From assembly GCA_002011475.1 (NCBI GenBank), contig MTNP01000037.1, positions 77,246 through 141,245 of the forward strand: a stretch of 64,000 nucleotides of DNA, written 5' to 3'. This document shows, piece after piece, positions 1 to 64,000 of the stretch (position 1 is the first letter of the stretch; every line of letters starts with the position of its first letter). The notes below the pieces were generated by a model. It was given only the letters and a program-made list of their open reading frames with translations. It had not been told where the DNA came from and made no database searches. The translations under genes and the position numbers were made by a program. Source of the DNA: Dehalococcoides sp. JdFR-54 (lineage in GTDB: Bacteria > Chloroflexota > Dehalococcoidia > JdFR-54).

Positions 1-674
1 ATGTCGCCGGCACCTTCCACGTCCTAGAGGCGGCTCGGTTAATGGGTGTTGAGAGCGTGCTCTTCCCCATTACCATTGCCACCTACGGCCCGGGGGTGCC
101 CCCCGAGGTGAACGAGGATGCCCCGCAACTGCCGCCTAATATGTACGGCACCACCAAGGTCTGTGGCGAGCGGCTGGGGGAATACTATCATCGGAGGTTC
201 GGGGTCAACTTCCGCGCCGTCAGGTTTCCGCCCATCATGGGGCCGGGGCGCAAGGGGGCTGCCCCCAGCGCCTATAGCTGTTACGTCATTGAGGAGCCGG
301 CCCTGGGCCGTCCCTATACAGTCTATGTGGACAAGGAGGCCCGAATACCGCTGCTTTATGTTGAGGACGCAGTGCACTGCCTCATCGCCTTGAAAAATAG
401 CCATGAGAACAGGTTGAAGAGGCGGATCTACAATATCCATGGCTTCTCGCCCACGGCCCAGGAGCTGGCCAATGCGGTGCGAAAGCACATCCCGGAGGCC
501 AAAATAGGCTTCGACCCTGACCCTGCCACCATGGCCATCATCAATAACTGGCCCAGGCGATTGGATGACGCCCGGGCCCGGGAGGAGTGGGGGTGGAGCC
601 CCCGCTACACTCTGGACGAGGCCGTCGCGGACTTCGTCGCCGCCGTTCGAGCCAACCCGGCGATGTACCAATAG
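1..674 (+). CDS. NAD-dependent epimerase/dehydratase family protein (L-threonine 3-dehydrogenase-like), C-terminal fragment; 5' end lies outside the window
   Basis: Frame open from position 3. The translation (...YGTTKVCGERLGEYY...IYNIHGFSPT...) matches the SDR/epimerase C-terminal region. The ORF track gives 42..674 in the same frame. Confidence 0.6.
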   Translation, partial: VAGTFHVLEAARLMGVESVLFPITIATYGPGVPPEVNEDAPQLPPNMYGTTKVCGERLGEYYHRRFGVNFRAVRFPPIMGPGRKGAAPSAYSCYVIEEPALGRPYTVYVDKEARIPLLYVEDAVHCLIALKNSHENRLKRRIYNIHGFSPTAQELANAVRKHIPEAKIGFDPDPATMAIINNWPRRLDDARAREEWGWSPRYTLDEAVADFVAAVRANPAMYQ

Positions 675-685
675 GCGGGCTGTCG

Positions 686-976
686 CTACCAGTCGCTCAG
701 CTCCACCTGGGTGACCCCCGCACCCCCATGGTAGCGGTCGGCGGCGCTGTAGCCCTTGACCAGGGGATGGCTGGAGAGGCAGCGCCTCACCTCCCGCCGC
801 AATGCCCCGGTGCCCTTGCCATGTATCACCCACACCCGGCGCAACCCGGCCCTGAAGGCGGCATCCAGATAGCTCTCCAGCGCCACCAAGGCCTCATCGA
901 CGGTGAGGCGGTGCAGGTCCAGCTCCTCGTCCACTGGCCTCATCTCGGGATTCGATTTACTGCGCGGCCTGCCCAT
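686..976 (-). CDS. Smr domain-containing protein
   Basis: 96 aa with DLHRLTVDEAL...VWVIHGKGTGALRREV, typical of the Smr (MutS2 C-terminal-like) domain. Confidence 0.55.
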   Translation of the reverse strand: MGRPRSKSNPEMRPVDEELDLHRLTVDEALVALESYLDAAFRAGLRRVWVIHGKGTGALRREVRRCLSSHPLVKGYSAADRYHGGAGVTQVELSDW

Positions 977-1073
977 CTCCTGCGTGGTGGCTATTATATC
1001 ACGAAATTCGTTTCCCCAGGGCAGGCTTGCCGCAATAGGGGTGGATTTCCAGTTGTGCTATAATGGGGCTACT

Positions 1074-2219
1074 ATGAGGGAGGCCAAGACCGTATCAGGG
1101 CAGAGCCCCGTCTATCGCCGTATCGTGGCCAAGTTCGGCACCAATGTGCTCACCCGAGGCAGCGACCGGCTCGACCTGGAGGTGATGGGCTCCCTGGTGG
1201 GCCAGGTGGCCCGTCTCCATGGCCAGGGCCTGGAGCTAATTGTGGTCTCCTCGGGGGCCATCGCCGCCGGTCGGCACAAGCTGGGCCTGTTCAAGGAGCG
1301 CCGCGGCATCCCCTTTAAGCAGGTGTTGGCCTCGGTGGGGCAGAGCCGCCTGATGCAGGCCTATGAGCAGCTCTTCGCCTGGCATGGCATCACTGTAGCC
1401 CAGGCCCTGCTCACCAAGGCCGACCTCTCTGACCGGGCCGGCTACCTCAACGCCCGCAACACCCTCCTCGCCCTCCTGGAGCTAGGGGTGATCTGCATCG
1501 TCAACGAGAACGATGTGGTGGCCACCGAGGAGATCGAGGAGGCCCGCTTCGGCGATAACGATAACCTCTCGGCCATGGTGGCCAATCTGGTGGATGCCGA
1601 CCTCCTGGTCATCCTCACCGATACCCAGGGGTTGTATACTGCTGACCCCAACCGCGACCCCCAGGCCCGGCTCATCCCCCGGGTGGAGCGCATCGATGAG
1701 GAAATAGAGAGGCTGGCCGTGGAGGGCACCAGCCGCCGGGGGGTCGGGGGTATGACCACCAAGATCGAGGCGGCCAGGCTGGCCACTGCCTCCGGGGTGG
1801 CGGTGGTCATCGCCTGCGGTTTCGAGCCCGAGGTGCTGCCCCGGCTGGCCAGGGGGGAGTCCCTGGGAACCCTGTTTGTGCCCGCCACCAGCAAGCTGGA
1901 GAGCCGGCAGCGCTGGATGTTGAGCGGGCTATCCACCAGGGGGAAGCTGGTGGTGGATGCCGGGGCGGCCCACGCGCTGAGGAAGCAGAATAAGAGCCTG
2001 CTCCCTGCCGGGGTCAAGGGGGTGGAGGGCCTGTTCGAGAGGGGCGAGGTGGTGAATATCTATGACGCCTCTGGCCAGAGGATCGCCTGCGGCATCGCCA
2101 ATTATGGCTCCCAGGACATCGCCCGGATAAAGGGGGCCCGCTCCGACCGGATAGCTGATCTCCTGGGCTATGAGTATGGGGCTGAGGTGGTGCACCGGAA
2201 TAACCTGGTGGTTCTTTAA
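1074..2219 (+). CDS. proB: glutamate 5-kinase (with C-terminal PUA domain)
   Basis: ATG at 1074 inside the 903..2219 ORF. The translation has the amino-acid kinase fold motifs (VVKFGT, IVVSSGAIAAG, ENDVVATEEI) and a PUA-like C-terminus. It lies adjacent to proA. Confidence 0.9.
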   Translation: MREAKTVSGQSPVYRRIVAKFGTNVLTRGSDRLDLEVMGSLVGQVARLHGQGLELIVVSSGAIAAGRHKLGLFKERRGIPFKQVLASVGQSRLMQAYEQLFAWHGITVAQALLTKADLSDRAGYLNARNTLLALLELGVICIVNENDVVATEEIEEARFGDNDNLSAMVANLVDADLLVILTDTQGLYTADPNRDPQARLIPRVERIDEEIERLAVEGTSRRGVGGMTTKIEAARLATASGVAVVIACGFEPEVLPRLARGESLGTLFVPATSKLESRQRWMLSGLSTRGKLVVDAGAAHALRKQNKSLLPAGVKGVEGLFERGEVVNIYDASGQRIACGIANYGSQDIARIKGARSDRIADLLGYEYGAEVVHRNNLVVL

Positions 2220-2278
2220 GAGGCAAGCCATGGCCCTCTTTTGACCTGGGGGGCCGTTCTCCCTTGCTTCGGGTGTTT

Positions 2279-2335
2279 AAGAGGGGCGAAGCCCCTCTTT
2301 CGATAAAGTTCCCCCTCTCCTGGAAGGAGAGGGGG
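2279..2335 (+). promoter_or_regulatory. two perfect GC-rich hairpins in the proB-proA spacer (aagaggggc-gaa-gcccctctt; ccccctctcc-tggaa-ggagaggggg)
   Basis: Read directly from the sequence. The second hairpin ends 20 nt upstream of the proA GTG start. Confidence 0.3.
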
Positions 2336-2354
2336 ATAAAGGGGGTGAGGTCGA

Positions 2355-3629
2355 GTGTTGGCTGCCAGCGCTGAACTGGAGCAGAAGGCCAAGGCTGCCA
2401 AGGCGGCGGCCCGCCGGATGGCCTATCTGTCCACGGAGATAAAGAACCAGGCCCTGCACAACATCGCCGAAAACCTTGTAAGTCGTCAGGACGAGATCCT
2501 AGAGGCCAATAAAGTCGACTGCCAGGAGGGCGAAAAAGCCGGGCTCAGCCCGGCCATGCTCGACCGGCTCCTGCTCAACCCGGAGCGCCTAGCGGGCATG
2601 GCCTCGGATGTGCGCGCCGTGGCCGCCCTCCCCGACCCGGTGGGCGAGGTCTTCGATATGCGCACCTTGCCCAACGGCCTCGTCCTGGGTCGCAAGCGGG
2701 TGCCCCTGGGGGTCATCGCCTCCATCTACGAGAGCCGCCCCAATGTCACCGTGGACATCTCTGTGCTGTGCCTTAAGGCGGGGAACGCCGTTATCCTGAG
2801 GGGTGGCCGCGAGGCCATTAACTCCAACAAGGCCCTGGCCAAGGTGGTGCAGGACGCTGTCTATAGCGCTGGCGTGCCCCAGGGGGCGGTGCAGCTCATC
2901 GAGTCCACGGAGCACGCCCTGGTGGACGAGATGCTCCAGATGAGGGACTATATCGACCTGCTGGTGCCCCGGGGCGGCGCCGGCCTCATCAATATGGTGA
3001 AGGAGAGGGCCCTGATGCCAGTGGTGGCCGGTGGGGTGGGGGTGTGCCATACCTATGTAGATGCTGCCGCCGACCTGGCCAAGGCGGTGTCCATCGTCTA
3101 CAACGCCAAGGTGCAGCGCCCCACGGTATGCAATGCCCTGGACACCATTCTGGTTCACTCCGCGGTGGCCCGGCCCTTTCTGGCGGCGGCCGCCCCGGAG
3201 CTGGCCAGGGCCGGGGTGGAGCTGCACTGCGACCAGCGCTCGCTGGCCATACTCGAGGATATGTCTGGCCTCAATATCAAGCCCGCCACCGAGGAGGACT
3301 GGGGCAAGGAGTTCCTGGCCCTCATCGCCGCCGTCAGGGTGGTGGACTCCCTGGACGAGGCCCTGGCCCATATCGAGCGCTACGGCTCGGGCCATTCCGA
3401 GGCCATCGTCACCGAGGACTACTCGGCGGGGATGCGCTTCCTCAATGAGGTGGACGCTGCCTGCGTATATGTCAACGCCAGCACCCGCTTCACCGATGGC
3501 GGTCAGTTCGGGCTTGGGGCGGAGGTGGGCATCAGCACCCAGAAGTTCCATGCTCGTGGCCCCTTGGGTTTGCGGGAGCTCACCAGCTATAAGTGGATAA
3601 TCATGGGCAGCGGGCAAGTGCGGGGGTGA
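2355..3629 (+). CDS. proA: gamma-glutamyl phosphate reductase
   Basis: GTG start. 424 aa with aldehyde-dehydrogenase-like ProA motifs and the C-terminus LTSYKWIIMGSGQVRG. Sits in the proB-proA operon context. Confidence 0.9.
   Translation: MLAASAELEQKAKAAKAAARRMAYLSTEIKNQALHNIAENLVSRQDEILEANKVDCQEGEKAGLSPAMLDRLLLNPERLAGMASDVRAVAALPDPVGEVFDMRTLPNGLVLGRKRVPLGVIASIYESRPNVTVDISVLCLKAGNAVILRGGREAINSNKALAKVVQDAVYSAGVPQGAVQLIESTEHALVDEMLQMRDYIDLLVPRGGAGLINMVKERALMPVVAGGVGVCHTYVDAAADLAKAVSIVYNAKVQRPTVCNALDTILVHSAVARPFLAAAAPELARAGVELHCDQRSLAILEDMSGLNIKPATEEDWGKEFLALIAAVRVVDSLDEALAHIERYGSGHSEAIVTEDYSAGMRFLNEVDAACVYVNASTRFTDGGQFGLGAEVGISTQKFHARGPLGLRELTSYKWIIMGSGQVRG
3567..3627. repeat. copy 1 of a ~60-bp direct repeat (native 3' end of proA); candidate att site
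   Basis: ggtttgcgggagctcaccagcta[t/c]aagtggataatcatgggcagcgggca[a/g]gtgcggg recurs at 4288-4348 with 2 mismatches. Confidence 0.6.
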
Positions 3630-3655
3630 GAAGGGTCAAGTTGAGAAGTTTTCCC

Positions 3656-3684
3656 TTGACGTTGGTATACAATTTGTATACACT
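3656..3684 (+). promoter_or_regulatory. candidate promoter (TTGACG-17nt-TACACT) with an embedded 8-1-8 palindrome gtatacaa-t-ttgtatac (likely BrnA operator)
   Basis: Read from the sequence. It lies immediately upstream of the brnT start. Confidence 0.4.
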
Positions 3685-3702
3685 TATGGGTAGAGGGGAT
3701 GA

Positions 3703-3990
3703 TTGGTGCTTCGCATAGAGGCTCTGGAAATTGATGACCACATCCTGGAAAAGATCGAGTCGAAGCACCGAGTTTCCTTTACGGAAGTTGAGGAGGCCTG
3801 CCTCTCAGAAGGGCGGCACATCAGGAGAGGCAGGGAAGGGCTATACAAGGTCTTTAGCCAGACTGCAGCCGGACGCTACATTTTGGCGGTGTTGGTAAAC
3901 CTGGGTGGAGGCAATTGGAGGGTCGTTACCGCCAGGGAGATGACCGATAACGAAAGGCGATTGTATATCAGGGCAACTGGGGGCAAGTAA
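3703..3990 (+). CDS. brnT: BrnT-family (DUF497) ribonuclease toxin
   Basis: 95 aa, ...HRVSFTEVEEA...GRYILAVLVNLGGGNWRVVTAREMTDNERRLY, matching the DUF497/BrnT pattern. TTG/GTG start. The antitoxin gene begins 2 nt downstream. Confidence 0.6.
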   Translation: MVLRIEALEIDDHILEKIESKHRVSFTEVEEACLSEGRHIRRGREGLYKVFSQTAAGRYILAVLVNLGGGNWRVVTAREMTDNERRLYIRATGGK

Positions 3991-3991
3991 A

Positions 3992-4231
3992 ATGGCTGAT
4001 CTAGACGGAGAAATCGAGCGTATCGAGCAGGGCGATGCCTGGGATGAAGGGGATGAGGTTGTCCAGGTAGAGGTAAAGAAACCCCTGGACAAGGTGATAC
4101 CGGTGCGGCTCTCAGCAGAAAAGTGGGAGGAATTAAGAAAAGAAGCCCGGGAACTGGGCATTGGACCCACCACCCTGGCCCGCATGTGGATACTGGAGCG
4201 GTTGCGTCATAGGACGAAAGCGGGGGTCTAG
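3992..4231 (+). CDS. brnA: BrnA-family antitoxin (RHH-type)
   Basis: 79 aa. C-terminal VIPVRLSAEKWEELRKEARELGIGPTTLARMWILERL resembles BrnA. Follows brnT in the toxin-first order typical of BrnTA. Confidence 0.6.
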   Translation: MADLDGEIERIEQGDAWDEGDEVVQVEVKKPLDKVIPVRLSAEKWEELRKEARELGIGPTTLARMWILERLRHRTKAGV

Positions 4232-4284
4232 CCTCGTCAACCAGGGCCTTTGATTCAGGCATGGCTTCCCGTTGCCACGGCCCG

Positions 4285-5994
4285 CTAGGTTTGCGGGAGC
4301 TCACCAGCTACAAGTGGATAATCATGGGCAGCGGGCAGGTGCGGGGATAAGAAATTAAAGGTTAAGTTCGAATCCGGCCTGGGGAGCCAGGCTAACGGCG
4401 CAGAGCGCGGGTTACCCGCTTCTAATACCCGAGCGAATCGCCCTTGTTCGGGAGGTCTCCCGTAGAGGGCGATTTTTATTTCCTCCTCGGACAGCACCGC
4501 CTTGTGCAGCACCAGGCGCACCAGTTCTTTCTGCTGGTGGGGCTGGAGGCTGGCGAACACCCCGTCCATTTTCTCCAGGGCTGCCTTCACGGTATCCCTG
4601 CTGACGGCGTCCCTCTCGATCTCCCCGACAGCCACTTCCAGGGAGGCTATGCCTTCTTCCAACTCTCGGCGGCGCTTGGCCAGGCTATCCAGTTTTTCCT
4701 TCAAGAACGCGTCCCCTTCTGATCCTGCTATGGTCGCCCATCTCGACATTAAACCATCTGCCGTATTCTTCACCTCCGTCAACTCCCGCTGAAGGAGCGC
4801 CTTCTGCTGCAGAAGCTGGGGCATCTCCTGGTGGAGCTGCTCGTTAGTGGCAGTCACCAGTTCGGCCAAGATGTCTTCCCTCAGGGCGAGCTCTTTAAGC
4901 CGGCCCAGGATGAGGCCCTCAATCTCTCCCGCAGGCACCTTGAAGCGGCACTCACGGTTTTTGCACCTGTAGTAGTAATACTTTATGCCTTTGCTTCCGG
5001 TGCCGCATATACCCTCCATCTCGGCACCGCACTTCCCGCACCAGAGCAGGCCGCTGTTCAGGATATAGTTGTGTCTCACGGCCCTCGCCCTGTTGCCGTT
5101 GGAACGGTCATTGGCCGCCAGCAGCCTTTGCACCTGGTGGAATTTTTCCTCATCCACTATGGCGGGCCAGACCGCTTTCACCACCCTATATCTCTCAGCT
5201 TCGGGCAGCTTAGCCTGGTCCTCGCTCTTGCGTTTCTTGTTGACCTCTTTCTTCCCTATGTAGGCCATATTGGTGAGCATCCAGTGGACGCCGGAGTAGG
5301 TGAAGCGCTGAGGGGGATGGTAGATGCCCCGGCGGGAGGTGTATTCCTTCATGCGATAGCCCTTGCGGTTCAGCTCCTTGGCAGTTTCAAACACTGACCC
5401 GCACTTGAGATAGGTATCAAAGGCGAAATTGACGATGGCAGCTTCCCCTTCGTTGGGGATAAGATAGCCCTTCTTTGCCGGGTCAGTGTCATAGCCCAGC
5501 AGATGGCCGCCGTTCCAGAGTCCTCGTTCCGCTCGGGCCAGGGTAGCATCCCGGGTTCTCTCTGAGGTCTGCTCCCTTTCAAACTCGGCCAGAGCCATGA
5601 CTACAGTGATAAAGAGGCGCCCATGGGCCGAGGTGGTGTCGTAGTTCTGCTTGAGGCACACGAACTCCACATTGTGCTGGTTGAGGATTTCAAAGAAGTT
5701 GAGGAAGTCTTTGACCGACCTGCTGATACGGTCCAGGGCAGTACAGAGGACGGTGTTGACCTTGCCCAGGCGGATGTCCTCGAAGAGGCGGGCGAACTCC
5801 CGGCTGCGGAAGGAGTCTTTACCTGATACGGCCTTGAGCACATAGCGTTCGCTTTCTACCCATCTTTCCTCGCCCGTCATATTCTTGTATTCAATATGGG
5901 CGCGGAGGCGCTGAAGTTGAGTAGTTAAGGAGCCCTCCTCGTTCTTCGCCTGACGGTCGGTGCTCACCCGGATGACTAAGCCACATTTCTTCAC
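4285..5994 (-). CDS. large serine recombinase (phage integrase)
   Basis: 569 aa, GTG start. N-terminal resolvase domain (GLVIRVSTDRQ with catalytic Ser, ...LDRISRS), a recombinase domain, a Cys-rich zinc ribbon (CGKCGAEM...YYYYRCKNREC) and a coiled-coil. The last ~20 codons read through repeat copy 2. Confidence 0.85.
   Translation of the reverse strand: MKKCGLVIRVSTDRQAKNEEGSLTTQLQRLRAHIEYKNMTGEERWVESERYVLKAVSGKDSFRSREFARLFEDIRLGKVNTVLCTALDRISRSVKDFLNFFEILNQHNVEFVCLKQNYDTTSAHGRLFITVVMALAEFEREQTSERTRDATLARAERGLWNGGHLLGYDTDPAKKGYLIPNEGEAAIVNFAFDTYLKCGSVFETAKELNRKGYRMKEYTSRRGIYHPPQRFTYSGVHWMLTNMAYIGKKEVNKKRKSEDQAKLPEAERYRVVKAVWPAIVDEEKFHQVQRLLAANDRSNGNRARAVRHNYILNSGLLWCGKCGAEMEGICGTGSKGIKYYYYRCKNRECRFKVPAGEIEGLILGRLKELALREDILAELVTATNEQLHQEMPQLLQQKALLQRELTEVKNTADGLMSRWATIAGSEGDAFLKEKLDSLAKRRRELEEGIASLEVAVGEIERDAVSRDTVKAALEKMDGVFASLQPHQQKELVRLVLHKAVLSEEEIKIALYGRPPEQGRFARVLEAGNPRSAPLAWLPRPDSNLTFNFLSPHLPAAHDYPLVAGELPQT
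4288..4348. repeat. copy 2 of the proA 3'-end direct repeat; candidate att site at the prophage left end
   Basis: 58/60 identity to 3567-3627. Overlaps the 3' end of the serine recombinase ORF. Confidence 0.6.
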
Positions 5995-6266
5995 GATGGT
6001 GCCTCCCCTTCAGATTCGGCACCATTCATGCTCAAATCTGGCGAAGAGTCAAGTCTTTCCTGCTGGTCATCCGGGCGATCCAGGATGAGCCTGCTGGTGT
6101 CCTGTAGCAGCCTGGAGACTGCATCCTGGCGCCCCTTGTCCTGGCGAAGCAGCCCCTCTCTTTTCAGGTATTGAAAAAGCCCCTTGGCCAGGAGACGGGT
6201 AATGGCTTGCCGCCATTCGCTGCCTTCCGCTCCATCCTCGGTATAGGTTCTGTCCACCTTGGACAC
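5991..6266 (-). CDS. hypothetical small protein upstream of and overlapping the integrase start (possibly spurious)
   Basis: GTG start with AGGAGG 10 nt upstream. It contains the recurring promoter-like motif D, which weakens the coding interpretation. Confidence 0.3.
   Translation of the reverse strand: MSKVDRTYTEDGAEGSEWRQAITRLLAKGLFQYLKREGLLRQDKGRQDAVSRLLQDTSRLILDRPDDQQERLDSSPDLSMNGAESEGEAPS
6021..6060 (-). promoter_or_regulatory. conserved leftward promoter-like motif, copy D (upstream of the serine recombinase)
   Basis: caccattcatgctc...gaagagtcaagtctttcc. Related copies at 35684-35724, 37996-38037 and 55146-55179. Confidence 0.4.
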
Positions 6267-6374
6267 GCAGGAAAACCTCCTGCCCTATACCTACAGATTT
6301 CCTGGCTACTTTGTCGGGAGGTGCTTTTGAGACAGTTCTCCAGCTAGGGCGTCCACCACCTCGGATACAAAAAG

Positions 6375-6421
6375 TCCGTTAGCCTCCGCACCACCCCAGC
6401 TACAACCTCCGTTAGCCTCCG
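6375..6421. promoter_or_regulatory. two 14-bp direct repeats TCCGTTAGCCTCCG (6375-6388, 6408-6421) in the divergent integrase/sigma-factor intergenic region; candidate operators
   Basis: Exact repeats spaced 33 bp apart, seen in the sequence. Confidence 0.4.
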
Positions 6422-6467
6422 TTATTCCGCAGCTTTCAGGGCCCAGATAGCCTCTAAATAGGCCCCG

Positions 6468-6504
6468 TTCGGACACGCCGAAAAAAACCGGGAGTGTGTC
6501 CGAA
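6468..6504. promoter_or_regulatory. 9-bp inverted repeat TTCGGACAC...GTGTCCGAA flanking an A7 tract, overlapping the sigma-factor gene start
   Basis: Seen in the sequence. GGACACGC also occurs at 6261. Confidence 0.35.
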
Positions 6505-7064
6505 TGGGGTCAAGCTATGAAGGCGTATTTGAGGACTGGGAAGTAGCTATCGCCAGGAAGCTATCCAGCGAGTTTCTGGCAAGACATAGCTGGATCAAGG
6601 GAATCGAGCTGGACGACTTGGTGCAAGAGTGCCTGCTTCAGTGGTATTTAGCCAGGCATACCTATCAGCAACGCAAGGGGGCCTCACCACAGACATATAT
6701 GGCGAAGGTCGTCAGACACAGGCTGCACAACATCCTTGAGGAGCACCTTGCCGAGAAGCGGAGAGCTGACCGAATGGCTACATCGTTGGAAGCCTCGGTA
6801 GGGGAAGGCGAGGCAACGCTAAAGGAAGTCATCCCCATAGCAGGAGTAGGTGTCGAGGCTACCACCTCTTTACGCCTCGACCTGGAACAGGCGATGGAAA
6901 AGCTAACCCCGCTCCAGAGAAAGCTATGCACTCTCTTGTGGCAGGGCTATGGGGTAACGGAAATCGGCGCCATTCTAAACAGGCCCAGACCCACCATCTA
7001 CGACGAGATGAAAAGGATAAGGAGGGTCTTCGCTGACGCCGGGCTGGATGAGTACCTGGCATAG
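6504..7064 (+). CDS. sigma-70 family (ECF-like) RNA polymerase sigma factor
   Basis: 186 aa. A region-2-like segment (ELDDLVQECLLQWYLA) and a region-4 HTH (LTPLQRKLCTLLWQGYGVTEIGAILNRPRPTIYDEMKRIRR). Confidence 0.65.
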   Translation: MGSSYEGVFEDWEVAIARKLSSEFLARHSWIKGIELDDLVQECLLQWYLARHTYQQRKGASPQTYMAKVVRHRLHNILEEHLAEKRRADRMATSLEASVGEGEATLKEVIPIAGVGVEATTSLRLDLEQAMEKLTPLQRKLCTLLWQGYGVTEIGAILNRPRPTIYDEMKRIRRVFADAGLDEYLA

Positions 7065-7170
7065 CCCGACGTTTCGCAGGGATTTTCTGTAGGTATAGGC
7101 AGACGAGGCAAAGGGCAGACAAAGCCGACACTTTGGGGAGTTTCTCTGTAGGTATAGGTAGGAGCCAGGG

Positions 7171-7476
7171 ATGAAGGCTGTATGCAAGTTCACCTTCCCG
7201 AAGGACACTGCCAGGGAGCTGGTTGAGGCAGCTATCGCCTCAGCCATCTTTAACGCTGAGTGCGTCTTTGGCAAACCCAGGGTCAGGGTTAGTGGCGCTG
7301 CCTATTACCTGGCGGAGGACAGCCCCCAGTGTGTCATCGACGTAAGCACTGAGGTAGGAGAGCACATCGCCCAGGTGTTCACCGGAATCATGATTAACAC
7401 CCTGGGCGAGGAGAAGTTCCAGGTGCGCAGGATCGAGGGAGCGGTTAGCCCCGTGGCAGAGAAATCCAGGAGTTAA
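7171..7476 (+). CDS. hypothetical protein
   Basis: 101-aa ORF within the phage early region. Confidence 0.4.
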   Translation: MKAVCKFTFPKDTARELVEAAIASAIFNAECVFGKPRVRVSGAAYYLAEDSPQCVIDVSTEVGEHIAQVFTGIMINTLGEEKFQVRRIEGAVSPVAEKSRS

Positions 7477-7486
7477 GGAGGCACGG

Positions 7487-8521
7487 ATGGACACAATCAG
7501 GACCTTTGATCACGTGGTGGCTGAGGCACAGCGGAGAACCATTGAACTCAACCCGGTGGACAGGTGGTCTTCCCTGGACCGCTTTGAGTTCTTGCCCACC
7601 GAAGGAGAACGAAGGCTGGCCTACCTGAAGCCCCTGGAAGGCACGTCACCAGGATTACCTCCACTCCAGCTCAGCGAGCATGCCCTGAGGCAGCTAATGG
7701 CCCGGGTCGACTATCCCATCAAGCTACTGGACCGCCTGCCCGCAAAGCTTAGCCACCTCTCCGTCAACTGGCTTCTTCAGCACTACTTGGGCGAACGGGA
7801 GGCCTTAATCCGCACCGTGAGAGGCAACATCGCCAGGGCAGTGCTGGGCTCCCGCTACACGCCTCTTGATGATGTAGAGATTCTCACCCTGGCCGCCCCT
7901 TACATGGACGGGGCATTGGTCAGGTGGGAGGCCTTCGGCGAGCTGGGCACCCATATCTCAGTGTCATGGCCCGCCGAGGCTGAGGACGGCCTGGAGCGTG
8001 GAGTCCATATCGCCAATAGCGAGGTAGGAGTTCGCTCCGTCACTATCCAAGCGATCCTCTACCGAGCAGCATGCGGCAATATCCTGCCTGCTCTCGGTAG
8101 AGGCGACGGCGACGACATATATCGCAGGCGTTCTCCCTTCAGCCGGAACCGGGCCCAGCTCGGCACCGTGGCTGGCGGCTGGAGGTTCATCCACACCGGA
8201 GACAAGGACCGCCTGGCTGCTTTCGTGAGGGACGCCATTGAGGACACCAGGCGGCAGTACGATACCCTCCTCGCCCGCTACCGGGCCGGGTTGGAGAAAG
8301 AGATAGACGCTATCGGCGCCATCGAGGAGCTGAGCAAAGAAGGAGACCTCACCAGGGAGCAGATGAAGCGCACCCTGGAGGCCTTTGCCCAGGAATACAG
8401 CCCCACAGTCACCGGGGTGGCCAATGCCTTCACCCGGGCGGCTCGATATGAGGAAGACCCAGAGGAGCGCTACTACATGCAGAACCTGGGCACGGCGGCC
8501 CTGCATGTCTACTTGAACTGA
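7487..8521 (+). CDS. DUF932-like phage/plasmid-associated protein
   Basis: 344 aa. Weak resemblance to the DUF932 family (...IANSEVGVRSVTIQAILYRAACGNIL...). Confidence 0.4.
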   Translation: MDTIRTFDHVVAEAQRRTIELNPVDRWSSLDRFEFLPTEGERRLAYLKPLEGTSPGLPPLQLSEHALRQLMARVDYPIKLLDRLPAKLSHLSVNWLLQHYLGEREALIRTVRGNIARAVLGSRYTPLDDVEILTLAAPYMDGALVRWEAFGELGTHISVSWPAEAEDGLERGVHIANSEVGVRSVTIQAILYRAACGNILPALGRGDGDDIYRRRSPFSRNRAQLGTVAGGWRFIHTGDKDRLAAFVRDAIEDTRRQYDTLLARYRAGLEKEIDAIGAIEELSKEGDLTREQMKRTLEAFAQEYSPTVTGVANAFTRAARYEEDPEERYYMQNLGTAALHVYLN

Positions 8522-8535
8522 ACCAGGAGCAGGAG

Positions 8536-9006
8536 ATGGAACTGAAGCAGGCCCAGGCTTTGGCTCAAGAAATCGTAGACCAGCTCGCTCCTTACTATGA
8601 GCGGATTGAGGTTACAGGGTCGATTCGCCGCCAGAGGCCCTTCCCCAGGGACATCGATATCGTCCTCATCCCCAGGAGCCAGGGCAAGCTGGCTATGGCG
8701 CTGGAGGCCCTGGGTGAGGCCAGGCTCGGCGGCAAGAAGCTGGAGGAGCGCATCTACAAAGGCGTCCAGGTAGACCTTTACTTCGCCACCCCTGAGACCT
8801 GGGCCACCCTTCTCCTTATCAGAACGGGGAGCAAGGCCCACAACATTAAGCTCACCACCCTGGCGAAGAAACGAGGTTGGCACCTTTATGCCAGCGGCCG
8901 TGGGCTTATCAACGACAGGGGCGAAAGGATAGCTGGGGATAGCGAGGAGTCATTCTTCCAAGCGCTCGGCCTTCCTTACGCCGAACCCTGGGAGCGGGAA
9001 CGATGA
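8536..9006 (+). CDS. DNA polymerase beta-like (family X) minimal nucleotidyltransferase
   Basis: VTGSIRRQRPFPRDIDIVLIP fits the Pol-beta NTase motif hG[GS]x9-13Dh[DE]h. The C-terminus TGSKAHNIKLTTLAKKRGWHL resembles the PolX thumb. Confidence 0.55.
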   Translation: MELKQAQALAQEIVDQLAPYYERIEVTGSIRRQRPFPRDIDIVLIPRSQGKLAMALEALGEARLGGKKLEERIYKGVQVDLYFATPETWATLLLIRTGSKAHNIKLTTLAKKRGWHLYASGRGLINDRGERIAGDSEESFFQALGLPYAEPWERER

Positions 9007-9338
9007 CGGTGGTCCAGGTTCTGATAGACGAGAGCCCGACAAGGGCAACAACCTTCGAGCCGATGGGCAAGCCTGAAGGAGGCCTCGACCTGGAGCATCC
9101 CTGCAACCGGAAGGCTTTGCGCCAGATTGACTGGGAGGCCGTCAGCAAATTGAGGGAGCGTGAGCCCCCACCCAGTGTGGATGACCTCTTCCTGGCCGCT
9201 GTCTGCAATCCCGGCTCCTGTCCCATCGGCTGGAGCGAATGCAGAAGGCATGACTGGAAATCGTGCCACTACTACGACCTGCTCAAGGCAGTGGAAGCGA
9301 TAAGACATGAGGAGGATGACGATGGCAGACACAGGTAA
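9003..9338 (+). CDS. hypothetical protein (Cys/His-rich)
   Basis: 111-aa ORF that overlaps its neighbours by 4 nt. Confidence 0.35.
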   Translation: MTVVQVLIDESPTRATTFEPMGKPEGGLDLEHPCNRKALRQIDWEAVSKLREREPPPSVDDLFLAAVCNPGSCPIGWSECRRHDWKSCHYYDLLKAVEAIRHEEDDDGRHR

Positions 9339-10215
9339 AGAAATCGTTCCCTGGCGGCCCTTCGAAATCATGGAGCGAGTGGAGGACGAGGCGGTCATCC
9401 AGGAGCTTCGTGGCGAGGTCATCGAGACCCTGGTCTACGAGTTCACCGACCGGGACGGCCGGAGGGTAGTGGGCCTCTCCAAGGCCGGGGTAGACCGGGT
9501 GGCCAGCGAGATGGCCATGAAAGGGGAGGTGCTGAGGGAGCTGGACTTCGAGCTCATCCCTGATGCCGATAGCGTGACTGCGGTGGTCAAGGCGGGGCGG
9601 TTCGCTGTGAGCCAGGATGGGCGGGAGATCCTCCTGGAGACGGTCTTCGGCACCAAACGGCAACCTCGCAAGAGGGAAATCTACGTCCGGGGCAAGGATG
9701 GCAAGCCCATCATCAAGGACGGGCACCCCCTGAAGCGACTGGAGGAAGACCCCTTCGTAGTGGAGGTGGCCATGGTCAAGGCCGCCCGCAATGCTAAGCG
9801 GAGGCTCATGCCCGAGTCCCTGATTACCAAGGTCATCGACATGGCCAGGCGGGAAGGCAAGGTGAGGAAACTGGGCCCCCCTGAGGAGCCGGCGGTGACC
9901 AGGCCAGCGCATCCTGCTGCGCCGCCCAGGCAAGAAACCAGGGCCCCTGCTTCAGAACCCGACATCAGCCAGGAGGACTTTGTCCTTCATGCCAAGGCCA
10001 GAGGCTACGGTAGCTGGCGGGAAATCCTGGAAGCCCTGGGGATGAAGTCCACCAGGGAGGTCAGGGAGATGGGGTATCGGAAGGCGCTGGAGCAGCTGCC
10101 AGACAGGACCAGGGCTGAGCCCGAGGGCGCCGTCGAGGTGGTTGACGAGAGGATTCTTGAGACAAGTGAAGCTCAGGCTGAACCGGCGGAGGTAGAGGCA
10201 GACCTTGACTTCTAG
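9307..10215 (+). CDS. hypothetical protein (possible recombination/replication accessory)
   Basis: 302-aa ORF with an acidic C-terminus. Context only. Confidence 0.45.
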   Translation: MRRMTMADTGKEIVPWRPFEIMERVEDEAVIQELRGEVIETLVYEFTDRDGRRVVGLSKAGVDRVASEMAMKGEVLRELDFELIPDADSVTAVVKAGRFAVSQDGREILLETVFGTKRQPRKREIYVRGKDGKPIIKDGHPLKRLEEDPFVVEVAMVKAARNAKRRLMPESLITKVIDMARREGKVRKLGPPEEPAVTRPAHPAAPPRQETRAPASEPDISQEDFVLHAKARGYGSWREILEALGMKSTREVREMGYRKALEQLPDRTRAEPEGAVEVVDERILETSEAQAEPAEVEADLDF

Positions 10216-10645
10216 GAAGGCAAGCGCAGTTTTGCCAGGCTCGGACACTCTGGACAGGGAGATGCTGCAGCAAATCCAGGTGCTGCTTATGCAGTTCTTC
10301 GGCCGCAGCTACGAGCCCCTCTCGTCCCCTATCTGGATGGTGCTCCGCTGCCCCGCTTGCGGCAGAACAGGCATGGCCTATGTGGATGGGGGCTTCCTCC
10401 ATGTGGCCGAGGACCACACGGAGGCCTACGAAACGGTGGCCACAGGCCTTACCTGGAGACAAGCTCGGAGCTACTTCGGCACCCCTGTTGAGGAGATATT
10501 CGGCATCGGGCCCTTCTTCGATTGGGAAGACATAGGAACCGCTGAGGAGGCCCGGTGCAGGAAGCGCCGGGAGCGCTTCATCGCTATGGCCGATTACCTT
10601 ACAGGCGTTACTGCCAGGAAGCCCTGCAACGGGAGGCACCTATGA
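10205..10645 (+). CDS. hypothetical protein
   Basis: 146-aa ORF. The start is uncertain. Confidence 0.3.
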   Translation: MTSRKASAVLPGSDTLDREMLQQIQVLLMQFFGRSYEPLSSPIWMVLRCPACGRTGMAYVDGGFLHVAEDHTEAYETVATGLTWRQARSYFGTPVEEIFGIGPFFDWEDIGTAEEARCRKRRERFIAMADYLTGVTARKPCNGRHL

Positions 10646-12234
10646 GCAGGCACGCCGAGGTGCTGCTCAAACTCATTGTGGGGCGCACCGACGCCTATGC
10701 CGTGCAGCAGCCCGACGGCTCCTACCTGGCCATCAGGAGGCCGTTGACCCTGGAGCTTCTCAAGGAGCACCTGGCAGGGCGAAGGACGGTGGGCACCTAC
10801 CTGGTAACCCCCGACGGCAAAGCCCGATGTGGCGTCTATGACTTTGATGAGAAGACCGACACGGTGCGCCACGCCCTGGACTGGTTGCGGCGGTGGTTTG
10901 AGCACTGGGACATCCGGCTGTGCCCCGAGTCCTCAGGGAGCAAGGGCTATCACGGGTGGATCATTACCAGGGACTTCATCCCTGCCTTCAAGCTCATCAA
11001 GCTCCTTAAGCTGGCCCTTCGGCAACTGGAGGAAAGGGAGGGGATATCGTGCCGGGTGGAGGTCTTCCCCAAGCAAGCGGTGGCTCAAGACCTGGGTAAC
11101 CTCATCAAGCTCCCCTGGGGAATCCACCGCAAGAGTGGCAAGCGCACGGCCTTCCTGGATGAGAGCTTCAAGCCCCTGCCTGACTGGGGAGTCAGCCTTG
11201 TCGAAACCCTGCCCCCCATCGCGGAGGCCAGGATCGACGAAATCCTGGCCGAATACCCCGAGGAAGAGGAGTCGCCTCCCCCTCCTGGGCAGCCCCCCAA
11301 TAGAAAGGTGGCCCTCCCTTGCTTTACCCGGATGCTGGAGGGGGTGAAGGAGGGCTTTCGGCACATCGCCAGCTTCCGCCTGGCGGTGATGCTCTACCGG
11401 CAGGGCATGGACCAGCAGCTGGCTAAGGCCATCCTCCTCAAGTGGGACATGGAGCGCAATCAGCCACCTCTGGGCGAAAGGCAGCTGGGCTACAACCTGA
11501 GGGACGCCTATTCAGGGAAATACAAGCTGGGCTGCCCCGACATCGAAGCCGCAGGCTACTGCTCCGAGGACTGCCCTGTCTATCGTAAGAGGCTGGGAGA
11601 AAGGGACAGGAGGGTTGAAGCTCCCCCACCCGACACCGTTGGCGTGAAGCGAATCGTGAAGCTGGCCACCGACCCGCCCAAATACGAGGTGGAAGTCGAC
11701 GGCAATGTGCTCAGGCTGAAGCACGAGCAGCTTTTCAACCTCAGGGAGTTCCAGAAGCTCTATCACCAGAAGTTCGACGTCATCCCCAACGTGGGGATGA
11801 AGCAGAGGGACTGGTTCGAGTATGTCAACAAGCTTCAGGCCCAGATGGAGAGACATGAGGCCCCGCCGGATGCCGCCGACAGGAGCCGCTACATAGACCT
11901 CATCTGGCAATGGCTGGAGACCACGACACCGGCTCAGTCGGAAGCGGATGTGGAGGCTGGCAGGCCGGTTCAGAAAGGCGACCGGTTCTATTTCAAGGCA
12001 GGCGCTGCCCAGGAGTACCTGAAGGCAAGACACCGCCTCAACATAGAGCGCTCAGAGCTGTGGGCTCTCATACGGCAGTTCGGGGGGATGGAAAAGCCCC
12101 AGGTCATCAGGGTAGGCAACAAGACTTTCCGCCTGTGGTCTCTTCCGATGAGGGTAGAAGTGAACGAGGAGGGCGAGCTTCTGCTGCCCCAGCCAGAGAA
12201 CGAGGAGGACATCAATGAAGACCTCGAGTTCTAA
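10642..12234 (+). CDS. archaeo-eukaryotic primase (AEP) family primase-polymerase
   Basis: ATG at 10642 (MSRHAEV...). VYDFDEKTD and SGSKGYHGWI resemble the AEP catalytic motifs (DxD, sGxrGxH). 530 aa. Confidence 0.6.
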   Translation: MSRHAEVLLKLIVGRTDAYAVQQPDGSYLAIRRPLTLELLKEHLAGRRTVGTYLVTPDGKARCGVYDFDEKTDTVRHALDWLRRWFEHWDIRLCPESSGSKGYHGWIITRDFIPAFKLIKLLKLALRQLEEREGISCRVEVFPKQAVAQDLGNLIKLPWGIHRKSGKRTAFLDESFKPLPDWGVSLVETLPPIAEARIDEILAEYPEEEESPPPPGQPPNRKVALPCFTRMLEGVKEGFRHIASFRLAVMLYRQGMDQQLAKAILLKWDMERNQPPLGERQLGYNLRDAYSGKYKLGCPDIEAAGYCSEDCPVYRKRLGERDRRVEAPPPDTVGVKRIVKLATDPPKYEVEVDGNVLRLKHEQLFNLREFQKLYHQKFDVIPNVGMKQRDWFEYVNKLQAQMERHEAPPDAADRSRYIDLIWQWLETTTPAQSEADVEAGRPVQKGDRFYFKAGAAQEYLKARHRLNIERSELWALIRQFGGMEKPQVIRVGNKTFRLWSLPMRVEVNEEGELLLPQPENEEDINEDLEF

Positions 12235-12320
12235 GGCATTCTCAATTCCTATCCCTATTTATAGAAGGCTATTTGACTCCATCAACATGGTGACCATTTT
12301 GGGGCTGGTCAGTGAGCGAA

Positions 12321-12402
12321 GCTGTTACTTTTGTCACTCATATCTGAGTAACAGAGCCCAGATAGAGAGGGTATAGCTATGTTACTTTGTTACTCCGTTA
12401 CC
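12321..12402. repeat. GTTAC(T/C) iteron-like cluster with an inverted copy; candidate replication origin or operator
   Basis: gttact at 12324, 12381, 12389; gttacc at 12397; agtaac at 12347. AT-rich spacer between the primase and helicase genes. Confidence 0.3.
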
Positions 12403-12471
12403 TGGGGTTTTGCTCACTATCTCGATAGATGTAAAAAAGCCCCCATATAACAGGAAGGGGAAAGAACTCGG

Positions 12472-14079
12472 ATGTCACCTAAGACTATGCGCATCTTCGG
12501 TCCGCCTGGCACAGGCAAGACCACCGCCCTGCTGGATGTGGTGGAGCGGCACCTGCGGGAGGGTGTGCCAGCCCACGAGATAGGCTTCATGGCCTTCACC
12601 CGGGCGGCGGCGCGAGAGGCCAAAAATCGGGCTCTTCAGGTATTCCCCTGGCTGGACAGTGACGACCTGAGATGGTTCAGGACGATCCATTCTGCATGCT
12701 ATTCGCTCCTGGGTCTGGGGCGAGGTTCGGTGGCCACGGGAGCCAAGCTACGGGACTTCGCCCTCCAGTTTGGCTACGAGATGAGCCCTCCTGCCGACAG
12801 AGACCCTGAGGACTTTGAAGTCCAGGAGATGATGCTGCGTACCCTGGGCGACTACCTCCTCTTCTTTGAGGACTGGCGGCGCAACCTGATGCTCTGGGAC
12901 ATCACTGAGGCATACAACCGCTTCCTGGAGCCGGTGGACTGGCCCGACGGCTGGTCGCTCCAGCAGGTGAGGGAGTTCCACCAGCGCTACCGCCAGTGGA
13001 AGGCGGATAACGGCCTGGTGGACTTCGCCGACATGCTCATGCTGGTGCTCCGGGACAGGGTTGCCCCACCCGTGTCGGTTCTCATCGTGGACGAGATGCA
13101 GGACCTGTCTCCCCTCCAGGCCGAGGTGATCAGGCTTTGGGCCAGCGGCGCCCGTCTCCTCTACCTGGCGGGGGACCCCGACCAGGCCATCTACACCTTC
13201 AACGGCGCAGACCCCGGCATCTTTCTTAACTGGCCGCACGATGACGACCGCCAGCTCACCCAGTCCCACCGCGTGCCCCAGACGGTCCACGAGATAGCCC
13301 TGCGCCTGATAAGGCGAAACCGGGAGCGGGTGGATGTTCCCTACAAGCCGCAGCAGGAGGAGGGCTATGTGAGGTTCGGCTACCTGAATAGCCTTCCCAT
13401 CGAGACCCTGGCTCAAGAGGGCAGCGTCCTGCTGCTGGCCCGCAACCGCTACCTGCTCAGCGATTTCACCGACGCCCTGGTAGCCAGGGGCTTACCCTTT
13501 GAAGCTCTGCGGGGAAGCTCGCCGCTGAGGACAGGCGTCACCTCGGTGATCCTGGCGGGCACCCGGCTGACCCGAGGAGAGCGGGTAAGCATAGCCGATG
13601 CCGCCCGCTTTGTAGATGCCCTACCCAGTGACCGCTACCTGGTGCGGGGCGCCAAAGCGAGAATGGCGGAGCTTGCCAGGCAGTGTCCTGAAGCTGACAT
13701 CGCTGTCTGGGAGATGGAGCCTCACTTCAAGCCCTCCTTCTGGGATTTGCTGGTCAACCGCAACGGAAGCTTTATCGAGGCGTTGCGGCTGCCACCTCTT
13801 CAGAGGGCCTATTACAAAAAGCTCCTGGAGCGGGGTGGCGAGCGGGCCCTCCTTGACGCGCCCCGGATAAAGGTGGGCACCATCCATAGCGCCAAAGGGA
13901 TGGAAGCAGACTTCGTGGTGCTGAGGCCGGAGATGGCGGGCAGGACCTACGCCGAGTGGCTGAGGGCCCCCGAAGGGGAGCGCCGCTGCTGGTACGTGGG
14001 CCTGACCCGGGCCAGGAAAGGGCTGTGGCTCCTGGAGCCGGCCGGGATGCGGGCGATCGACTGGAGGCTGGAGCTATGA
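12472..14079 (+). CDS. UvrD/PcrA-family SF1 DNA helicase
   Basis: Walker A GPPGTGKTT, VLIVDEMQDLSP (UvrD motif II), C-terminal UvrD_C-like region. Confidence 0.75.
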   Translation: MSPKTMRIFGPPGTGKTTALLDVVERHLREGVPAHEIGFMAFTRAAAREAKNRALQVFPWLDSDDLRWFRTIHSACYSLLGLGRGSVATGAKLRDFALQFGYEMSPPADRDPEDFEVQEMMLRTLGDYLLFFEDWRRNLMLWDITEAYNRFLEPVDWPDGWSLQQVREFHQRYRQWKADNGLVDFADMLMLVLRDRVAPPVSVLIVDEMQDLSPLQAEVIRLWASGARLLYLAGDPDQAIYTFNGADPGIFLNWPHDDDRQLTQSHRVPQTVHEIALRLIRRNRERVDVPYKPQQEEGYVRFGYLNSLPIETLAQEGSVLLLARNRYLLSDFTDALVARGLPFEALRGSSPLRTGVTSVILAGTRLTRGERVSIADAARFVDALPSDRYLVRGAKARMAELARQCPEADIAVWEMEPHFKPSFWDLLVNRNGSFIEALRLPPLQRAYYKKLLERGGERALLDAPRIKVGTIHSAKGMEADFVVLRPEMAGRTYAEWLRAPEGERRCWYVGLTRARKGLWLLEPAGMRAIDWRLEL

Positions 14080-14429
14080 GAGGACAGCCGAGCGGAACCC
14101 AGCAGCTTTCCCTTCTGGAGCCACAACGGAACCTGGCGGACGGGAGAGCAGCAGAGCTTGCCGCCCGCATCAGGAAGGGCAACAAGCTCCTCTGGGAGAG
14201 GTGGCGGCTCATAGGGAACATGCAGCCAGGGGAAAGGCGGGACAGGCTCCTGGCGGGATGGGACAGGGGCGTGGAGAAGCTCCAGAGGCTTTGCGCTGAG
14301 CTGGCTTCCCTGGACGGCAGGTGCGCCTACGAGGGGGCGGAGGAGCCTACGGAGTTCTGCCTGGCCTGCTCGGTGCCCAACGAGCGCTGGTCAAAAGAGC
14401 GGTGTCCGGCGTGGAAGCTGGAGCTATGA
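14076..14429 (+). CDS. hypothetical protein
   Basis: ATGA overlap with the helicase stop. 118 aa. Confidence 0.4.
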   Translation: MRGQPSGTQQLSLLEPQRNLADGRAAELAARIRKGNKLLWERWRLIGNMQPGERRDRLLAGWDRGVEKLQRLCAELASLDGRCAYEGAEEPTEFCLACSVPNERWSKERCPAWKLEL

Positions 14430-14896
14430 GGCTGGGACGAATGGCGATAAAGGCGCAAAAGGACAGGGCAAGGGAGCTAAGGATCATCAGGCTCACCCTC
14501 TACGGCGACCCTGTGGGCAAGGCCAGGCCCAGGGTGACCAGGACCAGGACAGGCAGGTCCCTGACCTACACGCCGTCCAGGACAGCCCAGGCCGAGGAGC
14601 AGTGGAAGGCCCTCTTCCTGGAGAGCGGGCAGAGGCCTTTCCCCGAAGGCACGCCGCTCTGCCTTTTGCTCCGAGCTTATCTAAGCAGACCCCGGTATCT
14701 ACGGAAAAGGGGGAGGCTGCCCATAACCAGGCCCGACCTGGACAACCTGACCAAGCTGGTGACCGACGCCCTGGAGGGGCTGGCCTATCACAGGGACTCC
14801 AACTTCGTGGCCATGACGCTAAGCAAGCACTATGTGGTCTATCCCGACCCGCCCCGGGTGGAGATAGAGATAACCGAGGCAAGCGAAGATGATTGA
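14426..14896 (+). CDS. rusA: RusA-family Holliday junction resolvase
   Basis: GKARPRV..., PDLDNLTKLVTDALEGLAYHRDSNFV matches the RusA catalytic Asp region. ATGA overlap with the upstream gene. Confidence 0.7.
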   Translation: MRLGRMAIKAQKDRARELRIIRLTLYGDPVGKARPRVTRTRTGRSLTYTPSRTAQAEEQWKALFLESGQRPFPEGTPLCLLLRAYLSRPRYLRKRGRLPITRPDLDNLTKLVTDALEGLAYHRDSNFVAMTLSKHYVVYPDPPRVEIEITEASEDD

Positions 14897-15659
14897 CCGA
14901 CTTTCTTTCAGCGCCGTGGAGACCTATCTCAAGTGTCCCAGGATGTTCGAGTATCGCTATTTGTGGAAGATGCCCCGGCCCGTGGGCGGCGGGCTAATCC
15001 AGGGCAAGGCGTACCATGCGGCGCTGGCCGCCGCCCTGGTGCAGAAGCTCCACACCGGCCAGTCCCTTCCTCTGGAGGAGACCCTGGACGCCTACTGTCA
15101 TTCCTTTGAGCAGGCCATCCTCAAGGAGTCCGATGAGGAGCTCGGCCCCATCTCAGGTGTCGACTGGGGCGAGCGCAAGCCAGGAGAGTGGAAAGACCAG
15201 GGCATCGCCCTGGTAAAACTCTACTACCAGGAGCACCTCCCCGGCCTGGAGCCCTACCTGATTGAGCAAAGGCTGGAGACAAGTGTCGACGGCATCCCCG
15301 TGGTGGGCTATGTCGACCTGGTGCTGAAGGATGGCAGGACGATAGACCACAAGGTCGTAGCCAGAACCTGGGCCGAGGAAGACGCTCATAAGGACCTCCA
15401 GCCCTCCTTCTACGCCCTGCTCCAGCGCCGACCCATCGACTTTGAGTTCCACCTGGCCATAAACACGAAGGAGCCCAGGCTGTCGGTCGTAGCTACCCGG
15501 CGGGACGAGCAGGCCATCCTGTGGACCGAGGATTTGATTCGCAAGGTCTGGGCACTGATGCAGACCGGAGTCTACCCAGGGAATCCAGTTGGCTATTGGT
15601 GCAGCCCCAAATTCTGCGGACATCAGGACTTGTGCAAGCGGGAGTTCAAGGTTCATTGA
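14889..15659 (+). CDS. PD-(D/E)xK nuclease, Cas4/RecB-like (DUF83-like) with a C-terminal Cys cluster
   Basis: N-terminal Cys (YLKCPRMFEY), GYVDLVL...IDHK, C-terminal YWCSPKFCGHQDLCK. Confidence 0.55.
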   Translation: MIDRLSFSAVETYLKCPRMFEYRYLWKMPRPVGGGLIQGKAYHAALAAALVQKLHTGQSLPLEETLDAYCHSFEQAILKESDEELGPISGVDWGERKPGEWKDQGIALVKLYYQEHLPGLEPYLIEQRLETSVDGIPVVGYVDLVLKDGRTIDHKVVARTWAEEDAHKDLQPSFYALLQRRPIDFEFHLAINTKEPRLSVVATRRDEQAILWTEDLIRKVWALMQTGVYPGNPVGYWCSPKFCGHQDLCKREFKVH

Positions 15660-15922
15660 CTACGGCGGCGGAGACAAAGCTGAGGGCTATCCCCTGGGGC
15701 AGGCCCACAGGATCGGCCCTTGAGGTGAGGACCCACTACGAGGATGCCAGGGTGCGCATCCTCAATGGGGATGTGCTGGCCGCGCTGCGCTCCCTCCCTG
15801 AAAGGAGCGTGGATATGGTGCTCACCTCCCCACCCTACTTCGGCTTGAGGGACTACGGCTACGGCGGAAACAACGACATGGTCAAAGCCCTGGAGGAAGT
15901 ATCGGCGTCACTTCCAGGGTAG
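15656..15922 (+). pseudogene. N-terminal fragment of a beta-class N6/N4 DNA methyltransferase (motif IV SPPY), out of frame with the downstream body
   Basis: VDMVLTSPPYFGLRDYGYGG in frame 2 terminates at 15922. The continuation (GGQLGLEQ...VEIFREVWRVLKDEGSFW) is in frame 0. Confidence 0.5.
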
Positions 15923-16025
15923 GGATTGCGAGTTCTCCTCCTATCTGCATGACGAGATAGCCCCCTTCGCCTGGTACATCAAGTATGGCGGGCAGCTAGG
16001 GCTGGAGCAGCGCTGGCAGTGGTAT

Positions 16026-18086
16026 GTGTGGCACCTGGTGGAGATATTCCGTGAGGTGTGGCGGGTGCTCAAGGACGAGGGCAGCTTCTGGCTGGTGATG
16101 GGCGATACCTACGCAGGCTCAGGCTGCGGCTGGAGCAAGCACGGCGGCACGGTGGGAATCCATTCCATCGACACCCGTGACCCCGGCATCTGGCCCAAGG
16201 GAAGACCACCCCAGTTCATAAGCAGCTCCAGGTACCCGGTGATGCGGCCCAAGCAGAAGATGCTCATCCCGGACAGGGTAGCTATGGCGCTTCAGCAGGA
16301 CGGCTGGCTCCTCAGGAACGACTGTATATGGCACAAGCCAAACAGTATGCCCGCCAGTGTGAAGGACAGGCTCTCCAACACCTTTGAGCATATATTTCAC
16401 TTCGTCAAGCGGGAGCGCTATTACTACCACCTGGATGCCATCCGTGAGCCCCACAAGACCTCCAGCCTGGAGCGCTACCAGAGGGGGCTGAATCAGAAGG
16501 CGGGACTGGGAAGGGCCTATCAAGGGAAACACAAAGGCCGAGAAGCGCAAACAAACAGGGAAGGTGGCACCCTGGGCAGCGCGGTGAGAGAAGGGGTGTC
16601 CTGCCATCCCCCACAGTGGTTCCAGGAGATGTTCCCGCCTGACACCCGCTACAAAGGCAAGTTTGACGACCTGGCCGAGCTCCAGGTCAAGCGGCCTGGC
16701 AGCAGGGCCAACAACCTCAATTTGAAGGTGGCGCACCAGAACCGGAACTTCATGTCCTATAAGCCCAGGAACTTCGACCTGCTCTCGGAGGAGGACAAGG
16801 TGCGAGTCCTGGAGGCCCTGGAAGCAGGGTTGAGGGTGGACATCGTCACTAAGGCCACGGCCGCCAGCATCCGGGCCCATGACAGTGGCAGGGCCAGGGA
16901 GATCGCCGAGAAGGGCTACGCCATCTACATAAACCATCCCCGGGGGCGCAACCCGGGCGACGTCATCCACGCCGGAACCAGGCAATTCTCCAAGAAATGG
17001 CGCAAGGAGACGGGGGAGCCCAGCGCCAGCCAGGAGGAGAGGCTGGCCCTGTACCACCCCCTGGGCCGAAATCCTGGCGATGTGCTGGCACCTGCCCAGG
17101 ACAAATACCAGCAGGCCATAGAGGAGGGCAAAGACTACCGACCTCCCCACTGGCCGGGGAACAGCCGCACCGGGGCAGCGGTATCCTCAGCGTATTCCAG
17201 GGAATGCCCTGGGCATCCCCTGGGGAAGAACCCTGGCGACATTCTGTTTGCAGACGAGAGGGGAAAACTGGGAGCCGAAAGACAGGTGATGGAGGAGTCG
17301 GGGTATGTTAACCAGCACTCAGGCTACATGCTGGCGGGACTGAAAATAAAGTCAAGGCTGGGCATAGATATAAGACATCCCCTGGGGAAGAACCCTGGCG
17401 ACTTAATCGAGGCAGGAGAGCGCCTGGGCGTGGACGCCCAGCCTGGCGGCAAAGGGCGTCCTCGTGCCGGGCTGGACATCCCTCACCAGAATCACCCTTT
17501 GGGTCGCAACCCAGGGGATGTGATGGGCAGACACCACGGTAGTGGCCCCCAGTACAAGCTCTCTGGCTTGAGGCGAGGGCAGAAGTATGTCGAGAACCCT
17601 CAGCCCGGCAGTCGCAGCCATATCCGCATGGGAGCCGAGTTGACCCAAGCCGCCGAGGACAACCTGCATCCCCTGGGACGGAATCCGGGGGACGTAGCTC
17701 ACCTGGCAGATGGACTGGGGCTGCCCCTGGACACCGATAGCCTGTTCTGCGATTACATCATGCGTCTCATAGCGGAGAAAGAGCGTGCCAAGCAGGAAGG
17801 ACGGGAGCCCGACTTCTGGTCGGTGAACACTCAGCCTTACCCCGAAGCCCACTTTGCGGTATTCCCCGAGGAGATCTGTCGTAAGCCCATCCTGGCCACC
17901 TGCCCGCCTGGTGGCACGGTGCTGGACCCCTTCTGCGGCTCGGGCACCGTTCTTGCAATGGCCAGGAGGCTGGGCAGAAAGGCTATTGGCATAGACATAG
18001 TGGAGAAGTACTGCGAGCTGGCCGCCCGCCGCTGCCAGCAGCAGGTGCTGCCCCTGGGGGCAGGTGAAGGAGGTGACAGGTCATGA
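16026..18086 (+). CDS. DNA methyltransferase (N6_N4_Mtase family) body. Contains six degenerate HPLG(R/K)NPGD repeats and a canonical C-terminal motif I (VLDPFCGSGT)
   Basis: REVWRVLKDEGSFWLVMGDTY, ...HFAVFPEEICRKPILATCPPGGTVLDPFCGSGTVLAMARRLGRKAIGID. Frame 0 is open from 15849. Confidence 0.7.
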   Translation: MWHLVEIFREVWRVLKDEGSFWLVMGDTYAGSGCGWSKHGGTVGIHSIDTRDPGIWPKGRPPQFISSSRYPVMRPKQKMLIPDRVAMALQQDGWLLRNDCIWHKPNSMPASVKDRLSNTFEHIFHFVKRERYYYHLDAIREPHKTSSLERYQRGLNQKAGLGRAYQGKHKGREAQTNREGGTLGSAVREGVSCHPPQWFQEMFPPDTRYKGKFDDLAELQVKRPGSRANNLNLKVAHQNRNFMSYKPRNFDLLSEEDKVRVLEALEAGLRVDIVTKATAASIRAHDSGRAREIAEKGYAIYINHPRGRNPGDVIHAGTRQFSKKWRKETGEPSASQEERLALYHPLGRNPGDVLAPAQDKYQQAIEEGKDYRPPHWPGNSRTGAAVSSAYSRECPGHPLGKNPGDILFADERGKLGAERQVMEESGYVNQHSGYMLAGLKIKSRLGIDIRHPLGKNPGDLIEAGERLGVDAQPGGKGRPRAGLDIPHQNHPLGRNPGDVMGRHHGSGPQYKLSGLRRGQKYVENPQPGSRSHIRMGAELTQAAEDNLHPLGRNPGDVAHLADGLGLPLDTDSLFCDYIMRLIAEKERAKQEGREPDFWSVNTQPYPEAHFAVFPEEICRKPILATCPPGGTVLDPFCGSGTVLAMARRLGRKAIGIDIVEKYCELAARRCQQQVLPLGAGEGGDRS
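16935..17696 (+). repeat. six in-frame copies of the peptide motif HP[LR]G[RK]NPGD[VIL] (nt 16935, 17055, 17214, 17376, 17493, 17667) inside the methyltransferase gene
   Basis: Seen in the translation. Confidence 0.6.
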
Positions 18087-18376
18087 CCGACCTTGAGATG
18101 TGGTCGTTGCTGGTGGGCTTCTTCCTGCCACCGGCCATAGCCGTAGTTCAGCGGAAAGAGTGGTCCGACGGCGTGCGAGCGCTGGTCGCCTTTGCCGCCT
18201 GCATTGTGGCTGCCCTGGGCACCTGCTACTTCAACGGCTCGCTGGATGGCAGGAGCCTCGTATCCGCAACCCTGACGGTGCTGGTCACTGCTGTGGCCAC
18301 CTACAAGGCTTTCTGGCACAAGACCGGGGTGAGCGACGCCATAGAGAGGCTGACCCGCCGGAAGATCAAGGCATAG
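18083..18376 (+). CDS. small membrane protein (2 predicted TM helices)
   Basis: 97 aa, hydrophobic. ATGA overlap with the methyltransferase stop. Confidence 0.4.
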   Translation: MTDLEMWSLLVGFFLPPAIAVVQRKEWSDGVRALVAFAACIVAALGTCYFNGSLDGRSLVSATLTVLVTAVATYKAFWHKTGVSDAIERLTRRKIKA

Positions 18377-18638
18377 CTTCAGGAGATGAAGGCGACATTG
18401 GCACCAGGTAAGGAACCGCGATATAATCAGCTTGAACTCACCGAGAGGGAGCGCAAGCTCATCGAGTTCATTCGAGAACTGGAGTTCGGCTCCCTCACTG
18501 TGGAGGTGCAGAGGGGAGAGCCGGTGGTTATTAGACAGCCCCTTAAGACGGTGAAGCTTTGAGTTTATGGCAATGGCTGTGTGGCGGGGCCTATGAAAAA
18601 GTGTTATCATTGAGCTGGAGAGAGGCAGGTGGCCTAAA

Positions 18639-19727
18639 ATGGTAACCGATGCGGTTCAGAAGTGGGTGGAGAATGCAGAGAGAGGCATCTTGCACAGAAG
18701 GCCTGGGCATGTGCTGACCAGTAGTAAGGAACTTAAGAAGTTAGGCAAATCTGATGTCGCTGAAAGCCTTTTAAGACAAGCGTTGGCGGAACTTCCTGCT
18801 GAAATTGACAAAACTAGAATACTTGTCGACCTCTGCTCTATAGTTATGCAGACAAATCCTGCTGAGGTTCTAGACCTTGTCAAAATGGGTGGGAAGAAGG
18901 ACCCAGGTTTGCTCCTAATGGAAGCAACAGCATTGGGGCGGCTGGAGAAGCGTGACGAAGCAATAGCTCGGCTGGAAGACGAAATTAAGTTAGACCCTCA
19001 CCTTGGAAAGAACGTCTTTATTGCCACCAAATTAGCGACATTGTACTTAGAAGAGGGGAGAAATCAAGAAACTATCAAGTTCTTAGAGCCCTTGGTTAGC
19101 GCAGGACACTTTGGACGCCATCTCCAAATTAAACAAATCCTGGCGGATGCATACATCAAGACTGGAAGAGCTGATAAAGCACTTGAACTGTTAAGTGGCT
19201 TGAGGGACGACCGGAGCCGCGAACTCGCTAACAGAGCGCAAGAAGTCCTCGGCGAGGGAGCACCCGTAGCGCCAGGTGGAGGACCTCGTGTCTTCGTAGT
19301 GCATGGGCATGATAGGCCTTCCCTTTCTGAGCTTAAGAATTTACTTTATAAGATTGGTGCCGAGCCTTTAACCTTCGATGATCTCCCCAAGCCTGGATCC
19401 CCGACCGTAATTGAGCTTTTGGAAAAACATGTTCCCACCTTTGACGCACTTGTTGCGCTTCTTACACCGGATGATGAAGGCAGAAAACGAGGCGAGACGG
19501 AGTGGGAGTTGAGAGCGAGGGAGAATGTCTTGATAGAAGCTGGCTACGGACTAATTTCCCGACGCGAAAGAAGCCTGATTGTGGCCCTGGGTGGAGTGTC
19601 AATCCCCTCTGACCTTGAGGGCATTCATCGCGTAGTAGGCGATGAGTGGACTGCCGCGGTAGGAATGAAGGTAGCAAGACGGCTACGCGATATGCAGCTT
19701 AACGTGGATGCATCAAAAGCGGCATAA
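18639..19727 (+). CDS. TPR-like N-terminal domain fused to a TIR-like nucleotide-binding domain (PF10137-type); moron
   Basis: C-terminal VFVVHGHD...ALLTPDDEG...RARENVLIEAGYGLISRRERSLIVALGGVSIPSDLEGIH fits the predicted-nucleotide-binding TIR-like family. GC is markedly lower than the flanks and its own terminator follows. Confidence 0.6.
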   Translation: MVTDAVQKWVENAERGILHRRPGHVLTSSKELKKLGKSDVAESLLRQALAELPAEIDKTRILVDLCSIVMQTNPAEVLDLVKMGGKKDPGLLLMEATALGRLEKRDEAIARLEDEIKLDPHLGKNVFIATKLATLYLEEGRNQETIKFLEPLVSAGHFGRHLQIKQILADAYIKTGRADKALELLSGLRDDRSRELANRAQEVLGEGAPVAPGGGPRVFVVHGHDRPSLSELKNLLYKIGAEPLTFDDLPKPGSPTVIELLEKHVPTFDALVALLTPDDEGRKRGETEWELRARENVLIEAGYGLISRRERSLIVALGGVSIPSDLEGIHRVVGDEWTAAVGMKVARRLRDMQLNVDASKAA

Positions 19728-19825
19728 GCAGAAGACAGCGGCGAAGGCCTCGCAGGTCGTCGTGGATAGGAAATAGAAATAGCGTGAGAAAAGTCTAAAA
19801 CCGAATACGCCAGGGAGGACAACTC

Positions 19826-19858
19826 GCGGCAAGCTTCGAAAGAGGTTTGCCGCTTTTT
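19826..19858 (+). terminator. rho-independent terminator (gcggcaa-loop-ttgccgc-TTTTT)
   Basis: 7-bp GC stem plus a T5 run, 100 nt after the TIR-like gene. Confidence 0.55.
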
Positions 19859-20298
19859 GTTTGCCCACGAGGAACAGCAGGGAATGACTACCGGAAATAC
19901 GCATATTTGTGTCCAAAGGAAAGGCTCACTTTTGAGTGCTCGGGGTGAGCTGGGCTCTGTAAGCACTCTCCGGGCCTCTGCTCTCGTCAGGAGGTGCTCC
20001 CTGGAAGAGGTGCAGAAGGGGCTGAAGAAGGCTGCGCCCGCCTCCGCCGGGGCTGGCCGTTCTGGGCCTGCGGGTGGAGTGCGCATAACACCATGTTATC
20101 TGCACTCTTCCGTAGCTATGATTTCAGCCTTGTTGCCGGGCTTTCCGGCTAAAAAATTCAAGATTTTCCCCCACGCGGCGCAGCGCCATTTTGTCATCCC
20201 TCACCTTCCAGGTGCTTCACCGTTGCGGGCGCTGTCGGGGGTTCTGTTGGGGCTTTGTTACGGTCGCCCCCGCGCTTTGTTACGGAGTGTTGGAGTCT

Positions 20299-20955
20299 AT
20301 GGCTGACAGAAACCCCTCTGAAAAGCAAAACCGCGAGGGCTTGCGCGGGGTGTCTGTCTCCGAAGGGGAAAAGAGAAGGCCCGGCGAGCACGGCCTGCTC
20401 CCTGGCCTGTGCCGAGTATGCCAGAGCCCCCATCGCAAGGACTATGAGCGGAGGATGGCTGAGGGGTGGTCTGGCCGCAGGCTGGAGCGATACAGCAGGG
20501 AGATTGGGGAGCCCATCTCGGTGTCCAGCTTCCTGAATCACAGGGAGAAGCACTTCAAGGGGGAGCTGGAGAAGCTCAAGGACGAGCGGATGGAGGAGAT
20601 AGCCAGGAGCCGAATCAGGCTGGGGATGGAGGCCATAGAGGTGCTGAAGTCCAACCTGGAGGTGATGAACAAGGGCAAGGAAGCTCTGGCTAAGGTGTTC
20701 GCTAACCCTGAGGGGCTGTCGGGCACCATGATGGGCAACGCCGCCAGGCTCATGGGCGAGATACGGCTCACCTCGGACGCCCTGGAGGCCAAGCTGGAGA
20801 AGCTGCGGGGCCTGGGCGAGGTGGATGAGGAGGCCCTGGCCTCGGACCTTACCAGGCTCATTGGCCTCCTCTGCCCTGAGTGTCGGGTGCGGGTGGCCGA
20901 GGAGATCGGCCTGGACCCTGGGGACATCGTGAAGACGGCCAGGGGGTTGCTATGA
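20299..20955 (+). CDS. putative terminase small subunit (assigned by position)
   Basis: 218 aa. ATGA overlap with the large terminase start. Coiled-coil C-terminus. Confidence 0.4.
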   Translation: MADRNPSEKQNREGLRGVSVSEGEKRRPGEHGLLPGLCRVCQSPHRKDYERRMAEGWSGRRLERYSREIGEPISVSSFLNHREKHFKGELEKLKDERMEEIARSRIRLGMEAIEVLKSNLEVMNKGKEALAKVFANPEGLSGTMMGNAARLMGEIRLTSDALEAKLEKLRGLGEVDEEALASDLTRLIGLLCPECRVRVAEEIGLDPGDIVKTARGLL

Positions 20956-22274
20956 CCACGGGCTTTGCCCTGCGCCTGGTGAGGGAGAGGCTTGCCCAGG
21001 GCTTCTACGACTCCCTGGTGGTGTTCGCCCGGCATGAGCTGAGCCTGAGGCTCTCGGAAGATCAGCGGCGGCTGGCGGAGTTCCTCCAGGATGTGGAGAA
21101 CCGAAGGGCCATAGTGTCGGCGGGGAGAGGAGCGGGGAAGACGCTGATGGGGGCGGTGCTGGCGGTGTGGTCGGCAACGGCCCTGGCTGAGAGGTTGAGG
21201 AGGCCCTACCAGGTGATGGTCATCGGCGGTACCCAGAAGCAGGCCGACTTCCTCTACGACTACTGCCGCCGCTTCTTCGACCGCTCGCCCTACCTGTCCT
21301 CCCGAATCCGGGGCGAGCCTTTGAAGTCGGAGACCCGCTTCAAGAACGGCTCCCTCATCATGGTGCACGCCGCCTCCCCAGGTGGGGTGAGGCACGCCCA
21401 TGTGGACTGCCTCATCTTCGACGAGGTGGCGGTGGCCCGGGACGACATGGTGCGGGCCTCCTTCTCCATGGTGGACGAAGCTCCCTACCCCAGGATAGTG
21501 CTCCTGTCCACGCCCCACGACCCCATGTCGGTGTTCGTGGCTATCTGGCAGGACGCCGAGCGGGAGGGCTTCAGGAAGTTCAACTGGGACTCCTCCCGCT
21601 GCCCCTGGAAGGACAGGGAGGAGGTGGCGCTGAAGGAGAGCACCCTGTCGAGAGAGCAGTTCACCGTGGAGTATCGGGGCCTCCCCTCCAGCTACGAGAA
21701 CGCCATCTTCAACCTGGGCGACATCAGGGAGTGCCGGGTGAGCCAGAAGCCCAGGCGGGATGGAGATAACCCTGTGGTCATGGGCATTGACTGGGGCTTT
21801 GCCCCCGGGCTTCACGAGACGGTGGTCACGGTGGTGCAGAGGCAGGGCGAGCTCTTCGTGGTGCTGCATGCCGAAAAGATAGAGGGAAGGCCCGAGGAGA
21901 AGCAGGAGCGCATCAAGGCCATCTACTACGAGCTTCGGGCGGAGAGGGCCTTCGCCGACATGAGCCACATCTCCGAGAACCAGCGCTTGGCCGAGGCGGG
22001 GCTCCAGGTGACCCAGGTGCCCTTCCAGAACCGCAAGAAGGAGATGGTCTACCGGGCACAACGGCTGTTCCAGCAGCGCCAGGTAAGGATATTCGACCAG
22101 GAGCTGGAGCTGATAAAGCAGCTCACCCACTACCAGTGGGCGGAGTCCAAGACGGGGAAGCTCACCCCGATGAAGGGGAGGGACGACTTCGTGGACTCTC
22201 TCCTGCTGGCGCTGACGGGGGCGGAGACCTATCACGCCCCTTCGCCGATAAAGGCGGGGAGGTATAGCTGGTGA
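20952..22274 (+). CDS. terL: terminase large subunit
   Basis: Walker A SAGRGAGKT, Walker B LIFDE, C-terminal nuclease-like region. 440 aa. Confidence 0.8.
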   Translation: MTTGFALRLVRERLAQGFYDSLVVFARHELSLRLSEDQRRLAEFLQDVENRRAIVSAGRGAGKTLMGAVLAVWSATALAERLRRPYQVMVIGGTQKQADFLYDYCRRFFDRSPYLSSRIRGEPLKSETRFKNGSLIMVHAASPGGVRHAHVDCLIFDEVAVARDDMVRASFSMVDEAPYPRIVLLSTPHDPMSVFVAIWQDAEREGFRKFNWDSSRCPWKDREEVALKESTLSREQFTVEYRGLPSSYENAIFNLGDIRECRVSQKPRRDGDNPVVMGIDWGFAPGLHETVVTVVQRQGELFVVLHAEKIEGRPEEKQERIKAIYYELRAERAFADMSHISENQRLAEAGLQVTQVPFQNRKKEMVYRAQRLFQQRQVRIFDQELELIKQLTHYQWAESKTGKLTPMKGRDDFVDSLLLALTGAETYHAPSPIKAGRYSW

Positions 22275-23602
22275 GCTGGCTTGACCGCCTGACAGGGAAG
22301 AGACGGGGGCCCAGGGTCCTGGAGAGCCTGGTGCGAGTGGGCACCTATGGCGACGCCCAGGCAGCCGAGGCCCGCCGCCGACCCGAGGAGGGGAAGTGGC
22401 TCACCCGGGTGGACCCGCAGAAGCTGTGCCTGCTCTACATCGTCGAGCCTACCTTCTTCCGGGCGGTGAACACCTACGCCCATATCCTGTCCTCCCTGCC
22501 CTACAGGGTGGAATCGGAGAGCGAGGAGGCAAAGAAAGTAGTAACTGACTTCTGCCAGGGCATCGACCTCCAGGGCAGGATCGAGGAGATAGTGCGCCAC
22601 CAGGGGATCATCGGCAACGCCTTCGCCGAGCTTATCAGGAACGGGGCAGGCCACATCGTTGACCTTCTGGTGGTGGAGAACCCGGAGACCTTCGACTTCA
22701 TCAGGAATGCCTCGGGGGACATCGAGTTCGACCAGGACGGCCTGCCCAGAGGCTACGAGCAGAAGCTGTCAAAGGAGATAAGGGGCAGGCAGTTCTCCAG
22801 GGAGGACATCGTCCACTTCCGCCTGTTCACCGCCCCTGGCGTCTACTGGGGCATCGGCCTCATCGAGCCCCTCTACAAGACGGCGCTGCGCAAGCTCAAC
22901 ATCGAGGAGGCCCTGGCCGAGGTGGCCCACAAGAGGTCGGCCCCCATAGCGGTGTTCAGGATGGGGGTCCTGGAGCCCCAGGAGCGGATGCCCACCGCCC
23001 AGGAGCGCAAGGACCTGGAAGAGATGATGGCCAACCTCAAGAGCCAGAGCTACATCTTCCTGCCTCCCTACATCGGCCTGGAGTTCAAGTCGCCCGAGGG
23101 GATAGAGCGGGTGGTGGAGAGCCTGAAGCACTTCAACGAGCTCATGGCCACCGGGCTGGGGGTGCCCCCTACCATCCTGGGGCTCACCGATACCCCGGTG
23201 GGTGCGGCCAGGTCGGCAGATGTGGCCTTCGAGCGCAATATCAGGGCCTATCTCCGCTCCCTATCTCGCACCTTCGAGCGGGAGGTATTCGCCAGGCTGC
23301 TGGAGCAGGAGGGGATAGAGGCCCGGGTGCATCTCAGGTGGGGAGACCTCTCCGAGCCCGACAAGCTCTCCAGGGCGAGGAGGCTGGGCGTCTACGCCCG
23401 GGCGGGCCTGCTCTCCCCTGACCTCAGGCTGGAGAACTGGATCAGGCAGTACGAAGACCTGCCCGAAAAAGAAGAGGCCAGGGTTGCGCTCTCCGGCGAA
23501 GAGGAGCTTCGTAACCTCATCGGCCAGGAGATGCAGCGTCTGGAGGAGAAGGTTAGGGAGATAGTCAAGCAGGAGCTTAGAGATGAGTGGCAGGACTACT
23601 GA
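22271..23602 (+). CDS. portal protein
   Basis: 443 aa. GTGA overlap with terL. Position and size typical of a portal. Confidence 0.6.
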   Translation: MSWLDRLTGKRRGPRVLESLVRVGTYGDAQAAEARRRPEEGKWLTRVDPQKLCLLYIVEPTFFRAVNTYAHILSSLPYRVESESEEAKKVVTDFCQGIDLQGRIEEIVRHQGIIGNAFAELIRNGAGHIVDLLVVENPETFDFIRNASGDIEFDQDGLPRGYEQKLSKEIRGRQFSREDIVHFRLFTAPGVYWGIGLIEPLYKTALRKLNIEEALAEVAHKRSAPIAVFRMGVLEPQERMPTAQERKDLEEMMANLKSQSYIFLPPYIGLEFKSPEGIERVVESLKHFNELMATGLGVPPTILGLTDTPVGAARSADVAFERNIRAYLRSLSRTFEREVFARLLEQEGIEARVHLRWGDLSEPDKLSRARRLGVYARAGLLSPDLRLENWIRQYEDLPEKEEARVALSGEEELRNLIGQEMQRLEEKVREIVKQELRDEWQDY

Positions 23603-24335
23603 GAAGGTGCCGGAGCTTGAGCTTCTGCCCATATCCCGGAACCAGGCGGCGGCTTTTGTCCGGGAGCACCACTACGCCAGGAAGCTGCCCTCTACCTGCA
23701 AGCTCTACCTGGGCGGCTTCACCAGGGAGGGCCTCATGGCGGTGGCGGTCTGGGGCTATGGGGTGCGTCCCCTGCACACCGCCAGGAAGCTGGTCATGGG
23801 GGCCAGCACCGCCGAATACCTGGAGCTCAACCGCCTCTGCGTCCACGATTCGCTGCCCAGGAACAGCGAGAGCCATTTCCTATCGCTTTGCGTGAAGTGG
23901 ATAGAGCAGAACATGCCCCAGGTGGAGTGGCTCTTCTCCTTCGCCGACGGCATCTACGGCAAGCCGGGCTATGTGTATCAGGCAGCGGGCTGGCTCTGCG
24001 TGGGCAGGATACTCACCGAGAGATATGTCCTCGCCGATGGCACCGTTGTCCATCCCAGGCTGCCCGTCACCCGAAACGGCACCAGAACCTGGGCCTTCAT
24101 GGTGCGCCACTATCCGGGGATCAAGCGCCTCTGGGGATACCAGTTCAAATATCTCAAGCCCATAGGCTCCAGCACCGACAAGAGGCACGTGCTGAGGCGA
24201 TTGCTGGCGTCACCTCAGCCGTATCCGAAACATGGCGACTGCGTGATTTACGAGGCGGTGGAGGGCTCGAGGGTGAGCCGCCGTGTTTCCTTCACGGAGG
24301 GGCAGGTTCGACTCCTGCCCACCGCTCCAGCTTGA
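23583..24335 (+). CDS. Mom-like acyltransferase-fold protein (candidate DNA-modification enzyme)
   Basis: ...ELNRLCVHDSLPRNSESHFLS...LFSFADGIYGKPGYVYQAAGWLCVG resembles the Mom/GNAT-like pattern (SFAD...G..G.vYqAagW). Confidence 0.4.
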   Translation: MSGRTTEKVPELELLPISRNQAAAFVREHHYARKLPSTCKLYLGGFTREGLMAVAVWGYGVRPLHTARKLVMGASTAEYLELNRLCVHDSLPRNSESHFLSLCVKWIEQNMPQVEWLFSFADGIYGKPGYVYQAAGWLCVGRILTERYVLADGTVVHPRLPVTRNGTRTWAFMVRHYPGIKRLWGYQFKYLKPIGSSTDKRHVLRRLLASPQPYPKHGDCVIYEAVEGSRVSRRVSFTEGQVRLLPTAPA

Positions 24336-24354
24336 AAAGCAAGGCCGAATTGCA

Positions 24355-25731
24355 ATGGCAAAGGCAATCGAGGAACTTCAGAAGGAGGCGATAGAGAGGC
24401 TGTCGAAGCAGTTCCATCGGGAGCTTACCCGCGCCTTTCGCACCGCCGCCCACAGGGTAATTGAAGCCCAGCGCAGGGACTGGGGACGAAGCATGGAGCC
24501 CTGGGAGCTGGGCAAGGTGGAGGGCAGTCTCAAGGCGGCGGACAAAGCCCGGGAAGCTTTGCTGAAGGAGCTACAAGCCCTGGTGGATAGGTTTATCCCC
24601 CGGGCCTTCCGTGAGGAGCGCAGAGAGGCCTTCTCCCGGGGCAGGTCGCCTCAGGTGGTTCTTGAAGAAGGGATGAGCTCCCTGCAGGAGCGGCCCCTTA
24701 CCGCCGCCGAGGAGCGGATGGTGCGTGCCCTGACCCGGTTCACCTACGAGACCTACAGGACGGTGGCCGCCGAGTGGCATGGCAGGGTGCGCACCACCAT
24801 CGCCCTGGGGGTGCTCCGGGGCGACGACATGCGCACCGTCTCCCGCAGGATAAGGGAGCAGACAGGAGTTCGCCTCTCCGACGCCGAGAGGATAGCCAGA
24901 ACCGAGACCGCCCGGGTCTCCCAGGCAGCCAGGATGGGGGAATACCAGAAGCGCCGTGTGGAGAAGCTGGACTGGATTCTGGCCGACCGTCCCTGCACCG
25001 TATGTGAGGACATCGCCAGGGGCAGCCCCTACGAGCGTGACAAGGTTCCTGCCCTTCCTGTCCATCCCCATTGCATGTGCGCCGTGGCTCCCGTGATTGA
25101 GGAGTTGCCCGAGCCGCCACCGCCTGAGAAGGACTGGGAGCCGAGAGTGATCAACGCTGGCTACTCCGAGCTGGAGCGGGCCAGGATCAACCGCCTGCTG
25201 GATAAGCTTCCCCAGGAGGACAAGGAGCGAATGATGGGCTACCTCGCCAGCGAGGAGCACTGCCCCGTCATCCTGCGCCCCGAGGACATGAGGCGGCGCC
25301 TGGGCTTCGACGCCGAGGCCAAATACGGCAGGGACTACAGGCCCTACGTGGACTGGGCGGGGCTCTACGAGCCCTCCACCAACCGGGTGTGGGTGCTTCC
25401 CGAATACAGGGACCACGCCCTCGTCCACGAGATAGGGCACCAGTACTACTGGCACGGCGTGTCGGCGGGGAGGCGCAGCAGCCTGGTGCTGAACCGGAAC
25501 TACGAACTCTATCAGAAGGCGAAGGCGGCGGGCAGAGCGGTGACCGACTACGCCCTCACCAACGAGCGGGAGTACTTCGCCGAGGGTGTCAAGTTCTTTA
25601 TCCAGGACCCCCGCCGGCTGCACCAGAGGGATATTGCTATGTATCGCTTCTTGAACGAGCAGGTGTTCCCCGGCACCTACAAGAGGCTGCCCCGGCCAGG
25701 GGCGAAGCTCCAGGAGGTCCAGGTTGGCTGA
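24355..25731 (+). CDS. head morphogenesis (SPP1 gp7/Mu F-like) protein with a C-terminal zinc-metalloprotease-like domain (HEIGH)
   Basis: Position after the portal. C-terminal ALVHEIGHQYYWHG zincin motif. Confidence 0.5.
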   Translation: MAKAIEELQKEAIERLSKQFHRELTRAFRTAAHRVIEAQRRDWGRSMEPWELGKVEGSLKAADKAREALLKELQALVDRFIPRAFREERREAFSRGRSPQVVLEEGMSSLQERPLTAAEERMVRALTRFTYETYRTVAAEWHGRVRTTIALGVLRGDDMRTVSRRIREQTGVRLSDAERIARTETARVSQAARMGEYQKRRVEKLDWILADRPCTVCEDIARGSPYERDKVPALPVHPHCMCAVAPVIEELPEPPPPEKDWEPRVINAGYSELERARINRLLDKLPQEDKERMMGYLASEEHCPVILRPEDMRRRLGFDAEAKYGRDYRPYVDWAGLYEPSTNRVWVLPEYRDHALVHEIGHQYYWHGVSAGRRSSLVLNRNYELYQKAKAAGRAVTDYALTNEREYFAEGVKFFIQDPRRLHQRDIAMYRFLNEQVFPGTYKRLPRPGAKLQEVQVG

Positions 25732-26038
25732 GTATGAGGTGGTAAGGTATCACGGCCATCCCGAGGCGCCTACCCAGGAGCTGGTGGGCAGACTGGTGTG
25801 GGATGCCGAAAAGAAGCAGCTTTCCTACGAAGCCTGGGATGAGAGGCTGGCGCAGCTCCTGGCCGAGGTCAGGCGCAGGCGGGCGGTAAAACGCTTCGCC
25901 CCTGGCCCCGAGCCGGAGCGGGAAGACGTGGTCGTGGACAGCATCGTGGACGCCCCTATGGACGACCCGAAGTTCATCACTTACCTGGACGACTGGCTCG
26001 CCAACTGGGGCTTCAACCTGGTGGAAATGGAGACATGA
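25724..26038 (+). CDS. hypothetical protein
   Basis: 104-aa ORF with 4-nt overlaps. Confidence 0.4.
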   Translation: MAEYEVVRYHGHPEAPTQELVGRLVWDAEKKQLSYEAWDERLAQLLAEVRRRRAVKRFAPGPEPEREDVVVDSIVDAPMDDPKFITYLDDWLANWGFNLVEMET

Positions 26039-27174
26039 TAAGGGTTACTTTCCTGGGCACCAGAGCCGAGGTGGAAATACCTCAGGAGGGCCACGACGAT
26101 CCCCAGTGCCAGGAAGCCCGTCGCCTGGGTAATGACTACTACCATAAGCTGCATTCCTCCCTGCTCATTGAGGCAGAGGGCAGCAGGCTCATGCTCGATG
26201 CCGGGGAGGGGCACGAGGAGATGGTGGCCAGGGTAAAGCCCGACGCCATCCTGGTCACCCATGCCCATCCCGACCACCTCTCCAGAAGGCTGGAAGCCCT
26301 TGAGCCTGCCATCCCCGTCTACATGAGCGAGGATACCGCCGAGGTTATCAAACTGCCCCACGAGCAGGTATTTCCTGAAGACAAGCCCTTTGAGGTGGCG
26401 GGGTTCAAGGTGGTGGCCCATCCCGTTGTCCACTCCCTGGTGGCCCCAGCTGTTTGCTTTAAGGTGTCAAAGGGGGACTTCACCCTGGTCTATGCCCCGG
26501 ATGTGGTCTCCATACCCGACCGCCAGCACTTCCTCAAGGGCGTTGACCTCTACATCGGCGATGGCTCCTCCCTTACCAGGGACATCATCCGCCGCAGGGA
26601 CGATAAGCTCATCGGGCATGCCAGTATGCTCAGGCAGCTTCGCTGGGCAGAGGGGATGAAGCAGGTTCTCTTCACCCATGTGGGGCACCTGAAGAAGACC
26701 GAGGCCGATGTCAACCAGGCCCTGCGCATCGCCTCCGATGGGAGGGCCCGCCTGGCCCGGGACGGGATAAGCCTGGAGTTTGAGAGCCTCCAGGTCACCA
26801 TCGAGACCATTGCCCCGGTTCTGGCTCCAGCTATCCCCACCAGAGCTGAGCCTCAAGACCTTATCCAGGATGCAGAGAGCTACGATGCCTCTGCCCCCAG
26901 GGATGACCAACTCAGGGACGACTGGCGCATCGTCTGCGGCTGGTATGCCACCCTGAAGAGCGGCGGCGACATCAAGTTCGATGAGGCCACCATCGTGGCT
27001 CTGGGGCAGAAAATCCTCAAGGAGCTGCTGCGCCGCAAGCGGAAAGACCCCCTCAGTCTTTACCGCCCACCCCGGGGAGATGAAGGAGTATCCCAGGGAG
27101 CTCTACGAGCGCATCACCAGAGAGTGGGACCCAGAGGACAAAGCCTTCCTGGAGACCGAGCCGGAGGAGCTTGA
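26035..27174 (+). CDS. metallo-beta-lactamase-fold hydrolase (candidate nuclease)
   Basis: LVTHAHPDHL (HxHxDH) and further MBL motifs. The C-terminal ~30 codons overlap the next gene and look low-complexity, so the true stop is uncertain. Confidence 0.55.
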   Translation: MIRVTFLGTRAEVEIPQEGHDDPQCQEARRLGNDYYHKLHSSLLIEAEGSRLMLDAGEGHEEMVARVKPDAILVTHAHPDHLSRRLEALEPAIPVYMSEDTAEVIKLPHEQVFPEDKPFEVAGFKVVAHPVVHSLVAPAVCFKVSKGDFTLVYAPDVVSIPDRQHFLKGVDLYIGDGSSLTRDIIRRRDDKLIGHASMLRQLRWAEGMKQVLFTHVGHLKKTEADVNQALRIASDGRARLARDGISLEFESLQVTIETIAPVLAPAIPTRAEPQDLIQDAESYDASAPRDDQLRDDWRIVCGWYATLKSGGDIKFDEATIVALGQKILKELLRRKRKDPLSLYRPPRGDEGVSQGALRAHHQRVGPRGQSLPGDRAGGA

Positions 27175-30100
27175 GGCTACCACTGAGGGCATGAGCGAAC
27201 TGGAAGAGCTTGCCAGGCAGCCCTTTGGCTCCCCTGGCGGCAAGCTGTGGATGGCACCCCGGATAGCCTCCCTGATACCACCACACAGGATATATGTGGA
27301 GCCCTTTGCCGGGGCTGCCGCCGTCTTCTGGGCCAAGGAGCCGTCTGAGGTGGAGGTGCTGGGCGACATCGACCCCGAGGTGATGTTCGCCTATCGCTTC
27401 ATCCAGAGGGCATCCTCCAAGGAGATAGCCCGGCTCAGGCGCTACGAGTGGCGGCACAGGAGGGACCTGTTTGAGGAGTTGAAGGCAGCCAGACCGAAGG
27501 ACGAGGTGGAGCGCTTCCGTCGTTTCCTCTACCTGCGAAAGGCAAGCTACGGCAGCCGGGGCGTCAACTTCATGGAGGCCAAGCGGGAGCGGGCCATCAG
27601 CCTGGACAGCTTTGAGAGGTGGCAGGAGCGGCTCAAGGGGGTGCACCTGCATACTGGCTCCTATGAGCAACTGCTGGACAGGTATGACGGCCAGGATGCC
27701 TTCTTCTACCTTGATCCCCCATACCCTGGCCACTGGCAGGGGGAGGAGCACGGCTTCACCCAGGAGCAGTGGGATGGCCTCATAGAGAGGCTGAAGAGGC
27801 TCAAGGGTAAGTTCATCCTGTCTCTGTTCAAAGACCTGGCGGGGACGCTGCCCTCTGGCTGGCATACCAGGCGCATCAAGACCCACCGCGCCCTGGGGCA
27901 GGACGATGCAGGCAAGGTGCTCTTCCACTACGAGTACCTGGCGGCCAACTTCCCCCTGGGCGGCAAACTGGAAGCAGAAGACGGACAAGTAGAAGACTTG
28001 CGCTGGGGCGCCAACCAGCCCTTCGGCAGCCCCGCTGGCAAGACCTATCTGGCCAGGCGCATCGCCGCCATGCTGCCTCCCCACAAGACCTATGTGGAGC
28101 CCTTCGCTGGTGGGGCCGCTGTCTTCTGGGCCAAGGAGCCGGTGGAGAGGGAGGTGCTCAACGACATCGACCCCGAGATAGCTTTCGCCTACCGCTTCCT
28201 GAAGAAGATGACCCCGGAGCAGTTCGCCCGCCTCAAGCGCTTCGACTGGGAGCGCCGGCCGGACAAGTTCGAGAAGGTCAAACGCTCAAAGCCCAGGGAC
28301 GAGGTGGAGCGGTTCCATAAGTTCTACTACCTCACCCTGGCCAGCTTTGGCCATGCCCGCAACACCTTTGGCTGGGGCAAGGGCGGCAATGTCATCGACA
28401 TAGACAAGCTGGAGCGCTACACCCAGCGGCTCAAGAACGTGGCCATCCACAACGAAGACTTCGAGCCGGTGGTGAGGCGCTACGATTCGCAGGAGACCGT
28501 ATTCTACCTCGATCCCCCTTATCCGGGCAGGGTGTTCCACGGGCCCCAGTTCACCCTGGAGGACCTGGAGCGGCTGATAAAGGTGCTCAAGGGCATCAAG
28601 GGCAGGTTTGTGCTCAGCCTGGGCACGGAGCATGAGAGGTATCTTCCGGAGTCCTGGTTCGTGAAGCGGGTCAAGGTGCAGCGCAACCTGGTGGACCCCA
28701 GGACGGGGAAGCCCATCCCCTCGGGCTTCGAGATACTGGCCGCCAACTTCACTCCCGGCAGGGAAAGCCTGGAGGCGCTGGAAACCGATGAAGAAGGCGA
28801 GGCCGCGCCCGACGAGGCGATGATCGAGCTCCCCGAAATTACAGACTTCATGGTGATACCCGACTTCATCAGCCTGGTGGGGAGCGCCGTCAAGGGAGAG
28901 GCGCCCAAAGACCTGGACATCCTCATCCGCTCGGCAGCCCGGAGCGAGAGCCTGGAGGTGGCTATCGGGAAGCAGCTTGACCCGGAGAAGCGGGGCTACC
29001 TCCACTTCATCTACGAGCCCGCTGGCCCCCACGACGACTACATCCCTCTGTGGGACCTGGTGGCTTTGAGGAAGCCCGGAATCGAGGTTGTAGAGGTGGG
29101 GCTGAGCAGAGCAAAGGGGCTCGTGCCCGGCAAGCCCTTTACTCCATTAAAGACGGCAGGCGGCTACGGGGAGCTGGAGTTCTCGGTGGACGCCGCCGAC
29201 AAGCTCTGGGAGACCTGGGGCCAGGGATACAAAGACGTGGGCCTCATAGTCCAGGAGAAGTTCGACGGCTACCGGCTCACCCTTCATCGCAAAGGCGACA
29301 GGGTCTTCGCCTTCTCCGAGGATGCCAGGCGAGATATTGTGAGCGCCCTTCCTGGCCTTGAGGAAGACCTCAAGGCCCTACCCGATGGCGACTTCATCCT
29401 GGATTCGGAGCTGCTGCTCTATGCCGAGGAAGCGGTGGAGCTTAATAACCCATACAAGCCCGGCGACAAGATAGAGCGCATGGACATGGCTTCCTTTCTG
29501 GGTAAAAGCCCGGCGGCCAGGTTCCGCGCCCTCTGCCAGGTTTTCGATTGCCTCTACCTGAACGGCGAAGACCTGCACCAGAGGCCCCAGACAGAGAGGC
29601 TGGAGGCGCTGCATAAGCTGCTGAGCCCGGTGGACACCCTCCACCTCAAAGAGGTGGAGAGCAGGCTGGTCCGCAGCAGGGAGGAATTCTTGAAAGCAGT
29701 CAAGTGGGCGGCCTCCAGGCCACACAGCGAAGGGGCCATGGTGAAGGTGGCCGACTCGGACTACCCCCTCACTGGACGCTCCAGCACGATAGCCAAGCTC
29801 AAGAACTTCAAGGAGATAAGGGGCAGGGTGGTCAGTAAGCGGAAGACCGAAGCAGGTGCCTACGTCTATGAGATCGCTCTCTCCGACGGCTCGGTCATCG
29901 GCTCCACCTATGCCACCAGGCTGGAGGCGGAGGTGGGCGACATCCTGGAGGTGCGCGCCGCCGAGATTAAGGTAAAGGAGGAGGATGGCAGGAGGGTCTT
30001 CACCTGGGATAACCCCATCGTGGTCAGCATAAAGCCAAAGGGAACGGCCCTCACCACCCCGGAGCAGGCCGAGGCGATGGCCAGGAAGCGCAGGGGCATG

Positions 30101-30934
30101 ACGGCAGAGGAAGAAGGCGAGACCAGAAGTGAAGCAGCGGAGAGGTTCTGGCGGGAGAACTGGCACAAGTCCTTCCCGCCCTCAGGCAAAGGGGAGTTCG
30201 TTTACCATCACCACTGGCGGGGGCTATCGGAGGAGGAGACAAAGCTATCTGAGGATGAGCTTCTCAAGACCGACCACTCGGTGCATGGTGACCTGAGGTT
30301 GCAGTTTTCCGACGAAGCCCTCTTTGGCTTCACCGTTTTCCTGGGCACCACCGATGAGATGGGGGAAGCTGGCGGAGACCGGTTGGCGAACCTGCCGCCT
30401 GACGATAAGCTCCAGGGGGCCTGGAAGCTGCAGCAGCCTATCGCCTGGCTCAAGGTAGGAAGGGAGAAGCCCCTGGTCACCGCGCCTGGTGAGGTGGGAG
30501 CTACCTCGGAGAAGTATTCCAAGTTCTTCGCCGAGGACTGGGGCACCTACGAGATAGGCGTATGGCGGGAGCACTTCTTCGAGCTTTTCCTTCATGGCAG
30601 GAAGCTCAAGGGGCGCTACACCATCCAGTATGCCCCACTGGGTGGCAGGAGGGTATGGCTCATCGGCAAGCCCAAGGACCAGACGCCCTACGCTGAGGCT
30701 CACGAGCTTGAGGACGTCGTTAAAGAGCTGAAGGGCAAAGGACAGAGATACCTGGTGTGGGCCAGGCCGGGCGAGGAGCCCAAACTAATCGAGGTTGGAA
30801 AGGCCGAACAGCTAACCTGTCCCAAATGCGGGGAGACCCTGGACCCGGGAACCACAAGGCTGGCAAAGCTGAGCGATGATTTCCACGATGTGTTCCGCTG
30901 TGCTCATTGTAGGCACATTTTTAGTCCAAGTTGA
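27080..30934 (+). CDS. multidomain fusion: two tandem Dam-like (D12-class) N6-adenine methyltransferase domains + ATP-dependent DNA ligase (KFDGYR) + LigD-like 3'-phosphoesterase domain + C-terminal zinc ribbon
   Basis: FGSPGGKLWMAPRIASLIPPH...FYLDPPYPG (nt ~27220-27760) and FGSPAGKTYLARRIAAMLPPH...FYLDPPYPG (nt ~28020-28540). Ligase motif I LIVQEKFDGYR at ~29245. PE-like HHHWRG...HGDLRL...DWGTYEIG...LFLHGRKLKGRY at 30180-30700. CPKCG...CAHC at the end. Confidence 0.75.
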   Translation: MKEYPRELYERITREWDPEDKAFLETEPEELEATTEGMSELEELARQPFGSPGGKLWMAPRIASLIPPHRIYVEPFAGAAAVFWAKEPSEVEVLGDIDPEVMFAYRFIQRASSKEIARLRRYEWRHRRDLFEELKAARPKDEVERFRRFLYLRKASYGSRGVNFMEAKRERAISLDSFERWQERLKGVHLHTGSYEQLLDRYDGQDAFFYLDPPYPGHWQGEEHGFTQEQWDGLIERLKRLKGKFILSLFKDLAGTLPSGWHTRRIKTHRALGQDDAGKVLFHYEYLAANFPLGGKLEAEDGQVEDLRWGANQPFGSPAGKTYLARRIAAMLPPHKTYVEPFAGGAAVFWAKEPVEREVLNDIDPEIAFAYRFLKKMTPEQFARLKRFDWERRPDKFEKVKRSKPRDEVERFHKFYYLTLASFGHARNTFGWGKGGNVIDIDKLERYTQRLKNVAIHNEDFEPVVRRYDSQETVFYLDPPYPGRVFHGPQFTLEDLERLIKVLKGIKGRFVLSLGTEHERYLPESWFVKRVKVQRNLVDPRTGKPIPSGFEILAANFTPGRESLEALETDEEGEAAPDEAMIELPEITDFMVIPDFISLVGSAVKGEAPKDLDILIRSAARSESLEVAIGKQLDPEKRGYLHFIYEPAGPHDDYIPLWDLVALRKPGIEVVEVGLSRAKGLVPGKPFTPLKTAGGYGELEFSVDAADKLWETWGQGYKDVGLIVQEKFDGYRLTLHRKGDRVFAFSEDARRDIVSALPGLEEDLKALPDGDFILDSELLLYAEEAVELNNPYKPGDKIERMDMASFLGKSPAARFRALCQVFDCLYLNGEDLHQRPQTERLEALHKLLSPVDTLHLKEVESRLVRSREEFLKAVKWAASRPHSEGAMVKVADSDYPLTGRSSTIAKLKNFKEIRGRVVSKRKTEAGAYVYEIALSDGSVIGSTYATRLEAEVGDILEVRAAEIKVKEEDGRRVFTWDNPIVVSIKPKGTALTTPEQAEAMARKRRGMTAEEEGETRSEAAERFWRENWHKSFPPSGKGEFVYHHHWRGLSEEETKLSEDELLKTDHSVHGDLRLQFSDEALFGFTVFLGTTDEMGEAGGDRLANLPPDDKLQGAWKLQQPIAWLKVGREKPLVTAPGEVGATSEKYSKFFAEDWGTYEIGVWREHFFELFLHGRKLKGRYTIQYAPLGGRRVWLIGKPKDQTPYAEAHELEDVVKELKGKGQRYLVWARPGEEPKLIEVGKAEQLTCPKCGETLDPGTTRLAKLSDDFHDVFRCAHCRHIFSPS

Positions 30935-31042
30935 TAGAGGTGCTTCACTGCGCAAGCGCCATCCTGTTTTTTGTGCACTCTAGTAGAAAGACCTATGTCC
31001 AGTGAGCAACCACCAAGACAGAGTCAGCTACTTAAAAGGCTA

Positions 31043-33529
31043 CTACGATACTGACACTGACGCTTTCCAAATGCTTGTTGGAATTGTTACCCTTTCTTTC
31101 TTACCTACTGCAGCAGGATCCTTCACTAAATAGATATTGGGGTTCTCTGGTATTTCAGACACCACACAGAGGTAGAAGGAGTTCCTGTATTTGTCCGCCG
31201 TCTCTGTCTCGTTGCGATCTAGCTCAACATCTCGATCGTGGCTTAGTCCCTTGACTTCTATACGCATAGTTTCACCGCTGTGAGTCTCCGCTTCTATATC
31301 GTAACCGAAGTTCCTTTTATCCACTGGTTTGACGTTTCTATAGGCCGCTTTTAGTTTTTCTATAGCATAATTCATGGCAAATTCTTCCACGCCATTATCA
31401 GGGTCATCCTTGATTCCTCCGTTTTTGAGGAATTGCCGCCATGCTCTTAACTGGTCGTCATTCGTAACGCCAGTAAGATAGTCCACGCTCAGAAAATTGA
31501 GGCCAGATACATATTGCTGACGAGTTTCCCAGTCTCTCTCAGGTTTGAACTCCTTGGGGAAAAACACTTCTCTCGCTGCTCGCACCTCGCCTTGCTTTGT
31601 AAGAACCCAGAATTCCAAGCCTCTCCCGACTTCCTCTCCAAGGATTCGCTGGCATTGAATGGTATATAGTAGCAGGTCGCGTGGCGTAGGTTTGGGTGCA
31701 GTGGTTAAAATCCTGGGTAACAAAGCCTCTTTACAGACTGTGTTCGCGTCTAAGACCGGCACACCGGTCAATCCTGTGAGGAAGCCTCTAATATTTTTCC
31801 GTTCTTCTTCGCTCTTGGCTCTCCCCAGAATATCCGGGTGTAATATTGACCTAGACTTTTGCAGGGTTTCGGTTACATCCTTCAGAATGGGATCAGAGGG
31901 CTGGAAGTCGGGGAGCCATACATTCCTGCCTTCAAGAAGCTCTCCCTCTGCTGTCAACACGATCCTTGAGCTCCAGTAACCCTCCTGGTACCAATAGCCT
32001 TTTCTGCTATAGCTGCCACGCGGGTGCGTCTGGAGCCATAAATATAAGCTCCTGAACCACTCAGCCGCAGCAGAGCTTTTACATTTTTCCTCGAGGAATG
32101 CTTCGTTACTCAGTAGCCCCAGCCGATCTACTTTCTTGAAAGGTGACGAATCTGGTTCTACTACATCGGGAGCTATCACCTCCAAATCAGGTTGCCCACC
32201 CATAGCTGCCGCTATTTGGTCTTTGCTCAAGATACCCATACGTACAAGGTCATCAATGGCTTTCTGATCCTCGTTAACTTTTACTGCTTGTTTAGGCTTC
32301 GTCCAGCCTCCCTCTGCGGTGGGCACACACGTATCTTCTTCCAGATAGGTTTCTACTGGCTCAATCAGTTTAGGCCCGAATAGCTTGTCATGGGCTTCAA
32401 GGCCCTTCGACTTTGTGAACTCAAAGGCAGGCAGAAACTGGTACTTCCATGTCTTGTGATTCTTAAAACAGTTTATGGCCTCCTTGCATAGGTCAGCCAC
32501 CTGCTCTACTAGCCAGTGATTCCATTTCGCTTCATAGTTGATGGCCTCTCGTCCTGGCTGAACAAGAAAATCAGCTTGTATCGGAAACTTAGCGCCACTT
32601 CTTGCCTCACCCAACGGCAAAAAGGAGTATACGCCTCCATACATTGCCCCAGCCTGTAAAGGAGCGAGATTGCCTTCATTGTCAAGTGCAAAAGCTATGG
32701 CTATTTCTCTGCGAGTTACATTGGCTCTATATTCCTGTGTAAGCCTGTCTGCCTTCACCCAATCCGGCACTGAGCAAACTCGCCGGAAGAACCTGAACCT
32801 TTGCTCCTGCCCATTATGCCTGAGAGTTGTGATACCGTCCTCGCTTTCTCCGATGTTCTCCAGAGTCCAGGTTCGTCCGTATACCTCATCTACAATCTCT
32901 ATTCGCTTTAACCAGCGAAGGAATAGATATAGCTCGGTGCTCAGCCTTGTTACTTCCTGAAGCAGGGCTGAATAATAGGTCTCCTCCCTAAAAGGGATGA
33001 TGAACGTTGTCCTCTCGTGTTCGACGGCTTCCGAGGGTTGGTCAATCCAGATGGGTAAGACGTGCCATGGTGTGCGACTGGGGTCCTCCCACTCTTTATG
33101 GTTTCTGTCGAATTTGAATTGGAAGCCACCAGAATATACCTCAGGGCAATCAGTGACTTTAAAAACGGATTTGAATCCTATGCCCAGATATCCCAATGTG
33201 CCTTTTTCCGGCTTCTTTGATGACCTGATGCCACAGAGCGCCTTTACATCGTCTTGGTTAAAGGGACGGCCATTATGTATCACCTTTGCTCTATGCTGGT
33301 TAATTCTTACTTCGAACACACCGAGAGTCTCTAAACCCAAACCAGCATCCTCGGCATTCTGAAGTAGCTCAAGGACAAACCCAGAACTTCTCGTAAATAT
33401 GACTTGGGCGATCAATTTTAGAGCGTTAATATAATCGTCCCATATCCTTGTCCCTTTAGATGCTTTAATCTCCTCCTGGATAGTGTCTATAATTCTCTTT
33501 GCCTCGCGAGGATTCAAACCTACCGCCAT
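31043..33529 (-). CDS. GHKL-type (sacsin/MORC-like) ATPase with a C-terminal DUF3883/PD-(D/E)xK-like domain; low-GC moron
   Basis: N-terminal VLELLQNAEDAG (HATPase_c motif). C-terminal ...YDIEAETHSGETMRIEVKGL (D...E.K). Opposite strand to the flanking phage genes. AT-rich. Confidence 0.55.
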   Translation of the reverse strand: MAVGLNPREAKRIIDTIQEEIKASKGTRIWDDYINALKLIAQVIFTRSSGFVLELLQNAEDAGLGLETLGVFEVRINQHRAKVIHNGRPFNQDDVKALCGIRSSKKPEKGTLGYLGIGFKSVFKVTDCPEVYSGGFQFKFDRNHKEWEDPSRTPWHVLPIWIDQPSEAVEHERTTFIIPFREETYYSALLQEVTRLSTELYLFLRWLKRIEIVDEVYGRTWTLENIGESEDGITTLRHNGQEQRFRFFRRVCSVPDWVKADRLTQEYRANVTRREIAIAFALDNEGNLAPLQAGAMYGGVYSFLPLGEARSGAKFPIQADFLVQPGREAINYEAKWNHWLVEQVADLCKEAINCFKNHKTWKYQFLPAFEFTKSKGLEAHDKLFGPKLIEPVETYLEEDTCVPTAEGGWTKPKQAVKVNEDQKAIDDLVRMGILSKDQIAAAMGGQPDLEVIAPDVVEPDSSPFKKVDRLGLLSNEAFLEEKCKSSAAAEWFRSLYLWLQTHPRGSYSRKGYWYQEGYWSSRIVLTAEGELLEGRNVWLPDFQPSDPILKDVTETLQKSRSILHPDILGRAKSEEERKNIRGFLTGLTGVPVLDANTVCKEALLPRILTTAPKPTPRDLLLYTIQCQRILGEEVGRGLEFWVLTKQGEVRAAREVFFPKEFKPERDWETRQQYVSGLNFLSVDYLTGVTNDDQLRAWRQFLKNGGIKDDPDNGVEEFAMNYAIEKLKAAYRNVKPVDKRNFGYDIEAETHSGETMRIEVKGLSHDRDVELDRNETETADKYRNSFYLCVVSEIPENPNIYLVKDPAAVGKKERVTIPTSIWKASVSVS

Positions 33530-33549
33530 CGTTCCCCTCGTTCTGGATT

Positions 33550-33864
33550 CTAAAGGTACCCGAGTTCACGTAAAGCTCGAGCCACGCCATCCATGTCGGG
33601 CATTACCCAGTAAGCTCTCCTGCCACCCCTTACCGTTTCTCCTTCCTTCCTCAAAATTCCATATTTCTCAAGCATTCTCAAGCCAGGAAACCATCCGATC
33701 CTGTCCACAACCCAAGCACCAGCAAAGCTTCTACCTTCAAGCCTCTTAGCTTCGTCATAGCAACCTCTTACCACTTTAAGCCAGTCTACGTCAAAAACAG
33801 GGGGACCACCCTTTGCTTTGAAGGGGTGGTCTTGTGCTAATTTCATTACGCCCTGATAGCTCAT
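33550..33864 (-). CDS. hypothetical protein, co-directional with and upstream of the GHKL protein
   Basis: 104-aa ORF, 20-nt gap to the GHKL gene. Confidence 0.4.
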   Translation of the reverse strand: MSYQGVMKLAQDHPFKAKGGPPVFDVDWLKVVRGCYDEAKRLEGRSFAGAWVVDRIGWFPGLRMLEKYGILRKEGETVRGGRRAYWVMPDMDGVARALRELGYL

Positions 33865-34050
33865 GTTTGCCTTTAGACAGTGAGATTTGCTTCTGTCAGT
33901 GTAAGCAGCAAGAGCCTGTCCCAGTTCCTATGTCACTTCAGCCAGGTGCCACGTAACCAAGGGGTCGTGCGAGTCTATCTTTCTGACATCCTGGCTCGGT
34001 CAAGGCCATGAGCGCCTGAGTCGCCGCAGAGCCCCTGACGAATTCGACCT

Positions 34051-34308
34051 TTATACCGCCACATACTCACGGATGTCCACCTGGACGCCAGCGCGGGCAG
34101 CTTCTTCTGCGGTCTGAAGGAGCCGCTCCGTGATTTCCTCCTCTACATACTCCTCCCCGCAGTTCGGGCAGACCCTCGCTGGCACACCCTTAATCACCAG
34201 GGTGGCGCCATCCCGCTCCAGGGTCACTGTAGCCTTGCCGGGACGGGTCTCCGCTTGCCTACAAATAACGCACTTCATTGTCTCCTCCTTCTGAACCCGG
34301 GCTCCCAT
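34051..34308 (-). CDS. YgiT/MqsA-type zinc-finger antitoxin
   Basis: MKCVICRQAETRPGKATVTLERDGATLVIKGVPARVCPNCGEEY matches the YgiT zinc-ribbon pattern. Overlaps the upstream toxin gene. Confidence 0.55.
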   Translation of the reverse strand: MGARVQKEETMKCVICRQAETRPGKATVTLERDGATLVIKGVPARVCPNCGEEYVEEEITERLLQTAEEAARAGVQVDIREYVAV

Positions 34309-34559
34309 TGGGTCAGGTCAGGTTCATATACAGTGATTACAATAGTTTCCTGACCCTCCATGTTCTCCGCAGCTACCACATGGATAGGGCGTGATCCACG
34401 CCATCCGAGCACCAAGTGGCTCGGATAGGGAGTGTCGTTGGGATAATCCTCAATCACCTCTCCTGTCGATAGCACGTGGCGGACATCATCCACACTGATT
34501 CGGCGCTGAAACATACGCTGGATGGCGTGTACACGGAAAACCAGTCGGTCAAAGGTCAC
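34275..34559 (-). CDS. DUF4258-family toxin
   Basis: HAIQRMFQRRISVDDVRHVLSTGEVIEDYPNDTPYPSHLVLGWRGSRPIHVVAA...IVITVYEPD matches DUF4258. It is the toxin-first partner of the zinc-finger antitoxin. Confidence 0.55.
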   Translation of the reverse strand: MTFDRLVFRVHAIQRMFQRRISVDDVRHVLSTGEVIEDYPNDTPYPSHLVLGWRGSRPIHVVAAENMEGQETIVITVYEPDLTQWEPGFRRRRQ

Positions 34560-34809
34560 ACCCTTGCTCCCCCGAGGAGGTCGATCCGGCGATCACCGGC
34601 AAGGGATGGCCCAGTTTGAAGCCGACCAGAATCCAGTCTTCCAGGGTAGAGCGCAGTTCATCCTGGCACTCCCGCAGGGTGGTGCCGAAAGCCACCACGT
34701 CCTTGCACTGAGGAATTCGCCCTGAAAAGGTGCTGTCCACCAGCTTATCGTAGACTGCCTGGGACGAAGCCTGCTCTACATAGTCGGTAAGGACCAATTT
34801 CACACCCAT
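34549..34809 (-). CDS. HicB-like (UPF0150) antitoxin-fold protein; no HicA partner recognised
   Basis: ...IPQCKDVVAFGTTLRECQDELRSTLEDWIL resembles the HicB N-terminal domain. Confidence 0.35.
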   Translation of the reverse strand: MGVKLVLTDYVEQASSQAVYDKLVDSTFSGRIPQCKDVVAFGTTLRECQDELRSTLEDWILVGFKLGHPLPVIAGSTSSGEQGCDL

Positions 34810-34912
34810 AACACGCCCTTGCTTTCCGCCAGCTTAGATTATACCACGAAAGCAGGGAGGGCCCAATTGCTCCCCCTGCCCCAGATAACGCACCAGGCTG
34901 TCTATTCGGCTA

Positions 34913-35401
34913 TCATGCTCCCGCCGCCGCGGGCACGCAGTCGGGATGATAGTAGCCGTTGGCCCTCTTGACCACCAGGGTGCCTCGGGTCATGCGCCCC
35001 TGGCACCCCTTGCAGGTGACCACGGCAGCCACCAGCTTCTGTGGCTCATCATTGGTAGTCGCTGACGCTTGAGCTACCAGTGCCTCCTCTGTGGCTGGCG
35101 TCTCATCCGCCTCAATCGCCTCGCTGGATTCAGCTTCCGTCTCTGTGACCTCGGCCAGCGCCTCGGAGGGTTGGGCCTGGCCAACGGTCACCTCACCCCG
35201 CAGCTCGGCCTCCACCTGGCGGCAGTCCTGAGCGTCCTCCTCGCTGCCCCCGCCGAAGGCCCTGACAATTCCCTTCAGCGTAAGCTCAGGCCAGCTTCGG
35301 GCATGCCGCCTCTTGAGCCGTTCCAGCGCCTGGAAGGTCGGCTCGCTCACCCGGAAGGCGATGACCTTCTCCGCTACTGTCTGCTTTCTTTCCCTTGCCA
35401 T
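34913..35401 (-). CDS. hypothetical protein with a C-terminal Cys cluster
   Basis: Start chosen at the internal ATG preceded by AAGGAGGT 7 nt upstream. 162 aa. Confidence 0.45.
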   Translation of the reverse strand: MARERKQTVAEKVIAFRVSEPTFQALERLKRRHARSWPELTLKGIVRAFGGGSEEDAQDCRQVEAELRGEVTVGQAQPSEALAEVTETEAESSEAIEADETPATEEALVAQASATTNDEPQKLVAAVVTCKGCQGRMTRGTLVVKRANGYYHPDCVPAAAGA

Positions 35402-35406
35402 TGCGT

Positions 35407-35664
35407 TTACCTCCTTCGAGATTTGATTTGGGCTTCGCTGCCCTCTGTCTCTTGCTTCTTTTGCCACCAGGCTTCTACGGAGAGGATGTCGGTGAGGATA
35501 TGGATGTCGCCGCAGTCCACCGTCACAGCGGGGAAGCCGCTTCGGTGCTCCTTCATCTCGACCCTCTCCCCTGCCTTGTAGCGGCGGTGGATCTCCTCGT
35601 AGACCTGGATTTTCTCGGCATCCGGCTTCAGCCTGATGTCCTGCCGCTCTATGCGCTTTGCCAT
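35407..35664 (-). CDS. hypothetical small protein (first gene after conserved leftward promoter motif A)
   Basis: Start at MAKRIERQ, preceded by GAGGAGGTG. 85 aa. Confidence 0.45.
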   Translation of the reverse strand: MAKRIERQDIRLKPDAEKIQVYEEIHRRYKAGERVEMKEHRSGFPAVTVDCGDIHILTDILSVEAWWQKKQETEGSEAQIKSRRR

Positions 35665-35683
35665 CGCTTCACCTCCTCGTTTA

Positions 35684-35724
35684 GCTTCACACACATCCAT
35701 CACTCAGCTTCGCCAGGAAGTCAA
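35684..35724 (-). promoter_or_regulatory. conserved leftward promoter-like motif, copy A (gcttcacacacatccatcactc + ggaagtcaa)
   Basis: 22-nt block identical to 37996-38017. On the minus strand it reads TTGACTTCC...GAGTGATGGATGTGTG. Confidence 0.45.
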
Positions 35725-36487
35725 TAGCCTTCGAGGAGACTTGGTGAGGTCTCCGCTCGGCTAGCTCAAACCCTGCCAGCCCTTTGAGGCAGTTGTCCCT
35801 GGTGGCCTGGTAGCCGCAGCAGGGCTTGAGCGCCCTTACCTCAACATCCTCGCCCAGGACCGACCTGAGCAGGTCGGCCTGGGAGCCGAACCAGAGGGCG
35901 CCCCGCTCCATGTCCTTCGCCACCACCAGGGGCCGGTGGTTACGGCAGAGCCAGATGGCGGGCAGGCGCAGGTCGGCGAAGGCTATGGCGTAATCCCCCC
36001 TGAGCCTGGCCAGGGCTTTCCTGATCCCCCTGGGTCGCACCCTGCCGTTGCTATGGCGGCGCAGCAGCCGGAAGATCACCTCCGAGTCCACCTCCGCCGT
36101 AGCCCCCACCTCTGCTCTAAGCTGCCGATAGTTGTAGATGACGCCGTTGTGGACGCCGAGGATGGGCCCGGCCAGCAGGGGATGGTTGTTGCGGTTGTCG
36201 GCGGGGTCGCCATGAGTCGCCCACCGGGTGTGGCCCACCACGCCGACGGTGTCGTTGTCCACGGCGTCCAGCAGCTGCCAGAATTGGGGCTGCGCCACCA
36301 GCCTGGAGGCGGGGCCAGGCTGCTTGAGGTATTTCGCCACGCCTTGCTTGAGCACGAAGGCCCCCGCTGCATCCCTGCCCCTGATCTCGGTGGCTGCCAG
36401 CAGGGTGGCGAAGTCCTCCCGGATGCCCTCCAGCTCCTGCTCGCTCCTGTTTCGCCTGTCAAGAACGAATCCTGCTATTCCGCACAT
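35687..36487 (-). CDS. class-II (Ntn) glutamine amidotransferase domain protein
   Basis: Begins MCGIAGF (Cys2 nucleophile). ...GHTRWATHG..., NHPL. Start set at the ATG giving MCGIAG. Confidence 0.6.
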   Translation of the reverse strand: MCGIAGFVLDRRNRSEQELEGIREDFATLLAATEIRGRDAAGAFVLKQGVAKYLKQPGPASRLVAQPQFWQLLDAVDNDTVGVVGHTRWATHGDPADNRNNHPLLAGPILGVHNGVIYNYRQLRAEVGATAEVDSEVIFRLLRRHSNGRVRPRGIRKALARLRGDYAIAFADLRLPAIWLCRNHRPLVVAKDMERGALWFGSQADLLRSVLGEDVEVRALKPCCGYQATRDNCLKGLAGFELAERRPHQVSSKAIDFLAKLSDGCV

Positions 36488-36897
36488 GGTGCGCCTCCAT
36501 CGTAAAAGAGATATTTGCCATCCTGGACCTCCCGGGTGCTGAACACCCTGGAGCACATCCTGACCGAAGGCGTGTTGCTCTGCGCCACCAGCGACCTGAG
36601 CTGGCATCCCCTGGCGGCGGCCAGCTCCTTCTTGGCTTTCAGCAGGGCGGTGCCGATGCCCCGGTTCCTGAAGTCCCGCCGCACCACGGTGATGGAGTAT
36701 TTGCTATGCCCATTGGGGCAGGCCGTAAAGCTCAGGCCCACCAGCTCACCGTCGATGCGGTATTCCAGCAGGATGTCGCCCTCCGAGCCTCCCGCCTTGT
36801 AGTAGTCGAAGCTTTTCTGCCTTATGTGGCGGTCGCCGTTGGCCCGGATGAAGCCCAGGTGCTCTGGGCAGACCTGGCTAACCCTGGCAATCTCCAT
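36475..36897 (-). CDS. GNAT-family N-acetyltransferase
   Basis: VVRRDFRNRGIGTALL (motif A). Start at MEIARV. 13-nt overlap with the amidotransferase gene. Confidence 0.55.
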   Translation of the reverse strand: MEIARVSQVCPEHLGFIRANGDRHIRQKSFDYYKAGGSEGDILLEYRIDGELVGLSFTACPNGHSKYSITVVRRDFRNRGIGTALLKAKKELAAARGCQLRSLVAQSNTPSVRMCSRVFSTREVQDGKYLFYDGGAPCAE

Positions 36898-37150
36898 CCT
36901 CGTCCTCCCTGCCCAGGTAGCGGATGAGCTCCGCCCGCTCCAGGCTCGCCAGGAATCGCTCAGCAGAAACGGTATCCAGGGGCTTCCCGTAGACCATCTC
37001 CGTCCGCTCGGCCACCCGACCCTTGTATTCCCCCAGGCTGAGGTGTCTCTCAAACAGGGCCGAGCGCCTCATGGCCCTGACTACCTCAGTGGGGCTATCG
37101 CCACTGAAGCGGTCTCCAGTGAAGGTCATCTCGATAACTATCCTTGCCAT
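36878..37150 (-). CDS. hypothetical small protein within the amidoligase cassette
   Basis: 90 aa from MARIVIEM. Overlaps its neighbours. Confidence 0.4.
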   Translation of the reverse strand: MARIVIEMTFTGDRFSGDSPTEVVRAMRRSALFERHLSLGEYKGRVAERTEMVYGKPLDTVSAERFLASLERAELIRYLGREDEDGDCQG

Positions 37151-37152
37151 CT

Positions 37153-37977
37153 CTACACTCCCTTCCACACCAGCTTGTGGTGCTGAAATAGCCTCCGCTC
37201 CTCGGCGGTGAGCCCCAGGCCCCGGGCCAGCCTGTAGAGCGGGTTTCGGCGGGTCTCCATGGGCTTTATCCCCCGCAGCACCCTGGCCTCGCTGAGGCTC
37301 TTGAGCACCAGCCTCAGGCACAGGGTGACCCAGGCCTTGACATCGGCGGAGCTGAGGGTGCCGTCGAAGTAGCGGAACTCTATGGTGCCCCGGTAGTTGA
37401 AGCTGTGCAGGTTGAGGCCCCGGTAGCGGCTGGGGTGATACTTATGGCTGAATATGCGAGGTAGCTCCTGCCGGGGCACGCCATACCACCGCTCCCAGAA
37501 GCGCTTGAAGGTCTTGGCCTTCATCAGCCCATCGTAGTCGGTCTCCCGGCTGCGGTGGACCTCCTCGATGGGCTTGCAGTAGCGGTAGTGGTTGCCGTTC
37601 CTGCCCCGGTGCTCGGCGTCTCCTCCTCGGGCTATCTGGTAAATCCAGGGCTCGTAGGCCCTGGTGTTCTGCACCAGCCTCTTGATGCCCTCCAGGTCGA
37701 AGCCGCTACCGTCCACGTGGATGTGAATGCTGCACCGCTCGCTCACCCTGGCCCCGTGGCGCTTGAGCAGGCTGAGCACCCGCTCTATCTGGCCGAAGTC
37801 GCCCAGGGTCAATGGGGGCGATACAATCTCGCAGCCGTCGTGCAGGCTGCCGTCGCTGGCTACCTTCCAGCCTCCTGGCAGGGCAAGCTCCCGCCGGGCT
37901 CGCTCGGTGGAGATGCCTTCCACCTCTATCTCCACCCCGAACCGGCGGCTGTCTATGGTGGCACTTCGGTTTGTCAT
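37153..37977 (-). CDS. putative amidoligase (PF12224-like, glutamine-synthetase-like fold)
   Basis: GVEIEVEG...WKVASDGSL...CEIVSPPL...CSIHIHVD matches the amidoligase family signature. Confidence 0.6.
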   Translation of the reverse strand: MTNRSATIDSRRFGVEIEVEGISTERARRELALPGGWKVASDGSLHDGCEIVSPPLTLGDFGQIERVLSLLKRHGARVSERCSIHIHVDGSGFDLEGIKRLVQNTRAYEPWIYQIARGGDAEHRGRNGNHYRYCKPIEEVHRSRETDYDGLMKAKTFKRFWERWYGVPRQELPRIFSHKYHPSRYRGLNLHSFNYRGTIEFRYFDGTLSSADVKAWVTLCLRLVLKSLSEARVLRGIKPMETRRNPLYRLARGLGLTAEERRLFQHHKLVWKGV

Positions 37978-37995
37978 CTCCTTCCTCCGAATCTG

Positions 37996-38037
37996 GCTTC
38001 ACACACATCCATCACTCTGAATCTGGAGGAAGTCAAG
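37996..38037 (-). promoter_or_regulatory. conserved leftward promoter-like motif, copy B (upstream of the amidoligase)
   Basis: gcttcacacacatccatcactc-10nt-ggaagtcaag, followed upstream by gtctttcc as in copy D. Confidence 0.45.
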
Positions 38038-38168
38038 TCTTTCCAGAGCGAATCTGCGGAGGCTCCAGAAAATCCGTTCTGCCTGTTGTGCGTCCGAAAA
38101 GTATTGCTAATGTCACACTTCTCTTGACAAGCGCAGGAGATTTGATATGCTTAGAGTGGGGGTGTGAC

Positions 38169-38702
38169 ATGAAACAAAAAGCGATTTACTTTAGGGCTTC
38201 ACCCGAGCTTGCTTCCCGGGTCAAAGAGCAAGCTGCTAAGAAAGGTGTTTCAGCCAGCGCCGCTGTAGCGGAGTTGGTAGAGGTAGGACTCGAATTTGTG
38301 GACAAGCAGGGAACTATCGAGGACCTTAAGAAGTCCTTGGAGCAAGAGAGGCACGCTCGGAGCATTGCTGAGGGAGAAGTTCAGAGGCTACGGAGGGAGA
38401 AGCAGCAAATACAGGAAGAGACTGGACGGAATTTGCGTATGCTACAAGATTCGTATAATGGGCTGCTTGGACATCTACGCGTGACCGACTTGGCTGTCTG
38501 CCCAAGCTGTCGCCAGATTCTTAGTGCCTACGACGTTATTATCCAAAGAAGGTGCTCCCAATGCAGCATAGCTGTTAGCTTGGGGTCAGTGGCAGATCCC
38601 CAAAGACCTGGCCCGCTGATTAGGGACTTGTTGGCAGTTGTCGGCGGAATAGCAGTATTTGCCGGTATTGTGAACGCCTTGTCTAACAGGGATTCGGCCT
38701 AG
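38169..38702 (+). CDS. ribbon-helix-helix (Arc/MetJ-like) N-terminal domain protein with Cys-rich and hydrophobic C-terminal regions
   Basis: MKQKAIYFRASPELASRVKEQAAKKGVSASAAVAELVEVGL. Candidate promoter TTGACA(38114)-16nt-TATGCT upstream. Low GC. Confidence 0.45.
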   Translation: MKQKAIYFRASPELASRVKEQAAKKGVSASAAVAELVEVGLEFVDKQGTIEDLKKSLEQERHARSIAEGEVQRLRREKQQIQEETGRNLRMLQDSYNGLLGHLRVTDLAVCPSCRQILSAYDVIIQRRCSQCSIAVSLGSVADPQRPGPLIRDLLAVVGGIAVFAGIVNALSNRDSA

Positions 38703-38902
38703 GAGCTTGGGTCACCAGTGGATGGTCGAGAGAAAAGTAGGGCATATAGTTCTCCAAATGCTACTTTTTGACACCACAGTGGGGAACAATTGGCCATTGC
38801 AGGTCATTTTTTGCCTCCCGGTGGGGAGCAGAATGCACACTTTGGAGTGGTGACCCAGCCGCCGGATTTGGGGCGACAATTGGTTGTAAATGGATGTAGG
38901 CC

Positions 38903-39820
38903 GTGTCGTTATTTCACTATGTGAAGGGACGGCTTCACCGCTTAGAGGCCCTAGGGGTGACCATCGGGCCTGGCTTTAGCCTGAGCAGGCTAAGGGGGCA
39001 CCTGGGCGACTTACTGCGGGCGGACTCTGAAGTCTCGCTTGCGGAGATAGTAGGGTCTAGGGTGGGCTATCGTCATGTCTACCTTTCACCAGGATCGCCA
39101 GGGTTTGGGGGTGACATTGATTTAGGCTTCATCCACCGCTCAGAGTATTATAGTGCACAAGTGAAGACCTTTGATATCATGAGCTCCTCCTTGGGCCAAC
39201 GTATTGCCCAGCTATCGAGAAACTTCGACGTTGGCTATGAAGGCTATGGCAACATTTTCTCTGACCGACTTTTTGTGGGCGATACACTGGCTGCTCAAAG
39301 CTTGCGCCGAGTGCCAGGCATTCCTCGGAAAGCAAGTATAGGGGTCGACCGATTCGAGCCATCCATCGAGGATTTGCTACGTGGCGTGTTAAAGATAAGG
39401 AAAGAACTCAGGGCAAAAAGCTGGCAACTCCGGAACGCCCCTGGCTACAAGCTTATTGTGTTCGACATGAGAAGGTCCCATATTGAGCCTGACTTGCTTA
39501 CGAAGACTGTGACCTACGCTCTGACTCATTCGCACGAGTTCGACCATTTGGCTTGCGTGGCCATGCTGTGGTATAACTTTCTGGCCAAAAGCGCTACTTA
39601 CGAAAGCGAAACAATGTTGGTTCCGCTTGCATTCAACGAGCGGTTTAAGTTCGACAGAGGCATCCTATTACCTGCCGTGCCCTATATTCCCGCCAAAGTG
39701 ACCCCATTTACTCTGCCCACACATATGGAGTTCCTCAAAACGGGTTGGCAGAATCTCTTTGCTGTGGAGAAAGGTGTCATCACTATAGATGGCGTGGAGT
39801 ACGGGCCTCTTTTTAGGTAG
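38903..39820 (+). CDS. hypothetical protein (low-GC moron)
   Basis: 305-aa ORF, no recognisable motif. Confidence 0.45.
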   Translation: MSLFHYVKGRLHRLEALGVTIGPGFSLSRLRGHLGDLLRADSEVSLAEIVGSRVGYRHVYLSPGSPGFGGDIDLGFIHRSEYYSAQVKTFDIMSSSLGQRIAQLSRNFDVGYEGYGNIFSDRLFVGDTLAAQSLRRVPGIPRKASIGVDRFEPSIEDLLRGVLKIRKELRAKSWQLRNAPGYKLIVFDMRRSHIEPDLLTKTVTYALTHSHEFDHLACVAMLWYNFLAKSATYESETMLVPLAFNERFKFDRGILLPAVPYIPAKVTPFTLPTHMEFLKTGWQNLFAVEKGVITIDGVEYGPLFR

Positions 39821-39918
39821 CTTACCTCTTATAAAGGCCCCTTGACAAACTTGCGGTTCCGCGATACGCGTAGATCAGAGACCACGCCCGGGAAGTAGCC
39901 CGGAGCGGGCAAAAGGTG

Positions 39919-39959
39919 AGACGAGCTCACTCGGTCGGAGTGGGCTCGTCTTTTTATTT
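39919..39959 (+). terminator. rho-independent terminator (agacgagc-17nt loop-gctcgtct-TTTTATTT)
   Basis: 8-bp stem plus a T-run immediately before the structural module. Confidence 0.5.
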
Positions 39960-39980
39960 GGCCGAGCCCAGGGGAAAAGG

Positions 39981-41090
39981 ATGGCAGAGGAAACAGGACA
40001 GCCGATTCTTGAGGAGCTAACCCAGGAGCTGGAGCAGGCCCACCAGGAGATACTCCGGCTCAAGGGCTACGCCGTGTCCACCGGCCTGGCGTCCTCGGCG
40101 TCCGCCGAAGGCAAGGTGGTCAGGCTGCGGGGGATCGCCATCTCCGAGGGCACCCACAACGGCAAGTACTACCCCTGGGAGGAACTCTCCAGGGACTCCT
40201 TTGTGGACTCCTTCGTGGGGAAGCCGGTGGTGGTGGACCACAAGGAGGGGCTGCCTTCAGAGGTAGGGCTGGTCAAGGCGGCACGGAGAGACCCCGAACA
40301 GAAGGCCATCCTGGTCGACCTGGAGATATACGACGAGGCCCGTGGCAAGCAGGTGCTCTACCTCATGGAGAACAGCCGTCCCGTGGGCCTTTCGGTGCAG
40401 GTATGGGAGAGAGTGTCGCACGAAGACGGAAGGGAGGTGGCCCGAGACCTGGAGCTCCAGCACCTGAGCCTGACCATGGACCCCGCCGACAAAGAAGCCC
40501 GCATCGTGGCCAAGCTGAGCCAGAGCGGGCAGGTCAAGGAGGCTGAAATGACCGAGGAGACGAAAGAGGCAGTCCAGAACCCTTTGACAGGCCTTCGGGC
40601 TGAGGCCCTCGAGGCCGAAGGCTCAGGGCAGACCCTGAAGGTTGACGACTTTGAGAGGCTGGCCAGCGAAGTGAGAGAGGATGAGGTGCTCATCGCCACC
40701 CGCATCCCGCTAGCTTCACTGGCCCAGCATGGCTACCCCTACTACGCCTATCCCAGATACGGGAGGGCGCCAGGCCCTGACCTGGCTCAGAAGGTAGCCG
40801 AGTTGGAGAAGCGGGTGTCTGCCCTGGAGGAGACGGTGAAGAAGCTCTCCTCCAAGTCCGAGGCCGAGCACGAGGCGGCCGTGACCGAGGAATCTGCAGC
40901 CAGCGCCGAGGCGCAATCCCCCCAGGCGGAAAACCCTCCCGCCGAGGAGCCCGGAGCACAGGTTGAGGAAATGTCCTCCAGGGAGGACAAGCCCAGCGAC
41001 GAGGAGCGCACCCGTGAGGCCCTTTCCCAGCTCCACCCCGCTGACCTCATCTTCCTGGAGCAGATCGCCAAACGGAGGGAGAGGGTATGA
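39981..41090 (+). CDS. prohead protease (HK97/S78-like) with a C-terminal scaffold-like acidic/coiled-coil region
   Basis: GIAISEGTHNGKYYPWEEL...GKPVVVDHK...GLSVQ pattern. Located upstream of the capsid gene. Confidence 0.55.
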   Translation: MAEETGQPILEELTQELEQAHQEILRLKGYAVSTGLASSASAEGKVVRLRGIAISEGTHNGKYYPWEELSRDSFVDSFVGKPVVVDHKEGLPSEVGLVKAARRDPEQKAILVDLEIYDEARGKQVLYLMENSRPVGLSVQVWERVSHEDGREVARDLELQHLSLTMDPADKEARIVAKLSQSGQVKEAEMTEETKEAVQNPLTGLRAEALEAEGSGQTLKVDDFERLASEVREDEVLIATRIPLASLAQHGYPYYAYPRYGRAPGPDLAQKVAELEKRVSALEETVKKLSSKSEAEHEAAVTEESAASAEAQSPQAENPPAEEPGAQVEEMSSREDKPSDEERTREALSQLHPADLIFLEQIAKRRERV

Positions 41091-41362
41091 GCGAGCCCCT
41101 TGAGGAGCTAACCCAGGTCTTGAAAGAGACCAGAGAGATACTGGCCCGGCTCTCCCAGGAGAACCGGGAGCTTAAGGAAAAGCTGGAAGGCTCGCAGCGG
41201 GAGCTGGAGCGGCTGAAGAGGCCCCTGCCCCGAAAGACGAGCCCCGAGTCCAGGGAAAGCGTGTCCCTGAGCCAGGCCGTAGAGAGCCTGAAGGATTCAC
41301 GACAGGCCACCGAGCTTGCCGTGGAGACCATCATCGAGTCAAGGAGGAGGGGGCTGCTATGA
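41087..41362 (+). CDS. hypothetical coiled-coil protein (scaffold or decoration candidate)
   Basis: 91 aa. ATGA overlaps on both sides. Confidence 0.4.
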   Translation: MSEPLEELTQVLKETREILARLSQENRELKEKLEGSQRELERLKRPLPRKTSPESRESVSLSQAVESLKDSRQATELAVETIIESRRRGLL

Positions 41363-42444
41363 AGACCCTTGAAGAGCTGGCTGCTGTAGATACCACCACC
41401 ATCACCGAGATGCTGCCCAGGGTCATCTCCAGGGCAGTGGAGCTCAAGGCACGGGAAATCCTCCTGGGTAGAAACCTCCTCCGGCGCAACACCGACATCC
41501 TGGTGCCCAAGCCGGGGAAGAGCGTGTTCCTGCCCATCAGGAGCCAGATAACCGCCCAGGAGTTCGCCGAGGGCGCTGACATGAGCGCAGTGACCCCCGA
41601 GGGGGTGACCTACGCCGACACGGTGGAGGTGACCCCCACCAAGTTCGGGGTGCCGCTGAAGATCACCCAGGAGGCCATCGACGCCGCCCAGCACGATGTC
41701 ATTCGGGACAACATCGACGAGGCGGGCTACGCCATGGCCCTGCTGGAGGACACCCGCATCATGAACGAGATCTTCGGCGTGACCACGGTCACCGACGAGA
41801 ACGTGGCCATCGCCGAAGGGCAGACCGATGGTGTCCTGGCCCAGAGTCCGGTGCTCGCCATCACCAGCATCACCGTCCCTGGCGGCTACACCCTGGTGGG
41901 CGTCAACTACAAGGACGGCAAGATCAGGGTCACCCCTGCGGCTGGAGTAGGCGGCATCGTGGTCACCGTGAGCTACATCTACGCCTCGGGGCGGAACTAC
42001 CACTACATCCAGACGGGCACCACCCACGCCGACCTCACCTACAAGGACATCCTGGCGGCCCAGGCGGAGGTGCTGGCCAGGAAGGAGAGGCCCAACTTCC
42101 TCATCCTGGATGCGGCGGGGGCCAACCTGCTGCAGAAGGACCTGGTGGGCTACCTCACCTTCCAGGCTGGGGAGGGCGCCATCAGGGTGCCGGGCGAGAT
42201 CGGGGCTGTGGGCAGCCTCAGGGTAGCCATCTCGGGGCAGGTGCCAGCGGGCAACGGGCTCATCATCGCCACCGAGCGGGCGGGCTGGATCGTGGACAAG
42301 CGGGACCTCACCACCAAGCGGGAGGACGAGGCCAGGACCGACTCCATCCGCTTCTACATCACCAGGATTTCGGCGGCCAAGATCACCATGCCCGACGCCC
42401 TGATCATCGTCGGCGGCATGCAGTCCAACGCCATCTACTTCTAG
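41359..42444 (+). CDS. major capsid protein (HK97-fold candidate)
   Basis: 361 aa directly after the protease/scaffold gene. Composition typical of a major capsid protein. Confidence 0.6.
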   Translation: MKTLEELAAVDTTTITEMLPRVISRAVELKAREILLGRNLLRRNTDILVPKPGKSVFLPIRSQITAQEFAEGADMSAVTPEGVTYADTVEVTPTKFGVPLKITQEAIDAAQHDVIRDNIDEAGYAMALLEDTRIMNEIFGVTTVTDENVAIAEGQTDGVLAQSPVLAITSITVPGGYTLVGVNYKDGKIRVTPAAGVGGIVVTVSYIYASGRNYHYIQTGTTHADLTYKDILAAQAEVLARKERPNFLILDAAGANLLQKDLVGYLTFQAGEGAIRVPGEIGAVGSLRVAISGQVPAGNGLIIATERAGWIVDKRDLTTKREDEARTDSIRFYITRISAAKITMPDALIIVGGMQSNAIYF

Positions 42445-42465
42445 CTTTGTGACTGAGGAGGCCCC

Positions 42466-42630
42466 GTGAACGAGCAGGAGCCCCTTACCAGGGGCGAGTT
42501 TCAGAGGTGGCGGGAGAACGACTTCAAGCACCTGGTGAAGAAGGTGTGGCGGATAGAGGGCATCCTCTATGTGCTGGTGCCCCTGGTGCTGGCGGTGCTG
42601 GCAGCGGTGCTGGCCATTTTGATGCGATGA
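42466..42630 (+). CDS. possible 54-aa membrane peptide (GTG start), not in the ORF track
   Basis: Hydrophobic ILYVLVPLVLAVLAAVLAILM. Confidence 0.2.
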   Translation: MNEQEPLTRGEFQRWRENDFKHLVKKVWRIEGILYVLVPLVLAVLAAVLAILMR

Positions 42631-42645
42631 GAAGGGAGAGGGCGA

Positions 42646-43221
42646 GTGGCCGATAGGGTCCAGGAACACTGGCCGGGATACATCCCCAGGCGCTACCGTG
42701 ACATGGGCGACGGCTCCTTTGCCGAGCGCCAGGTGGCGGCCATTGAGGACGCCTCGGGCCAGAGGATAAACCCGGCGAAGGAGGACGGCAACCTGGCCTC
42801 CATCCTGGCCCAGCTGGACATGACCCTCTCTGCCCTCAGGGATGCCATCTGCGCCGCCGCCCCTGACAGCAAGAGCCTCAACGACCTTTATACCAGGCTG
42901 GACTCCATAAACAACCGGGTCTACGAGGCCAGCCAGACCCGCACCAACTACGGCTCTTCTACCGGGGCTGCCCTGACGGTGGACCTGGACACCTCGGAGC
43001 TGGGCGGGCGGATGGAGGTGGACGTCTGGGTCAAGAGCTCGGCGGCGGCAACCTTCGAGGTGCGGGGCAGCAGGAACGGGACAGACTGGCGCCTGATCGA
43101 CACCATCAGCCTCTCGGCGGCGGGCGAGGAGCACCGCCACTACTCCAACGCCTACAGGCACCTGAGGGTAACCACCCCTGCCGCCAACAACAACGAGGCG
43201 GAGATTGTAGCCACGAGGTGA
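42646..43221 (+). CDS. hypothetical structural protein
   Basis: 191-aa ORF in the head module. Confidence 0.45.
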   Translation: MADRVQEHWPGYIPRRYRDMGDGSFAERQVAAIEDASGQRINPAKEDGNLASILAQLDMTLSALRDAICAAAPDSKSLNDLYTRLDSINNRVYEASQTRTNYGSSTGAALTVDLDTSELGGRMEVDVWVKSSAAATFEVRGSRNGTDWRLIDTISLSAAGEEHRHYSNAYRHLRVTTPAANNNEAEIVATR

Positions 43222-43225
43222 GACA

Positions 43226-43351
43226 TGAGGTGCATCTACGGCGGTTCAACCATGAGGAGAAGGCAGGCTCCTCTGGGCGACTGCCCCAAAAGGGTGAAAT
43301 ACACCTGCCGAAACTGCGGACACATCCACGTCATCGTGGAGGTCAAATAAA
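43226..43351 (+). CDS. possible 41-aa zinc-ribbon peptide (CPKRVKYTCRNCGH)
   Basis: Short ORF with a CxxC...CxxC arrangement. Unverified. Confidence 0.2.
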
Positions 43352-43373
43352 AAACACGTAAGGAGGTTTCAAA

Positions 43374-44377
43374 ATGGCCAACTGTGCAGAGTGCAGGCCC
43401 AAGCTCTCAGCGGAGGAGCTGGAGCGCAGAGCCCAGGAAAGGAGGGTGCCCCCGCTGCCGGGGGTAGGGGAGTTCTCCACGGGCAAGCCTCCCCTCAGGC
43501 TGAGGTTTCTTTCGGAGAAGCTGGGCATCCCCATCGCTGACCTTGAGAAGCGGCCTCCCCAGGCCATCCGGGAGCTGGTGGAGGGGCATGCTGACAGGCT
43601 AGGGGTGAGGGTGCTCAAGGTGGAGCCTGAGAAGCCCAACCTTCCGGCGACCTCAGCCGAGCTTCAGGACAGGATCGACAAGGCCAAAGCTTACATCGAC
43701 AAGCTCTACGAGATAGACGGGAGCTACGACTATGTGAAGGAGTATCCCGCCTATCCCACCGGCATCTACAACCAGTCCAGGTCAGGTGACGGAACCCAGC
43801 CCAGGCTCCTGGCTCACTACATCGAGAGCCACAGCTATGTCTTCGGCAAGATAACCTGGGTGGCCATCGGCCAGGGCTACGAGTTCATGGACGTCACCTT
43901 CGAGGATGCCTACGACTGGGACTACGGCGAGCCCCTGGTGTGGCAGGACAGGAGCTACGGGACCGACGGCAACACCACCTATGCCACCTCCATCCGCTCC
44001 TATGGGGGCACCGACGTGGTGGACTTCTACCTGGGCGACACCCTGCTCCTGAGCGACCTCAAGAGCAAGTCGCTGCCCCAGACCTTCACCCACACCAAGT
44101 CCGGCGGAGCCTGCTTCCCTGCCCATCGCTACACGGTGAGGCACGGAGCCCAGCTCTGCGACCTCATCTACCAGGTGTGGGGAGACCACTGGGGAGGCTA
44201 CTACCTGAGGAACCTGATCAACGCCTTCGGCTTCACCTACGACATCTACGACCCCTGTTCAAGGAGTCGGTGTCGGAGGCGGACGACTTCTTCTTTAACG
44301 GCCAGGCATACCACGACTGCGACCTGGCCGATGTGGGCGTTAGCTCGGCGTTGCCCTGGGGATTGTATCTGCGGTAA
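43374..44377 (+). CDS. hypothetical structural protein, apparently interrupted by a -1 frameshift near 44250 (CCCC run)
   Basis: Frame 0 gives ...NAFGFTYDIYDP and then Arg/Ser/Thr-rich junk. Frame 2 continues with a protein-like LFKESVSEADDFFFNGQAYHDCDLADVGVSSALPWGLYLR* ending at 44377. Confidence 0.45.
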
Positions 44378-44484
44378 GGGAAACGGAGCCAGAAATAGGT
44401 CGCATCCTGGAGGTAGCAGGTAGCAGGATAGTCAAAGGCTAAAAGGGGCTCGGGCCGAGCGAAGGCCAGACGAGGAGAGAGCCG

Positions 44485-45312
44485 ATGGAAAGTTTCGAGC
44501 AGGTCGCGGGAATCCTGCAGGACATTCTGCGTAACAAGATAGCCGACCCCCTGTTTGGGCAGAGGCCCAATGGCCAGACTGAGGCCACCGAAAGCTTCAC
44601 TGCCCAGGGAAGCGCCTCGTTTATCCTCTCCCACAAGCTGGTGCGCAACGTGAAGCAGGTGACGGTGGGCGACCAGGAGCGCCTGCGCTGGGTGCACTTT
44701 GATGTCTCCTTCGACGACCCCGCTGACCCGAACTCAAAAGCCAGCGTCATCTTCCGGCAGGGATATGTGCCCGTCGTCGGGCAGAAGGTGACCATCACCT
44801 ACAGCTACGGGCGCAACCACTGGATTTACACCGACTACCCCGAGGACGAGGCGGTATTTCCCCGCATCTCCATCACCCTGGCCTCCAGCCCTGGGGCCAG
44901 GCCCGTGGGCCTGGGCGGCTATGTCGAGAACGGGAAGAAGGCATCCTGGTACTCGCATACCTGTGACATCTCGGTATGGGCGCAGCGGGGGGTTACGGCA
45001 ACGGTGAACGGCGAGAGGATGCCCTGGCAGAGGCTGGCGCGGTATCTCGCCCACCAGGTGCGCTCCGTCCTTGAGGATAACAAGAACACCCTCTTCTGGC
45101 AGGGGCTGGCGCGGTATCTCGCCCACCAGGTGCGCTCCGTCCTTGAGGATAACAAGAACACCCTCTTCTGGCAGGGGCTGGTGGAGCCGCCCCGGGAAGC
45201 GGCCTCCAGCACCACGGTGGAGGAGTTCGAGCAGGCAGGCCGAGAGGCCCGAGGGCGAATTCAGGTTTTCCGAGTCCAGATGATGTATCAGGCCACCATC
45301 GAGGTGGCATGA
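44485..45312 (+). CDS. hypothetical structural protein containing a perfect 72-bp in-frame tandem duplication
   Basis: 275 aa with ARYLAHQVRSVLEDNKNTLFWQGL repeated twice. Confidence 0.5.
   Translation: MESFEQVAGILQDILRNKIADPLFGQRPNGQTEATESFTAQGSASFILSHKLVRNVKQVTVGDQERLRWVHFDVSFDDPADPNSKASVIFRQGYVPVVGQKVTITYSYGRNHWIYTDYPEDEAVFPRISITLASSPGARPVGLGGYVENGKKASWYSHTCDISVWAQRGVTATVNGERMPWQRLARYLAHQVRSVLEDNKNTLFWQGLARYLAHQVRSVLEDNKNTLFWQGLVEPPREAASSTTVEEFEQAGREARGRIQVFRVQMMYQATIEVA
45034..45180 (+). repeat. perfect 72-bp tandem duplication (unit about 45037-45108 / 45109-45180)
   Basis: Identical nucleotide blocks read in the sequence. Confidence 0.8.
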
Positions 45313-45321
45313 GGAGGATGT

Positions 45322-45519
45322 ATGGCTAAAAAGAAGCGAGAGACCCCGGAGCAGTTCTGCCGCAGGGTAAGGCAGGAGAATATCAGGAGGGCGATGGCCG
45401 AAGGGAGGCTGGAGGAGGCCGAGGCTTACATTAGAGGCTACCTCTCCAGGGGGCTGCTGAGCCGGGGCGACGTCACCTCCTTTCAGGCCGAGCTCGCCAG
45501 GAGGAAGGGAAATGCCTAA
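45322..45519 (+). CDS. hypothetical small protein (paralog of the next gene)
   Basis: Shared motif E(A)EAYIRGYL...G.L.RG. Confidence 0.4.
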   Translation: MAKKKRETPEQFCRRVRQENIRRAMAEGRLEEAEAYIRGYLSRGLLSRGDVTSFQAELARRKGNA

Positions 45520-45772
45520 GAAGCGCACGGAGCAGGATGCTGTTCCGCTGGAGGCCGAAGCGGAGCAGGCAACCAAGACGCCAGAAGCCACTTCGGAAAC
45601 TGTCAGGCAAGCCATAGCCCGGGCCAACATTGAGCGGGCCCTGGCTGACAGGCGCACCGCTTCGGCGGAGGGATATGTCCAGGTCTACCTGGAGAAGGGG
45701 GTGCTCACCCGGGCCGAGGCGGAAGGTTACCTGGCGGAGATCCACAGGCAGAGATACGGAGGTGCGACATGA
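45512..45772 (+). CDS. hypothetical small protein (paralog of the previous gene)
   Basis: ASAEGYVQVYLEKGVLTRAEAEGYLAEI. Confidence 0.4.
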   Translation: MPKKRTEQDAVPLEAEAEQATKTPEATSETVRQAIARANIERALADRRTASAEGYVQVYLEKGVLTRAEAEGYLAEIHRQRYGGAT

Positions 45773-46443
45773 CGGTCTACAAAGGCTGGAACGGGGAGCT
45801 GAAGCTTAACATCCCCGAGGGTCCGGAGGGCATCGGCACCGGCGATGGGGTTCAGACAGAGTTCGGCCCGGTGGCGCATGCCAACACCGACGGCAGCTAC
45901 TTCGCCGACACCGACGGGGACGGGTGGAGGACATCCCTGGACGTCTCGGTTTACTTGGACGGGGTGAAGCAGGACGCCACCACCTACACCATTAGCACGG
46001 CCACGGGCACGGTCACCTTGGCCACCCCACCGGGGGCGGGGGTGGCGGTCACCATCGACTATGCCTACGAGATGGTGGTGGGCCGCTGCCAGGGGGTGAG
46101 CTTCGACGTGGACTACGGCATGGAGCCGGTGAGGGTCATCGGCAGGAGGTCTCCTTTGCTCATAAAGGAGGGCCCCATAGAGATCACGGGCACCATCGAC
46201 AAGCTCTTCGTGGATAACTCCCTGGTGCAGCGGGTGGAGCCGGCCAGGGATACCGACGGCTACCCCACCGAGCAGTACGCCTTCATCCTGGACATGGAGG
46301 TAACCGACTCGGCAGGGTCCAGGAAGCACGCCACCCTCAAGGGGGTGAAGTTCTCCAGCTACTCCCGGGAGCTGCCCCAGGACGACTTCTACTCCGAGTC
46401 GGTGGACTTCCAGGCCACGGACATCCTGTTTGCGGCCACTTAA
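45769..46443 (+). CDS. major tail (tube) protein candidate
   Basis: Position before the chaperone/tape-measure genes. 224 aa. Confidence 0.45.
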   Translation: MTVYKGWNGELKLNIPEGPEGIGTGDGVQTEFGPVAHANTDGSYFADTDGDGWRTSLDVSVYLDGVKQDATTYTISTATGTVTLATPPGAGVAVTIDYAYEMVVGRCQGVSFDVDYGMEPVRVIGRRSPLLIKEGPIEITGTIDKLFVDNSLVQRVEPARDTDGYPTEQYAFILDMEVTDSAGSRKHATLKGVKFSSYSRELPQDDFYSESVDFQATDILFAAT

Positions 46444-46837
46444 GGAGGTGAATGAGATGCCCATATTCAGTGGATGGGAAGCGGAGATACTCCTGGACGG
46501 CGGGGTTATCGGCGACGCCCAGGGGATAACTTGGGAGATAAATCCCAACCTGGAGTCGGTCTACGAGCTGGGGAGCCGCCAGCCCGCCGAGTTCCACCAG
46601 GGCAACGAGGAGATAACGGGCACCATAGACAAGCTCCATGTGAGCAAAGACTTGGTGGAGCGGATTCTGGGGGATTACCCCACGCCGGTGACCCTGGTGG
46701 TGCGACCGAAGAAGGGCTCTTCCCCGGTGTACACCCTTAGCGGAGTCCTCTTCGAGACGGCGGGGATAGAGATAGGGGCCGAGGACCTCACCACCGAGTC
46801 CATCGATTTCAGGGCCCAGTCCATGACCATAAGCTAA
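46430..46837 (+). CDS. tail tube protein paralog
   Basis: EITGTIDKLHVSKDLVERI parallels EITGTIDKLFVDNSLVQRV of the preceding gene. Confidence 0.45.
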   Translation: MRPLKEVNEMPIFSGWEAEILLDGGVIGDAQGITWEINPNLESVYELGSRQPAEFHQGNEEITGTIDKLHVSKDLVERILGDYPTPVTLVVRPKKGSSPVYTLSGVLFETAGIEIGAEDLTTESIDFRAQSMTIS

Positions 46838-46846
46838 GGAGGAGCT

Positions 46847-47182
46847 ATGAGTAGCCACGAAGAACGCTTTCTCACCAAGGAGATGCTCCTTCGCGGGAGC
46901 AAGAGGACGGTGGAGGTCAGGCTGGACGGCTTTGACCACCCGGTGCTGATGCGCCCTCTTTCCGGGGCCGAGGTGGATGCCATCGCCAGGAACCAGGGGC
47001 TTAGCGACTTTCAGAGGTCGGCGGCCATGATCGCCGCCTCCCTGGTGGAGCCCAGGCTTTCCCCCGAGGAGGTGCAGGAGCTCGATATGGGGCTATTTGC
47101 CAGGCTGTCCGAGAAGGTGGTGGAGCTCTCCGGGCTCGAGGTGCGCCCCTTTCGAGCTGAGGGCCTTCCTTCGGGACAATGA
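46847..47182 (+). CDS. tail assembly chaperone (G-like)
   Basis: 111-aa acidic protein immediately upstream of the tape measure gene. Confidence 0.5.
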   Translation: MSSHEERFLTKEMLLRGSKRTVEVRLDGFDHPVLMRPLSGAEVDAIARNQGLSDFQRSAAMIAASLVEPRLSPEEVQELDMGLFARLSEKVVELSGLEVRPFRAEGLPSGQ

Positions 47183-47333
47183 GGGGCAGACCCTGTTCGC
47201 CCTCATGCACGAGTTCCACTTCACCTTCCAGGAGCTGGCGGAGATGACACCCCTCCAGTGGAGCTTCCTGGTGGAGGGATTGAGCGACCATTACAAGAGG
47301 CTACAGAGGGCGACCAGAAGGAGACGCAGGTAG
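47097..47333 (+). CDS. T-like extension of the tail assembly chaperone, in the +1 frame relative to G
   Basis: Overlaps the 3' end of G. Protein-like sequence DNEGQTLFALMHEFHFTFQELAEMTPLQWSFLVEGL. Confidence 0.4.
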   Translation: MPGCPRRWWSSPGSRCAPFELRAFLRDNEGQTLFALMHEFHFTFQELAEMTPLQWSFLVEGLSDHYKRLQRATRRRRR

Positions 47334-47426
47334 AATGCCAGGCCGTGAAGAGGAGCTGAAGGTAAGGATCACCGGCGAGGACCAGCTCTCGCCCGTCCTG
47401 GACAGGGTCAGAGGAGGGCGGAGAGC

Positions 47427-49185
47427 ATGTCGGCCAGGCTGAAGAAGGCGGGGCAGGCCGCCGCCAAAGGCATGATGGTCATCGGCGGGGCTGCCTCGGC
47501 CATGGCCGGGCTCTCCGTCAAGGCCGCCACCGACTTCGAGGCCTCCATGAGCCGTGCCCTTATGATGTTCGGCGACATCTCCCAGGAGCAGCGGAACAAC
47601 CTCTCTCAGCTTGCCCGCACCATCGCCGTAGAGACGGGAACCTCAAGCAGGCAAGGCAGCCGAAGCCCTGTGGTTCCTGGGCTCGGCGGGCATGGAGGCT
47701 TCCGAGGCGGGCAAGGCCCTGGGGGACATCATGAAGGTGGTGGCCGCCCGGGGCATAGACGCCGCCTCCATGGGGGAGCTGGCCATGACCTCCATGCAGC
47801 TCTTCGGCTATGAGGCAAAGGACACGGCGAAGGTGCTCAATATCCTGGCCGGGGCCGAGGCCTCGTCTCTCATCAACCTGGAAGACCTCAGGGAAGCCTT
47901 TGTCTATGCGGCGCCCACGGCCGCCCAGCTGGGCATGTCCCTGGAGGAGACGGCGGCCACCATCGCTGCCCTGGGGCGGGCCGGGGTCAGGGGCTCCATA
48001 GCCGGCACCGCCCTGGCTCGGGTGATGGAAGGGATGCTGGACCCCACCGATGAGGCCCGGGCCATGCTGCAGAGGCTGGGCATCTCCATCTGGGACCAGG
48101 AGGGCCGGATGCGCTCGGTGGTGGATGTCATCAAGGACATCGAGAAGGCCACCCGGGGGATGACCCAGCAGCAGAAGACCATGATCTCCACCACTCTCTT
48201 CGGCACCCGGGAGCTACGGGCCTTCAATGCCATCACCCAGGTGAGCACCGATTTCATCAACGAGCTCACCGAGCAGCTCAAGACCTCCAACGATGTGCAG
48301 AGGCAGTGGGAGGACTGGACCCAGACCAACGCCTACCGTCTGGGGCAGCTCAAGGCGAAGCTGGAGGATACCGCCATATCGGTGGGCGAGAAGCTCGTGC
48401 CCGTGCTCACGCCCTTAATCGAGTCCTTCGGCAGAATCCTGGACAAGCTGACGCCCCTCATCGAGAAGCACGGCGACCTCATCGCCAAAGTGCTGCTGGC
48501 TACAGCGGTTCTCCTTCCCCTGGGCCTGGCCCTCCAGGTAGCCATCAGCGCCGTGGGTGGGCTGGTCACCATTATGAGCGTCCTCCCCGCTGTGTTCACC
48601 GCCCTTACCGGCCCGGCAGGGATCGCGGTGGCTGCCATCGCTGCCCTGGTCACAGTGGGCATCCTGGTGCGGAAGAACTGGGACACCATTAAGGAGGCCC
48701 TGGTGAACATCTGGAACGCCATCGTCTCCGGGGCCAGGGCCGCCTTCGAGGGGCTGAAGGCCGCCCTGGCCGCCATCTTCAAGGGCATCCTCACCTACAT
48801 GCTGGCCCCCTTTCAGGGCATCCTGGAGCTTATCGATAAGGTCATTGGGGCAGTGCGCCGCATCCCCATCATCGGAAGTAGAATCCCCGGCCTGGGAGCC
48901 ATGGCTGACCTGGTGAGAACGGCCAAGGAGGCCATAGGCAGGGTGACCTACTTTGAGCACGGCGGGCTTATCCCCGAGCCCACCCTGCTCTACGGGCTCA
49001 GGTCAAGGCGGCCGTACGCCATCGCTGGCGAGCGAGGCCCGGAGTGGGTGGGGCCACCCGGGTCGGTGAACAACTACTTCCACATCCGCCAGGTGACGGT
49101 GAGGAGCGAGGACGACATCCAGAAGATAGCCCGGGCCCTCTACGAGCTCCAGGAGAGGCGGGCGCGGGCGGTGGGGGTGAGGTAG
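47427..49185 (+). CDS. tail tape measure protein (TP901-like), interrupted by a +1 frameshift near 47650
   Basis: Frame 0 47427 through ...IAVETGTSS and then Gly/Arg-rich junk. Frame 1 opens at 47632 (...AAEALWFLGSAGMEASEAGKALGDIM...) and runs to 49185. Confidence 0.7.
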
Positions 49186-49928
49186 TGTCCAGCTTCAGCT
49201 TCGGGGGGCAGGACTTCAAGCAGTGGGGCGTCTATCTCCTGGAAGGCTCCGAGAGGCAGGTGCTGGCCCCCTCCAGGGACAGGATGATCGAGATACCGGG
49301 GAAGCACGGCGCCTATGACTTCTCCCCAGAGTACGCCCCCAGGGAGTTCAGGCTCAGGTGCGTGGTGCTGGCAAGTTCTCACAGCCAGCTCCTATCCAGG
49401 CTTCAGTCCATAGCTGGAGCTCTGAACCTCTTGAAGGGGGCGCAGCAGCTTATCTTCGACCTCCAGCCCGACCGCTACTGGCTGGCCCGGTATTCGGGGA
49501 ACCTGGCGGCTATCCTGGGGGCCATTAATGGAGAGTTCGACCTGGAGATGCTCTGCGCTGACCCTTTCGCCTACAGCACAGCCGAGAGCCAGCAGACAGA
49601 CGCTATCCCTGCCACCTTCAATGTCCCGGTGGGCGGCGACGCCGAGGCCTGGCCGATCTATGAGCTCACCGCCAGCACTGGAGGCAGCGGCACGGTCTCC
49701 ATAACGAATAATACTTTGGGCAAGACCCTTAACTGGGCTGGCTCCTGGGCCCTCGGTGATGTGCTCAGGATAGACACCGCCAGGTGGATGGTCTACCTGA
49801 ACGGCAGCCCCAGCATGGGTGGGGTGAGCGGCGACTTCCCCAGGCTCAAGGGAGGAGCCACCAATAGCTTAACCGTCTCGGGGATGAGCGGCACCTGCCA
49901 GACGACCTTCCGGGCGAGATGGCTATGA
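49185..49928 (+). CDS. distal tail protein (Dit-like)
   Basis: GTG overlapping the tape-measure stop (TAGTG). 248 aa in the siphovirus-typical position. Confidence 0.5.
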   Translation: MSSFSFGGQDFKQWGVYLLEGSERQVLAPSRDRMIEIPGKHGAYDFSPEYAPREFRLRCVVLASSHSQLLSRLQSIAGALNLLKGAQQLIFDLQPDRYWLARYSGNLAAILGAINGEFDLEMLCADPFAYSTAESQQTDAIPATFNVPVGGDAEAWPIYELTASTGGSGTVSITNNTLGKTLNWAGSWALGDVLRIDTARWMVYLNGSPSMGGVSGDFPRLKGGATNSLTVSGMSGTCQTTFRARWL

Positions 49929-52900
49929 GCCAGCTTTATCGGGTAGAGATAAGAGACGCCAGTGGAGACCTGAAGGCCATCCTGGAGAACGCCTTCGCTG
50001 TGGGCTATGAGACGGCCTTCAACGAGGTGGGGGCTGCCTGGTTCTCCCTGCCCGCCGACGACCCCAAGGCCCCCGAAATCCAGCTGGGGCGGGAGGTCTG
50101 GCTCTACGAGCAAGGGAGCCTGGTGGACGTCTACCGCATCGCCCGCCGGGAGACTCGCCGCCAGGGGACTGAGCTGGTAGCGGCGGTCTCCTGCGAGCAG
50201 GTGGGCGCCTGCCTGCTGAACGATGTCATCCCCTTCAAGGAATGGCAGAACCAGAGCGTCTCCACCATTCTGCAGGACATCCTTGGTTACCAGTCCTCTC
50301 CAAAGATCATTTTTGGCGGCGTTGACCCTGGTCTGAACCAGAGCCGCTCCCTGCGTGCCGAGTGGGATACCCTCCTCGAAGCCTGCCTCAATGTCCAGGA
50401 GACTGCAGGCGGGGTGCTCCTCATCCTGCCCGATGCCGGCGACCCCACCACCAGGAGGCTCTACCTCAAGGAGACCTGGAACGTGGGGGAGGACACGGGT
50501 CAGCAACTCCGCTACGGCAAGAACCTGGCCGAGAGCAGCCGAACCGTTGACCTCAAAGGCCTGGTGACCAGGCTCTATCCCCTGGGCTACGGTGAAGGGG
50601 AGAACCAGCTAAGGCTCTCCTGGCTGGTGGTGCAGGACGAGGAGGCCGTGAAGAGCAGCGACGCCACCTACGGCTACCTCACCCTGGGCGGCGAATACTC
50701 CTGCTATGAGGGGTACACCGGGCCGGGAGATGCGCTGCCACAGGGGATGGTGGTCAAGAAGAACGGGGTGGACGACTCGGCTAACTGGAGCCAGGGGCCG
50801 ACCGACCAGATGCTCAGGTGCCCTATCGCCGTATTTGACCCTGCCGCTACCTACACCATCACCTACCGCCATGCCGACTACCTCAAGGCGGACACCTGGG
50901 AGACCTGGGGCATCGTGGCTGCCCCCTGGGTGGACAAAGAGCAGCTCTTCTTCGATAGCCTTATCCAGGGCGGAAGGGTAGCCCTGGGCAGGCTCAAGAG
51001 CCCCAGGGTAACCTACTCCGTCAAGGCTGTCGACCTGGCCAAACTGGGCCCGGAGTGGAACTTCGAGAAGCTCTCCCTGGGCAACCGGGTAAGGGTCATC
51101 GACGAGGAGCTGGGCATCTCCATAGAGGAGTATGTGGTCCGCATCCGCAAGGGCGACCTGGCCGACCCCCTGGACTTCGAAATTGAGCTCTCCAACAGGG
51201 TGGCCGACCTGGGGGATGCGGTGGCTTCCCTCATCGACCGTCAGGGTGGGTGGGAGAGGCACACCACCAGCCAGATAGGGGCGGAACAGGTCACCCTGGA
51301 AGGGCAGGAAAGGACGAAGCTGGCCTCCTGGCAGCACGCCAGCGACCCGAAGAAGATAGACGGCGCTAAGGTCTACTTCGGCACCATCGACACCGAGCAG
51401 CTGGCGGCCCTGGCGGTCCAGTTCCAGAACCTGGGCGACGAGGTGAGGGCGGGCATCGGGCGAGAGTGGTTCGGCTGCTTCTACGAGGCAGAATCCCTGC
51501 CCGGCGGCCCTGGCAGCGTGGTAGCCGACCCCTCAGCCTCAGGCGGCTCCTGCCGCAGAGCCCTCTCCACTGACACTGCTGGCTACCTGGTCTATGGCCC
51601 TTATCTCAGCACCCTGGCCGCAGGCAACCACTGGGTGCTCTTCCGCCTCAAGGTGGCCTCCAATGTATCCTCCGACCAGGTGGCTACCCTGGATGTCTAC
51701 TGCAGCCGGGGCATCCTGGCGTCAAGGGTGGTCAAGGCCAGCGACTTTTACCAGGCCAACGTGTGGCAGTCCTTCTCCCTCCTGGCCGAGGTGCGGGAAG
51801 ATGATGCCAATCTGGAGTTCCGGGTCTATTTCCACCCAGGGGCAACTGACCTATCCTGCGACTTCGTCAGGGCCATCCCCCTGGGCCTGGTGTCCACCCA
51901 GGTCATCGAGAACCTGGCGGTGACCAATGCCAAGATCGCCGATGCCGCTGTGGGCACCCTGAAGGTGGCCGACGGCGCCATCATCGCCGGCAAGATGAAC
52001 CTCATCAGCCACATCCTGGACGGCGTGGCCTGGGGCGACAACTCTCCTTCACCAGGCTACGTCTCCTGGAGCGGGGCCAGGGTGATCTACAAAGGCGTGA
52101 CCTACAACATCGCTGACGGCAACACCAGCCTCAGGTACATCTGGTGGGACTATACCTATCCCAGCTCCTTCCAGGCCAGCGATACCAAGCCCGACCTCGC
52201 CGATGACGACTTCCTGGTCTGCCTCAACCTCAACGGGACTCACCTCCAGGTCTGGGCGGGCACCCTGATTCACGGCGGCACCATCCGCACCGGCAGCATC
52301 TCCACCGAGGAGCTCCAGGCGAGCTCAGTAACTGCAGAAAAGCTCAATGTGCTCGGCCTGGACGCCAGCGGCAAGCTCATCCTCACTCAGATAGGCTCGG
52401 GCTCCCTGGACGACATCCCCGAGGGCGCCGTCTACGGCAGGGTTAAGATAGGTGCCCTGACCAACGGCCAGGTGGACCTGAGCAAGGCCGACGTCATCAA
52501 TAAGGTCGCCGACAATATCGCCGAGTCCGCCACCAGGAAATGGGCGGCGGAAACGGGGGCCGATGTTACCGCCAACCACGAGGCGGCCCAGGCAAGGAAG
52601 CTCACCCAGAACCAGTACCTGGATGAGTTCGGCATAGAGATAGCCTCCTCCTCAGGCCCGACCAGGGTGGTCATGTCCCAGTACCGCATCGCTGGCTACA
52701 ATGCGGGCAGCCTCCAGTTCGAGCTCAGGGCCTCCGATGGCCGGGCCTACGCCGGAGGGGGCAGCGTCATCCTGGACAGCGACGGCATCACCATCAATGG
52801 CACCCTGAAGCTCATCACCTTCAAGCCCACCGCCGACTGGAGCTTTATCTACGGCGGCTCCGATGGCTACCTGCACATTGAGACCCCGGAGCTCCAGGTG

Positions 52901-53656
52901 CACGGAGATATGTATTTTGATGGCCTCGACCTCCGTACCTACGTGGGCTTCGGCTACTATGCCAGGGTCGGGCCGGATAGCGATTCCTCTGCCTATACCT
53001 TCTTCCGCACCCTGAACATAGCGGGCTCCGGGAATGTGGACCACAAGTTCTGCCCCACGGCGGGAGCCTGGGGCTACCTGGGGGATGCTACCTACTACTG
53101 GTATAAGACCTACGTCGCCTACGCTTACTTTCTAGATGTGCTGCCCAAGAACGGCCCGGATACAGGGAGCGTGGGCAACCCCACCGACTACTGGTTCAAC
53201 GGCTATTTCCACTACCTCCGCTACAAGGACCTGGGCTCCTTCCAGGAGCACGACGACATCGACCTGATACGGCAGCTGCGCCCCGACCCGGTGCGCAAGG
53301 GGCTCGTAGACAGGGCTTCCATTCCTCGGGAGATGAGGGGGCAACCCGACCCCGAGGCGGTGGCTCGCCACAGGGAGGCCATCCTCAGAGACGCCCAGAA
53401 TGAGGCAGCCAGGATTCTGGCCGAGCCAGAGCGGAAGAAGGACGTCAGCGAGGCAGAGCGGGCGCTTCTGCGGGCTGAAGCTAAGAAGCAGAGTGAGAAT
53501 ATCCTGGCCCAGGCTCAGAAGCGAGCCCTGGAGCTGGATGCGGAAGCCGATGAAGGGATCGATGTGGGTGCCTCCATAGGGCTGGCCTTCGGAGCTATTC
53601 GCCAGCTTGCCGACAGGCTGGAAGCCCTGGAAAGGGCTATCGCAGGGAGGGCATGA
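49919..53656 (+). CDS. tail tip / host-specificity protein (Tal-like prophage tail endopeptidase N-terminus with a long fibre-like C-terminal region)
   Basis: 1245 aa following Dit. The C-terminal part is rich in beta-strand repeats and ends in a coiled-coil. Confidence 0.6.
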   Translation: MAMSQLYRVEIRDASGDLKAILENAFAVGYETAFNEVGAAWFSLPADDPKAPEIQLGREVWLYEQGSLVDVYRIARRETRRQGTELVAAVSCEQVGACLLNDVIPFKEWQNQSVSTILQDILGYQSSPKIIFGGVDPGLNQSRSLRAEWDTLLEACLNVQETAGGVLLILPDAGDPTTRRLYLKETWNVGEDTGQQLRYGKNLAESSRTVDLKGLVTRLYPLGYGEGENQLRLSWLVVQDEEAVKSSDATYGYLTLGGEYSCYEGYTGPGDALPQGMVVKKNGVDDSANWSQGPTDQMLRCPIAVFDPAATYTITYRHADYLKADTWETWGIVAAPWVDKEQLFFDSLIQGGRVALGRLKSPRVTYSVKAVDLAKLGPEWNFEKLSLGNRVRVIDEELGISIEEYVVRIRKGDLADPLDFEIELSNRVADLGDAVASLIDRQGGWERHTTSQIGAEQVTLEGQERTKLASWQHASDPKKIDGAKVYFGTIDTEQLAALAVQFQNLGDEVRAGIGREWFGCFYEAESLPGGPGSVVADPSASGGSCRRALSTDTAGYLVYGPYLSTLAAGNHWVLFRLKVASNVSSDQVATLDVYCSRGILASRVVKASDFYQANVWQSFSLLAEVREDDANLEFRVYFHPGATDLSCDFVRAIPLGLVSTQVIENLAVTNAKIADAAVGTLKVADGAIIAGKMNLISHILDGVAWGDNSPSPGYVSWSGARVIYKGVTYNIADGNTSLRYIWWDYTYPSSFQASDTKPDLADDDFLVCLNLNGTHLQVWAGTLIHGGTIRTGSISTEELQASSVTAEKLNVLGLDASGKLILTQIGSGSLDDIPEGAVYGRVKIGALTNGQVDLSKADVINKVADNIAESATRKWAAETGADVTANHEAAQARKLTQNQYLDEFGIEIASSSGPTRVVMSQYRIAGYNAGSLQFELRASDGRAYAGGGSVILDSDGITINGTLKLITFKPTADWSFIYGGSDGYLHIETPELQVHGDMYFDGLDLRTYVGFGYYARVGPDSDSSAYTFFRTLNIAGSGNVDHKFCPTAGAWGYLGDATYYWYKTYVAYAYFLDVLPKNGPDTGSVGNPTDYWFNGYFHYLRYKDLGSFQEHDDIDLIRQLRPDPVRKGLVDRASIPREMRGQPDPEAVARHREAILRDAQNEAARILAEPERKKDVSEAERALLRAEAKKQSENILAQAQKRALELDAEADEGIDVGASIGLAFGAIRQLADRLEALERAIAGRA

Positions 53657-53659
53657 GCC

Positions 53660-53875
53660 GTGTCTGACAGAGAGCAGGAACAGAAGCCGATGGGCATCTT
53701 CACCATCGCCTTTGACCCACAGCAGGGCCGCTTCTCCTTCGTGGGCAATATGCCGGTGGAGCAGGCTCTCGCTATCCTTCAGCAGGCCCTGGCACAGCAG
53801 CAGCGGGAACGAATGAGGCAGGAAATCCTTAAGGAGCTGGAGAGCAAGGCCAACCAGTCAGAGGCGCCGCCTTAG
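53660..53875 (+). CDS. hypothetical small protein
   Basis: 71-aa ORF. Confidence 0.35.
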   Translation: MSDREQEQKPMGIFTIAFDPQQGRFSFVGNMPVEQALAILQQALAQQQRERMRQEILKELESKANQSEAPP

Positions 53876-54183
53876 CGGTGATGTGTCAGGAGCTTTCCCC
53901 CGAACTTAAGCAGCCGTACCATGCCCTCTGCCAGCAGAACGATGGCCAGCCCGGAAATAAGGAGCATAGCTATGAGCATGGCTGCGACTTGGACAATGAA
54001 GCCCGCTTCTCCAAGGAACGTGCTCCTTGGACTGGGTATGACGCTGAGGATCAGATAGACGAGACCAAGGATGGGTCCTCTCCAAAGGAGAAGGCAAAGA
54101 ATAGCTACGATTCCGATAGCCATAATAGCTGCAAGGGTTGCCCTCTCCGTTGGATCGAACTCCAGGCCGCGCATCGCTATCAC
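53872..54183 (-). CDS. small multi-pass membrane protein (holin-like candidate)
   Basis: Three hydrophobic segments. No endolysin recognised nearby. Confidence 0.3.
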   Translation of the reverse strand: MIAMRGLEFDPTERATLAAIMAIGIVAILCLLLWRGPILGLVYLILSVIPSPRSTFLGEAGFIVQVAAMLIAMLLISGLAIVLLAEGMVRLLKFGGKLLTHHR

Positions 54184-54226
54184 TTCTAAAGATAATAGCC
54201 TCTTTGCAACGAGAATGCCACCTGCT

Positions 54227-55120
54227 CTACCCCCTCAGCAGGCTGTCGGCGGGGGAGTATTTCCGATGCTGAGCCTGGACGTCGGTGCTCCAGAGGTTCA
54301 CATACAGCCTGACGGTTTGCAGGCTGCTATGTCCCAGTATCTGCTGCAAGCTGAAGGGGTCGCCTCCGTTCAGCAGGTACTTCCTGGCGAAAGTATGGCG
54401 GAAGGTATGGGGAGAGCATCGCTTGCCGTTGACTCCGGCGAGCCTGGCGCATTCCTCAATGATGTATTCCAGCCTGCGCACCCCCAGGGGCTTCCCGTTG
54501 CGGCCAGAGAATAGCCAGCCCGAGCGGCGGTCACTCAGGTATCTCCGTAGTTGCCTGGTGGCCTCTCTGCCGATGGGCACCATGCGCTCCCTACCCCCCT
54601 TGCCCAAGACTTTGGCTGCAGCTGTGCCATTCTCAAAGTGGATGCGCTCTACCTCCAGCCTGGCAAGCTCCGACACCCTGAGCCCGCTGTCCAGGAGCAG
54701 CAGGAAAATGGCCTTGTCACGCTGGGGGTTCCGGGTGCTGCGGGTGGCCTTCAGGAGCAGCCTTACCTCTTCGTCCGAGAAAGGCTCAGGCAGCTTGCGG
54801 GATGGCCTGGAAAGTCTGACAGCAGCGAAGGGGTCATTATGGACCTTGCCTTCGGCGACCAGCCACTTCAAGAAGGCTTTGACTACGACGGCGTTCTGCC
54901 TGGGCGTTCCGTTGCCACCTCCATTTGCCTGCAGGTGGGTAATGTAGGCCCTGAGGTCGGTAGCGGATAGAGTTCCTGGCTCCGTCTTTCCGTTGTCACC
55001 GCACCAGTCGGCGAAGCGCCTGAGCCTGGCGCCATAGACCTTCAGAGTGCGCTCTGCCTTTCCCTCAACGGCCAGCGCCGCCAAATATTCCCCCACGACC
55101 CTGTGGATAGCTGTCATCAT
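54227..55120 (-). CDS. tyrosine-type site-specific recombinase/integrase (XerC/D-like)
   Basis: N-terminal SAM-like domain. Catalytic region R...HTFRHTFA...LGHSSLQTVRLY. Start set at MMTAIHRV (GGAGG upstream). Confidence 0.8.
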   Translation of the reverse strand: MMTAIHRVVGEYLAALAVEGKAERTLKVYGARLRRFADWCGDNGKTEPGTLSATDLRAYITHLQANGGGNGTPRQNAVVVKAFLKWLVAEGKVHNDPFAAVRLSRPSRKLPEPFSDEEVRLLLKATRSTRNPQRDKAIFLLLLDSGLRVSELARLEVERIHFENGTAAAKVLGKGGRERMVPIGREATRQLRRYLSDRRSGWLFSGRNGKPLGVRRLEYIIEECARLAGVNGKRCSPHTFRHTFARKYLLNGGDPFSLQQILGHSSLQTVRLYVNLWSTDVQAQHRKYSPADSLLRG

Positions 55121-55145
55121 GCCCTCCTGTGCTTCTTGCCTTGCC

Positions 55146-55179
55146 CACATTCATCGCTCTCCTCCCGCAGGAAGTCAAG
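55146..55179 (-). promoter_or_regulatory. conserved leftward promoter-like motif, copy C (upstream of the tyrosine integrase)
   Basis: cacattcatcgctc...caggaagtcaag. Confidence 0.4.
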
Positions 55180-55277
55180 CTGCAGGGACAAAAGGGGATT
55201 GACTTCTCCAGTCTTGACATGCTACTATTGCGGCAGCGAAAGGCTCAAATGTTCGGACATATTAGGGAGTATAAGCC

Positions 55278-55496
55278 ATGCCTGTGCTTGATACCTATCT
55301 GAATGTAGTGGAGGCAGCTGCTATTCTTGGAGTCCACTGGGAGACGGTTAAACGCCTGTGCCGGGAAGGGCGCATCCCGGCGGAGAAAGTTCACAATACC
55401 TGGCTCATTCACAAAGACAAGCTGGAACAGTTTGCCGGAACCTACAATGACCCTAGGCGCGGCAAAAGAAAGAAAACTGGACGAGTAGTCCCATAG
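55278..55496 (+). CDS. excisionase-family / MerR-like HTH DNA-binding protein
   Basis: LNVVEAAAILGVHWETVKRLCREGRIPAEKVHNTWLIHKDKLEQF fits the excisionase-type HTH pattern. Confidence 0.55.
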   Translation: MPVLDTYLNVVEAAAILGVHWETVKRLCREGRIPAEKVHNTWLIHKDKLEQFAGTYNDPRRGKRKKTGRVVP

Positions 55497-55618
55497 GAAC
55501 ATTAGAGTGATGCCCCAAGCTCGTAGTAAGGACCGCTCTGCGCTGACGTGGGAAGTCTGTGGGGTCAGGACTGAGCCATCCGTCCTTCTGCTCAACACTA
55601 TGAAGCAGGCAGGGCAAA

Positions 55619-58300
55619 ATGGATGAAAGTACTCAATGGGACTTAATCAGGCGCGCTGCTGAGCGCGGGTATCTAGAAATTAGGGACAACAGGGTCCGCT
55701 ATATTTGCAGGCGGGTTTACGACGACGATTTCACTGACCCTGAGGAGCCTGTAAGAGCAGCTATATATGCGTGGCTGATCCTAGAGCGGGAGTACCCAAA
55801 CACGCAGATCGATGTCGAAGTGACCGTACCTCGAAGGATTCCAGCGGATCGGGCTGACATTGTCGTGTATGAAGATGCGAGATGTCTCCAGCCCTATTTG
55901 GTGGTAGAAACTAAGGAACGCGGCATAGGCCCAACGGAGCTAGCAAGAGCCATAGAGCAAGCTTTTGGGAATGCTAACTCTATTAGGGCGAAATATGCTC
56001 TGTTTGATAATCTAGACAGCTCGCGGCTTTACGATGTAGCAAACTTTCCGCCAGCGGAACGCGACGCCAACTATCTCGGGCCACGGGAAAACCTGCCCTC
56101 GGAGTTCGGCAGAGCTCTTGAATTTCGCCTCATTGCAGGCACCCCAGCAGATATAAGATCAGTAAGTGCCTCAGACCTCGAAAATCGGGTCAGGCGTGCC
56201 CATGGGATGATATGGGCCGGGGGCATGCGCGACCCTCTTACAGCGTTTAACGAGTGGTCAAAACTGATATTCGCAAAGGTACATGACGAGCGGCACACTC
56301 CAAATGGCCAACCTCGAAGATTTCAAGTCGGGGCTGGCGAAAGTGCTGTCAGGCTTGGTAATAGAATTCGGGCTCTGTACGACGAAGCCCGAATTGGTGA
56401 CCCATCTATTTTTTCTGAGCCAATATCACTTCCCGACGACAAGATTCGTGAGGTAGTGCGCACCTTTGAGGAAGTCGGCCTCACCTTAATGGACGTTGAC
56501 GCGCTCGGGGCAGCGTTCGAGGCATTCTTTGGCACTGTTTTCAGAGAAGAGTTGGGGCAATATTTTACTCCGCGTCCGCTGGTTCGTTTCACCGTAGCGA
56601 TGCTGATGCCCCAAGAGCGCGATATCCTGCTTGACCCCACTGCTGGAACAGGTGGGTTTCTTCTCGAGGCTTTGTTCCAAGTGTGGAAGGGCATAGACAA
56701 GGCATATGCGGGACAGCCTGAGCTTGAGCGGCGCAAGTATGATTTCGCACGGCAGCGATTGTATGGTATCGAGGTGCACCCCATAGTGGGCAGAATCTGC
56801 CAGACTAACCTATTAGTGCATCGTGACGGGCACACAAACATAGAGGTGGGAAAGACCTGCCTCGATGCAAGCTTCAGAAATCATCGCATTACAACAGTAA
56901 ATCCACCCTTCACCATCGTGCTGGGGAATCCACCATTCGGAGATGCAATTGAAGAAGGAGACAGTGACCGTCTCGGTTCTAGCCACCTAGACGACTTTGA
57001 GTTAGCCAGGGGCAGAAACAAGATCGACTCGGAGATAGTAATACTGGAGCGGGCTATCAAATTCCTTGCCCCTGGCGGCCGCCTTGGAATGGTAGTTCCA
57101 GATGGGCTTCTGAATAATACTGGTGAGCAATCACGCTGCCCTGCGTTTCGAAGATTCTTACTAAAATATACTCGTGTGCTGGCTGTAGTGTCGCTGCCGG
57201 ACCATGCGTTCAGAAAACAAGGTGCCCAGAATAAGACAAGCCTTTTGTTTTGCCGAAGATATACACAAGAAGAAGAACGGGCCTTTGAGCGGTCTTATAG
57301 TCAAGCCCTCCAGGAAATGAAAGACGCCCCCTTGTCCGACGTTGAGAAGGAGAGTGAGGCTATCAAGAAAGCCCTCATACATCATAGGTATAAAGTTTTC
57401 ATGGCAGAAGCGAATAATGTCGGATATACGGCGACGGGAATGCCGAGCCAACTTAACGACCTATACCATGCCGAAGACCGTGTTCCGCAGTATGAGGCTC
57501 AAGACACAATCCTCGGCCAATATGTTCAGTTTCTCAGAGATCCAGATGCATACGAGGGGACTCTACAGCCACCTTGCTTGGCAGAGTGGATAGACCAAGT
57601 GTTCGAGGCTCATAAGTCACATCGCTTGGACCCCAAATATCATCTTTTCAAGCGCGAAGAACACCAAGGTAGCCCGGAGGGAATGAAGCGATACAAACTT
57701 GGCGACGTTCTGAGGAGAAGGAGAGAAGCCTTAGTCCCTTACGACAGTCCTGACAGAGAGTTCTTAACGCTTACCCTTACGCAGGAAGGGGAACTGAAGC
57801 CACGCGAAGCGGGGGTCGGGAATAACCCGCCCGCATGGTTTGGCATCTATTTCACACCGGGAGTTAGATGGTATCGGGCTCGGGCCGGAGATCTCATCGT
57901 CTCTCGTATAGATGTGTGGAAGGGGTGCGTATCAGTCATCCCTGATGAATATGACGGTGCAATTGTGACCCAGGAATTCCCCATATACGCGGTGCGAGAG
58001 GAGATTATTCGTCCCTATTACCTCAAGCTGCTCCTCCGGACCGACTACTTCAGAAGAGCTATACGTGCCGTTACTACTGGACATTCAAATCGGCGGCGGA
58101 CCCAGGACGATGATTTTGAGAACCTGGAAATCCTTCTCCCAGATGTCACGGTGCAAGACAGGATTATTGAAGTGGTCCGGAAGAAAGAAAATGATAAAGA
58201 AGCTGCTGCACGCCAACATGAAGAACTTCTCACAAGGGTGGAGAAGGTCATTATGGGCAGCACTGATATCGGTGAATTCCTAAAGGAAGTTGGCAGCTAA
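55619..58300 (+). CDS. single-chain Type IIG/IIL (MmeI-like) restriction-modification enzyme: N-terminal PD-(D/E)xK nuclease, gamma-class N6-adenine methyltransferase, C-terminal target-recognition domain
   Basis: ADIVVYED...YLVVETK (D/ExK). Motif I LLDPTAGTGGFL. Motif IV LGNPPFG. A ~250-aa C-terminal target-recognition-like region. Confidence 0.65.
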   Translation: MDESTQWDLIRRAAERGYLEIRDNRVRYICRRVYDDDFTDPEEPVRAAIYAWLILEREYPNTQIDVEVTVPRRIPADRADIVVYEDARCLQPYLVVETKERGIGPTELARAIEQAFGNANSIRAKYALFDNLDSSRLYDVANFPPAERDANYLGPRENLPSEFGRALEFRLIAGTPADIRSVSASDLENRVRRAHGMIWAGGMRDPLTAFNEWSKLIFAKVHDERHTPNGQPRRFQVGAGESAVRLGNRIRALYDEARIGDPSIFSEPISLPDDKIREVVRTFEEVGLTLMDVDALGAAFEAFFGTVFREELGQYFTPRPLVRFTVAMLMPQERDILLDPTAGTGGFLLEALFQVWKGIDKAYAGQPELERRKYDFARQRLYGIEVHPIVGRICQTNLLVHRDGHTNIEVGKTCLDASFRNHRITTVNPPFTIVLGNPPFGDAIEEGDSDRLGSSHLDDFELARGRNKIDSEIVILERAIKFLAPGGRLGMVVPDGLLNNTGEQSRCPAFRRFLLKYTRVLAVVSLPDHAFRKQGAQNKTSLLFCRRYTQEEERAFERSYSQALQEMKDAPLSDVEKESEAIKKALIHHRYKVFMAEANNVGYTATGMPSQLNDLYHAEDRVPQYEAQDTILGQYVQFLRDPDAYEGTLQPPCLAEWIDQVFEAHKSHRLDPKYHLFKREEHQGSPEGMKRYKLGDVLRRRREALVPYDSPDREFLTLTLTQEGELKPREAGVGNNPPAWFGIYFTPGVRWYRARAGDLIVSRIDVWKGCVSVIPDEYDGAIVTQEFPIYAVREEIIRPYYLKLLLRTDYFRRAIRAVTTGHSNRRRTQDDDFENLEILLPDVTVQDRIIEVVRKKENDKEAAARQHEELLTRVEKVIMGSTDIGEFLKEVGS

Positions 58301-59422
58301 ATGCCTAGACATAGAAGTTTGACCCTGAAGAAATTCATCACAGCCATCAACGACACCGACCCTGGTCTGGTTGAGCGATACTTTTTACAGCTCATCCCAA
58401 AGGAGAAGCTACCTCCATACCTAATGATTATGCACTACGACTATGTGAGGCACTTGCTGGAGGGGTTGGAGGACGAGCGGCTACGGGGGACAATTTACGA
58501 AGACCTCCGCCGGATAAACGACATCGGCGAAAAAGCGATGGGCACCCTGGTGAGGACCACCAAGCGCTTCGGAATCGAGACCAACCAGAACGAGAAGCCT
58601 CAGGCTCTAGCTATGAGATTGTTCCTAGACCATCCTGAAGCTTTCGATTATGCTTGGGCCTGGTACTGTTATTACTACTCAACGAGCAAGATAAGCCAGC
58701 ATCGCATCGACTGCCAAGGGTTCAGCATCGATGTCGACAAACTGGATGCCTTCAAAGAGGAAGTGAGGTCATTCTTCTCTGACCTGGCCAAGGGCGAGGA
58801 ATGTCGAGTAAGCCACTATGAAGAGGACAACGAGGTAGTGATACTCGTTGCCCACGGCTCTTATATTCGGACAGTTGCCCGTTGGGAAGGTCGTGAAATA
58901 AAAATCGAGTCCTTTCGGCCCGCCTATGAGGACATTCTCCTCTACGACAAGACCCGCTCCCTGCTCTGTATAAAAGCTACCCTGGACAAGGATCGAGAGC
59001 AGTATATCAAGTCATTCACCAATGCCATCCTTGCTAACCCAGCCCTGGCGGAGAGCCCGAATAGGGATAAAGTCTATACCCTGCGCCCGCTTCAAGACGG
59101 CACCTTTAGCTGGGATGGGAACGAGCACATAACTTCCATAATCCCCTTAGAGGCGAGGCTGAAGCTCAGGGGCTCAACGGAGCCCGTTGTCGAGATAAGG
59201 TCTAAGGACTTGAGGCGAACCTTCGAAGACGACCTTGAAGGGCTTGATCTGGCCTCAGGGGAGCTGGTCTACATGAAATTCAGATTTACCATTGAGGTTG
59301 AGGATAAGGTCGAGAAGATTACCTTTATCATCGCCCCTCCGGATGTCACTGACCTGGCCAAGAAGAAGCACGCCGATATTATCTCGGCCTATCTCAAGGA
59401 AAATGGAGTGCAGCTAATTTGA
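58301..59422 (+). CDS. hypothetical protein (first of a two-gene operon between the restriction-modification gene and the deaminase-STAND gene)
   Basis: 373 aa. Starts 1 nt after the restriction-modification gene stop. Confidence 0.5.
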   Translation: MPRHRSLTLKKFITAINDTDPGLVERYFLQLIPKEKLPPYLMIMHYDYVRHLLEGLEDERLRGTIYEDLRRINDIGEKAMGTLVRTTKRFGIETNQNEKPQALAMRLFLDHPEAFDYAWAWYCYYYSTSKISQHRIDCQGFSIDVDKLDAFKEEVRSFFSDLAKGEECRVSHYEEDNEVVILVAHGSYIRTVARWEGREIKIESFRPAYEDILLYDKTRSLLCIKATLDKDREQYIKSFTNAILANPALAESPNRDKVYTLRPLQDGTFSWDGNEHITSIIPLEARLKLRGSTEPVVEIRSKDLRRTFEDDLEGLDLASGELVYMKFRFTIEVEDKVEKITFIIAPPDVTDLAKKKHADIISAYLKENGVQLI

Positions 59423-60510
59423 TTGACTGGATACTGCGAGAGCTGGAAAAACACCCGAATACGCTCTTTTATGAGAAGGAGCTGAAGGTTAGGGATGCCG
59501 CTGAATTTACTAAGATGAGGCGGGAGAGGCTCCTGGGCTACGTTCAACCTGATGACCGTAGTGAGACCTACGGGGTTGGGCAGGCAAAGCCTCTCTCAGT
59601 GGTCAACATTGGTGGCGAGCTTTACGGTATTGATGACGAGGACGCCGAAAAGGACCCCGTCCACCTGAGAAAGACAGACTTGGCTAGATATAGTTTTTCC
59701 CTGGACCGGTTCATAGATAAGCTTAGAGCGGTAAACAACCTTCTGGGTTCAGCCTCGCCGCTGGACAAGCGTCTGTTTTTCGCAGGGGAGAAGACTGTCA
59801 ATGGTAAGAGGGTGGCTTTTGTATTCGCGTTGCTTGACTCCGAGAAAAGGGCGGCTGACCTGCTCCTAACCCTACCCAGCCGGGTGTCTCCTAATCATGA
59901 CCGCATTGCTGTAGTTACTCCCTCCTTCACAGTTAAATCCGAGGCTGTGAGAGCACAGCTTGAGAGATTGCGTATCTATGTAATGCCACTCGGCGATACC
60001 ATGAGCCTTGAAACGGACGTATCGAGCCTTTTTAAAGAAGCGCCTCAACCATCGCCGTCAGCGTTGCTTACCTCCGAGCAAGAAGAGGAATTCGCTCGGT
60101 ATGGCTATAAGAGCAGATTGCCAATCTATATCACAGGGGATGTCGAGAAGCGGGCAACTAACATTGTCGAGATAAATGAGACCCGGGTTCCAATAGGAGA
60201 TGCTGCCTTTACCCTCTTTCTAAGGCTCGTGGTGGAGCTCAAGAAGAATAAGAAGGGCTCGGTTTCAAAAAGCACCCTTATAAGAGGCGGATACATCAAG
60301 GCTGATGGGGAATTCCAGGCCATTGCCCGGCTACGGCAAGCATTTAATGCGGCTCTTGGTTGGCTTGCTCCGCAGGAATTCATAGAAGCCCCGAAGCCGA
60401 AGACATTGCGCCTTTCCACCCATCCGGACCTCGTAACCTATGACAAAGAGAAGCTACTACGGCATAGCAACGAAAAGATAAGGAGGCTGGCACGACGGTT
60501 ACCCGGGTGA
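59419..60510 (+). CDS. hypothetical protein (second gene, 4-nt overlap)
   Basis: 363 aa. Confidence 0.5.
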   Translation: MIDWILRELEKHPNTLFYEKELKVRDAAEFTKMRRERLLGYVQPDDRSETYGVGQAKPLSVVNIGGELYGIDDEDAEKDPVHLRKTDLARYSFSLDRFIDKLRAVNNLLGSASPLDKRLFFAGEKTVNGKRVAFVFALLDSEKRAADLLLTLPSRVSPNHDRIAVVTPSFTVKSEAVRAQLERLRIYVMPLGDTMSLETDVSSLFKEAPQPSPSALLTSEQEEEFARYGYKSRLPIYITGDVEKRATNIVEINETRVPIGDAAFTLFLRLVVELKKNKKGSVSKSTLIRGGYIKADGEFQAIARLRQAFNAALGWLAPQEFIEAPKPKTLRLSTHPDLVTYDKEKLLRHSNEKIRRLARRLPG

Positions 60511-60596
60511 CTGAGGCTCGTTGTCACTTAGCCGCTACAGGCGAAGCAGATCATATCTAGCGTCATTCCGCTTGTGGGAGATGGAGGGATTAACAG

Positions 60597-63320
60597 TTGA
60601 GTCAGGAAGAAATCAATTACATGAACTTGGCAATAGAAGAGGCTAAGAAATCAAGACCTGAGCCTGACGGGCGAGCCCACCCCAAGGTGGGGGTAGTCGT
60701 CGTAAGAGACGGCAAAATCTTGGGTACAGGTTACAGGGGAGAAATATCCTTTGGTGATCATGCTGAATATACCGTTCTTGAAAGAAAACTGCCTGACATC
60801 GATTTGACTGGGGCGACACTTTACACCACCCTTGAGCCGTGCACGAGGCGTAATCATCCAAAGGCACCTTGTGCGAAAAGAATCGTGGACAGAAGAATAG
60901 GTAAAGTCGTAGTCGGGATTTTAGACCCAAATCCGGACATTTATAAGAGCGGTCTATTCCTTCTAAGGGAAAGGGGGATATCGGTAGAACATTTTCCTGC
61001 TCAGTTACCAGGTGAAATAGAGGAGCTAAATAGGGACTTCTTGAAAGCTCAAAAAGAAGCTCGAGAGCGAGAATTGGAACCGCTCTTATTTCATCCTTTT
61101 CCCCTCCCCAAGAACTTTGCTGGACGTGAGCGAGAGTTAGACGATCTCGTTAAGATGCTTTCGGATGAAAGCGATGAGGCACCGCGAGTGGTCGCTATTT
61201 ATGCTATCGGCGGAACAGGAAAGTCGTGCTTAACGCGCAAGCTCATAGAAGAACGCCATCGCATTGCTCCACCATTCGATGCCATCTTCTGGTTTTCGTT
61301 CTACGAGGCTAAGCTGGAGGAGGCGGCCTTTGACCAGTTCTGTGAGGCTGCGCTTATTTACCTGACTAACGGGAAGTTCGACCCTACTTCTCCTCCCCTC
61401 TCCCCTGCTGCGAAGCGTGTGAAGCTTGACGACCTGCTACGTGGCCGGAGGGCACTCTTGGTGCTCGATGGCTTGGAAGTGGCACAGCGTCCTGATTTTA
61501 GACACCCTCGCTACGGTGAGGTCATTGATCGGGAGCTCCGCAGGTTCATCCAGGGCGCATGTGCTTTGCAGCGCAGTCGCCTATTGGTAACGACGCGGTT
61601 TCCTATCAGCGACTTGAGGGAAGTGCGTGGTTTCCATAGCCTATTACTCGAAGATTTGGCACCTCAGGACGCGCTAGGGTTCTTGCGCAAACAAGGCGTG
61701 AAAGGTAAAGGATACCGTCTCCGGGAAGTTGCTGCACACTATGGTCATCATGCTCTTACCTTAACTGTGCTGGCAGACTATTTAGTACGTTTCTATGATG
61801 GTGATATCGAGCAAGTGAGACGACTCGCTTATTTACCTGCCGAATCGAGGCAGGGCGAGAAACTTCAGTCTGTCCTCAATGGCTATTGGGAAATGCTGAC
61901 AGAAGCAGAACGCTTCTTTATGACGCGTCTTAGCGCTTTTCGTAGCGGAGTAGATGAGCAGGCGTTTGCTGTGCTGACGGTGGGCGATCCCAGCGACCCG
62001 ACATTCCGGGCAATGTTGTCACGGTTGCTTGATTCATCTTTGATTAAGAAGGAGGAGAGGCACAAAAAGGTTTACATTGCACATCCTGTTATTAAAACAT
62101 ATTTCTATGACCGCATGGGGCAAGAGGAGAGGCGACAGACGCATTTGGCATTGAGAGATTACACTGCTGGCTTGCCAGTACCAGATGAGCCACAGACGAT
62201 CGAAGATTTGGAACCACTGTTTGAACTGTTTCACCAATGTCTCGGTGCAAGACTGTATAACGAGGCGTTTGAGGTATATGGGCGTGGCAAAATGGATATT
62301 ACCCTTCTCTATTGGGGTCATTATGATGCAAATCGTCAGCTGGTCGAACCTTTGATTACTGCGTTTGAGCAGACGCCACCCGTTTGGGATGCTGCTCCCC
62401 ATCAACGCATTCGCCTGTGGTATGTATCCGCTCAACTTCATGCACGCTCCGGACAAACAGAGCAAGCGATTCATCGTCTTAAAGCTGCAATTGCTGCTCA
62501 CCAAGACTCCAAGGGCACCAAAAAAGAGACTCTATCAACAGGCTGGAGGTACTTAACTGAAGTCCTGATTCAATGTGGGGATTTGAATGGAGCACGTGCA
62601 AGCCTAACTGAGTTTCATGCGGTGGAGGAGGCTCTCAAACGTAGAAGAAAGTCTGACCTATTTATGGGGCTATCAGGCTGGTGCTCATTAGAACTTGGCG
62701 ATGTGAAGTCCGCTGCTGAAAACCTTTCAGCAGCGTTGTCAACAAGCCGTGAGCGCTACACTCCTCGAACTCGAATGGAATGCTTATGGCTTTGTAAACT
62801 GGGGGACCTTCATTTGCGAACGGACCAACTAGAGCAAGCGTTTTCAAACTATAAAAACGCTTTAACGATAAGCGTGGCGAAGAAATATAGAGATTGGGAA
62901 GGCCATGCGCTCCGAGGATTCGGCGACTTTTATCGCCTTGTACGCAACTATGAGAGCGCTGAGAAATACTATCGCCATGCGCTTTATGTCGCGGAGGGGA
63001 CTGGCTATCAGTATTTAGAGGCAGAGGTGTGCGTGGGGTTAGCACGCCTCTCTGTGGTGTCTGAGGCTAGAAGCCGAGTGCCAGACCTTGAGGCACCTCA
63101 GCACTGGATGAAAAAGGTGCTCATGATTGCCGAAGAGTGTGGCTACCGCGTGCAAAAGACAGAAGGACATTTGATTGCAGCACAGTTAGCTTTGGAGCAA
63201 CGCGAAGTAGAGTCAGCACAGTATCATGTGAAGGCAGCGAGGGAACTCGTCGATTTCACAGGGCACTATTGGACGCTAAAGGAGTTGGAAGAGCTTGAGA
63301 ACACGTTGCGCCTTGGCTAA
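60597..63320 (+). CDS. CMP/dCMP-type (TadA/RibD-like) zinc deaminase domain fused to an NB-ARC/STAND NTPase and C-terminal TPR repeats; candidate antiviral STAND
   Basis: Deaminase motifs DHAEYTV and [15 protein letters not shown]...[11 protein letters not shown]. Walker A IGGTGKSC, Walker B LLVLDGLE, hhhTTR (LLVTTRF), then TPR-like repeats to the end. TTG start (alternative ATG at 60621). Confidence 0.7.
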
Positions 63321-63430
63321 ACCGTTTGGCATGGGTTCTGGTCAGCGCCAAGCCAGCCCTATGTAATTTCCAGCAAATTGCTCAGCTTTGAGGAATATAT
63401 GAAGAAAAGACAAAATAACAAACCGCTGGC

Positions 63431-63949
63431 GTGCCTCGGCAGCCTGGCCTTGCTGTGCGAGAATACCAGCAGCTGGCTGAGGAGATACCACAGCTTATCA
63501 CTGACATCGTTGCATCGGAGCGACGAGTGCCAGTTTATACACGTGAGCGTGATGGCACGATTCTTTCGGGCTACGGGGCTATCGGGCAGGCGAATGTGAG
63601 GCTTCAGGTTGCAGAGCGATTCTTTGAAACTCACAGAGAGCTAAAGGCGTGGATGCTACCGCACTTCTTTGAGGTTTGGGACAATGACAAGCCCGTGCTT
63701 AAGCAGCATATCGTGCTTGGTCTAGGCACAGCTGTTCAGGGCATTAGAGATGGGCGCAAGCGTGACTACGTCTTAGTCGAGCTGAGCCAAATAAACTTTC
63801 AAGGCAAAGCCCTGGACAATAGGCGCGTCACCATCCTGTCAGAAGAAGCGCAACTCCCGGCTCAGCAGCAACCGTCAGCTAGACGGGGCCAAAGAGGAAG
63901 GGCGCAGGCAACACAAGGGACACTGCTTGAAGAGGATGATGAGCCATGA
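63431..63949 (+). CDS. hypothetical protein
   Basis: 172-aa ORF at the window edge. Confidence 0.35.
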   Translation: MPRQPGLAVREYQQLAEEIPQLITDIVASERRVPVYTRERDGTILSGYGAIGQANVRLQVAERFFETHRELKAWMLPHFFEVWDNDKPVLKQHIVLGLGTAVQGIRDGRKRDYVLVELSQINFQGKALDNRRVTILSEEAQLPAQQQPSARRGQRGRAQATQGTLLEEDDEP

Positions 63950-64000
63950 AGTGTAAAGTAGCCTTCCAAACAGTTAAAAACATGGGGGCAGGGTGTTGAC

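Follow-up and report, generated by a model that had tools for sequence, protein, structure and literature searches.

Polyvalent proteins of phages and conjugative elements were described by Iyer, Burroughs, Anand, de Souza and Aravind in 2017, with DarB of phage P1 as the archetype (PMC5512222). They combine disparate catalytic domains in one chain, and the phage versions are encoded among virion genes, near MuF and zincin domains. DNA adenine methylation serves anti-restriction in these proteins and is provided by gamma-class EcoKI/TaqI-like methyltransferases with SNF2 helicases and LPD36. Pol-beta nucleotidyltransferases were found in the versions of conjugative elements only. The same study makes no mention of ATP-dependent DNA ligase, LigD-type 3'-phosphoesterase (PE), metallo-beta-lactamase (MBL) or XkdF domains (PMC5512222). 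A function as head-processing peptidase has been suggested for XkdF (PMC7824862).

A second point of comparison is bacterial LigD, the NHEJ ligase built of POL, PE and LIG domains, together with the archaeal stand-alone PE enzymes. In the PE domain metal and phosphate are bound by H42/H48/D50/R52 in PaePE and by H36/H42/D44/R46 in MbaPE (PMC3082917). As far as Pitcher 2006 is cited in PMC12848934, the phages Corndog and Omega depend on LigD-type end joining for genome circularisation.

Results

The window analysed here is a stretch of 64,000 nucleotides from Dehalococcoides sp. JdFR-54. The element in it is not a giant phage but a prophage of about 50 kb located beside proBA in a Dehalococcoidia genome. 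Its head module is of the Mu type with the order terminase, portal, Mom, MuF-zincin, 104-aa ORF, polyprotein gene, scaffold and capsid (Table 1). This setting, together with the prohead-protease association of the family, had been missed in the initial description and is, along with a nucleotidyltransferase-like (NT) domain, its most informative feature. The MuF-zincin gene scored 31.2 bits with Pfam Phage_Mu_F, and Peptidase_M90 was borderline (25.9 bits vs GA 26.2). The 104-aa ORF occupies the same position in loci L001, L002 and L011, where L011 is the locus of the window itself as it stands in the NCBI MAG. A 369-aa protease/scaffold-like ORF, separate from the polyprotein, precedes the capsid gene. 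Synteny of the head module was also found in seven further loci of different lineages (L001, L002, L005, L006, L007, L008, L010), five of which share the MuF/zincin-associated virion-gene setting (L001, L002, L007, L008, L010). In L006 a polyprotein with XkdF stands after the portal gene and before a 352-aa ORF and the capsid gene, and no other protease is annotated there.

Table 1. Features of the polyprotein locus and associated prophage genes; positions are those of the window
Feature	Position	Strand	Evidence or remark
156-aa minimal Pol X polymerase, palm and thumb domains only	8536..9006	+	DNA_pol_B_thumb E 5e-18
MuF-like minor head protein with zincin (HEIGH) metallopeptidase-like domain	24283..25731	+	two genes upstream; Phage_Mu_F, phrog_115, TIGR01641
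Conserved 104-aa ORF between MuF and polyprotein	25724..26038	+	stop overlaps MBL start codon; phrog_17348, function unknown
MBL-fold phosphodiesterase domain (PhnP/RNase Z-like), HAHPDH motif	26035..26829	+	Pfam Lactamase_B_2, PDB 6b9v
Helical inter-domain linker across frame switch	26830..27217	+	phmmer census 'LNK' segment; P0003/P0083 alignment
C5 homopolymer, +1 frameshift site	27048..27052	+	single-base insertion parts MBL ORF (frame 1) from methyltransferase-ligase ORF (frame 2)
D12-class N6-adenine DNA methyltransferase module 1, DPPY aa 245-248	27218..27967	+	Pfam PF02086, phrog_56, TIGR00571
D12-class N6-adenine DNA methyltransferase module 2, DPPY aa 511-514	28016..28762	+	Pfam best stretch 353-547
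Minimal Pol-beta-type NT-like domain	28814..29116 (aa 612-712)	+	G[SG]-x9-13-DxD motif
ATP-dependent DNA ligase adenylation domain	29117..29809	+	Pfam PF01068, phrog_114
Putative OB-fold domain of ligase	29810..30055	+	co-occurrence with ligase domain; aligns to ANMV-1 ligase ORF
LigD-type PE-fold domain, ~18-aa helical insert	30158..30775	+	AF2 model, Foldseek, invariant motif
CxxC...CxxC zinc-ribbon-like tail and stop codon	30788..30934	+	weak Pfam zinc-ribbon matches, E about 0.007

The large ORF, predicted as a single chain of about 1285 aa, is open without interruption from 26981 to 30934 (+). Counted from its first ATG it encodes 1317 aa, and the alternative starts ATG 27080 and ATG 27191 give 1284 aa and 1247 aa. 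The expected overlap with the upstream MBL ORF (26035..27174, +; 379 aa) amounts to 95 nt at ATG 27080. The MBL fold and the adjacency of this ORF were described correctly, but it is not ancestrally a separate gene: the MBL gene is the ancestral N-terminus of the methyltransferase-ligase protein, split here by a 1-nt insertion in the linker. In P0002 (79% identity), P0003 and P0083 the MBL domain is in frame, and P0003 and P0083 are uninterrupted at the join ('...KILKELLRRKRK[S/N]PSVFT...'), where the window has one C more. The site reads CGGAAAGACCCCCTCAGTC in the window and CGGAAGAGCCCGTCAGTC in L001. Removal of one C from the C5 run yields one ORF of 1632 aa with ...RRKRKDPSVFTAHPGEMKEY... 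across the join, whereas the MBL ORF as deposited ends with a 42-aa out-of-frame tail. Thus, the frameshift fusion suspected in the overlap was borne out.

The frameshift may mean gene decay. In that case the C insertion would be genuine and the prophage defective, and the MBL protein and the 1284-aa remainder would be made separately or not at all. We regard this as possible but rather doubtful. The C5-run sequence is the same in the NCBI MAG contig, so that the frameshift stands in both deposited records, and at neither candidate restart codon is a Shine-Dalgarno sequence suitably spaced (GGGGAG lies directly against ATG 27080, and GAGGGC against ATG 27191). Moreover, the same MAG contig contains another, related prophage in which the fusion is intact. 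However, the two records are 100% identical across 23.9 kb and may come from the same reads, therefore a consensus error is possible. CCC_C is, besides, a known +1 slippage-prone context. Apart from the insertion, both the MBL ORF and the whole 3.9 kb of the ORF downstream of it are intact; an inactivation would therefore have to be very recent.

The MBL domain scored 49.3 bits with Pfam Lactamase_B_2 (GA 27), contains the HxHxDH motif as HAHPDH and matched the PDB structure 6b9v with an E-value of 1e-8. It is not a PhnP equivalog (TIGR03307, 49 bits vs a cutoff of 272). The helical linker that follows is conserved in P0003, P0083, P0069 and P0079.

The two tandem D12 modules named in the original prediction were confirmed with all their motifs, namely FGSPGGK and EPFAGAAAVF (AdoMet) in the first, FGSPAGK and EPFAGGAAVF in the second and DPPYPG in each. 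PF02086 (MethyltransfD12) matched in two stretches with 145 bits against a threshold of 22, and TIGR00571 reached 161.1 bits (cutoff 114.85). The modules share 49% identity (BLASTP, E 3e-83), and module 1 matched M.DpnII/Dam structures in the PDB.

The NT-like domain upstream of the ligase was absent from the initial domain list. Its motif residues are G634-S635, D644 and D646, followed by a GP...PLxDLV motif. Weak fold scores, which point to the minimal nucleotidyltransferases of the MNT/CCA-head type, and this one motif suggest the assignment.

The ligase, previously recognised by KFDGYR, scored 78.1 bits with PF01068 (DNA_ligase_A_M; threshold 26.2) and aligned with the archaeal DNA ligase 9dfa (E 5e-9) with all motifs including KxDG in register. 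These motifs are I (K760-F-D-G-Y-R), III (LDSEL), IIIa (FDCLYLNGEDL), IV (EGAMVK) and V (KLKNFK). The OB-like segment of about 80 aa is conserved and occurs together with the ligase domain in 96/139 family representatives; it had no Pfam match, DNA_ligase_A_C included.

For the PE domain the proposed LigD-like fold and the quoted motifs (HHHWRG...HGDLRL...GTYE...LHGRKLKGRY) held, but the Pfam threshold was not reached: LigD_N (PF13298) scored 16.7 bits against a gathering value of 31.1 and covered the C-terminal half only. A precomputed PF13298 match of the relative P0010 is marked 'weak'. The AlphaFold (AF2) model (pLDDT 86.5) and the Foldseek matches support the eight-stranded beta-barrel PE fold, and all seven PDB matches with E <= 1e-3 were LigD PE structures (E 2e-6 to 4e-4; 3p43, 3n9b, 5dmp, 3n9d, 3p4h, 2lj6; TM(target) 0.57-0.77). 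H1078, H1102, D1104 and R1106 are the candidate catalytic residues. The corresponding H...HxDxR positions (H33/H57/D59/R61) are invariant in divergent members, and the profile segment SvHgDlRle aligned to HLHYDLRLE of 5dmp, in support of the predicted His motif. Some relatives have the canonical H-x5-H spacing. For the second catalytic His and the Tyr (PaePE His84/Tyr88, MbaPE His78/Tyr82), counterparts could not be located in the PE domain; a conserved His-Pro...Tyr is absent, and that region instead holds two invariant residues, K and W (A3 columns K104 and W111).

The C-terminal zinc ribbon of the earlier description is probable, with CPKC...CAHC present. The tail has a low pLDDT, is shared with P0002 only and takes the position of the XkdF protease domain of most relatives.

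This set of domains could also be read as an RNA-repair module that restores tRNAs cut by host anticodon nucleases, like T4 Pnkp/Rnl. The MBL domain would then act as a 2',3'-cyclic phosphodiesterase, the PE domain as a 3'-phosphatase and the NT-like domain in CCA addition or tailing, before the ligase seals the RNA. PhnP and RNase Z, the closest enzymes to the MBL domain, act on cyclic phosphates and tRNA 3' ends, the NT-like domain resembles CCA-head enzymes as described above, and 2H phosphoesterase domains (PF13563) are present in the relatives P0069 and P0089. Nevertheless, we consider an RNA substrate improbable, as the ligase with its OB-like region is of the DNA-ligase (PF01068) and not of the Rnl type, no 5'-kinase domain was detected, and the co-fused partners are DNA methyltransferases and, in relatives, uracil-DNA glycosylase (UDG). 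Moreover, LigD PE enzymes target DNA 3' ends (PMC3082917).

The PE-type domain was found in 1,377 cluster representatives (about 1,400 protein clusters). In an unbiased census of 139 representatives seeded on this domain, the NT domain was present in 100/139, the ligase in 97/139, XkdF in 90/139 and MBL in 22/139. The commonest architecture was NT-LIG-OB-PE-XkdF (41/139). In the commonest setting this NT-ligase-OB-PE core, fused to the XkdF-type prohead protease, adjoins portal/MuF genes, and this includes the archaeal virus ANMV-1. Its 'ATP-dependent DNA ligase' AJP62006 (KP703175) has the same core (BLASTP E 2e-40 over 680 aa), and the gene directly follows the portal gene. In contrast to our protein, AJP62006 belongs to an archaeal virus, lacks methyltransferase and MBL domains, and is annotated only as a ligase and uncharacterised. 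Metagenomic phage proteins contain the methyltransferase, NT, ligase and PE domains in many permuted orders. The literature searched contained neither this combination of domains nor its setting in a head module, in line with the earlier impression of an undescribed architecture, but the protein is no one-off, since its domains recur in many relatives. An assembly or gene-calling artefact that chimerically joined unrelated genes would be conceivable for a metagenome-assembled genome. It is very hard to reconcile with the same multi-domain ORFs being encoded by numerous independent contigs, which stem from different samples and lineages, and with a frame that is open over 3.9 kb at a uniform GC3 of ~0.8.

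Discussion

We propose that the polyprotein is a 'polyvalent' protein of a temperate tailed phage which is predicted to methylate phage DNA and to heal and seal broken ends, and which is probably capsid-associated. We estimate the probability of this reading at roughly 55%. As in polyvalent proteins, disparate catalytic domains (MBL, two methyltransferases, NT-like, ligase and PE) stand in one chain, and the gene lies among virion (late) genes near MuF and a zincin-like peptidase. The predicted DNA adenine methylation for anti-restriction is a further likeness. In the relative L009 methyltransferase and ligase are fused to an ADP-ribosyltransferase (ART) toxin domain, a hallmark of polyvalent proteins (PMC5512222). 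However, the methyltransferases are of the D12/Dam class here, and the signature of LPD36, gamma-class adenine methyltransferase and SWI2/SNF2 ATPase is absent from the polyprotein, which has no helicase domain.

The intact protein would comprise, in this order, MBL, helical linker, D12 methyltransferase, D12 methyltransferase, NT-like domain, ligase (adenylation and OB), PE and zinc ribbon, and would be transcribed together with the head genes. From the domains we infer its activities and substrates as follows. The methyltransferase modules may introduce N6-methyladenine either at two motifs or, if the motif is asymmetric, in both of its strands, and thereby shield phage DNA from restriction. 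M.FokI likewise combines two tandem DPPY-type N6-adenine modules within a single chain, and each of them is presumed to act on one strand of the asymmetric site; however, M.FokI carries no fused repair enzymes and is part of a type IIS restriction-modification system of cells. In the polyprotein, 3'-blocking groups (3'-phosphate, cyclic phosphate, 3'-ribonucleotides) would be cleared by the MBL and PE domains, nucleotides may be added by the NT-like domain, and the ligase would close the resulting 3'-OH/5'-P nick or join ends. Such a LigD-like heal-and-seal kit could serve, for example, end joining, circularisation or repair of nuclease damage to the phage genome.

Similar to LigD and the stand-alone PE enzymes, the polyprotein carries a PE-fold 3'-end-healing domain with an H...HxDxR site, joined to a ligase, and the order of the domains varies between members. 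It differs from LigD in that the AEP polymerase (POL) domain is absent and an NTase-like domain of only ~100 aa is present instead, in that the PE domain contains an insert of 18 aa and lacks recognisable counterparts of His84/Tyr88, and in that the family is located in the phage head module, usually fused to a prohead protease. LigD equivalog cutoffs were far from reached (TIGR02776, 56.8 vs 373 bits; TIGR02779, 55.7 vs 227.75). The prophage has an AEP primase of the TOTE/PriCT type as a separate gene (10555-12234), and no Ku homologue was found among the ORFs scanned. Its mini Pol X, which matched residues 175-315 of T. thermophilus Pol X (E 8e-16), is a possible functional partner of the polyprotein. 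African swine fever virus similarly encodes a minimal Pol X with palm and thumb only and a dedicated ATP-dependent ligase, which with an AP endonuclease serve base-excision repair of the viral genome; there, they are separate genes of a eukaryotic virus with no PE, methyltransferase or capsid-module linkage.

The fusion of the NT-ligase-OB-PE core to XkdF in most relatives, at the slot of the prohead protease gene, indicates that the family is probably present in procapsids. It may thus be delivered with the DNA, as proposed for polyvalent proteins such as P1 DarB. The protein in the window lacks XkdF and no capsid-targeting signal was identified in it, therefore that it is packaged itself is extrapolated from its relatives. 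Moreover, Mom is a late-acting DNA modifier that is not packaged. Since it is encoded in the same operon, the position in the head module alone is no proof of virion incorporation. The polyprotein could instead be an unpackaged enzyme of late DNA maturation, acting on replicated concatemers in the cytoplasm immediately before packaging or while it proceeds, so that its gene position would reflect timing only. It would methylate the DNA as Mom or phage Dam do and close nicks or gaps at which the terminase motor would otherwise stall. The late-acting Mom, the missing XkdF domain and the separate 369-aa protease/scaffold-like ORF agree with this, as does the classical route in which progeny DNA is methylated before packaging. 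We hold it as a tentative alternative, because the covalent fusion of the core to XkdF in 90/139 representatives is hard to square with a purely cytoplasmic role of the family, and because the XkdF fusion of L006 fills the only protease slot seen there.

Taken together, capsid-associated polyvalent proteins remain our preferred reading. The permuted domain order across relatives argues for a functional rather than a historical linkage of the domains, and the UDG domains in relatives together with the mini Pol X of the prophage point to DNA repair. Although every single domain is already known, the polyprotein belongs to a widespread and apparently undescribed family of phage proteins. Judged from its sequence, a role in both counter-defence and DNA repair is plausible and would fit the concept of polyvalent proteins (PMC5512222).

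Results

The methyltransferase-ligase ORF (26981..30934, +) is open for 3,954 nt without interruption and encodes 1317 aa from its first ATG, 1284 aa from the ATG at 27080 and 1247 aa from that at 27191, in agreement with the ~1285 aa originally predicted; all motifs quoted in that prediction were found in its translation. The expected 95-nt overlap with the upstream gene is also present, as the ORF at 26035..27174 (379 aa) runs past the ATG at 27080. Profile searches identified the two proposed adenine methyltransferase modules of the D12 class (145 bits to PF02086; 161 bits to TIGR00571, whose cutoff is 115), which share 49% identity, the ATP-dependent DNA ligase adenylation domain (PF01068, 78 bits) and, in the upstream ORF, the metallo-beta-lactamase (MBL) fold (PF12706, 49 bits), which is nearest to PhnP/RNase Z-type phosphodiesterases. 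Ligase motifs I, III, IIIa, IV and V aligned in register with archaeal DNA ligases. A conserved domain of about 100 aa (residues 612-712, numbered as in ORF 26981-30934) had been overlooked. It carries the motif G[SG]-x9-13-DxD (G634, D644, D646) followed by GP...PLxDLV, resembles a minimal nucleotidyltransferase (NT) and has a modelled core with pLDDT >90.

By ancestry the MBL gene supplies the N-terminal part of this protein, and the two genes are halves of one frameshifted ORF, as the original prediction had suspected. In the closest relatives, the proteins P0002 (79% identity), P0003 (from a Dehalococcoidia MAG) and P0083, the MBL domain precedes the methyltransferases in frame. The junction of P0003 and P0083 reads "...KILKELLRRKRK[S/N]PSVFT[P/A][R/H]PG[Q/E]MKEH...", and that of the window is divided between frame 1, "...KILKELLRRKRKDP", and frame 2, "(T)PSVFTAHPGEMKEY". 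In the DNA, GACCCCCTCAGTC of the window stands opposite AGCCCGTCAGTC of L001, the locus of a related prophage, and has one C more; removing one C from the C5 run at 27048-27052 restores a single ORF of 1632 aa with zero internal stops. CCC_C is a slippery sequence. Programmed +1 frameshifting at the C5 run was not favoured, as the next codon, CUC, is no stop and the three relatives compared each have an uninterrupted ORF of the ordinary kind. The extra C may have arisen by recent mutation, may be tolerated as a +1 slip site or may be an error of the consensus. The identical frameshifted sequence occurs in the NCBI MAG contig DUEO01000001.1 (proteins HEX77142 and HEX77141), which is 100% identical to the window across 23.9 kb, so that the two records are possibly non-independent. 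An exact-sequence look-up returned a contig match for the 1284-aa form and no contig for protein P0001. A helical segment with the pattern L..WH..LH....[ED]LV..H..IV.E...R was seen in the window (26830-27217) and in N-termini or linkers of the relatives P0003, P0009, P0010 and P0024; it lies between catalytic domains in many family members, twice in some proteins, and could be a spacer, docking element or cleavage element.

The C-terminal region had been likened to the LigD-type 3'-phosphoesterase (PE). By sequence alone, searches of Pfam, PHROGs and the PDB gave only sub-threshold matches: LigD_N (16.7 bits, below its gathering score of 31.1) and the archaeal PE structure 5dmp (E 0.07-0.3). 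Assignment therefore required structure prediction. An AlphaFold2 model from an alignment of 20 homologues (mean pLDDT 86.5) gave seven Foldseek matches in the PDB at E <= 1e-3, all of them LigD 3'-phosphoesterase structures (3p43, 3n9b, 5dmp, 3n9d, 3p4h, 2lj6), and all remaining matches had E >= 0.05. PE enzymes use two metal-binding histidines, one aspartate and one phosphate-binding arginine (PMC3082917), to which H1078/H1102, D1104 and R1106 correspond; this H...H-x-D-x-R set is invariant among divergent family members. An insert of ~18 aa separates the first and second histidine in the window protein; some relatives have the canonical spacing. No counterpart of two other catalytic residues of PE enzymes, a second His and a Tyr, could be picked out in the family alignment, and invariant Lys and Trp occupy that region. 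The LigD-like assignment thus stands by predicted fold and invariant residues, although not by the Pfam LigD_N threshold; the domain is PE-like in fold and core site, yet a distinct branch of the superfamily.

Among the best 120 full-length matches, about one third unite methyltransferase, NT, ligase and PE domains, in orders permuted many ways. Most of the others are methyltransferase tandems or triplets; in most of them Pfam annotates an XkdF-type (prohead-protease-type) domain (PF14550). Searching 1.84 billion representatives with the PE-domain profile alone retrieved 1,377 proteins, each standing for a cluster at 50% identity, at E <= 1e-3; 1,001 of these reached E <= 1e-10. We took a domain census of the 139 best new representatives from this search (median length 1014 aa). 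The NT-like domain (100/139), ligase (97/139), putative OB (96/139) and XkdF (90/139) domains predominated over MBL (22/139) and D12 methyltransferase (8/139), and NT-LIG-OB-PE-XkdF was the most frequent architecture (41 proteins). The conserved unit of the family is therefore a LigD-like core, predicted to heal and seal and mostly fused to a prohead protease; MBL and Dam-type methyltransferase domains are extras. The window protein, an elaborate example, has a probable zinc ribbon in place of XkdF, a domain that tblastn found to be absent from the window. Further domains in relatives are UDG (P0072; locus L008), 2H phosphoesterase (P0069, P0089) and, in locus L009, an ADP-ribosyltransferase toxin domain.

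In tblastn against 50,697 deposited phage genomes the full protein had no match covering >=80%, only methyltransferase matches. For the ligase-PE half, a single counterpart turned up among deposited phage and virus genomes, in the archaeal virus ANMV-1: an 866-aa "ATP-dependent DNA ligase" (BLASTP E 2e-40 over 680 aa) encoded directly after the portal gene. The PE-type family occurs in bacterial and archaeal viruses. AJP62005 of ANMV-1 (L005, KP703175, 1913-3193), deposited as 'MutT-like phage hydrolase', is probably a portal protein, since it matches Phage_portal_3 (E 3e-22). Public records label family members only "DNA adenine methylase", "MBL fold metallo-hydrolase", "XkdF-like protease" or "DNA ligase".

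The window contains a prophage within a Dehalococcoidia genome (see table). A "giant phage" was rejected, as proBA and a serine recombinase bound the element on the left and its right end lies before ~55 kb.

Features of the prophage and its flanks (window positions)
Feature	Position	Strand
proB, proA (host flank)	903-3629	
Large serine recombinase	4285-5994	-
Sigma factor, mini Pol X, AEP primase, UvrD helicase, RusA, PD-(D/E)XK nuclease, N6/N4 methyltransferase	after recombinase, to ~18.1 kb	
344-aa ORF	7487-8521	
Mini Pol X (156 aa)	8536-9006	+
N6_N4-type DNA methyltransferase (686 aa)	16026-18086	+
TPR-TIR moron	18639-19727	+
Terminase	20880-22274	
Mu-type portal	22271-23602	
Mom	23583-24335	+
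MuF fused to zincin (HEIGH)	24283-25731	
104-aa ORF	25724-26038	
Polyprotein (MBL ORF + methyltransferase-ligase ORF)	26035-30934	
Variable cassette	~31.0-38.0 kb	-
828-aa protein	31043-33529	-
MqsA-antitoxin-like, DUF4258, UPF0150 genes	34051-34809	-
GATase, (GNAT), Amidoligase_2 cassette	35687-37977	-
369-aa scaffold/protease-like ORF	39981-41090	
Capsid	41359-42444	
Tail genes	downstream of capsid	
Right end, defence-island look	54227-63320	
Tyrosine integrase	54227-55150	-
N6_Mtase with HSDR_N domain (893 aa)	55619-58300	
Cytidine-deaminase-NACHT/NB-ARC-TPR (STAND-type) protein (907 aa)	60597-63320	

Portal, (Mom), MuF, (small ORFs), polyprotein and scaffold/capsid follow one another in the same way in loci L001, L002-L004, L007, L008 and L010. 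The Bacillota locus L006 and ANMV-1 hold the polyprotein in the same position relative to the portal, with no MuF annotated. The 369-aa ORF upstream of the capsid gene had zero Pfam or PHROG matches and is unlike the L006 scaffold in sequence.

DUEO01000001.1 (GCA_011170395.1) carries two related prophages, L001 (105831-130510) and L011 (345942-369796 = window 17080-40934), with ~75% nucleotide identity across the head genes. In L001 the MBL-MT-MT-ligase ORF is unbroken (P0003, 1559 aa), and the separate ORF of 685 aa that comes after it matches LigD_N faintly; upstream lie DarT-like and ADP-ribosylglycohydrolase genes. In the closest relative (L002/L003, 3817-6237) an 806-aa ORF at the terminase position has a LAGLIDADG_3 domain, which points to insertion of an intein or a homing endonuclease into the terminase gene.

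Mini Pol X comprises palm and thumb only (Pfam DNA_pol_B_thumb, E 5e-18; E 8e-16 to T. thermophilus Pol X residues 175-315) and is similar in size to ASFV Pol X. For the 344-aa ORF that precedes it no homologue was detected. We do not claim homology between mini Pol X and the NT-like domain, as hhalign aligned the GS...DxD motif only (probability 13%).

At least four DNA-modifying activities are predicted for the prophage: besides Mom and the two D12 modules there is the N6_N4-type enzyme, whose gene lies 5' of that for the terminase. The GATase/Amidoligase_2 cassette between the polyprotein and capsid genes is kept in the window, L001 and L002 and, together with Mom, suggests DNA hypermodification. 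The low-GC (GC3 0.47) moron encodes a TPR protein whose effector domain is a TIR of the CAP12/Pycsar type (PF10137, E 1.5e-24). Directly 3' of the polyprotein, the low-GC gene encodes an 828-aa protein that begins with a sacsin-type HATPase-like region and ends with a NOV_C (DUF3883-like) one; the small genes after it resemble toxin-antitoxin pairs, and the cargo at its position differs in L001 and L002. At the right end GC falls to ~0.50.

Discussion

The component folds of the polyprotein are all known already. In architecture and genomic context it qualifies as a polyvalent protein, although the signature LPD36-methylase-SNF2 module of that class is absent; the paper defining the class does not mention DNA ligase, LigD-PE, MBL or XkdF domains (PMC5512222). 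It can likewise be compared to LigD, yet it is no LigD orthologue: the AEP domain is absent, scores are far under the equivalog cutoffs and no Ku partner was found among the ORFs scanned. Literature searches (XkdF; ANMV-1 with ligase; LigD with virion) returned no description of this architecture, the domain combination, its linkage to head module and protease or its breadth.

The sequences establish which domains are present, that they descend from a single ORF, that the gene stands in the head module, and that NT, ligase, PE and XkdF are linked across the family. The methyltransferases would shield phage DNA against restriction; cleaning of 3' ends would fall to the MBL and PE domains, possible nucleotide addition to the NT-like domain and sealing to the ligase. 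The target of this kit would be the phage genome, through circularisation, end joining or repair of nuclease damage, with gap filling possibly from the prophage's own Pol X. Reliance of phages on LigD-type joining for genome circularisation has a precedent (Pitcher 2006, cited in PMC12848934). XkdF was proposed as a head-processing peptidase (PMC7824862), and in L006 no further protease is annotated from portal to capsid. From the fusion of the core to the prohead protease we infer that it would be loaded into the procapsid and delivered with the DNA, as was proposed for polyvalent proteins (PMC5512222). A more far-reaching reading, to which we give a probability of roughly 30%, holds that procapsids take up the NT-ligase-OB-PE core, as a rule through its fusion to the prohead protease, and that the core leaves the capsid along with the genome as an enzyme already charged to heal and seal. 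After entry it would close the arriving genome into a circle or mend cuts and nicks left by host nucleases, and here co-delivered methyltransferases would mark the same DNA. The main rival, a late cytoplasmic role in DNA maturation without packaging, is still credible for the window member, which lacks XkdF and shares its operon with Mom; the fusion to the prohead protease in most of the family speaks for packaging.

For annotation, the MBL gene and the 1284-aa gene of the Dehalococcoidia MAG are one frameshifted ORF. The LigD phosphoesterase superfamily extends into viruses, with a distinct active-site variant, and the compact natural fusions of methyltransferase, ligase and end-healing domains are possible reagents. 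Accounts of phage counter-defence usually concern avoidance or inhibition of host nucleases. Linking a ligase and a 3'-end-healing module to the capsid would be a third strategy, in which damage is repaired on arrival or the genome circularises itself without host ligase. If procapsid loading and ejection hold true, phages would own an end-joining system that needs no Ku and would carry in their virions a counter-defence of the 'repair the damage' kind, both shared by some thousand uncultivated lineages that infect bacteria and archaea.

Follow-up and report, generated by a model that had tools for sequence, protein, structure and literature searches.

A predicted compact TmtA-like ATPase-nuclease as probable anti-phage cargo of a Dehalococcoidia prophage

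GHKL and NOV_C modules in described defense systems

Tiamat was validated as a defense system in 2022, and the definition of its protein family, TmtA, demanded similar protein size (Millman et al. 2022). Its own mechanism is not known (PMC12926258, PMC10740426). Like the 828-aa gene that we describe here, Tiamat consists of one gene without a fixed partner and is found on mobile elements (PMC12629846); the form presented here differs in its setting, a prophage of Dehalococcoidia. The two proteins have in common an N-terminal GHKL module of the sacsin type, in which the catalytic residues are identical, and a C-terminal NOV_C PD-(D/E)xK domain, and for TmtA proteins of one profile type (PDLC03972) the shared region extends to about residue 700. 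However, full-length TmtA proteins span 1,063-1,848 aa and hold, between the N-terminal module and the nuclease, 500-1,000 residues that are missing from the 828-aa protein. As full-length TmtA thus has the same two ends with these extra residues between them, the window (the whole stretch of 64,000 nucleotides that was analyzed) appears to hold a compact TmtA variant. A phage-borne defense gene is a known kind of cargo, here in a compact form.

NOV_C domains also serve as nucleases in other defense proteins. That of HmaA is an active metal-dependent nickase which is needed for defense against T4 (PMC11232893), and the NOV_C nuclease of YenY4I is likewise experimentally active (PMC6765204). 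Both share with the 828-aa protein the C-terminal Hjc-like PD-(D/E)xK domain with its D, ExK and following conserved Glu, and HmaA further resembles it in coupling the nuclease to an N-terminal NTPase (PMC11232893). PADLOC profiles of HmaA give weak matches to residues 713-791 of our protein. The GHKL ATPase is what sets the latter apart, as HmaA uses a Snf2 helicase as motor or sensor and YenY4I carries PUA/DUF3427 modification readers. SPARDA, which joins a short pAgo to a DREN nuclease, is a neighbor in structure only: its DREN PD-(D/E)xK domain resembles our C-terminus, whereas its sensing is Argonaute-based and directed by a guide RNA, with no GHKL ATPase. The titles of SPARDA structure entries speak of active complexes and of an activated, dsDNA-bound filament assembly, and thus describe the nuclease in assembled form.

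On the ATPase side, sacsin SR1 and Hsp90 share with the 828-aa protein the Bergerat fold, motif I, the glycine-rich lid and a conserved Arg in the following domain, as well as a non-canonical motif II with Asn or His for Asp. Unlike it, they lack a nuclease and are chaperones of eukaryotes or of housekeeping function, and the sequence similarity to sacsin is confined to about 85 residues (E 4e-5). The plant protein NO VEIN (NOV), the name-giver of Pfam PF13020, comes close in plan to the 828-aa protein, with a GHKL-type ATPase region and a C-terminal NOV_C domain. It is very large, nuclear and eukaryotic, and has its role in development. Finally, as far as the work is cited in PMC3710099, GHKL ATPases of the MORC/paraMORC type have been linked to restriction-modification (Iyer, Abhiman & Aravind 2008), and follow the same concept, in which conflict systems couple a GHKL ATPase with a nuclease or a toxin domain. 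Their GHKL clade, however, is not that of the 828-aa protein.

The low-GC island of the prophage

The prophage, from a Dehalococcoidia MAG, carries among its terminase, portal and capsid genes a two-gene island of low GC content (30900..33950), which the GC profile, GC3 values and DNA homology to an independent metagenome copy (L069) mark as an acquired cassette. The larger gene (31043..33529, minus strand) is an intact ORF for a protein of 828 aa (94.6 kDa), recorded by NCBI as HEX77140.1 with the annotation 'DUF3883 domain-containing protein [Dehalococcoidia bacterium]'; PADLOC TmtA profiles and homologs identify its product as TmtA-like. Upstream of it, an ORF on the same strand (33550..33864) specifies a small basic protein of 104 aa (HEX77139.1, pI 9.6). 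Only 20 nt separate the two genes, and a GAGGGG ribosome-binding site precedes the larger one. The low-GC block, from about 30,900 to 33,950, takes in both: GC is 0.474-0.485 over 31-34 kb (about 0.48 for the island) against 0.59-0.64 in the flanks and 0.62 in the phage core genes. GC3 stands at 0.495 in the 828-aa gene and 0.467 in the 104-aa gene, compared with 0.80-0.91 in the terminase (20880-22274), portal (22271-23602), MuF-like (24283-25731) and capsid-like (41359-42444) genes. As these structural genes all lie on the plus strand, the 828-aa gene is transcribed in the direction opposite to theirs. The initial annotation, which had posited a leftward ORF of 828 aa, AT-rich relative to the phage, transcribed against the structural genes and carried by the phage as cargo, with an ORF of 104 aa upstream of it, thus holds on every one of these points, with both ORFs present exactly as it gave them and the larger gene compositionally foreign to the phage.

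The extent of the cassette is best seen in the comparison with L069, in which DNA homology to the window runs over 33868..31057, that is, exactly the two genes. In L069 the cassette is flanked by a 50-nt direct repeat; this repeat is absent from the window, where a search for flanking repeats or att-like sites around the island found only short, chance-level repeats, the two longest inverted repeats falling in zinc-ribbon coding sequences. The 186-nt intergenic region upstream of the 104-aa gene (33865..34050, minus strand) is by its position the presumed promoter/operator of the cassette; a simple scan of it found no sigma-70-like consensus. At the other end, the intergenic region 30935..31042, noted for a consensus match only, holds a GC-rich hairpin (30939-30960) between an A-tract and a T-tract, which may be a bidirectional terminator; in both the promoter and the terminator scans matches were no commoner than in shuffled sequence. 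This region separates the 828-aa gene from a convergent gene for a 1317-aa protein with two Dam-like methyltransferase domains and an ATP-dependent DNA ligase. When this neighbor was used to look for phage relatives, it yielded one distant viral contig only (31% identity), so that a comparison with an 'empty' site was impossible. Taken together, the 828-aa gene is probably a horizontally acquired accessory gene of the prophage. Such a gene, extra to the phage and dispensable for its growth, is termed a moron.

Domain architecture and kinship to TmtA

The N-terminal part of the 828-aa protein (residues ~46-345; 32495..33394, minus strand) is a sacsin/Hsp90-type GHKL (Bergerat) ATPase module with an adjoining beta-rich part. 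It is recovered by Pfam SACS (45.4 bits, cut-off 32.8) and by the NCBIfam model of the sacsin N-terminal ATP-binding-like domain (P_loop_sacsin, 72.7 bits, cut-off 50), and sacsin SR1 (5v44) is a PDB sequence match. The AlphaFold model has a pLDDT of 87.8, and Foldseek relates it with probability 1.0 to Hsp90, TRAP1, GRP94 and sacsin SR1. The GHKL fold and the 'ELLQNAEDAG' Bergerat motif of the initial annotation are thereby corroborated, the motif lying at residues 53-62. Its further description of the module as MORC-like does not stand: Pfam and NCBIfam assign it to sacsin, and no MORC or MutL chain occurs among the top 50 structural matches in the PDB. We hence rejected a MORC-type clade, these 50 being Hsp90 family members, sacsin and GyrB.

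Conservation was examined in 56 close and 150 distant relatives, among the latter 12 long TmtA proteins. Motif I (E54-x3-N58-x2-D61, an ExxxNxxD motif providing the general base and the Mg-binding Asn) does not vary among the 56 close relatives and is kept by 125-126 of the 126 distant ones that align. Motif II reads H85-N86-G87 rather than DxGxG, and across the family takes N/H, then N/D, then G/E/A, so that the adenine-contacting Asp is replaced as in sacsin, judging from the alignment. The glycine-rich lid, motif III (G113-YL-G116-I-G118-FK120), keeps its three glycines in 129/129 relatives and has a low pLDDT, as expected of a mobile lid. Beyond the ATPase core there is a conserved loop (Q318-A-D320-FLVQPG-R327). 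K120, D320 and R327, together with E54, N58, D61 and the lid glycines, are essentially universal in the 125-129 aligned relatives including the 12 long TmtA proteins. A catalytic Arg has been proposed in the post-GHKL domain of sacsin (PMC9880540), and R327 of the 828-aa protein is invariant; for isolated sacsin SR1, only low ATPase activity has been reported (PMC9880540). Given this low activity and the sacsin-like motif II, ATP hydrolysis by the 828-aa protein is not certain.

The ~360-aa middle region (residues ~346-709; 31403..32494, minus strand) is helical to mixed in structure and confidently modeled (pLDDT >90). It is common to some TmtA profile types, the PADLOC alignment running to profile position 677/1302. 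A Foldseek search with the model of residues 400-828 matched the C-terminal domain only and gave no PDB counterpart for the middle region, which is a candidate for substrate sensing or dimerization.

The C-terminal domain (residues ~710-828; 31046..31402, minus strand) belongs to the NOV_C/DUF3883 family (PF13020; 56.7 bits against a cut-off of 22.1, E 2.6e-15, residues 714-801) and is a predicted Hjc-like PD-(D/E)xK nuclease with an intact D..ExK site. In the model D744 precedes a strand (745-748), E758 and K760 lie in the next (754-761), and helices 713-729 and 772-784 flank them; the domain also holds E774. D744, E758 and K760 are kept in 94/95 relatives with an aligned C-terminus. Foldseek relates this domain to the Hjc resolvases 2eo0 and 2wcz (TM 0.59-0.68, rmsd 3.0-3.6 A), with further matches to the SPARDA DREN nuclease, I-Ssp6803I and PvuII. 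The DUF3883/PD-(D/E)xK-like terminus with a D...E.K segment that had been read from the DNA alone is therefore upheld.

All nine PADLOC TmtA models (PDLC03964-03972; 1,063-1,782 positions long) match the 828-aa protein. The best of them, PDLC03972 (E 3.5e-97, 324.8 bits), aligns its positions 4-677 of 1302 with residues 11-711. As PADLOC places the protein in TmtA/Tiamat, the tie to defense is stronger than the initial annotation, which had proposed such a tie, could know. At 828 aa, it covers about half of any TmtA profile and falls short of the full size and coverage expected of TmtA, in contrast to the reference P0276 (1538 aa; profile positions 3-1649 of 1655) and a Burkholderia plantarii plasmid protein (1848 aa; 9-1780 of 1782). 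In BLASTP, residues 33-419 are 33% identical to P0276 (1e-47) and the NOV_C domain 29% (1e-6). The bracket of SACS and NOV_C is recovered by Pfam in our protein and in each of the seven references scanned. The sequence comparison shows homology to full-length TmtA at both ends.

Distribution, possible mode of action and alternative explanations

The compact form belongs to a large, patchily distributed and horizontally spread stand-alone family, with about 6,800 representatives, of which more than 1,000 homologs share its length and architecture. They occur, at 50-64% identity, in scattered members of many phyla of bacteria and archaea, and their GC lies below that of the flanks in 33/48 loci (median -0.046). 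No Pfam family is repeated more than three times in the 143 ORFs that flank 38 of the loci, which supports a single-gene nature with no obligate partner. The immediate neighbors are mostly housekeeping genes, which weakens the case for an enrichment in defense islands; only a handful are restriction-modification, CARF-RelE, HerA or PADLOC candidate-defense PDC-S34 genes. The initial annotation had held that housekeeping homologs outside mobile or defense contexts would speak against its reading. Many do lie between housekeeping genes, for instance between those for homoserine dehydrogenase and a PALP (pyridoxal-phosphate) enzyme (L009) or for DAP-epimerase and DHDPS (L004), yet they do so as low-GC insertions, so that the reading comes through this check by half only. 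Carriage by phages is rare: one IMG/VR contig (L019), unrelated to our phage outside the gene, has a homolog, and 50,697 phage records gave one weak match.

In its resting state the 828-aa protein would be open and inactive as a nuclease. If the middle region met the DNA of an invader, or a DNA structure induced by a phage, this might then trigger an ATP-dependent closure or dimerization of the GHKL modules, by analogy with Hsp90, MutL, GyrB and MORC. This closure would pair two C-terminal domains into an active Hjc-like dimer, whose nicks or cuts in DNA would destroy the superinfecting genome or abort the infection; in a lysogen the effect, as homology suggests, would be a prophage-encoded exclusion of other phages. 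We put the probability at roughly 0.6 that the gene is acquired cargo specifying a single-polypeptide compact relative of TmtA, a single-gene anti-phage nuclease, that works in this way. Judged by homology, its most likely role is to shield the lysogen against other phages.

The small gene has a distribution of its own. The 104-aa protein has no match in Pfam (none at E<=1), PADLOC or NCBIfam; its family, of 28 clusters and 42 metagenome loci, gives a profile with a weak PDB match to the PadR-like 3l7w (E 0.058) over the recognition helix and wing only. It probably regulates transcription of the cassette as a small winged-helix (PadR-like) protein and takes no part in catalysis. A similarity to the anti-CRISPR AcrIE2 (profile E 0.3) was dismissed as noise. 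That the pair forms a toxin/antitoxin-like or sensor/effector system, with the 104-aa protein as obligate inhibitor or activator of the nuclease, might be thought from the short spacing, the common island and the recurrence of the pair in L069, a close relative with a 77% identical large protein, and in L012/L071, where the large protein is only 37% identical. We consider it quite unlikely, as tblastn finds the small gene in 0/43 other genome or viral loci with large-gene homologs, small proteins that are 84-85% identical precede unrelated cargo, namely a Rad50/SMC-like ATPase operon (L063/L067/L068) or a three-gene set with a P-loop (L016), and the phylogenies of small gene and cargo disagree. 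On co-occurrence we rejected the small gene as obligate partner or antitoxin. Of the upstream partner proposed earlier there remains that it was acquired together with the 828-aa gene, and shares its cassette here and in L069. Homology between loci of the small gene begins and stops exactly at the ORF ends, and the gene is, on these comparisons, a portable module ahead of varying cargo.

The large gene could also be a selfish mobile nuclease gene, a homing-like or addiction-like autonomous insertion of no benefit to prophage or host; homologs that sit as lone low-GC genes within housekeeping operons, their patchy cross-phylum distribution, the PD-(D/E)xK homing endonuclease I-Ssp6803I among the fold matches and the direct repeat flanking the L069 copy all fit this idea. 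Nevertheless we hold it unlikely: at 830 aa, a protein that combines a conserved ATPase with a middle region of 360 aa far exceeds known homing endonucleases, the insertions are intergenic and lie in neither introns nor inteins, the island in the window lacks a flanking repeat, and sequence kinship is closest to the models of TmtA, a validated defense family. An ATP-gated Hjc-like resolvase or nickase acting in phage recombination, replication or host-DNA degradation, together with the methyltransferase-ligase fusion, is suggested by the nearness of the nuclease fold to Holliday junction resolvases, the convergent 1317-aa gene and the several methyltransferases encoded by the phage, which could mark its own DNA. 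This is improbable for a gene foreign to the phage in GC3 when the ligase-methyltransferase gene (0.803) is not, and whose homologs are almost never in phages and in cellular genomes occur on their own, with neither a methyltransferase nor a ligase as partner. Least credible is an anti-defense or anti-exclusion factor like the phage GHKL protein RIIA of T4, or else a chaperone similar to Hsp90 or sacsin. RIIA proteins and ATPase subunits of viral topoisomerase II rank first among the viral structures matched, as Hsp90 chaperones do in the PDB, but such matches reflect the shared GHKL module alone (TM about 0.22-0.30); at the sequence level there is no relation to RIIA, PHROGs yielding only an unnamed family (E 0.009), and neither RIIA nor Hsp90 has a nuclease domain, yet the D/E/K triad is conserved here.

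Beyond the reading of the 828-aa protein as a compact TmtA relative, we tentatively entertain a wider conjecture, more doubtful than not: that the ~830-aa form is a separate minimal single-protein immune nuclease, in which ATP-closed GHKL modules assemble an Hjc-like dimer on foreign DNA, and that the 104-aa gene is a portable 'cassette head' recombining before interchangeable defense cargo on mobile elements of Chloroflexota and their neighbors. The cargo seen so far behind it comprises two divergent TmtA-like genes, the Rad50/SMC-like ATPase operon and the P-loop three-gene operon. The last of these, unannotated and with a GAGKT motif, has no PADLOC and no PDB sequence match; were the conjecture true, the small gene would flag at least one uncharacterized defense system (L016) and mark a new kind of defense-exchange hotspot. 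As a portable gene it may help to locate new defense operons.

The compact form would show which parts of TmtA are dispensable. Since it holds both enzymatic ends in 828 residues, is confidently modeled (pLDDT 88-94) and has a large natural family for comparison, it could be an easier subject for the study of GHKL-gated nuclease immunity. If the gene were not defensive, one would be dealing instead with a selfish ATPase-nuclease family of wide distribution, and that, too, would be of value to know. The locus adds a case of probable defense cargo from a Dehalococcoidia prophage; few phages of this group have been studied. Further low-GC defense-like cargo of the same prophage includes a TPR-TIR protein of the PADLOC candidate-defense family PDC-S35 and a methyltransferase/deaminase-STAND island.

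The large protein as a compact relative of TmtA

The 828-aa product of the large gene (31043-33529, -) yields Pfam matches above gathering score to SACS at residues 50-143 and to NOV_C/DUF3883 at residues 714-801, while NCBIfam recovers a sacsin N-terminal ATP-binding-like domain. Sequence searches reach just one kind of solved structure, the sacsin SR1 domains (E 4e-5). A full-length AlphaFold2 model that draws on 56 homologues reaches a mean pLDDT of 87.8, with disorder limited to two loops, that of the ATP lid (103-113) and one at 297-307. Foldseek searches of the PDB with this model retrieve full-length Hsp90, TRAP1 and GRP94 chains first (probability 1.0, E down to 4e-9), then sacsin SR1, and no MORC or MutL chain appears among the best 50 matches. 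Of the sacsin/MORC-like GHKL ATPase proposed in the initial annotation, the sacsin half is thus upheld by Pfam, NCBIfam and Foldseek, but the MORC half is not. A second model, covering residues 400-828, reaches a pLDDT of 94.2. The last ~120 residues superpose on the archaeal Holliday junction resolvase Hjc (2eo0, 2wcz; TM 0.59-0.68, rmsd 3.0-3.6 Å), with further fold matches to the SPARDA DREN nuclease, I-Ssp6803I and PvuII/EcoRV, all of these, like Hjc, being PD-(D/E)xK enzymes. The region between about residues 346 and 709 is confidently folded in the model, yet finds no match among solved structures.

Among 56 close relatives (54-77% identity to the large protein), the invariant residues include E54, N58 and D61 of GHKL motif I, G116 and G118 of the lid, D320, R327, and D744, E758 and K760. 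When 150 representatives of 50%-identity clusters and 12 long TmtA-type proteins were aligned to the family profile, E54, N58, D61, G113/116/118, K120, D320 and R327 were found in essentially all sequences spanning them, and D744/E758/K760 were kept in 94 of 95. This triad, the NOV_C match and the Hjc-like model bear out the DUF3883/PD-(D/E)xK-like C-terminus that had been suggested. GHKL motif II reads H/N-N/D-G rather than DxGxG, as it does in sacsin. By analogy with Hsp90 Arg380, sacsin has been suggested to take a catalytic arginine from the domain that follows the Bergerat fold (PMC9880540), and R327 is a candidate equivalent.

Nine PADLOC models of the Tiamat defence protein TmtA match the large protein, the best (E 3.5e-97) aligning residues 11-711 with profile positions 4-677 of 1302; all TmtA models span 1,063-1,782 positions. 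Proteins that cover these models end to end, such as P0276 (1,538 aa) and a 1,848-aa protein of the Burkholderia plantarii plasmid bpln_1p, carry an N-terminal SACS domain and, at their very C-terminal end, NOV_C. In BLASTP comparisons with P0276 the large protein shows 33% identity across residues 33-419 (1e-47) and 29% across the nuclease domain (1e-6). These end-wise matches, together with the partial profile coverage, indicate that it is a TmtA homologue at both ends, from which 500-1,000 central residues are missing. Plain membership of TmtA was set aside because the protein failed on length and coverage; we call it, from its alignments, a compact TmtA-like variant. The earlier interpretation was therefore largely right but imprecise: the large gene of the cassette encodes a known type of defence protein, Tiamat, in compact form, and carriage of such a protein on a phage is ordinary. 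Reviews describe the mechanism of Tiamat as unknown (PMC12926258, PMC10740426), and its PD-(D/E)xK domain has been remarked in one survey (bioRxiv 10.1101/2024.10.26.620412). The compact form is of moderate interest as a tractable model for this unsolved mechanism.

Origin, dissemination and proposed action of the large gene

The intact low-GC GHKL-nuclease gene and its 104-aa neighbor had been correctly recognized, as ORFs, composition and Pfam domains all attest. Both ORFs are intact, the small gene (33550-33864, -) being separated by 20 nt from the large gene, which is preceded by a GAGGGG ribosome-binding site. One low-GC block, from ~30,900 to 33,950, takes in both. The large and small genes have GC of 0.476 and 0.492 and GC3 of 0.495 and 0.467, below those of the phage core genes (GC 0.61-0.65, GC3 0.80-0.91), and the cassette was therefore recently acquired from a lower-GC source, in agreement with its description as AT-rich, phage-carried cargo. 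An independent metagenome copy (L069) shows 74% DNA identity to window positions 33868..31057 and none outside this span, which comprises exactly the two genes. In that copy a 50-nt direct repeat (84% identical; L069 70-119 and 3325-3374), found neither in the window nor in any other fetched locus, flanks the cassette; it could mark the insertion or be an intergenic repeat of the host.

A word-indexed search recovered 1,051 relatives, the best 120 being nearly all 800-860 aa long with both Pfam domains. An exhaustive search of cluster representatives gave 6,786 matches at E<=1e-3 and 346 at E<=1e-30, mostly of ~800-860 aa; forms of 1,450-1,620 aa align with just the first ~420 residues. In one-genome-per-species contigs, 42 loci at roughly 50-64% identity come from Dehalococcoidia, Chloroflexi, Ignavibacteria, Phycisphaerae, Planctomycetes, Acidobacteria, Verrucomicrobia, Nitrospira, Proteobacteria and several archaea, and short forms also occur on archaeal plasmids (e.g. 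an 810-aa Halosimplex protein). The gene lies more than 0.03 in GC under its flanks in 33 of 48 loci (median difference -0.046), with the opposite shift in only one of the 48. Some homologues adjoin DNA methylase, HerA and NucS genes, others lie between transposases and toxin-antitoxin pairs, and still others are wedged into housekeeping surroundings, among diaminopimelate-pathway genes (L004) or between genes for homoserine dehydrogenase and a PALP enzyme (L009). At 38 loci, with 143 ORFs flanking the gene, the most frequent Pfam family recurs three times at most, and just a few of these neighbors are restriction-modification, CARF-RelE or HerA genes. Low GC relative to flanks, scattered hosts and the lack of a recurrent neighbor thus mark a stand-alone, horizontally mobile gene. 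Phage carriage is rare, with one IMG/VR contig (L019), on an unrelated phage backbone, and one weak match among 50,697 GenBank phage records. In a 1101-aa close relative (P0150, 55% identical to the large protein) the NOV_C nuclease is followed by an extra C-terminal DUF3800 domain, which belongs to the PADLOC candidate-defence family PDC-M04A; this natural fusion ties the TmtA-like family to another candidate defence module.

GHKL ATPases are ATP-operated dimerisation clamps. It is conceivable that DNA, or some cue specific to phage, makes contact with the middle region of the large protein, whereupon ATP binding would close or dimerise the GHKL modules and bring two Hjc-like domains together as an active nuclease able to nick or cleave DNA. 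The incoming genome would then be restricted, or infection would be abortive; on a prophage either outcome would amount to superinfection exclusion. Domain composition, folds, intact catalytic motifs, TmtA homology, foreign origin and prophage location are direct observations on the large protein. That it is an anti-phage defence nuclease we consider probable (about 0.6), while the specific dimerisation-gating mechanism is a tentative and rather doubtful proposal. In other defence proteins, NOV_C domains have nuclease activity (PMC11232893, PMC6765204): that of HmaA is a metal-dependent nickase needed for defence against T4 (PMC11232893), and the catalytic domain of YenY4I is also a NOV_C domain (PMC6765204).

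The small gene and its interchangeable cargo

The 104-aa protein is basic (pI 9.6) and received no family assignment. Built into a profile, its 29 relatives give a weak hit (E 0.058) to a winged-helix protein of PadR-like type that spans the recognition helix and wing, which is suggestive of such a fold, if not significant. Its family is small, at 28 clusters and 42 metagenome loci, and has no members in IMG/VR. As the proposed upstream partner it adjoins the large gene here and in L069, but tblastn found it beside none of the large-gene homologues at 43 other loci.

Contexts were compared among copies at least 70% identical to that of the window. The small gene precedes a TmtA-like gene 77% identical to ours in L069, and one just 37% identical in L012, with L071 of the same type. 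In L063, L067 and L068 it is followed by a 76-aa gene, a 724-727-aa Rad50/SMC-like ABC ATPase and a 176-184-aa gene (L063 4503-7390, with a 727-aa ATPase and a 176-aa protein). In L016 (634-4911) it precedes a 942-aa P-loop protein (GAGKT) and 352-aa (coiled-coil-like) and 133-aa proteins of unknown family, an operon without PADLOC or PDB match. Both operon types are candidate defence operons. The small protein is 84-85% identical to ours ahead of this unrelated cargo and 78% ahead of the same cargo, and inter-locus DNA similarity is confined to the small gene, starting at its start codon and stopping at its stop codon. Varied cargo, ORF-bounded similarity and the mismatch in identities therefore mark the small gene as a discrete module that has recombined with different cargo on mobile elements. 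Integrases or recombinases lie near several of these loci. A proteasome/Ntn-hydrolase-like gene (208-241 aa) is found just upstream in L063/L067/L068, L070, L077 and L079-L081, its place being taken in L012 and L071 by a different 279-291-aa gene; its recurrence hints at a hotspot of mobile elements with a conserved flank.

The small protein was rejected as an obligate subunit, inhibitor or antitoxin, given the unrelated cargo elsewhere and the absence from 43 other loci. The small gene is under purifying selection, and its product is most economically read as a small regulator that binds DNA. In keeping company with varied cargo it resembles WYL-domain regulators, which are found alongside many different defence systems. 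Its position ahead of interchangeable cargo is a second source of interest in the finding.

The prophage and its other cargo

The window corresponds to part of contig DUEO01000001.1 (536,624 bp) in NCBI assembly GCA_011170395.1, a Dehalococcoidia MAG. The region around the cassette is a prophage, with a large serine recombinase (4285-5994) and, on the forward strand, a terminase large subunit (20880-22274), portal (22271-23602), MuF-like head protein (24283-25731) and capsid-like gene (41359-42444). A leftward accessory block between the head genes and the capsid gene holds a cluster of phage-like GC (35687-37977, -) encoding an Amidoligase_2 protein, a GNAT acetyltransferase and a class II glutamine amidotransferase, which may form a small-molecule, peptide or DNA modification pathway, then a trio of small overlapping genes (34051-34809, -), and then the cassette just downstream. 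The trio, resembling toxin-antitoxin genes, encodes UPF0150/HicB-like (86 aa), DUF4258 (94 aa) and MqsA-like zinc-ribbon antitoxin (85 aa) proteins. Between the amidoligase cluster and capsid genes, two low-GC genes (37812-39820, +; GC 0.52-0.54) encode 296- and 305-aa proteins without meaningful family match. Convergent with the TmtA-like gene is a gene of phage-like GC (26981-30934, +), whose 1317-aa product joins two D12 (Dam-like) adenine methyltransferase domains, an ATP-dependent DNA ligase domain and a C-terminal extension finishing in a zinc ribbon; its sole viral relative retrieved (L062) aligns over residues 603-1272 at 31% identity.

Further low-GC, defence-like genes on the prophage support the cargo status of the TmtA-like gene. 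A 362-aa protein (18639-19727, +; GC 0.50, GC3 0.47) combines TPRs with a TIR effector domain of CAP12/Pycsar type and hits PDC-S35, a candidate-defence family of PADLOC (E 9e-30). On the right side, a low-GC (~0.50) block (55619-63320, +) that looks like a defence island encodes an 893-aa N6-methyltransferase, HSDR_N and type I specificity fusion (type I/IIG-like), 373- and 363-aa proteins without family match, and a 907-aa cytidine-deaminase, NB-ARC/NACHT STAND and TPR protein without PADLOC match.

Within the phage head-gene block, a tRNA-Gly (TCC) gene at 24252-24329 (+) extends over the 5' end of the longest MuF-like ORF; the true start of the MuF-like gene therefore probably lies further downstream.

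Follow-up and report, generated by a model that had tools for sequence, protein, structure and literature searches.

Two enzymes, an amidoligase and a glutamine amidotransferase (GATase), are encoded together in a prophage of an uncultured Dehalococcoidia bacterium, and the question raised by this locus is which reaction they would carry out together and on what. The locus lies within the stretch of 64,000 nucleotides analysed here, referred to below as the window. Pairs of an Amidoligase_2 protein with an amidotransferase or a gamma-glutamyl(amine) cyclotransferase-like (GGACT) protein rank with the most widespread enzyme pairs of phages whose function is so far only predicted; annotations tend to class them vaguely as metabolic genes or cell-wall modifiers, and they are present in therapeutic LUZ24-like Pseudomonas phages. 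Amidoligase–GATase genes are annotated in LUZ24-like Pseudomonas phages, phiEco32, OM43 phages, Arthrobacter phage Salgado and Aeromonas phage LAh_6. The computationally predicted neighbourhood to which a preliminary description of this DNA had appealed is thus known and widespread in phages; Iyer, Abhiman, Burroughs and Aravind reportedly predicted such phage neighbourhoods of Amidoligase_2 and class-II amidotransferase genes in 2009. Tagging of nucleotides, cell wall or proteins, as the preliminary description suggested for the cassette, is likewise a prediction of the literature.

A compact operon within a prophage

The four genes for the amidoligase, a 90-aa protein (small90), a GNAT acetyltransferase and the GATase all lie on the minus strand (Table 1), and the gene calls publicly available for the source contig (GCA_011170395.1, DUEO01000001.1) list the same product for each of them. 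The preliminary description had proposed a tight operon, and this is evident at the junctions, with a 2-nt gap between the amidoligase and small90 genes, a 20-nt overlap between small90 and GNAT and a 13-nt overlap between GNAT and GATase. It had also assigned only these four genes to the interval 35407–37977; the four are there, but the interval includes a fifth, p85, and the block conserved in relatives continues past p85 to p162. The dN/dS values across the cassette genes are 0.2–0.46, and all of them are under purifying selection.

Table 1. Genes and promoter-like motif copies of the cassette and the integrase region (window coordinates)
Feature	Position	Strand	Remark
Amidoligase_2, 274 aa	37153..37977	-	PF12224, E=2.3e-37
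small90, 90 aa	36878..37150	-	starts 2 nt past amidoligase stop codon
GNAT acetyltransferase, 140 aa	36475..36897	-	PF00583, E=4e-9
Stand-alone class-II (Ntn) GATase, 266 aa, MCGIAGF start	35687..36487	-	PF13522, E=3e-18
p85, 85 aa	35407..35664	-	gene call on source contig
p162, 162 aa	34913..35401	-	last gene of block conserved in relatives
Tyrosine integrase	54227-55150	-	PF00589, E=2e-36
Promoter-like motif copy A	55146..55178	-	upstream of tyrosine integrase gene
Promoter-like motif copy B	38004..38036	-	TTGACTTCCT-N13-GATGGATGTG
Promoter-like motif copy C	35692..35724	-	within last codons of GATase gene

The family assignments made earlier agree with profile matches to PF12224 for the amidoligase (129.6 bits, cut-off 22; also phrog_2443, E=6e-37), PF00583 for GNAT (37.1 bits, cut-off 20.7) and PF13522 for the GATase (66.4 bits, cut-off 27). 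In NCBIfam, the only matches of the six cassette proteins were generic GNAT and GATase ones below threshold, and the region 34000–40000 showed no DNA similarity to any of 50,697 phage records.

The prophage location is supported by genes for a portal, a Mu-F-like protein, a capsid, a tail tube, a tape measure, a tyrosine integrase and a serine recombinase, and the cassette indeed occupies the opposite strand within it. The slot directly downstream of the cassette is variable and holds defence and toxin–antitoxin genes, namely TmtA in the window, AIPR in L017 and an SMC-like gene in L018; the window neighbour is an 828-aa protein matching TmtA (Tiamat) at E=3.5e-97 in PADLOC 2.0. HicB/DUF4258/MqsA-like genes also adjoin the window cassette, and among the other genes of this prophage are those for a Mom-family protein (E=3e-47) and a D12 methyltransferase–ligase fusion. 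Elsewhere in the window, a tRNA-Gly call (ARAGORN, 24252–24329) is doubtful, lying inside coding sequence and without Rfam support.

The ligase and the amidotransferase keep their catalytic residues

Residues G14, E16, E18, D42, E50, H85, H87, N189, E200 and R202 of the amidoligase are invariant in an alignment with 36 homologues, and the motifs GxExE, D..S, E-x-x-SP, HxH, N and ExR, comprising metal, ATP and carboxylate residues, are all kept. Loss of the carboxylate- or ATP-binding residues, which the preliminary description had named as grounds for abandoning its assignment, was therefore not found. The protein has a glutamine-synthetase-like fold and is a predicted ATP-dependent carboxylate–amine ligase of the glutamine synthetase/gamma-glutamylcysteine ligase (GCS2) fold. 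Judged by its sequence, it is no orthologue of glutamine synthetase: NCBIfam gave no match, and a sequence search against the PDB returned chance matches only. In IMG/VR, 485 relatives of the window ligase were found. Among the viral-contig scans, the narrower alignment A5 was productive, while the wide alignments A3 and A4 and single remote small90 relatives yielded almost nothing.

Residues 2–194 of the GATase align with the glutaminase domain of E. coli GlmS. Its catalytic Cys directly follows the initiator Met and is aligned to GlmS Cys1, and RGxDxAG (RGRDAAG), HTRWATHG, HNG and D-SEV (VDSEV) are kept in alignment with the GlmS motifs. The 266-aa protein has no fused C-terminal synthase domain of the PurF, GlmS, AsnB or GltS style, so that it is a stand-alone glutaminase-type domain rather than a canonical amidotransferase; the GlmS, AsnB and PurF models of NCBIfam match it by the N-terminal domain only, far below their cut-offs. 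It is closer by sequence to GlmS (NCBIfam, 102 bits) than to EgtC, scoring 27.8 bits on the EgtC equivalog TIGR03442 against a cut-off of 218.65. The closest GATase of a cultured phage, from an Arthrobacter phage, is 35.5% identical, and dN/dS for the gene is 0.31–0.38. The classical ammonia-channelling class-II enzymes (PurF, GlmS, AsnB and GltS) are synthase-fused, and the stand-alone class-II enzymes whose function is known to us, EgtC and yeast Dug3, hydrolyse gamma-glutamyl amides.

A small non-catalytic partner accompanies the ligases

Searches of Pfam, PHROGs, NCBIfam and PADLOC placed the product of the second gene in no family, and 22 members of the small90 family gave nothing consistent in Pfam and PHROGs. 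Our comparison defines an unnamed family of about 75–110 aa that is associated with amidoligases and adjoins them in unrelated phages. In Elusimicrobia, the small90 domain is fused to an XRE-type HTH directly after the ligase, and the two genes form a module amid unrelated housekeeping genes; the window small90 itself has no HTH domain. The small90 family is thus a recurrent, non-catalytic third partner of these ligases, a finding that is new here.

The preliminary description had raised the possibility that the 90-aa protein is the substrate to be tagged, and nothing in the family bears this mark: no Lys, Asp or Glu position is conserved, and the C-termini differ from member to member. The acidic, Cys-containing tail of small90 is explained by gene overlap, being encoded by the start signals of the following gene (ribosome-binding site and start codon) read in another frame. 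On these three grounds we rejected small90 as a Pup- or LysW-like tag or carrier.

Partner exchange, lineage-specific additions and joint decay

Co-conservation of the amidoligase and the GATase, whose failure would have spoken against the proposed cassette, is borne out by relatives of the GATase with 64, 49 and 45% identity, each of which lies just downstream of an Amidoligase_2 gene. Amidoligase_2 and GAT-II (class-II amidotransferase) genes are found here on the same strand, in a phage and co-conserved, as in a neighbourhood of the Iyer type, and the cassette is an operon of the already-known phage amidoligase and glutamine amidotransferase kind. The conservation does not extend to the four genes as a unit. 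GNAT occurs at none of 80 other viral amidoligase loci; it is present in L015–17 and L022–25 only; L018 lacks it, as does the related contig L032, whose amidoligase is 79% identical to that of the window. GNAT is therefore a lineage-specific addition to the cassette. Its acetyl-CoA motif A (R/Q-x-x-G-x-G/A) reads RNRGIG, its nearest solved relatives are of the YpeA type (E~2e-3), and its dN/dS is 0.26–0.46. Like GNAT, with which it co-occurs, p85 is an addition specific to the lineage, being 79–96% identical in L017 and L022–25 and absent from L018 and L032; Pfam, PHROGs, NCBIfam and PADLOC all left it without a family, and its dN/dS is 0.25–0.35. p162 is kept in L017, L018, L022–25 and L032 at 55–89% identity (dN/dS 0.28–0.33); it ends in a zinc-ribbon-like CxxC...HPxC, and its family matches are weak (LIM-like, E=0.04; phrog_12353, E=3e-4).

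The gene after the ligase in viral amidoligase loci is GGACT in 62 of 80 and GAT-II in 3 of 80, with both in none (these counts are not independent, the 80 loci forming 15 clusters at 60% identity). Ligases about 61–63% identical carry either the one or the other, and the order amidoligase–small–GGACT in L037 and L038 corresponds to amidoligase–small–(GNAT)–GAT-II in the window. This alternation of GAT-II and GGACT in the slot after the ligase points to gamma-glutamyl-amide chemistry. Strict equivalence of the two is weakened by their co-occurrence in other phages: Arthrobacter phage Salgado has a weak GGACT-like match beside its amidoligase–GATase genes, a Vibrio phage is annotated with both GAT-II and GGCT-like under one match, and both genes are present in Phage-ZRK32.

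The cassette has decayed in L018–20: the ligase lacks residues 1–99, the GATase gene carries a frameshift, and neither GNAT nor p85 is left, while p162 next to them remains intact. Ligase and GATase thus decay together in these relatives.

A promoter-like motif common to the cassette and the integrase gene

Copy B of the motif stands about 26 nt before the ATG of the amidoligase gene, from which a GGAGG ribosome-binding site separates it, and copy C about 27 nt before that of p85. The pattern TTGACTTCCT-N13-GATGRATGTG occurs three times in the window, each on the minus strand, and its 20-mer core has 2 exact occurrences against 0 expected. Copy B is part of a larger repeat unit at 37984–38036, a 53-nt direct repeat 79% identical to its copy at 35672–35724. 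Upstream of the amidoligase, the copy B motif is kept in L017, L021 and L022–24, and copy C is kept in L017 and L022–25; in L021 the same motif stands before both the integrase and the amidoligase. The conserved promoter-like motif of the preliminary description is therefore real, repeated and kept in relatives; a sigma-70 consensus scan did not call it, and its -10 part is not canonical. A known RNA element was rejected, as Rfam gave nothing at gathering score over the whole window, and folding of the motif gave no convincing structure (z -0.95 for copy B and -2.5 for copy C).

The cassette and integrase genes are probably co-regulated in this lineage. Since the motif is common to the integrase gene, the cassette probably belongs to a lysogeny or accessory programme rather than to virion production.

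Proposed mechanism and alternatives

We tentatively favour a reading in which the ligase, at the expense of ATP, forms a gamma-glutamyl-type amide that the Ntn enzyme removes or processes. The cassette would be an accessory module of enzymes carried by a temperate siphovirus that has Mu-like head genes and is integrated in a Dehalococcoidia genome; the module would be transcribed leftward from the promoter-like motif, and its conserved core consists of the ligase, the small non-catalytic partner and a stand-alone Ntn enzyme of the class-II amidotransferase type. The ligase would use ATP to activate a glutamate-type (gamma-)carboxylate as an acyl phosphate and then couple it to an amine on a host or phage target, perhaps a small amine or a protein lysine. 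The Ntn enzyme, in which all glutamyl-holding residues are kept, would then cleave the gamma-glutamyl amide again, a role that GGACT genes would fill in most sister cassettes. GNAT may acetylate a free amine of the target or of an intermediate, and small90 would act as an adaptor or regulator of the ligase rather than as its covalent substrate. An ammonia-donor role of the Ntn enzyme would suit its glutamine-binding residues just as well, and a cycle of addition and removal has no obvious pay-off for the phage. A wider version of the proposal, which we regard as unlikely as it stands, is that reversible gamma-glutamylation operates in temperate and lytic phages alike, with Amidoligase_2 as writer, the small90 family as adaptor or specificity factor and GAT-II or GGACT as eraser; host amines (e.g. 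polyamines) or protein lysines would be marked for host manipulation or lysogen immunity, and GNAT would add an acetyl mark in this lineage.

A possible but less probable alternative is a split glutamine-dependent amidotransferase, in which the Ntn subunit hydrolyses glutamine and feeds the ammonia to the ligase, and the ligase amidates an ATP-activated carboxylate. Its target would be a cell-envelope component, a peptide or a protein, in a Glu-to-Gln type of reaction like that of MurT/GatD on peptidoglycan; GNAT would cap an amine, the whole resembling N-acetylglutaminylglutamine amide synthesis, and the biological outcome would be a modified surface and the exclusion of superinfection, as the literature predicts. 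The complete Cys1 glutaminase machinery, nearest to that of GlmS, is consistent with this, as are the ligase fold, which is that of the ammonia user glutamine synthetase, and the tight, conserved ligase–GATase pairing. The adjoining prophage defence cargo would suit a lysogen function, and the citing passages of later papers credit Iyer et al. 2009 with predicting a superinfection-preventing cell-wall modification. It leaves unexplained, however, why GGACT, which is no ammonia supplier, occupies the same slot in most sister cassettes; the cassette contains neither a membrane protein nor an envelope-targeting signal, and free glutamate and ammonia would make for a futile cycle. Furthermore, we know of no class-II amidotransferase that acts as a separate subunit.

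The HTH-fused small90 directly after the Elusimicrobia ligase is a typical antitoxin-like architecture, and the cassette itself lies beside HicB/DUF4258/MqsA-like genes and a TmtA homologue, is dispensable and decays in one lineage. These observations would suit a toxin–antitoxin-like or abortive-infection module, in which the ligase modifies an essential component of the host or of an invading phage, small90 neutralises or regulates it, and GAT-II or GGACT reverses the modification. We consider this improbable, as none of the PADLOC 2.0 models matched any of the six cassette proteins, amidoligase–GATase pairs are common in strictly lytic phages, and the gene order, with three or four enzymes, is unlike that of classical pairs.

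An auxiliary metabolic cassette that boosts the nitrogen or amino-acid metabolism of the host (glutamine and glutamate turnover) has been proposed for the similar gene set of Phage-ZRK32, and published claims also concern OM43 phages, but these rest on annotation, not on enzymology. The ligase not being a glutamine synthetase orthologue, and small90, GGACT and GNAT not fitting an assimilation pathway, such a role is very improbable here. Phage DNA hypermodification, in which the cassette would amidate a base or add an amino acid together with the Mom-family protein and the Dam-like methyltransferase of the same prophage, may draw on the amide carried by the Mom product, yet is the least credible of all, as the cassette has no DNA-binding, glycosylase, base-kinase or transferase component (Pfam, PHROGs and NCBIfam), and lies on the strand opposite the Mom gene with a motif common to the integrase, and as most sister cassettes pair the ligase with GGACT; nothing in our analysis points to nucleotides or DNA.

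Comparison with known systems

The comparison narrows the function in three ways, through the alternation in the slot after the ligase, the non-catalytic partner family and the probable co-regulation with the integrase, and the resulting hypotheses are testable in cultivable phages with the pair. The known phage amidoligase–GATase pairs comprise the same two families, adjacent and on one strand, as in the window. In LUZ24, LAh_6 and Zobellviridae, the pair is joined by an ATP-grasp enzyme and a COOH-NH2 ligase, neither of which is found among the cassette proteins, and the GATases are larger (486–846 aa). By comparison, the window has a minimal 266-aa GATase together with GNAT, p85 and small90, and its cassette is a prophage accessory block opposite the virion genes rather than an early-gene cluster. 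The Amidoligase_2 cassettes with GGACT/AIG2-like genes in phages and prophages have ligases of the same clade as that of the window (28–36% identity) and share its gene order and tight spacing, with the small-partner family common to a subset; their third gene encodes a cyclotransferase, not an Ntn amidotransferase, and they carry no GNAT.

Pairs of a gamma-glutamyl ligase with a remover are known in EgtA–EgtC (ergothioneine), PuuA–PuuD (putrescine) and BtrJ–BtrG (butirosin), all of which serve chromosomal biosynthesis or catabolism of known substrates. EgtA shares its fold class with the window ligase, and EgtC belongs to the stand-alone class-II amidotransferases; on the EgtC model score given above, there is no orthology with the window pair. 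Pup of the PafA/Dop system is a disordered tag with a conserved C-terminal Gly-Gly-Gln/Glu, whereas small90 is predicted to be folded and lacks such an end, and no PafA or Dop model of Pfam or NCBIfam is among the reported matches of the ligase. MurT/GatD and Ngg/AsnO follow the same logic of ligase plus glutaminase, the latter also with a GNAT, but with different folds: a Mur ligase and a class-I GATase in MurT/GatD, an ATP-grasp and an AsnB-type enzyme in Ngg/AsnO. The NAGGN amidotransferase model scores 18 bits against a cut-off of 570.1. Set against these systems, what is new here is the small90 family, the alternation of GAT-II and GGACT in one slot, a GNAT confined to one lineage, and a promoter-like motif that also stands before the integrase gene.

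Organization and integrity of the amidoligase cassette

The cassette consists of six closely packed genes on the minus strand (34913–38036). The preliminary description recognized a four-gene operon comprising an amidoligase, a 90-aa protein (small90), a GNAT acetyltransferase and a class-II glutamine amidotransferase (GAT-II), and this observation is correct, since its coordinates, families and junctions were confirmed and the independent gene calls of the source contig (NCBI assembly GCA_011170395.1) are identical for the cassette genes. The ligase stop codon is followed after 2 nt by the small90 start, small90 and GNAT overlap by 20 nt, and GNAT and the amidotransferase by 13 nt. The interval first assigned to the operon, 35407–37977, holds the four named genes but also contains the gene of an 85-aa protein (p85), and the conserved block reaches that of a 162-aa protein (p162).

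Features of the cassette and its prophage in the window
Feature	Position	Strand	Details
Large serine recombinase	4285–5994	-	prophage left side
Sigma-factor-like protein	6504–7064	+	prophage-encoded; phrog_351, E=1.5e-15
Mom-family protein	23583–24335	+	PF25680, E=2.9e-47; between Mu-like portal and Mu-F-like head protein
Metallo-beta-lactamase-fold gene, then giant D12 adenine methyltransferase–ATP-dependent DNA ligase fusion	26035–30934	+	
Tiamat TmtA homologue	31043–33529	-	828 aa; E=3.5e-97; Pfam SACS / NOV_C; low-G+C patch (0.48)
MqsA-antitoxin-like	34051–34278	-	toxin-antitoxin-type domain; between cassette and TmtA gene
DUF4258	34275–34559	-	toxin-antitoxin-type domain; between cassette and TmtA gene
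UPF0150/HicB-like	34549–34809	-	toxin-antitoxin-type domain; between cassette and TmtA gene
p162	34913–35401	-	162 aa; no family; C-terminus zinc-ribbon-like
p85	35407–35664	-	85 aa; no family
Class-II glutamine amidotransferase domain	35687–36487	-	266 aa; MCGIAGF start; PF13522, E=3e-18
Motif copy	35692–35724	-	within last amidotransferase codons, before p85
GNAT	36475–36897	-	140 aa; PF00583, E=4e-9; motif RNRGIG
small90	36878–37150	-	90 aa; no family
Amidoligase_2	37153–37977	-	274 aa; PF12224, E=2.3e-37
Motif copy	38004–38036	-	~26 nt before ligase ATG
Tyrosine integrase	54227–55150	-	prophage right side
Motif copy	55146–55178	-	before integrase gene

All six genes show dN/dS values of 0.18–0.46 relative to L017 and L022, two other contigs with related cassettes (protein identity 79–96%). 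The ligase retains every residue invariant in 36 homologues (G14, E16, E18, D42, E50, H85, H87, N189, E200 and R202), so the objection that it might have lost its conserved residues fails. The amidotransferase, which lacks an acceptor domain, can be aligned to the E. coli GlmS glutaminase domain and retains Cys1, RGxDxAG, HTRWATHG, HNG and the Asp of VDSEV.

A recurrent small partner of the amidoligase

A word-index search found small90 only within the window's lineage, and a full profile search recovered 31 remote relatives of 74–110 aa. Both relatives with readable contigs lie directly after an Amidoligase_2 gene; family member P0167 is located between a ligase and a gamma-glutamyl(amine) cyclotransferase-like (GGACT) gene, and P0173 overlaps the ligase stop codon. 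In addition, our local HMM of the family matches the ORF after the ligase in four Elusimicrobia genomes (L003, L004, L005 and L009), with the Amidoligase_2 gene preceding one for a 141-aa protein that combines a small90-like domain (residues 1–76) with an XRE-type HTH (87–124), as at L009 278–1573. The housekeeping genes surrounding these two-gene modules are unrelated and differ between genomes, and neither GAT-II nor GGACT was found near the module loci.

Pfam and PHROGs gave no match to the family, and the predicted alpha/beta fold of small90 found no convincing structural neighbour. Conservation among 35 members falls mostly on core residues, and on Y42 and R49; no conserved Lys, Asp or Glu was found, and the C-termini are variable. 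The acidic, Cys-containing tail of small90 could be mistaken for a tag, but its codons serve, in another frame, as ribosome-binding site and start codon for the overlapping next gene. These features speak against small90 being the tagged substrate, a question raised in the preliminary description, and we conclude that it is a recurrent, probably non-catalytic partner of these ligases rather than their covalent substrate.

Partner exchange and co-conservation

We scanned the best 80 of 485 IMG/VR loci encoding ligase relatives with local HMMs; these form only 15 clusters at 60% identity, and the counts are therefore not independent events. A GGACT-like gene stands just downstream of the ligase, usually within 100 nt, in 62 of the 80 loci, 10 of which also carry a small90-family gene. 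The window's order of ligase, small protein and GAT-II occurs in three loci, and two have only a small90-family gene, with the contig ending nearby; altogether the small90 HMM matches 15/80. GGACT and GAT-II never share a locus (0/80), and ligases with only 61–63% mutual identity differ in which of the two they accompany. The closest relatives outside the lineage, obtained in a separate search, likewise carry two GGACT genes.

An Amidoligase_2 gene stands just before each of the amidotransferase relatives at 64, 49 and 45% identity, which come from a Dehalococcoidia-like element, from soil or other contigs and from marine phage contigs of Tara Oceans. Among cultured phages, the pair is also present in Arthrobacter phage Salgado (genes 98–99), Aeromonas phage LAh_6 and a Zobellviridae phage. 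Co-conservation thus holds for the ligase–amidotransferase pair, but not for GNAT, which is confined to the window's lineage (the window, L015–17 and L022–25) and absent from the related contig L032 (ligase 79% identical) and from all of the 80 surveyed viral loci. Furthermore, joint decay is seen in L018–20, which come from three samples: ligase residues 1–99 are lost, the amidotransferase carries a frameshift, both GNAT and p85 are missing, and the adjacent p162 is intact. This pattern argues for a single shared function.

Candidate functions of the cassette

To our knowledge, characterised members of the ligase fold activate the gamma-carboxylate of glutamate as an acyl phosphate. Gamma-glutamyl amides are the substrates cleaved by GGACT and GGCT enzymes. 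Among class-II amidotransferases, the classical ammonia-channelling ones (PurF, GlmS, AsnB and GltS) have their acceptor domain fused, and the stand-alone ones of known function that we are aware of (EgtC and Dug3) hydrolyse gamma-glutamyl amides. Given this background and the exchange of GAT-II for GGACT, the most economical reading, which we put forward tentatively, is a cassette for installing a gamma-glutamyl-type amide on an amine and for its later removal or processing. The ligase would form the amide on a target amine, the Ntn-type amidotransferase would remove or process it, and GNAT, in the window's lineage, would contribute an acetyl group.

The main rival, which we consider less likely, is a glutamine-dependent amidotransferase split into two subunits, which would amidate a carboxylate. 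Such a split enzyme would account for the GlmS-like glutaminase and would fit a published prediction of cell-wall modification and superinfection exclusion, but leaves the GGACT alternation unexplained. A toxin-antitoxin-like module, consistent with the HTH fusions of the small90 domain and with the gene neighbourhood of the cassette, is improbable. Nitrogen auxiliary metabolism and DNA hypermodification are weakly supported.

A promoter-like motif shared with the integrase

The motif TTGACTTCCT-N13-GATGRATGTG occurs in three copies in the window, all on the minus strand, and is kept in relatives; in L021, another contig with a related cassette, it precedes integrase and ligase alike. Read as a promoter, it offers a -35 hexamer (TTGACT) separated by 17 nt from a non-canonical -10, and a consensus promoter scan did not call it. 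We take it to be a putative shared promoter or operator, which suggests that the cassette may be expressed together with lysogeny functions. The prophage's sigma factor might read the non-canonical motif before the integrase, amidoligase and p85 genes. In L021 (57–1203) and L032 (3434–5512), the amidoligase gene is immediately preceded by a tyrosine integrase gene of the same orientation; in the window the two genes are 16 kb apart and have the motif in common.

The minus-strand repeats at 37984–38036 and 35672–35724 carry CTTCCTCC / CTTCCT, complementary to the downstream GGAGGAAG / AGGAGG ribosome-binding site, so that a read-through transcript could mask this site. Folding gives these repeats weak z-scores of -0.95 and -2.5, respectively.

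Prophage setting and variable slots

The cassette resides in a prophage of roughly 51 kb, an approximate extent, which is possibly two nested elements. To the left of its recombinases lie proB and proA, and to the right a type I/IIG restriction-modification gene (55619–58300). The prophage encodes an AEP-type primase, a UvrD-like helicase and a sigma factor, as well as a Mu-like portal, Mu-F-like protein, capsid, tail tube, tape measure and tail tip. The cassette, located between head genes, is oriented leftward, opposite to the rightward virion genes. Its G+C content (0.63) is the phage's own, and the cassette itself is conserved phage backbone.

The Mom-family gene suggests that the phage modifies its own DNA, and the portal/Mom-family/Mu-F-like order is repeated in L022 and L023. 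ARAGORN called a tRNA-Gly (TCC) in the Mom-family/Mu-F-like ORF overlap (24252–24329, +); Rfam at gathering score found no tRNA there, and the call is thus doubtful. In relatives, the metallo-beta-lactamase, D12 methyltransferase and DNA ligase domains share one ORF of ~1300 aa, an arrangement that is unusual among head genes.

In L022–24, the convergent methyltransferase-ligase gene directly follows the six cassette genes; in the window, the cassette is followed by the HicB/DUF4258/MqsA-like genes, a trio also present in L017 and missing from L022–24, and the TmtA homologue. Since the TmtA slot holds an AIPR gene in L017 and an SMC-like ATPase gene in L018, the downstream side of the cassette borders a hot spot of variable defence genes. 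Two low-G+C genes that separate the cassette's promoter-like motif from the head genes (38169–39820, +), encoding 177 aa (weak family matches) and either 252 or 305 aa according to the start chosen, are missing from L022–24 and thus mark a second variable insertion. Another low-G+C patch encodes a TPR protein with a CAP12/Pycsar-effector-type TIR domain (18639–19727, +; E=1.5e-24), probably a further phage-carried defence gene.

Comparison with known neighbourhoods

The ligase–amidotransferase neighbourhood has reportedly been known since 2009. It is annotated in many phage genomes, and none of the papers searched reports an experimental function for it. What is new here is the minimal pair joined by the lineage-specific GNAT and p85 among the head genes of a Dehalococcoidia prophage. 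The findings we regard as most useful are the small partner family, the alternation of GAT-II with GGACT and the motif that cassette and integrase gene have in common.
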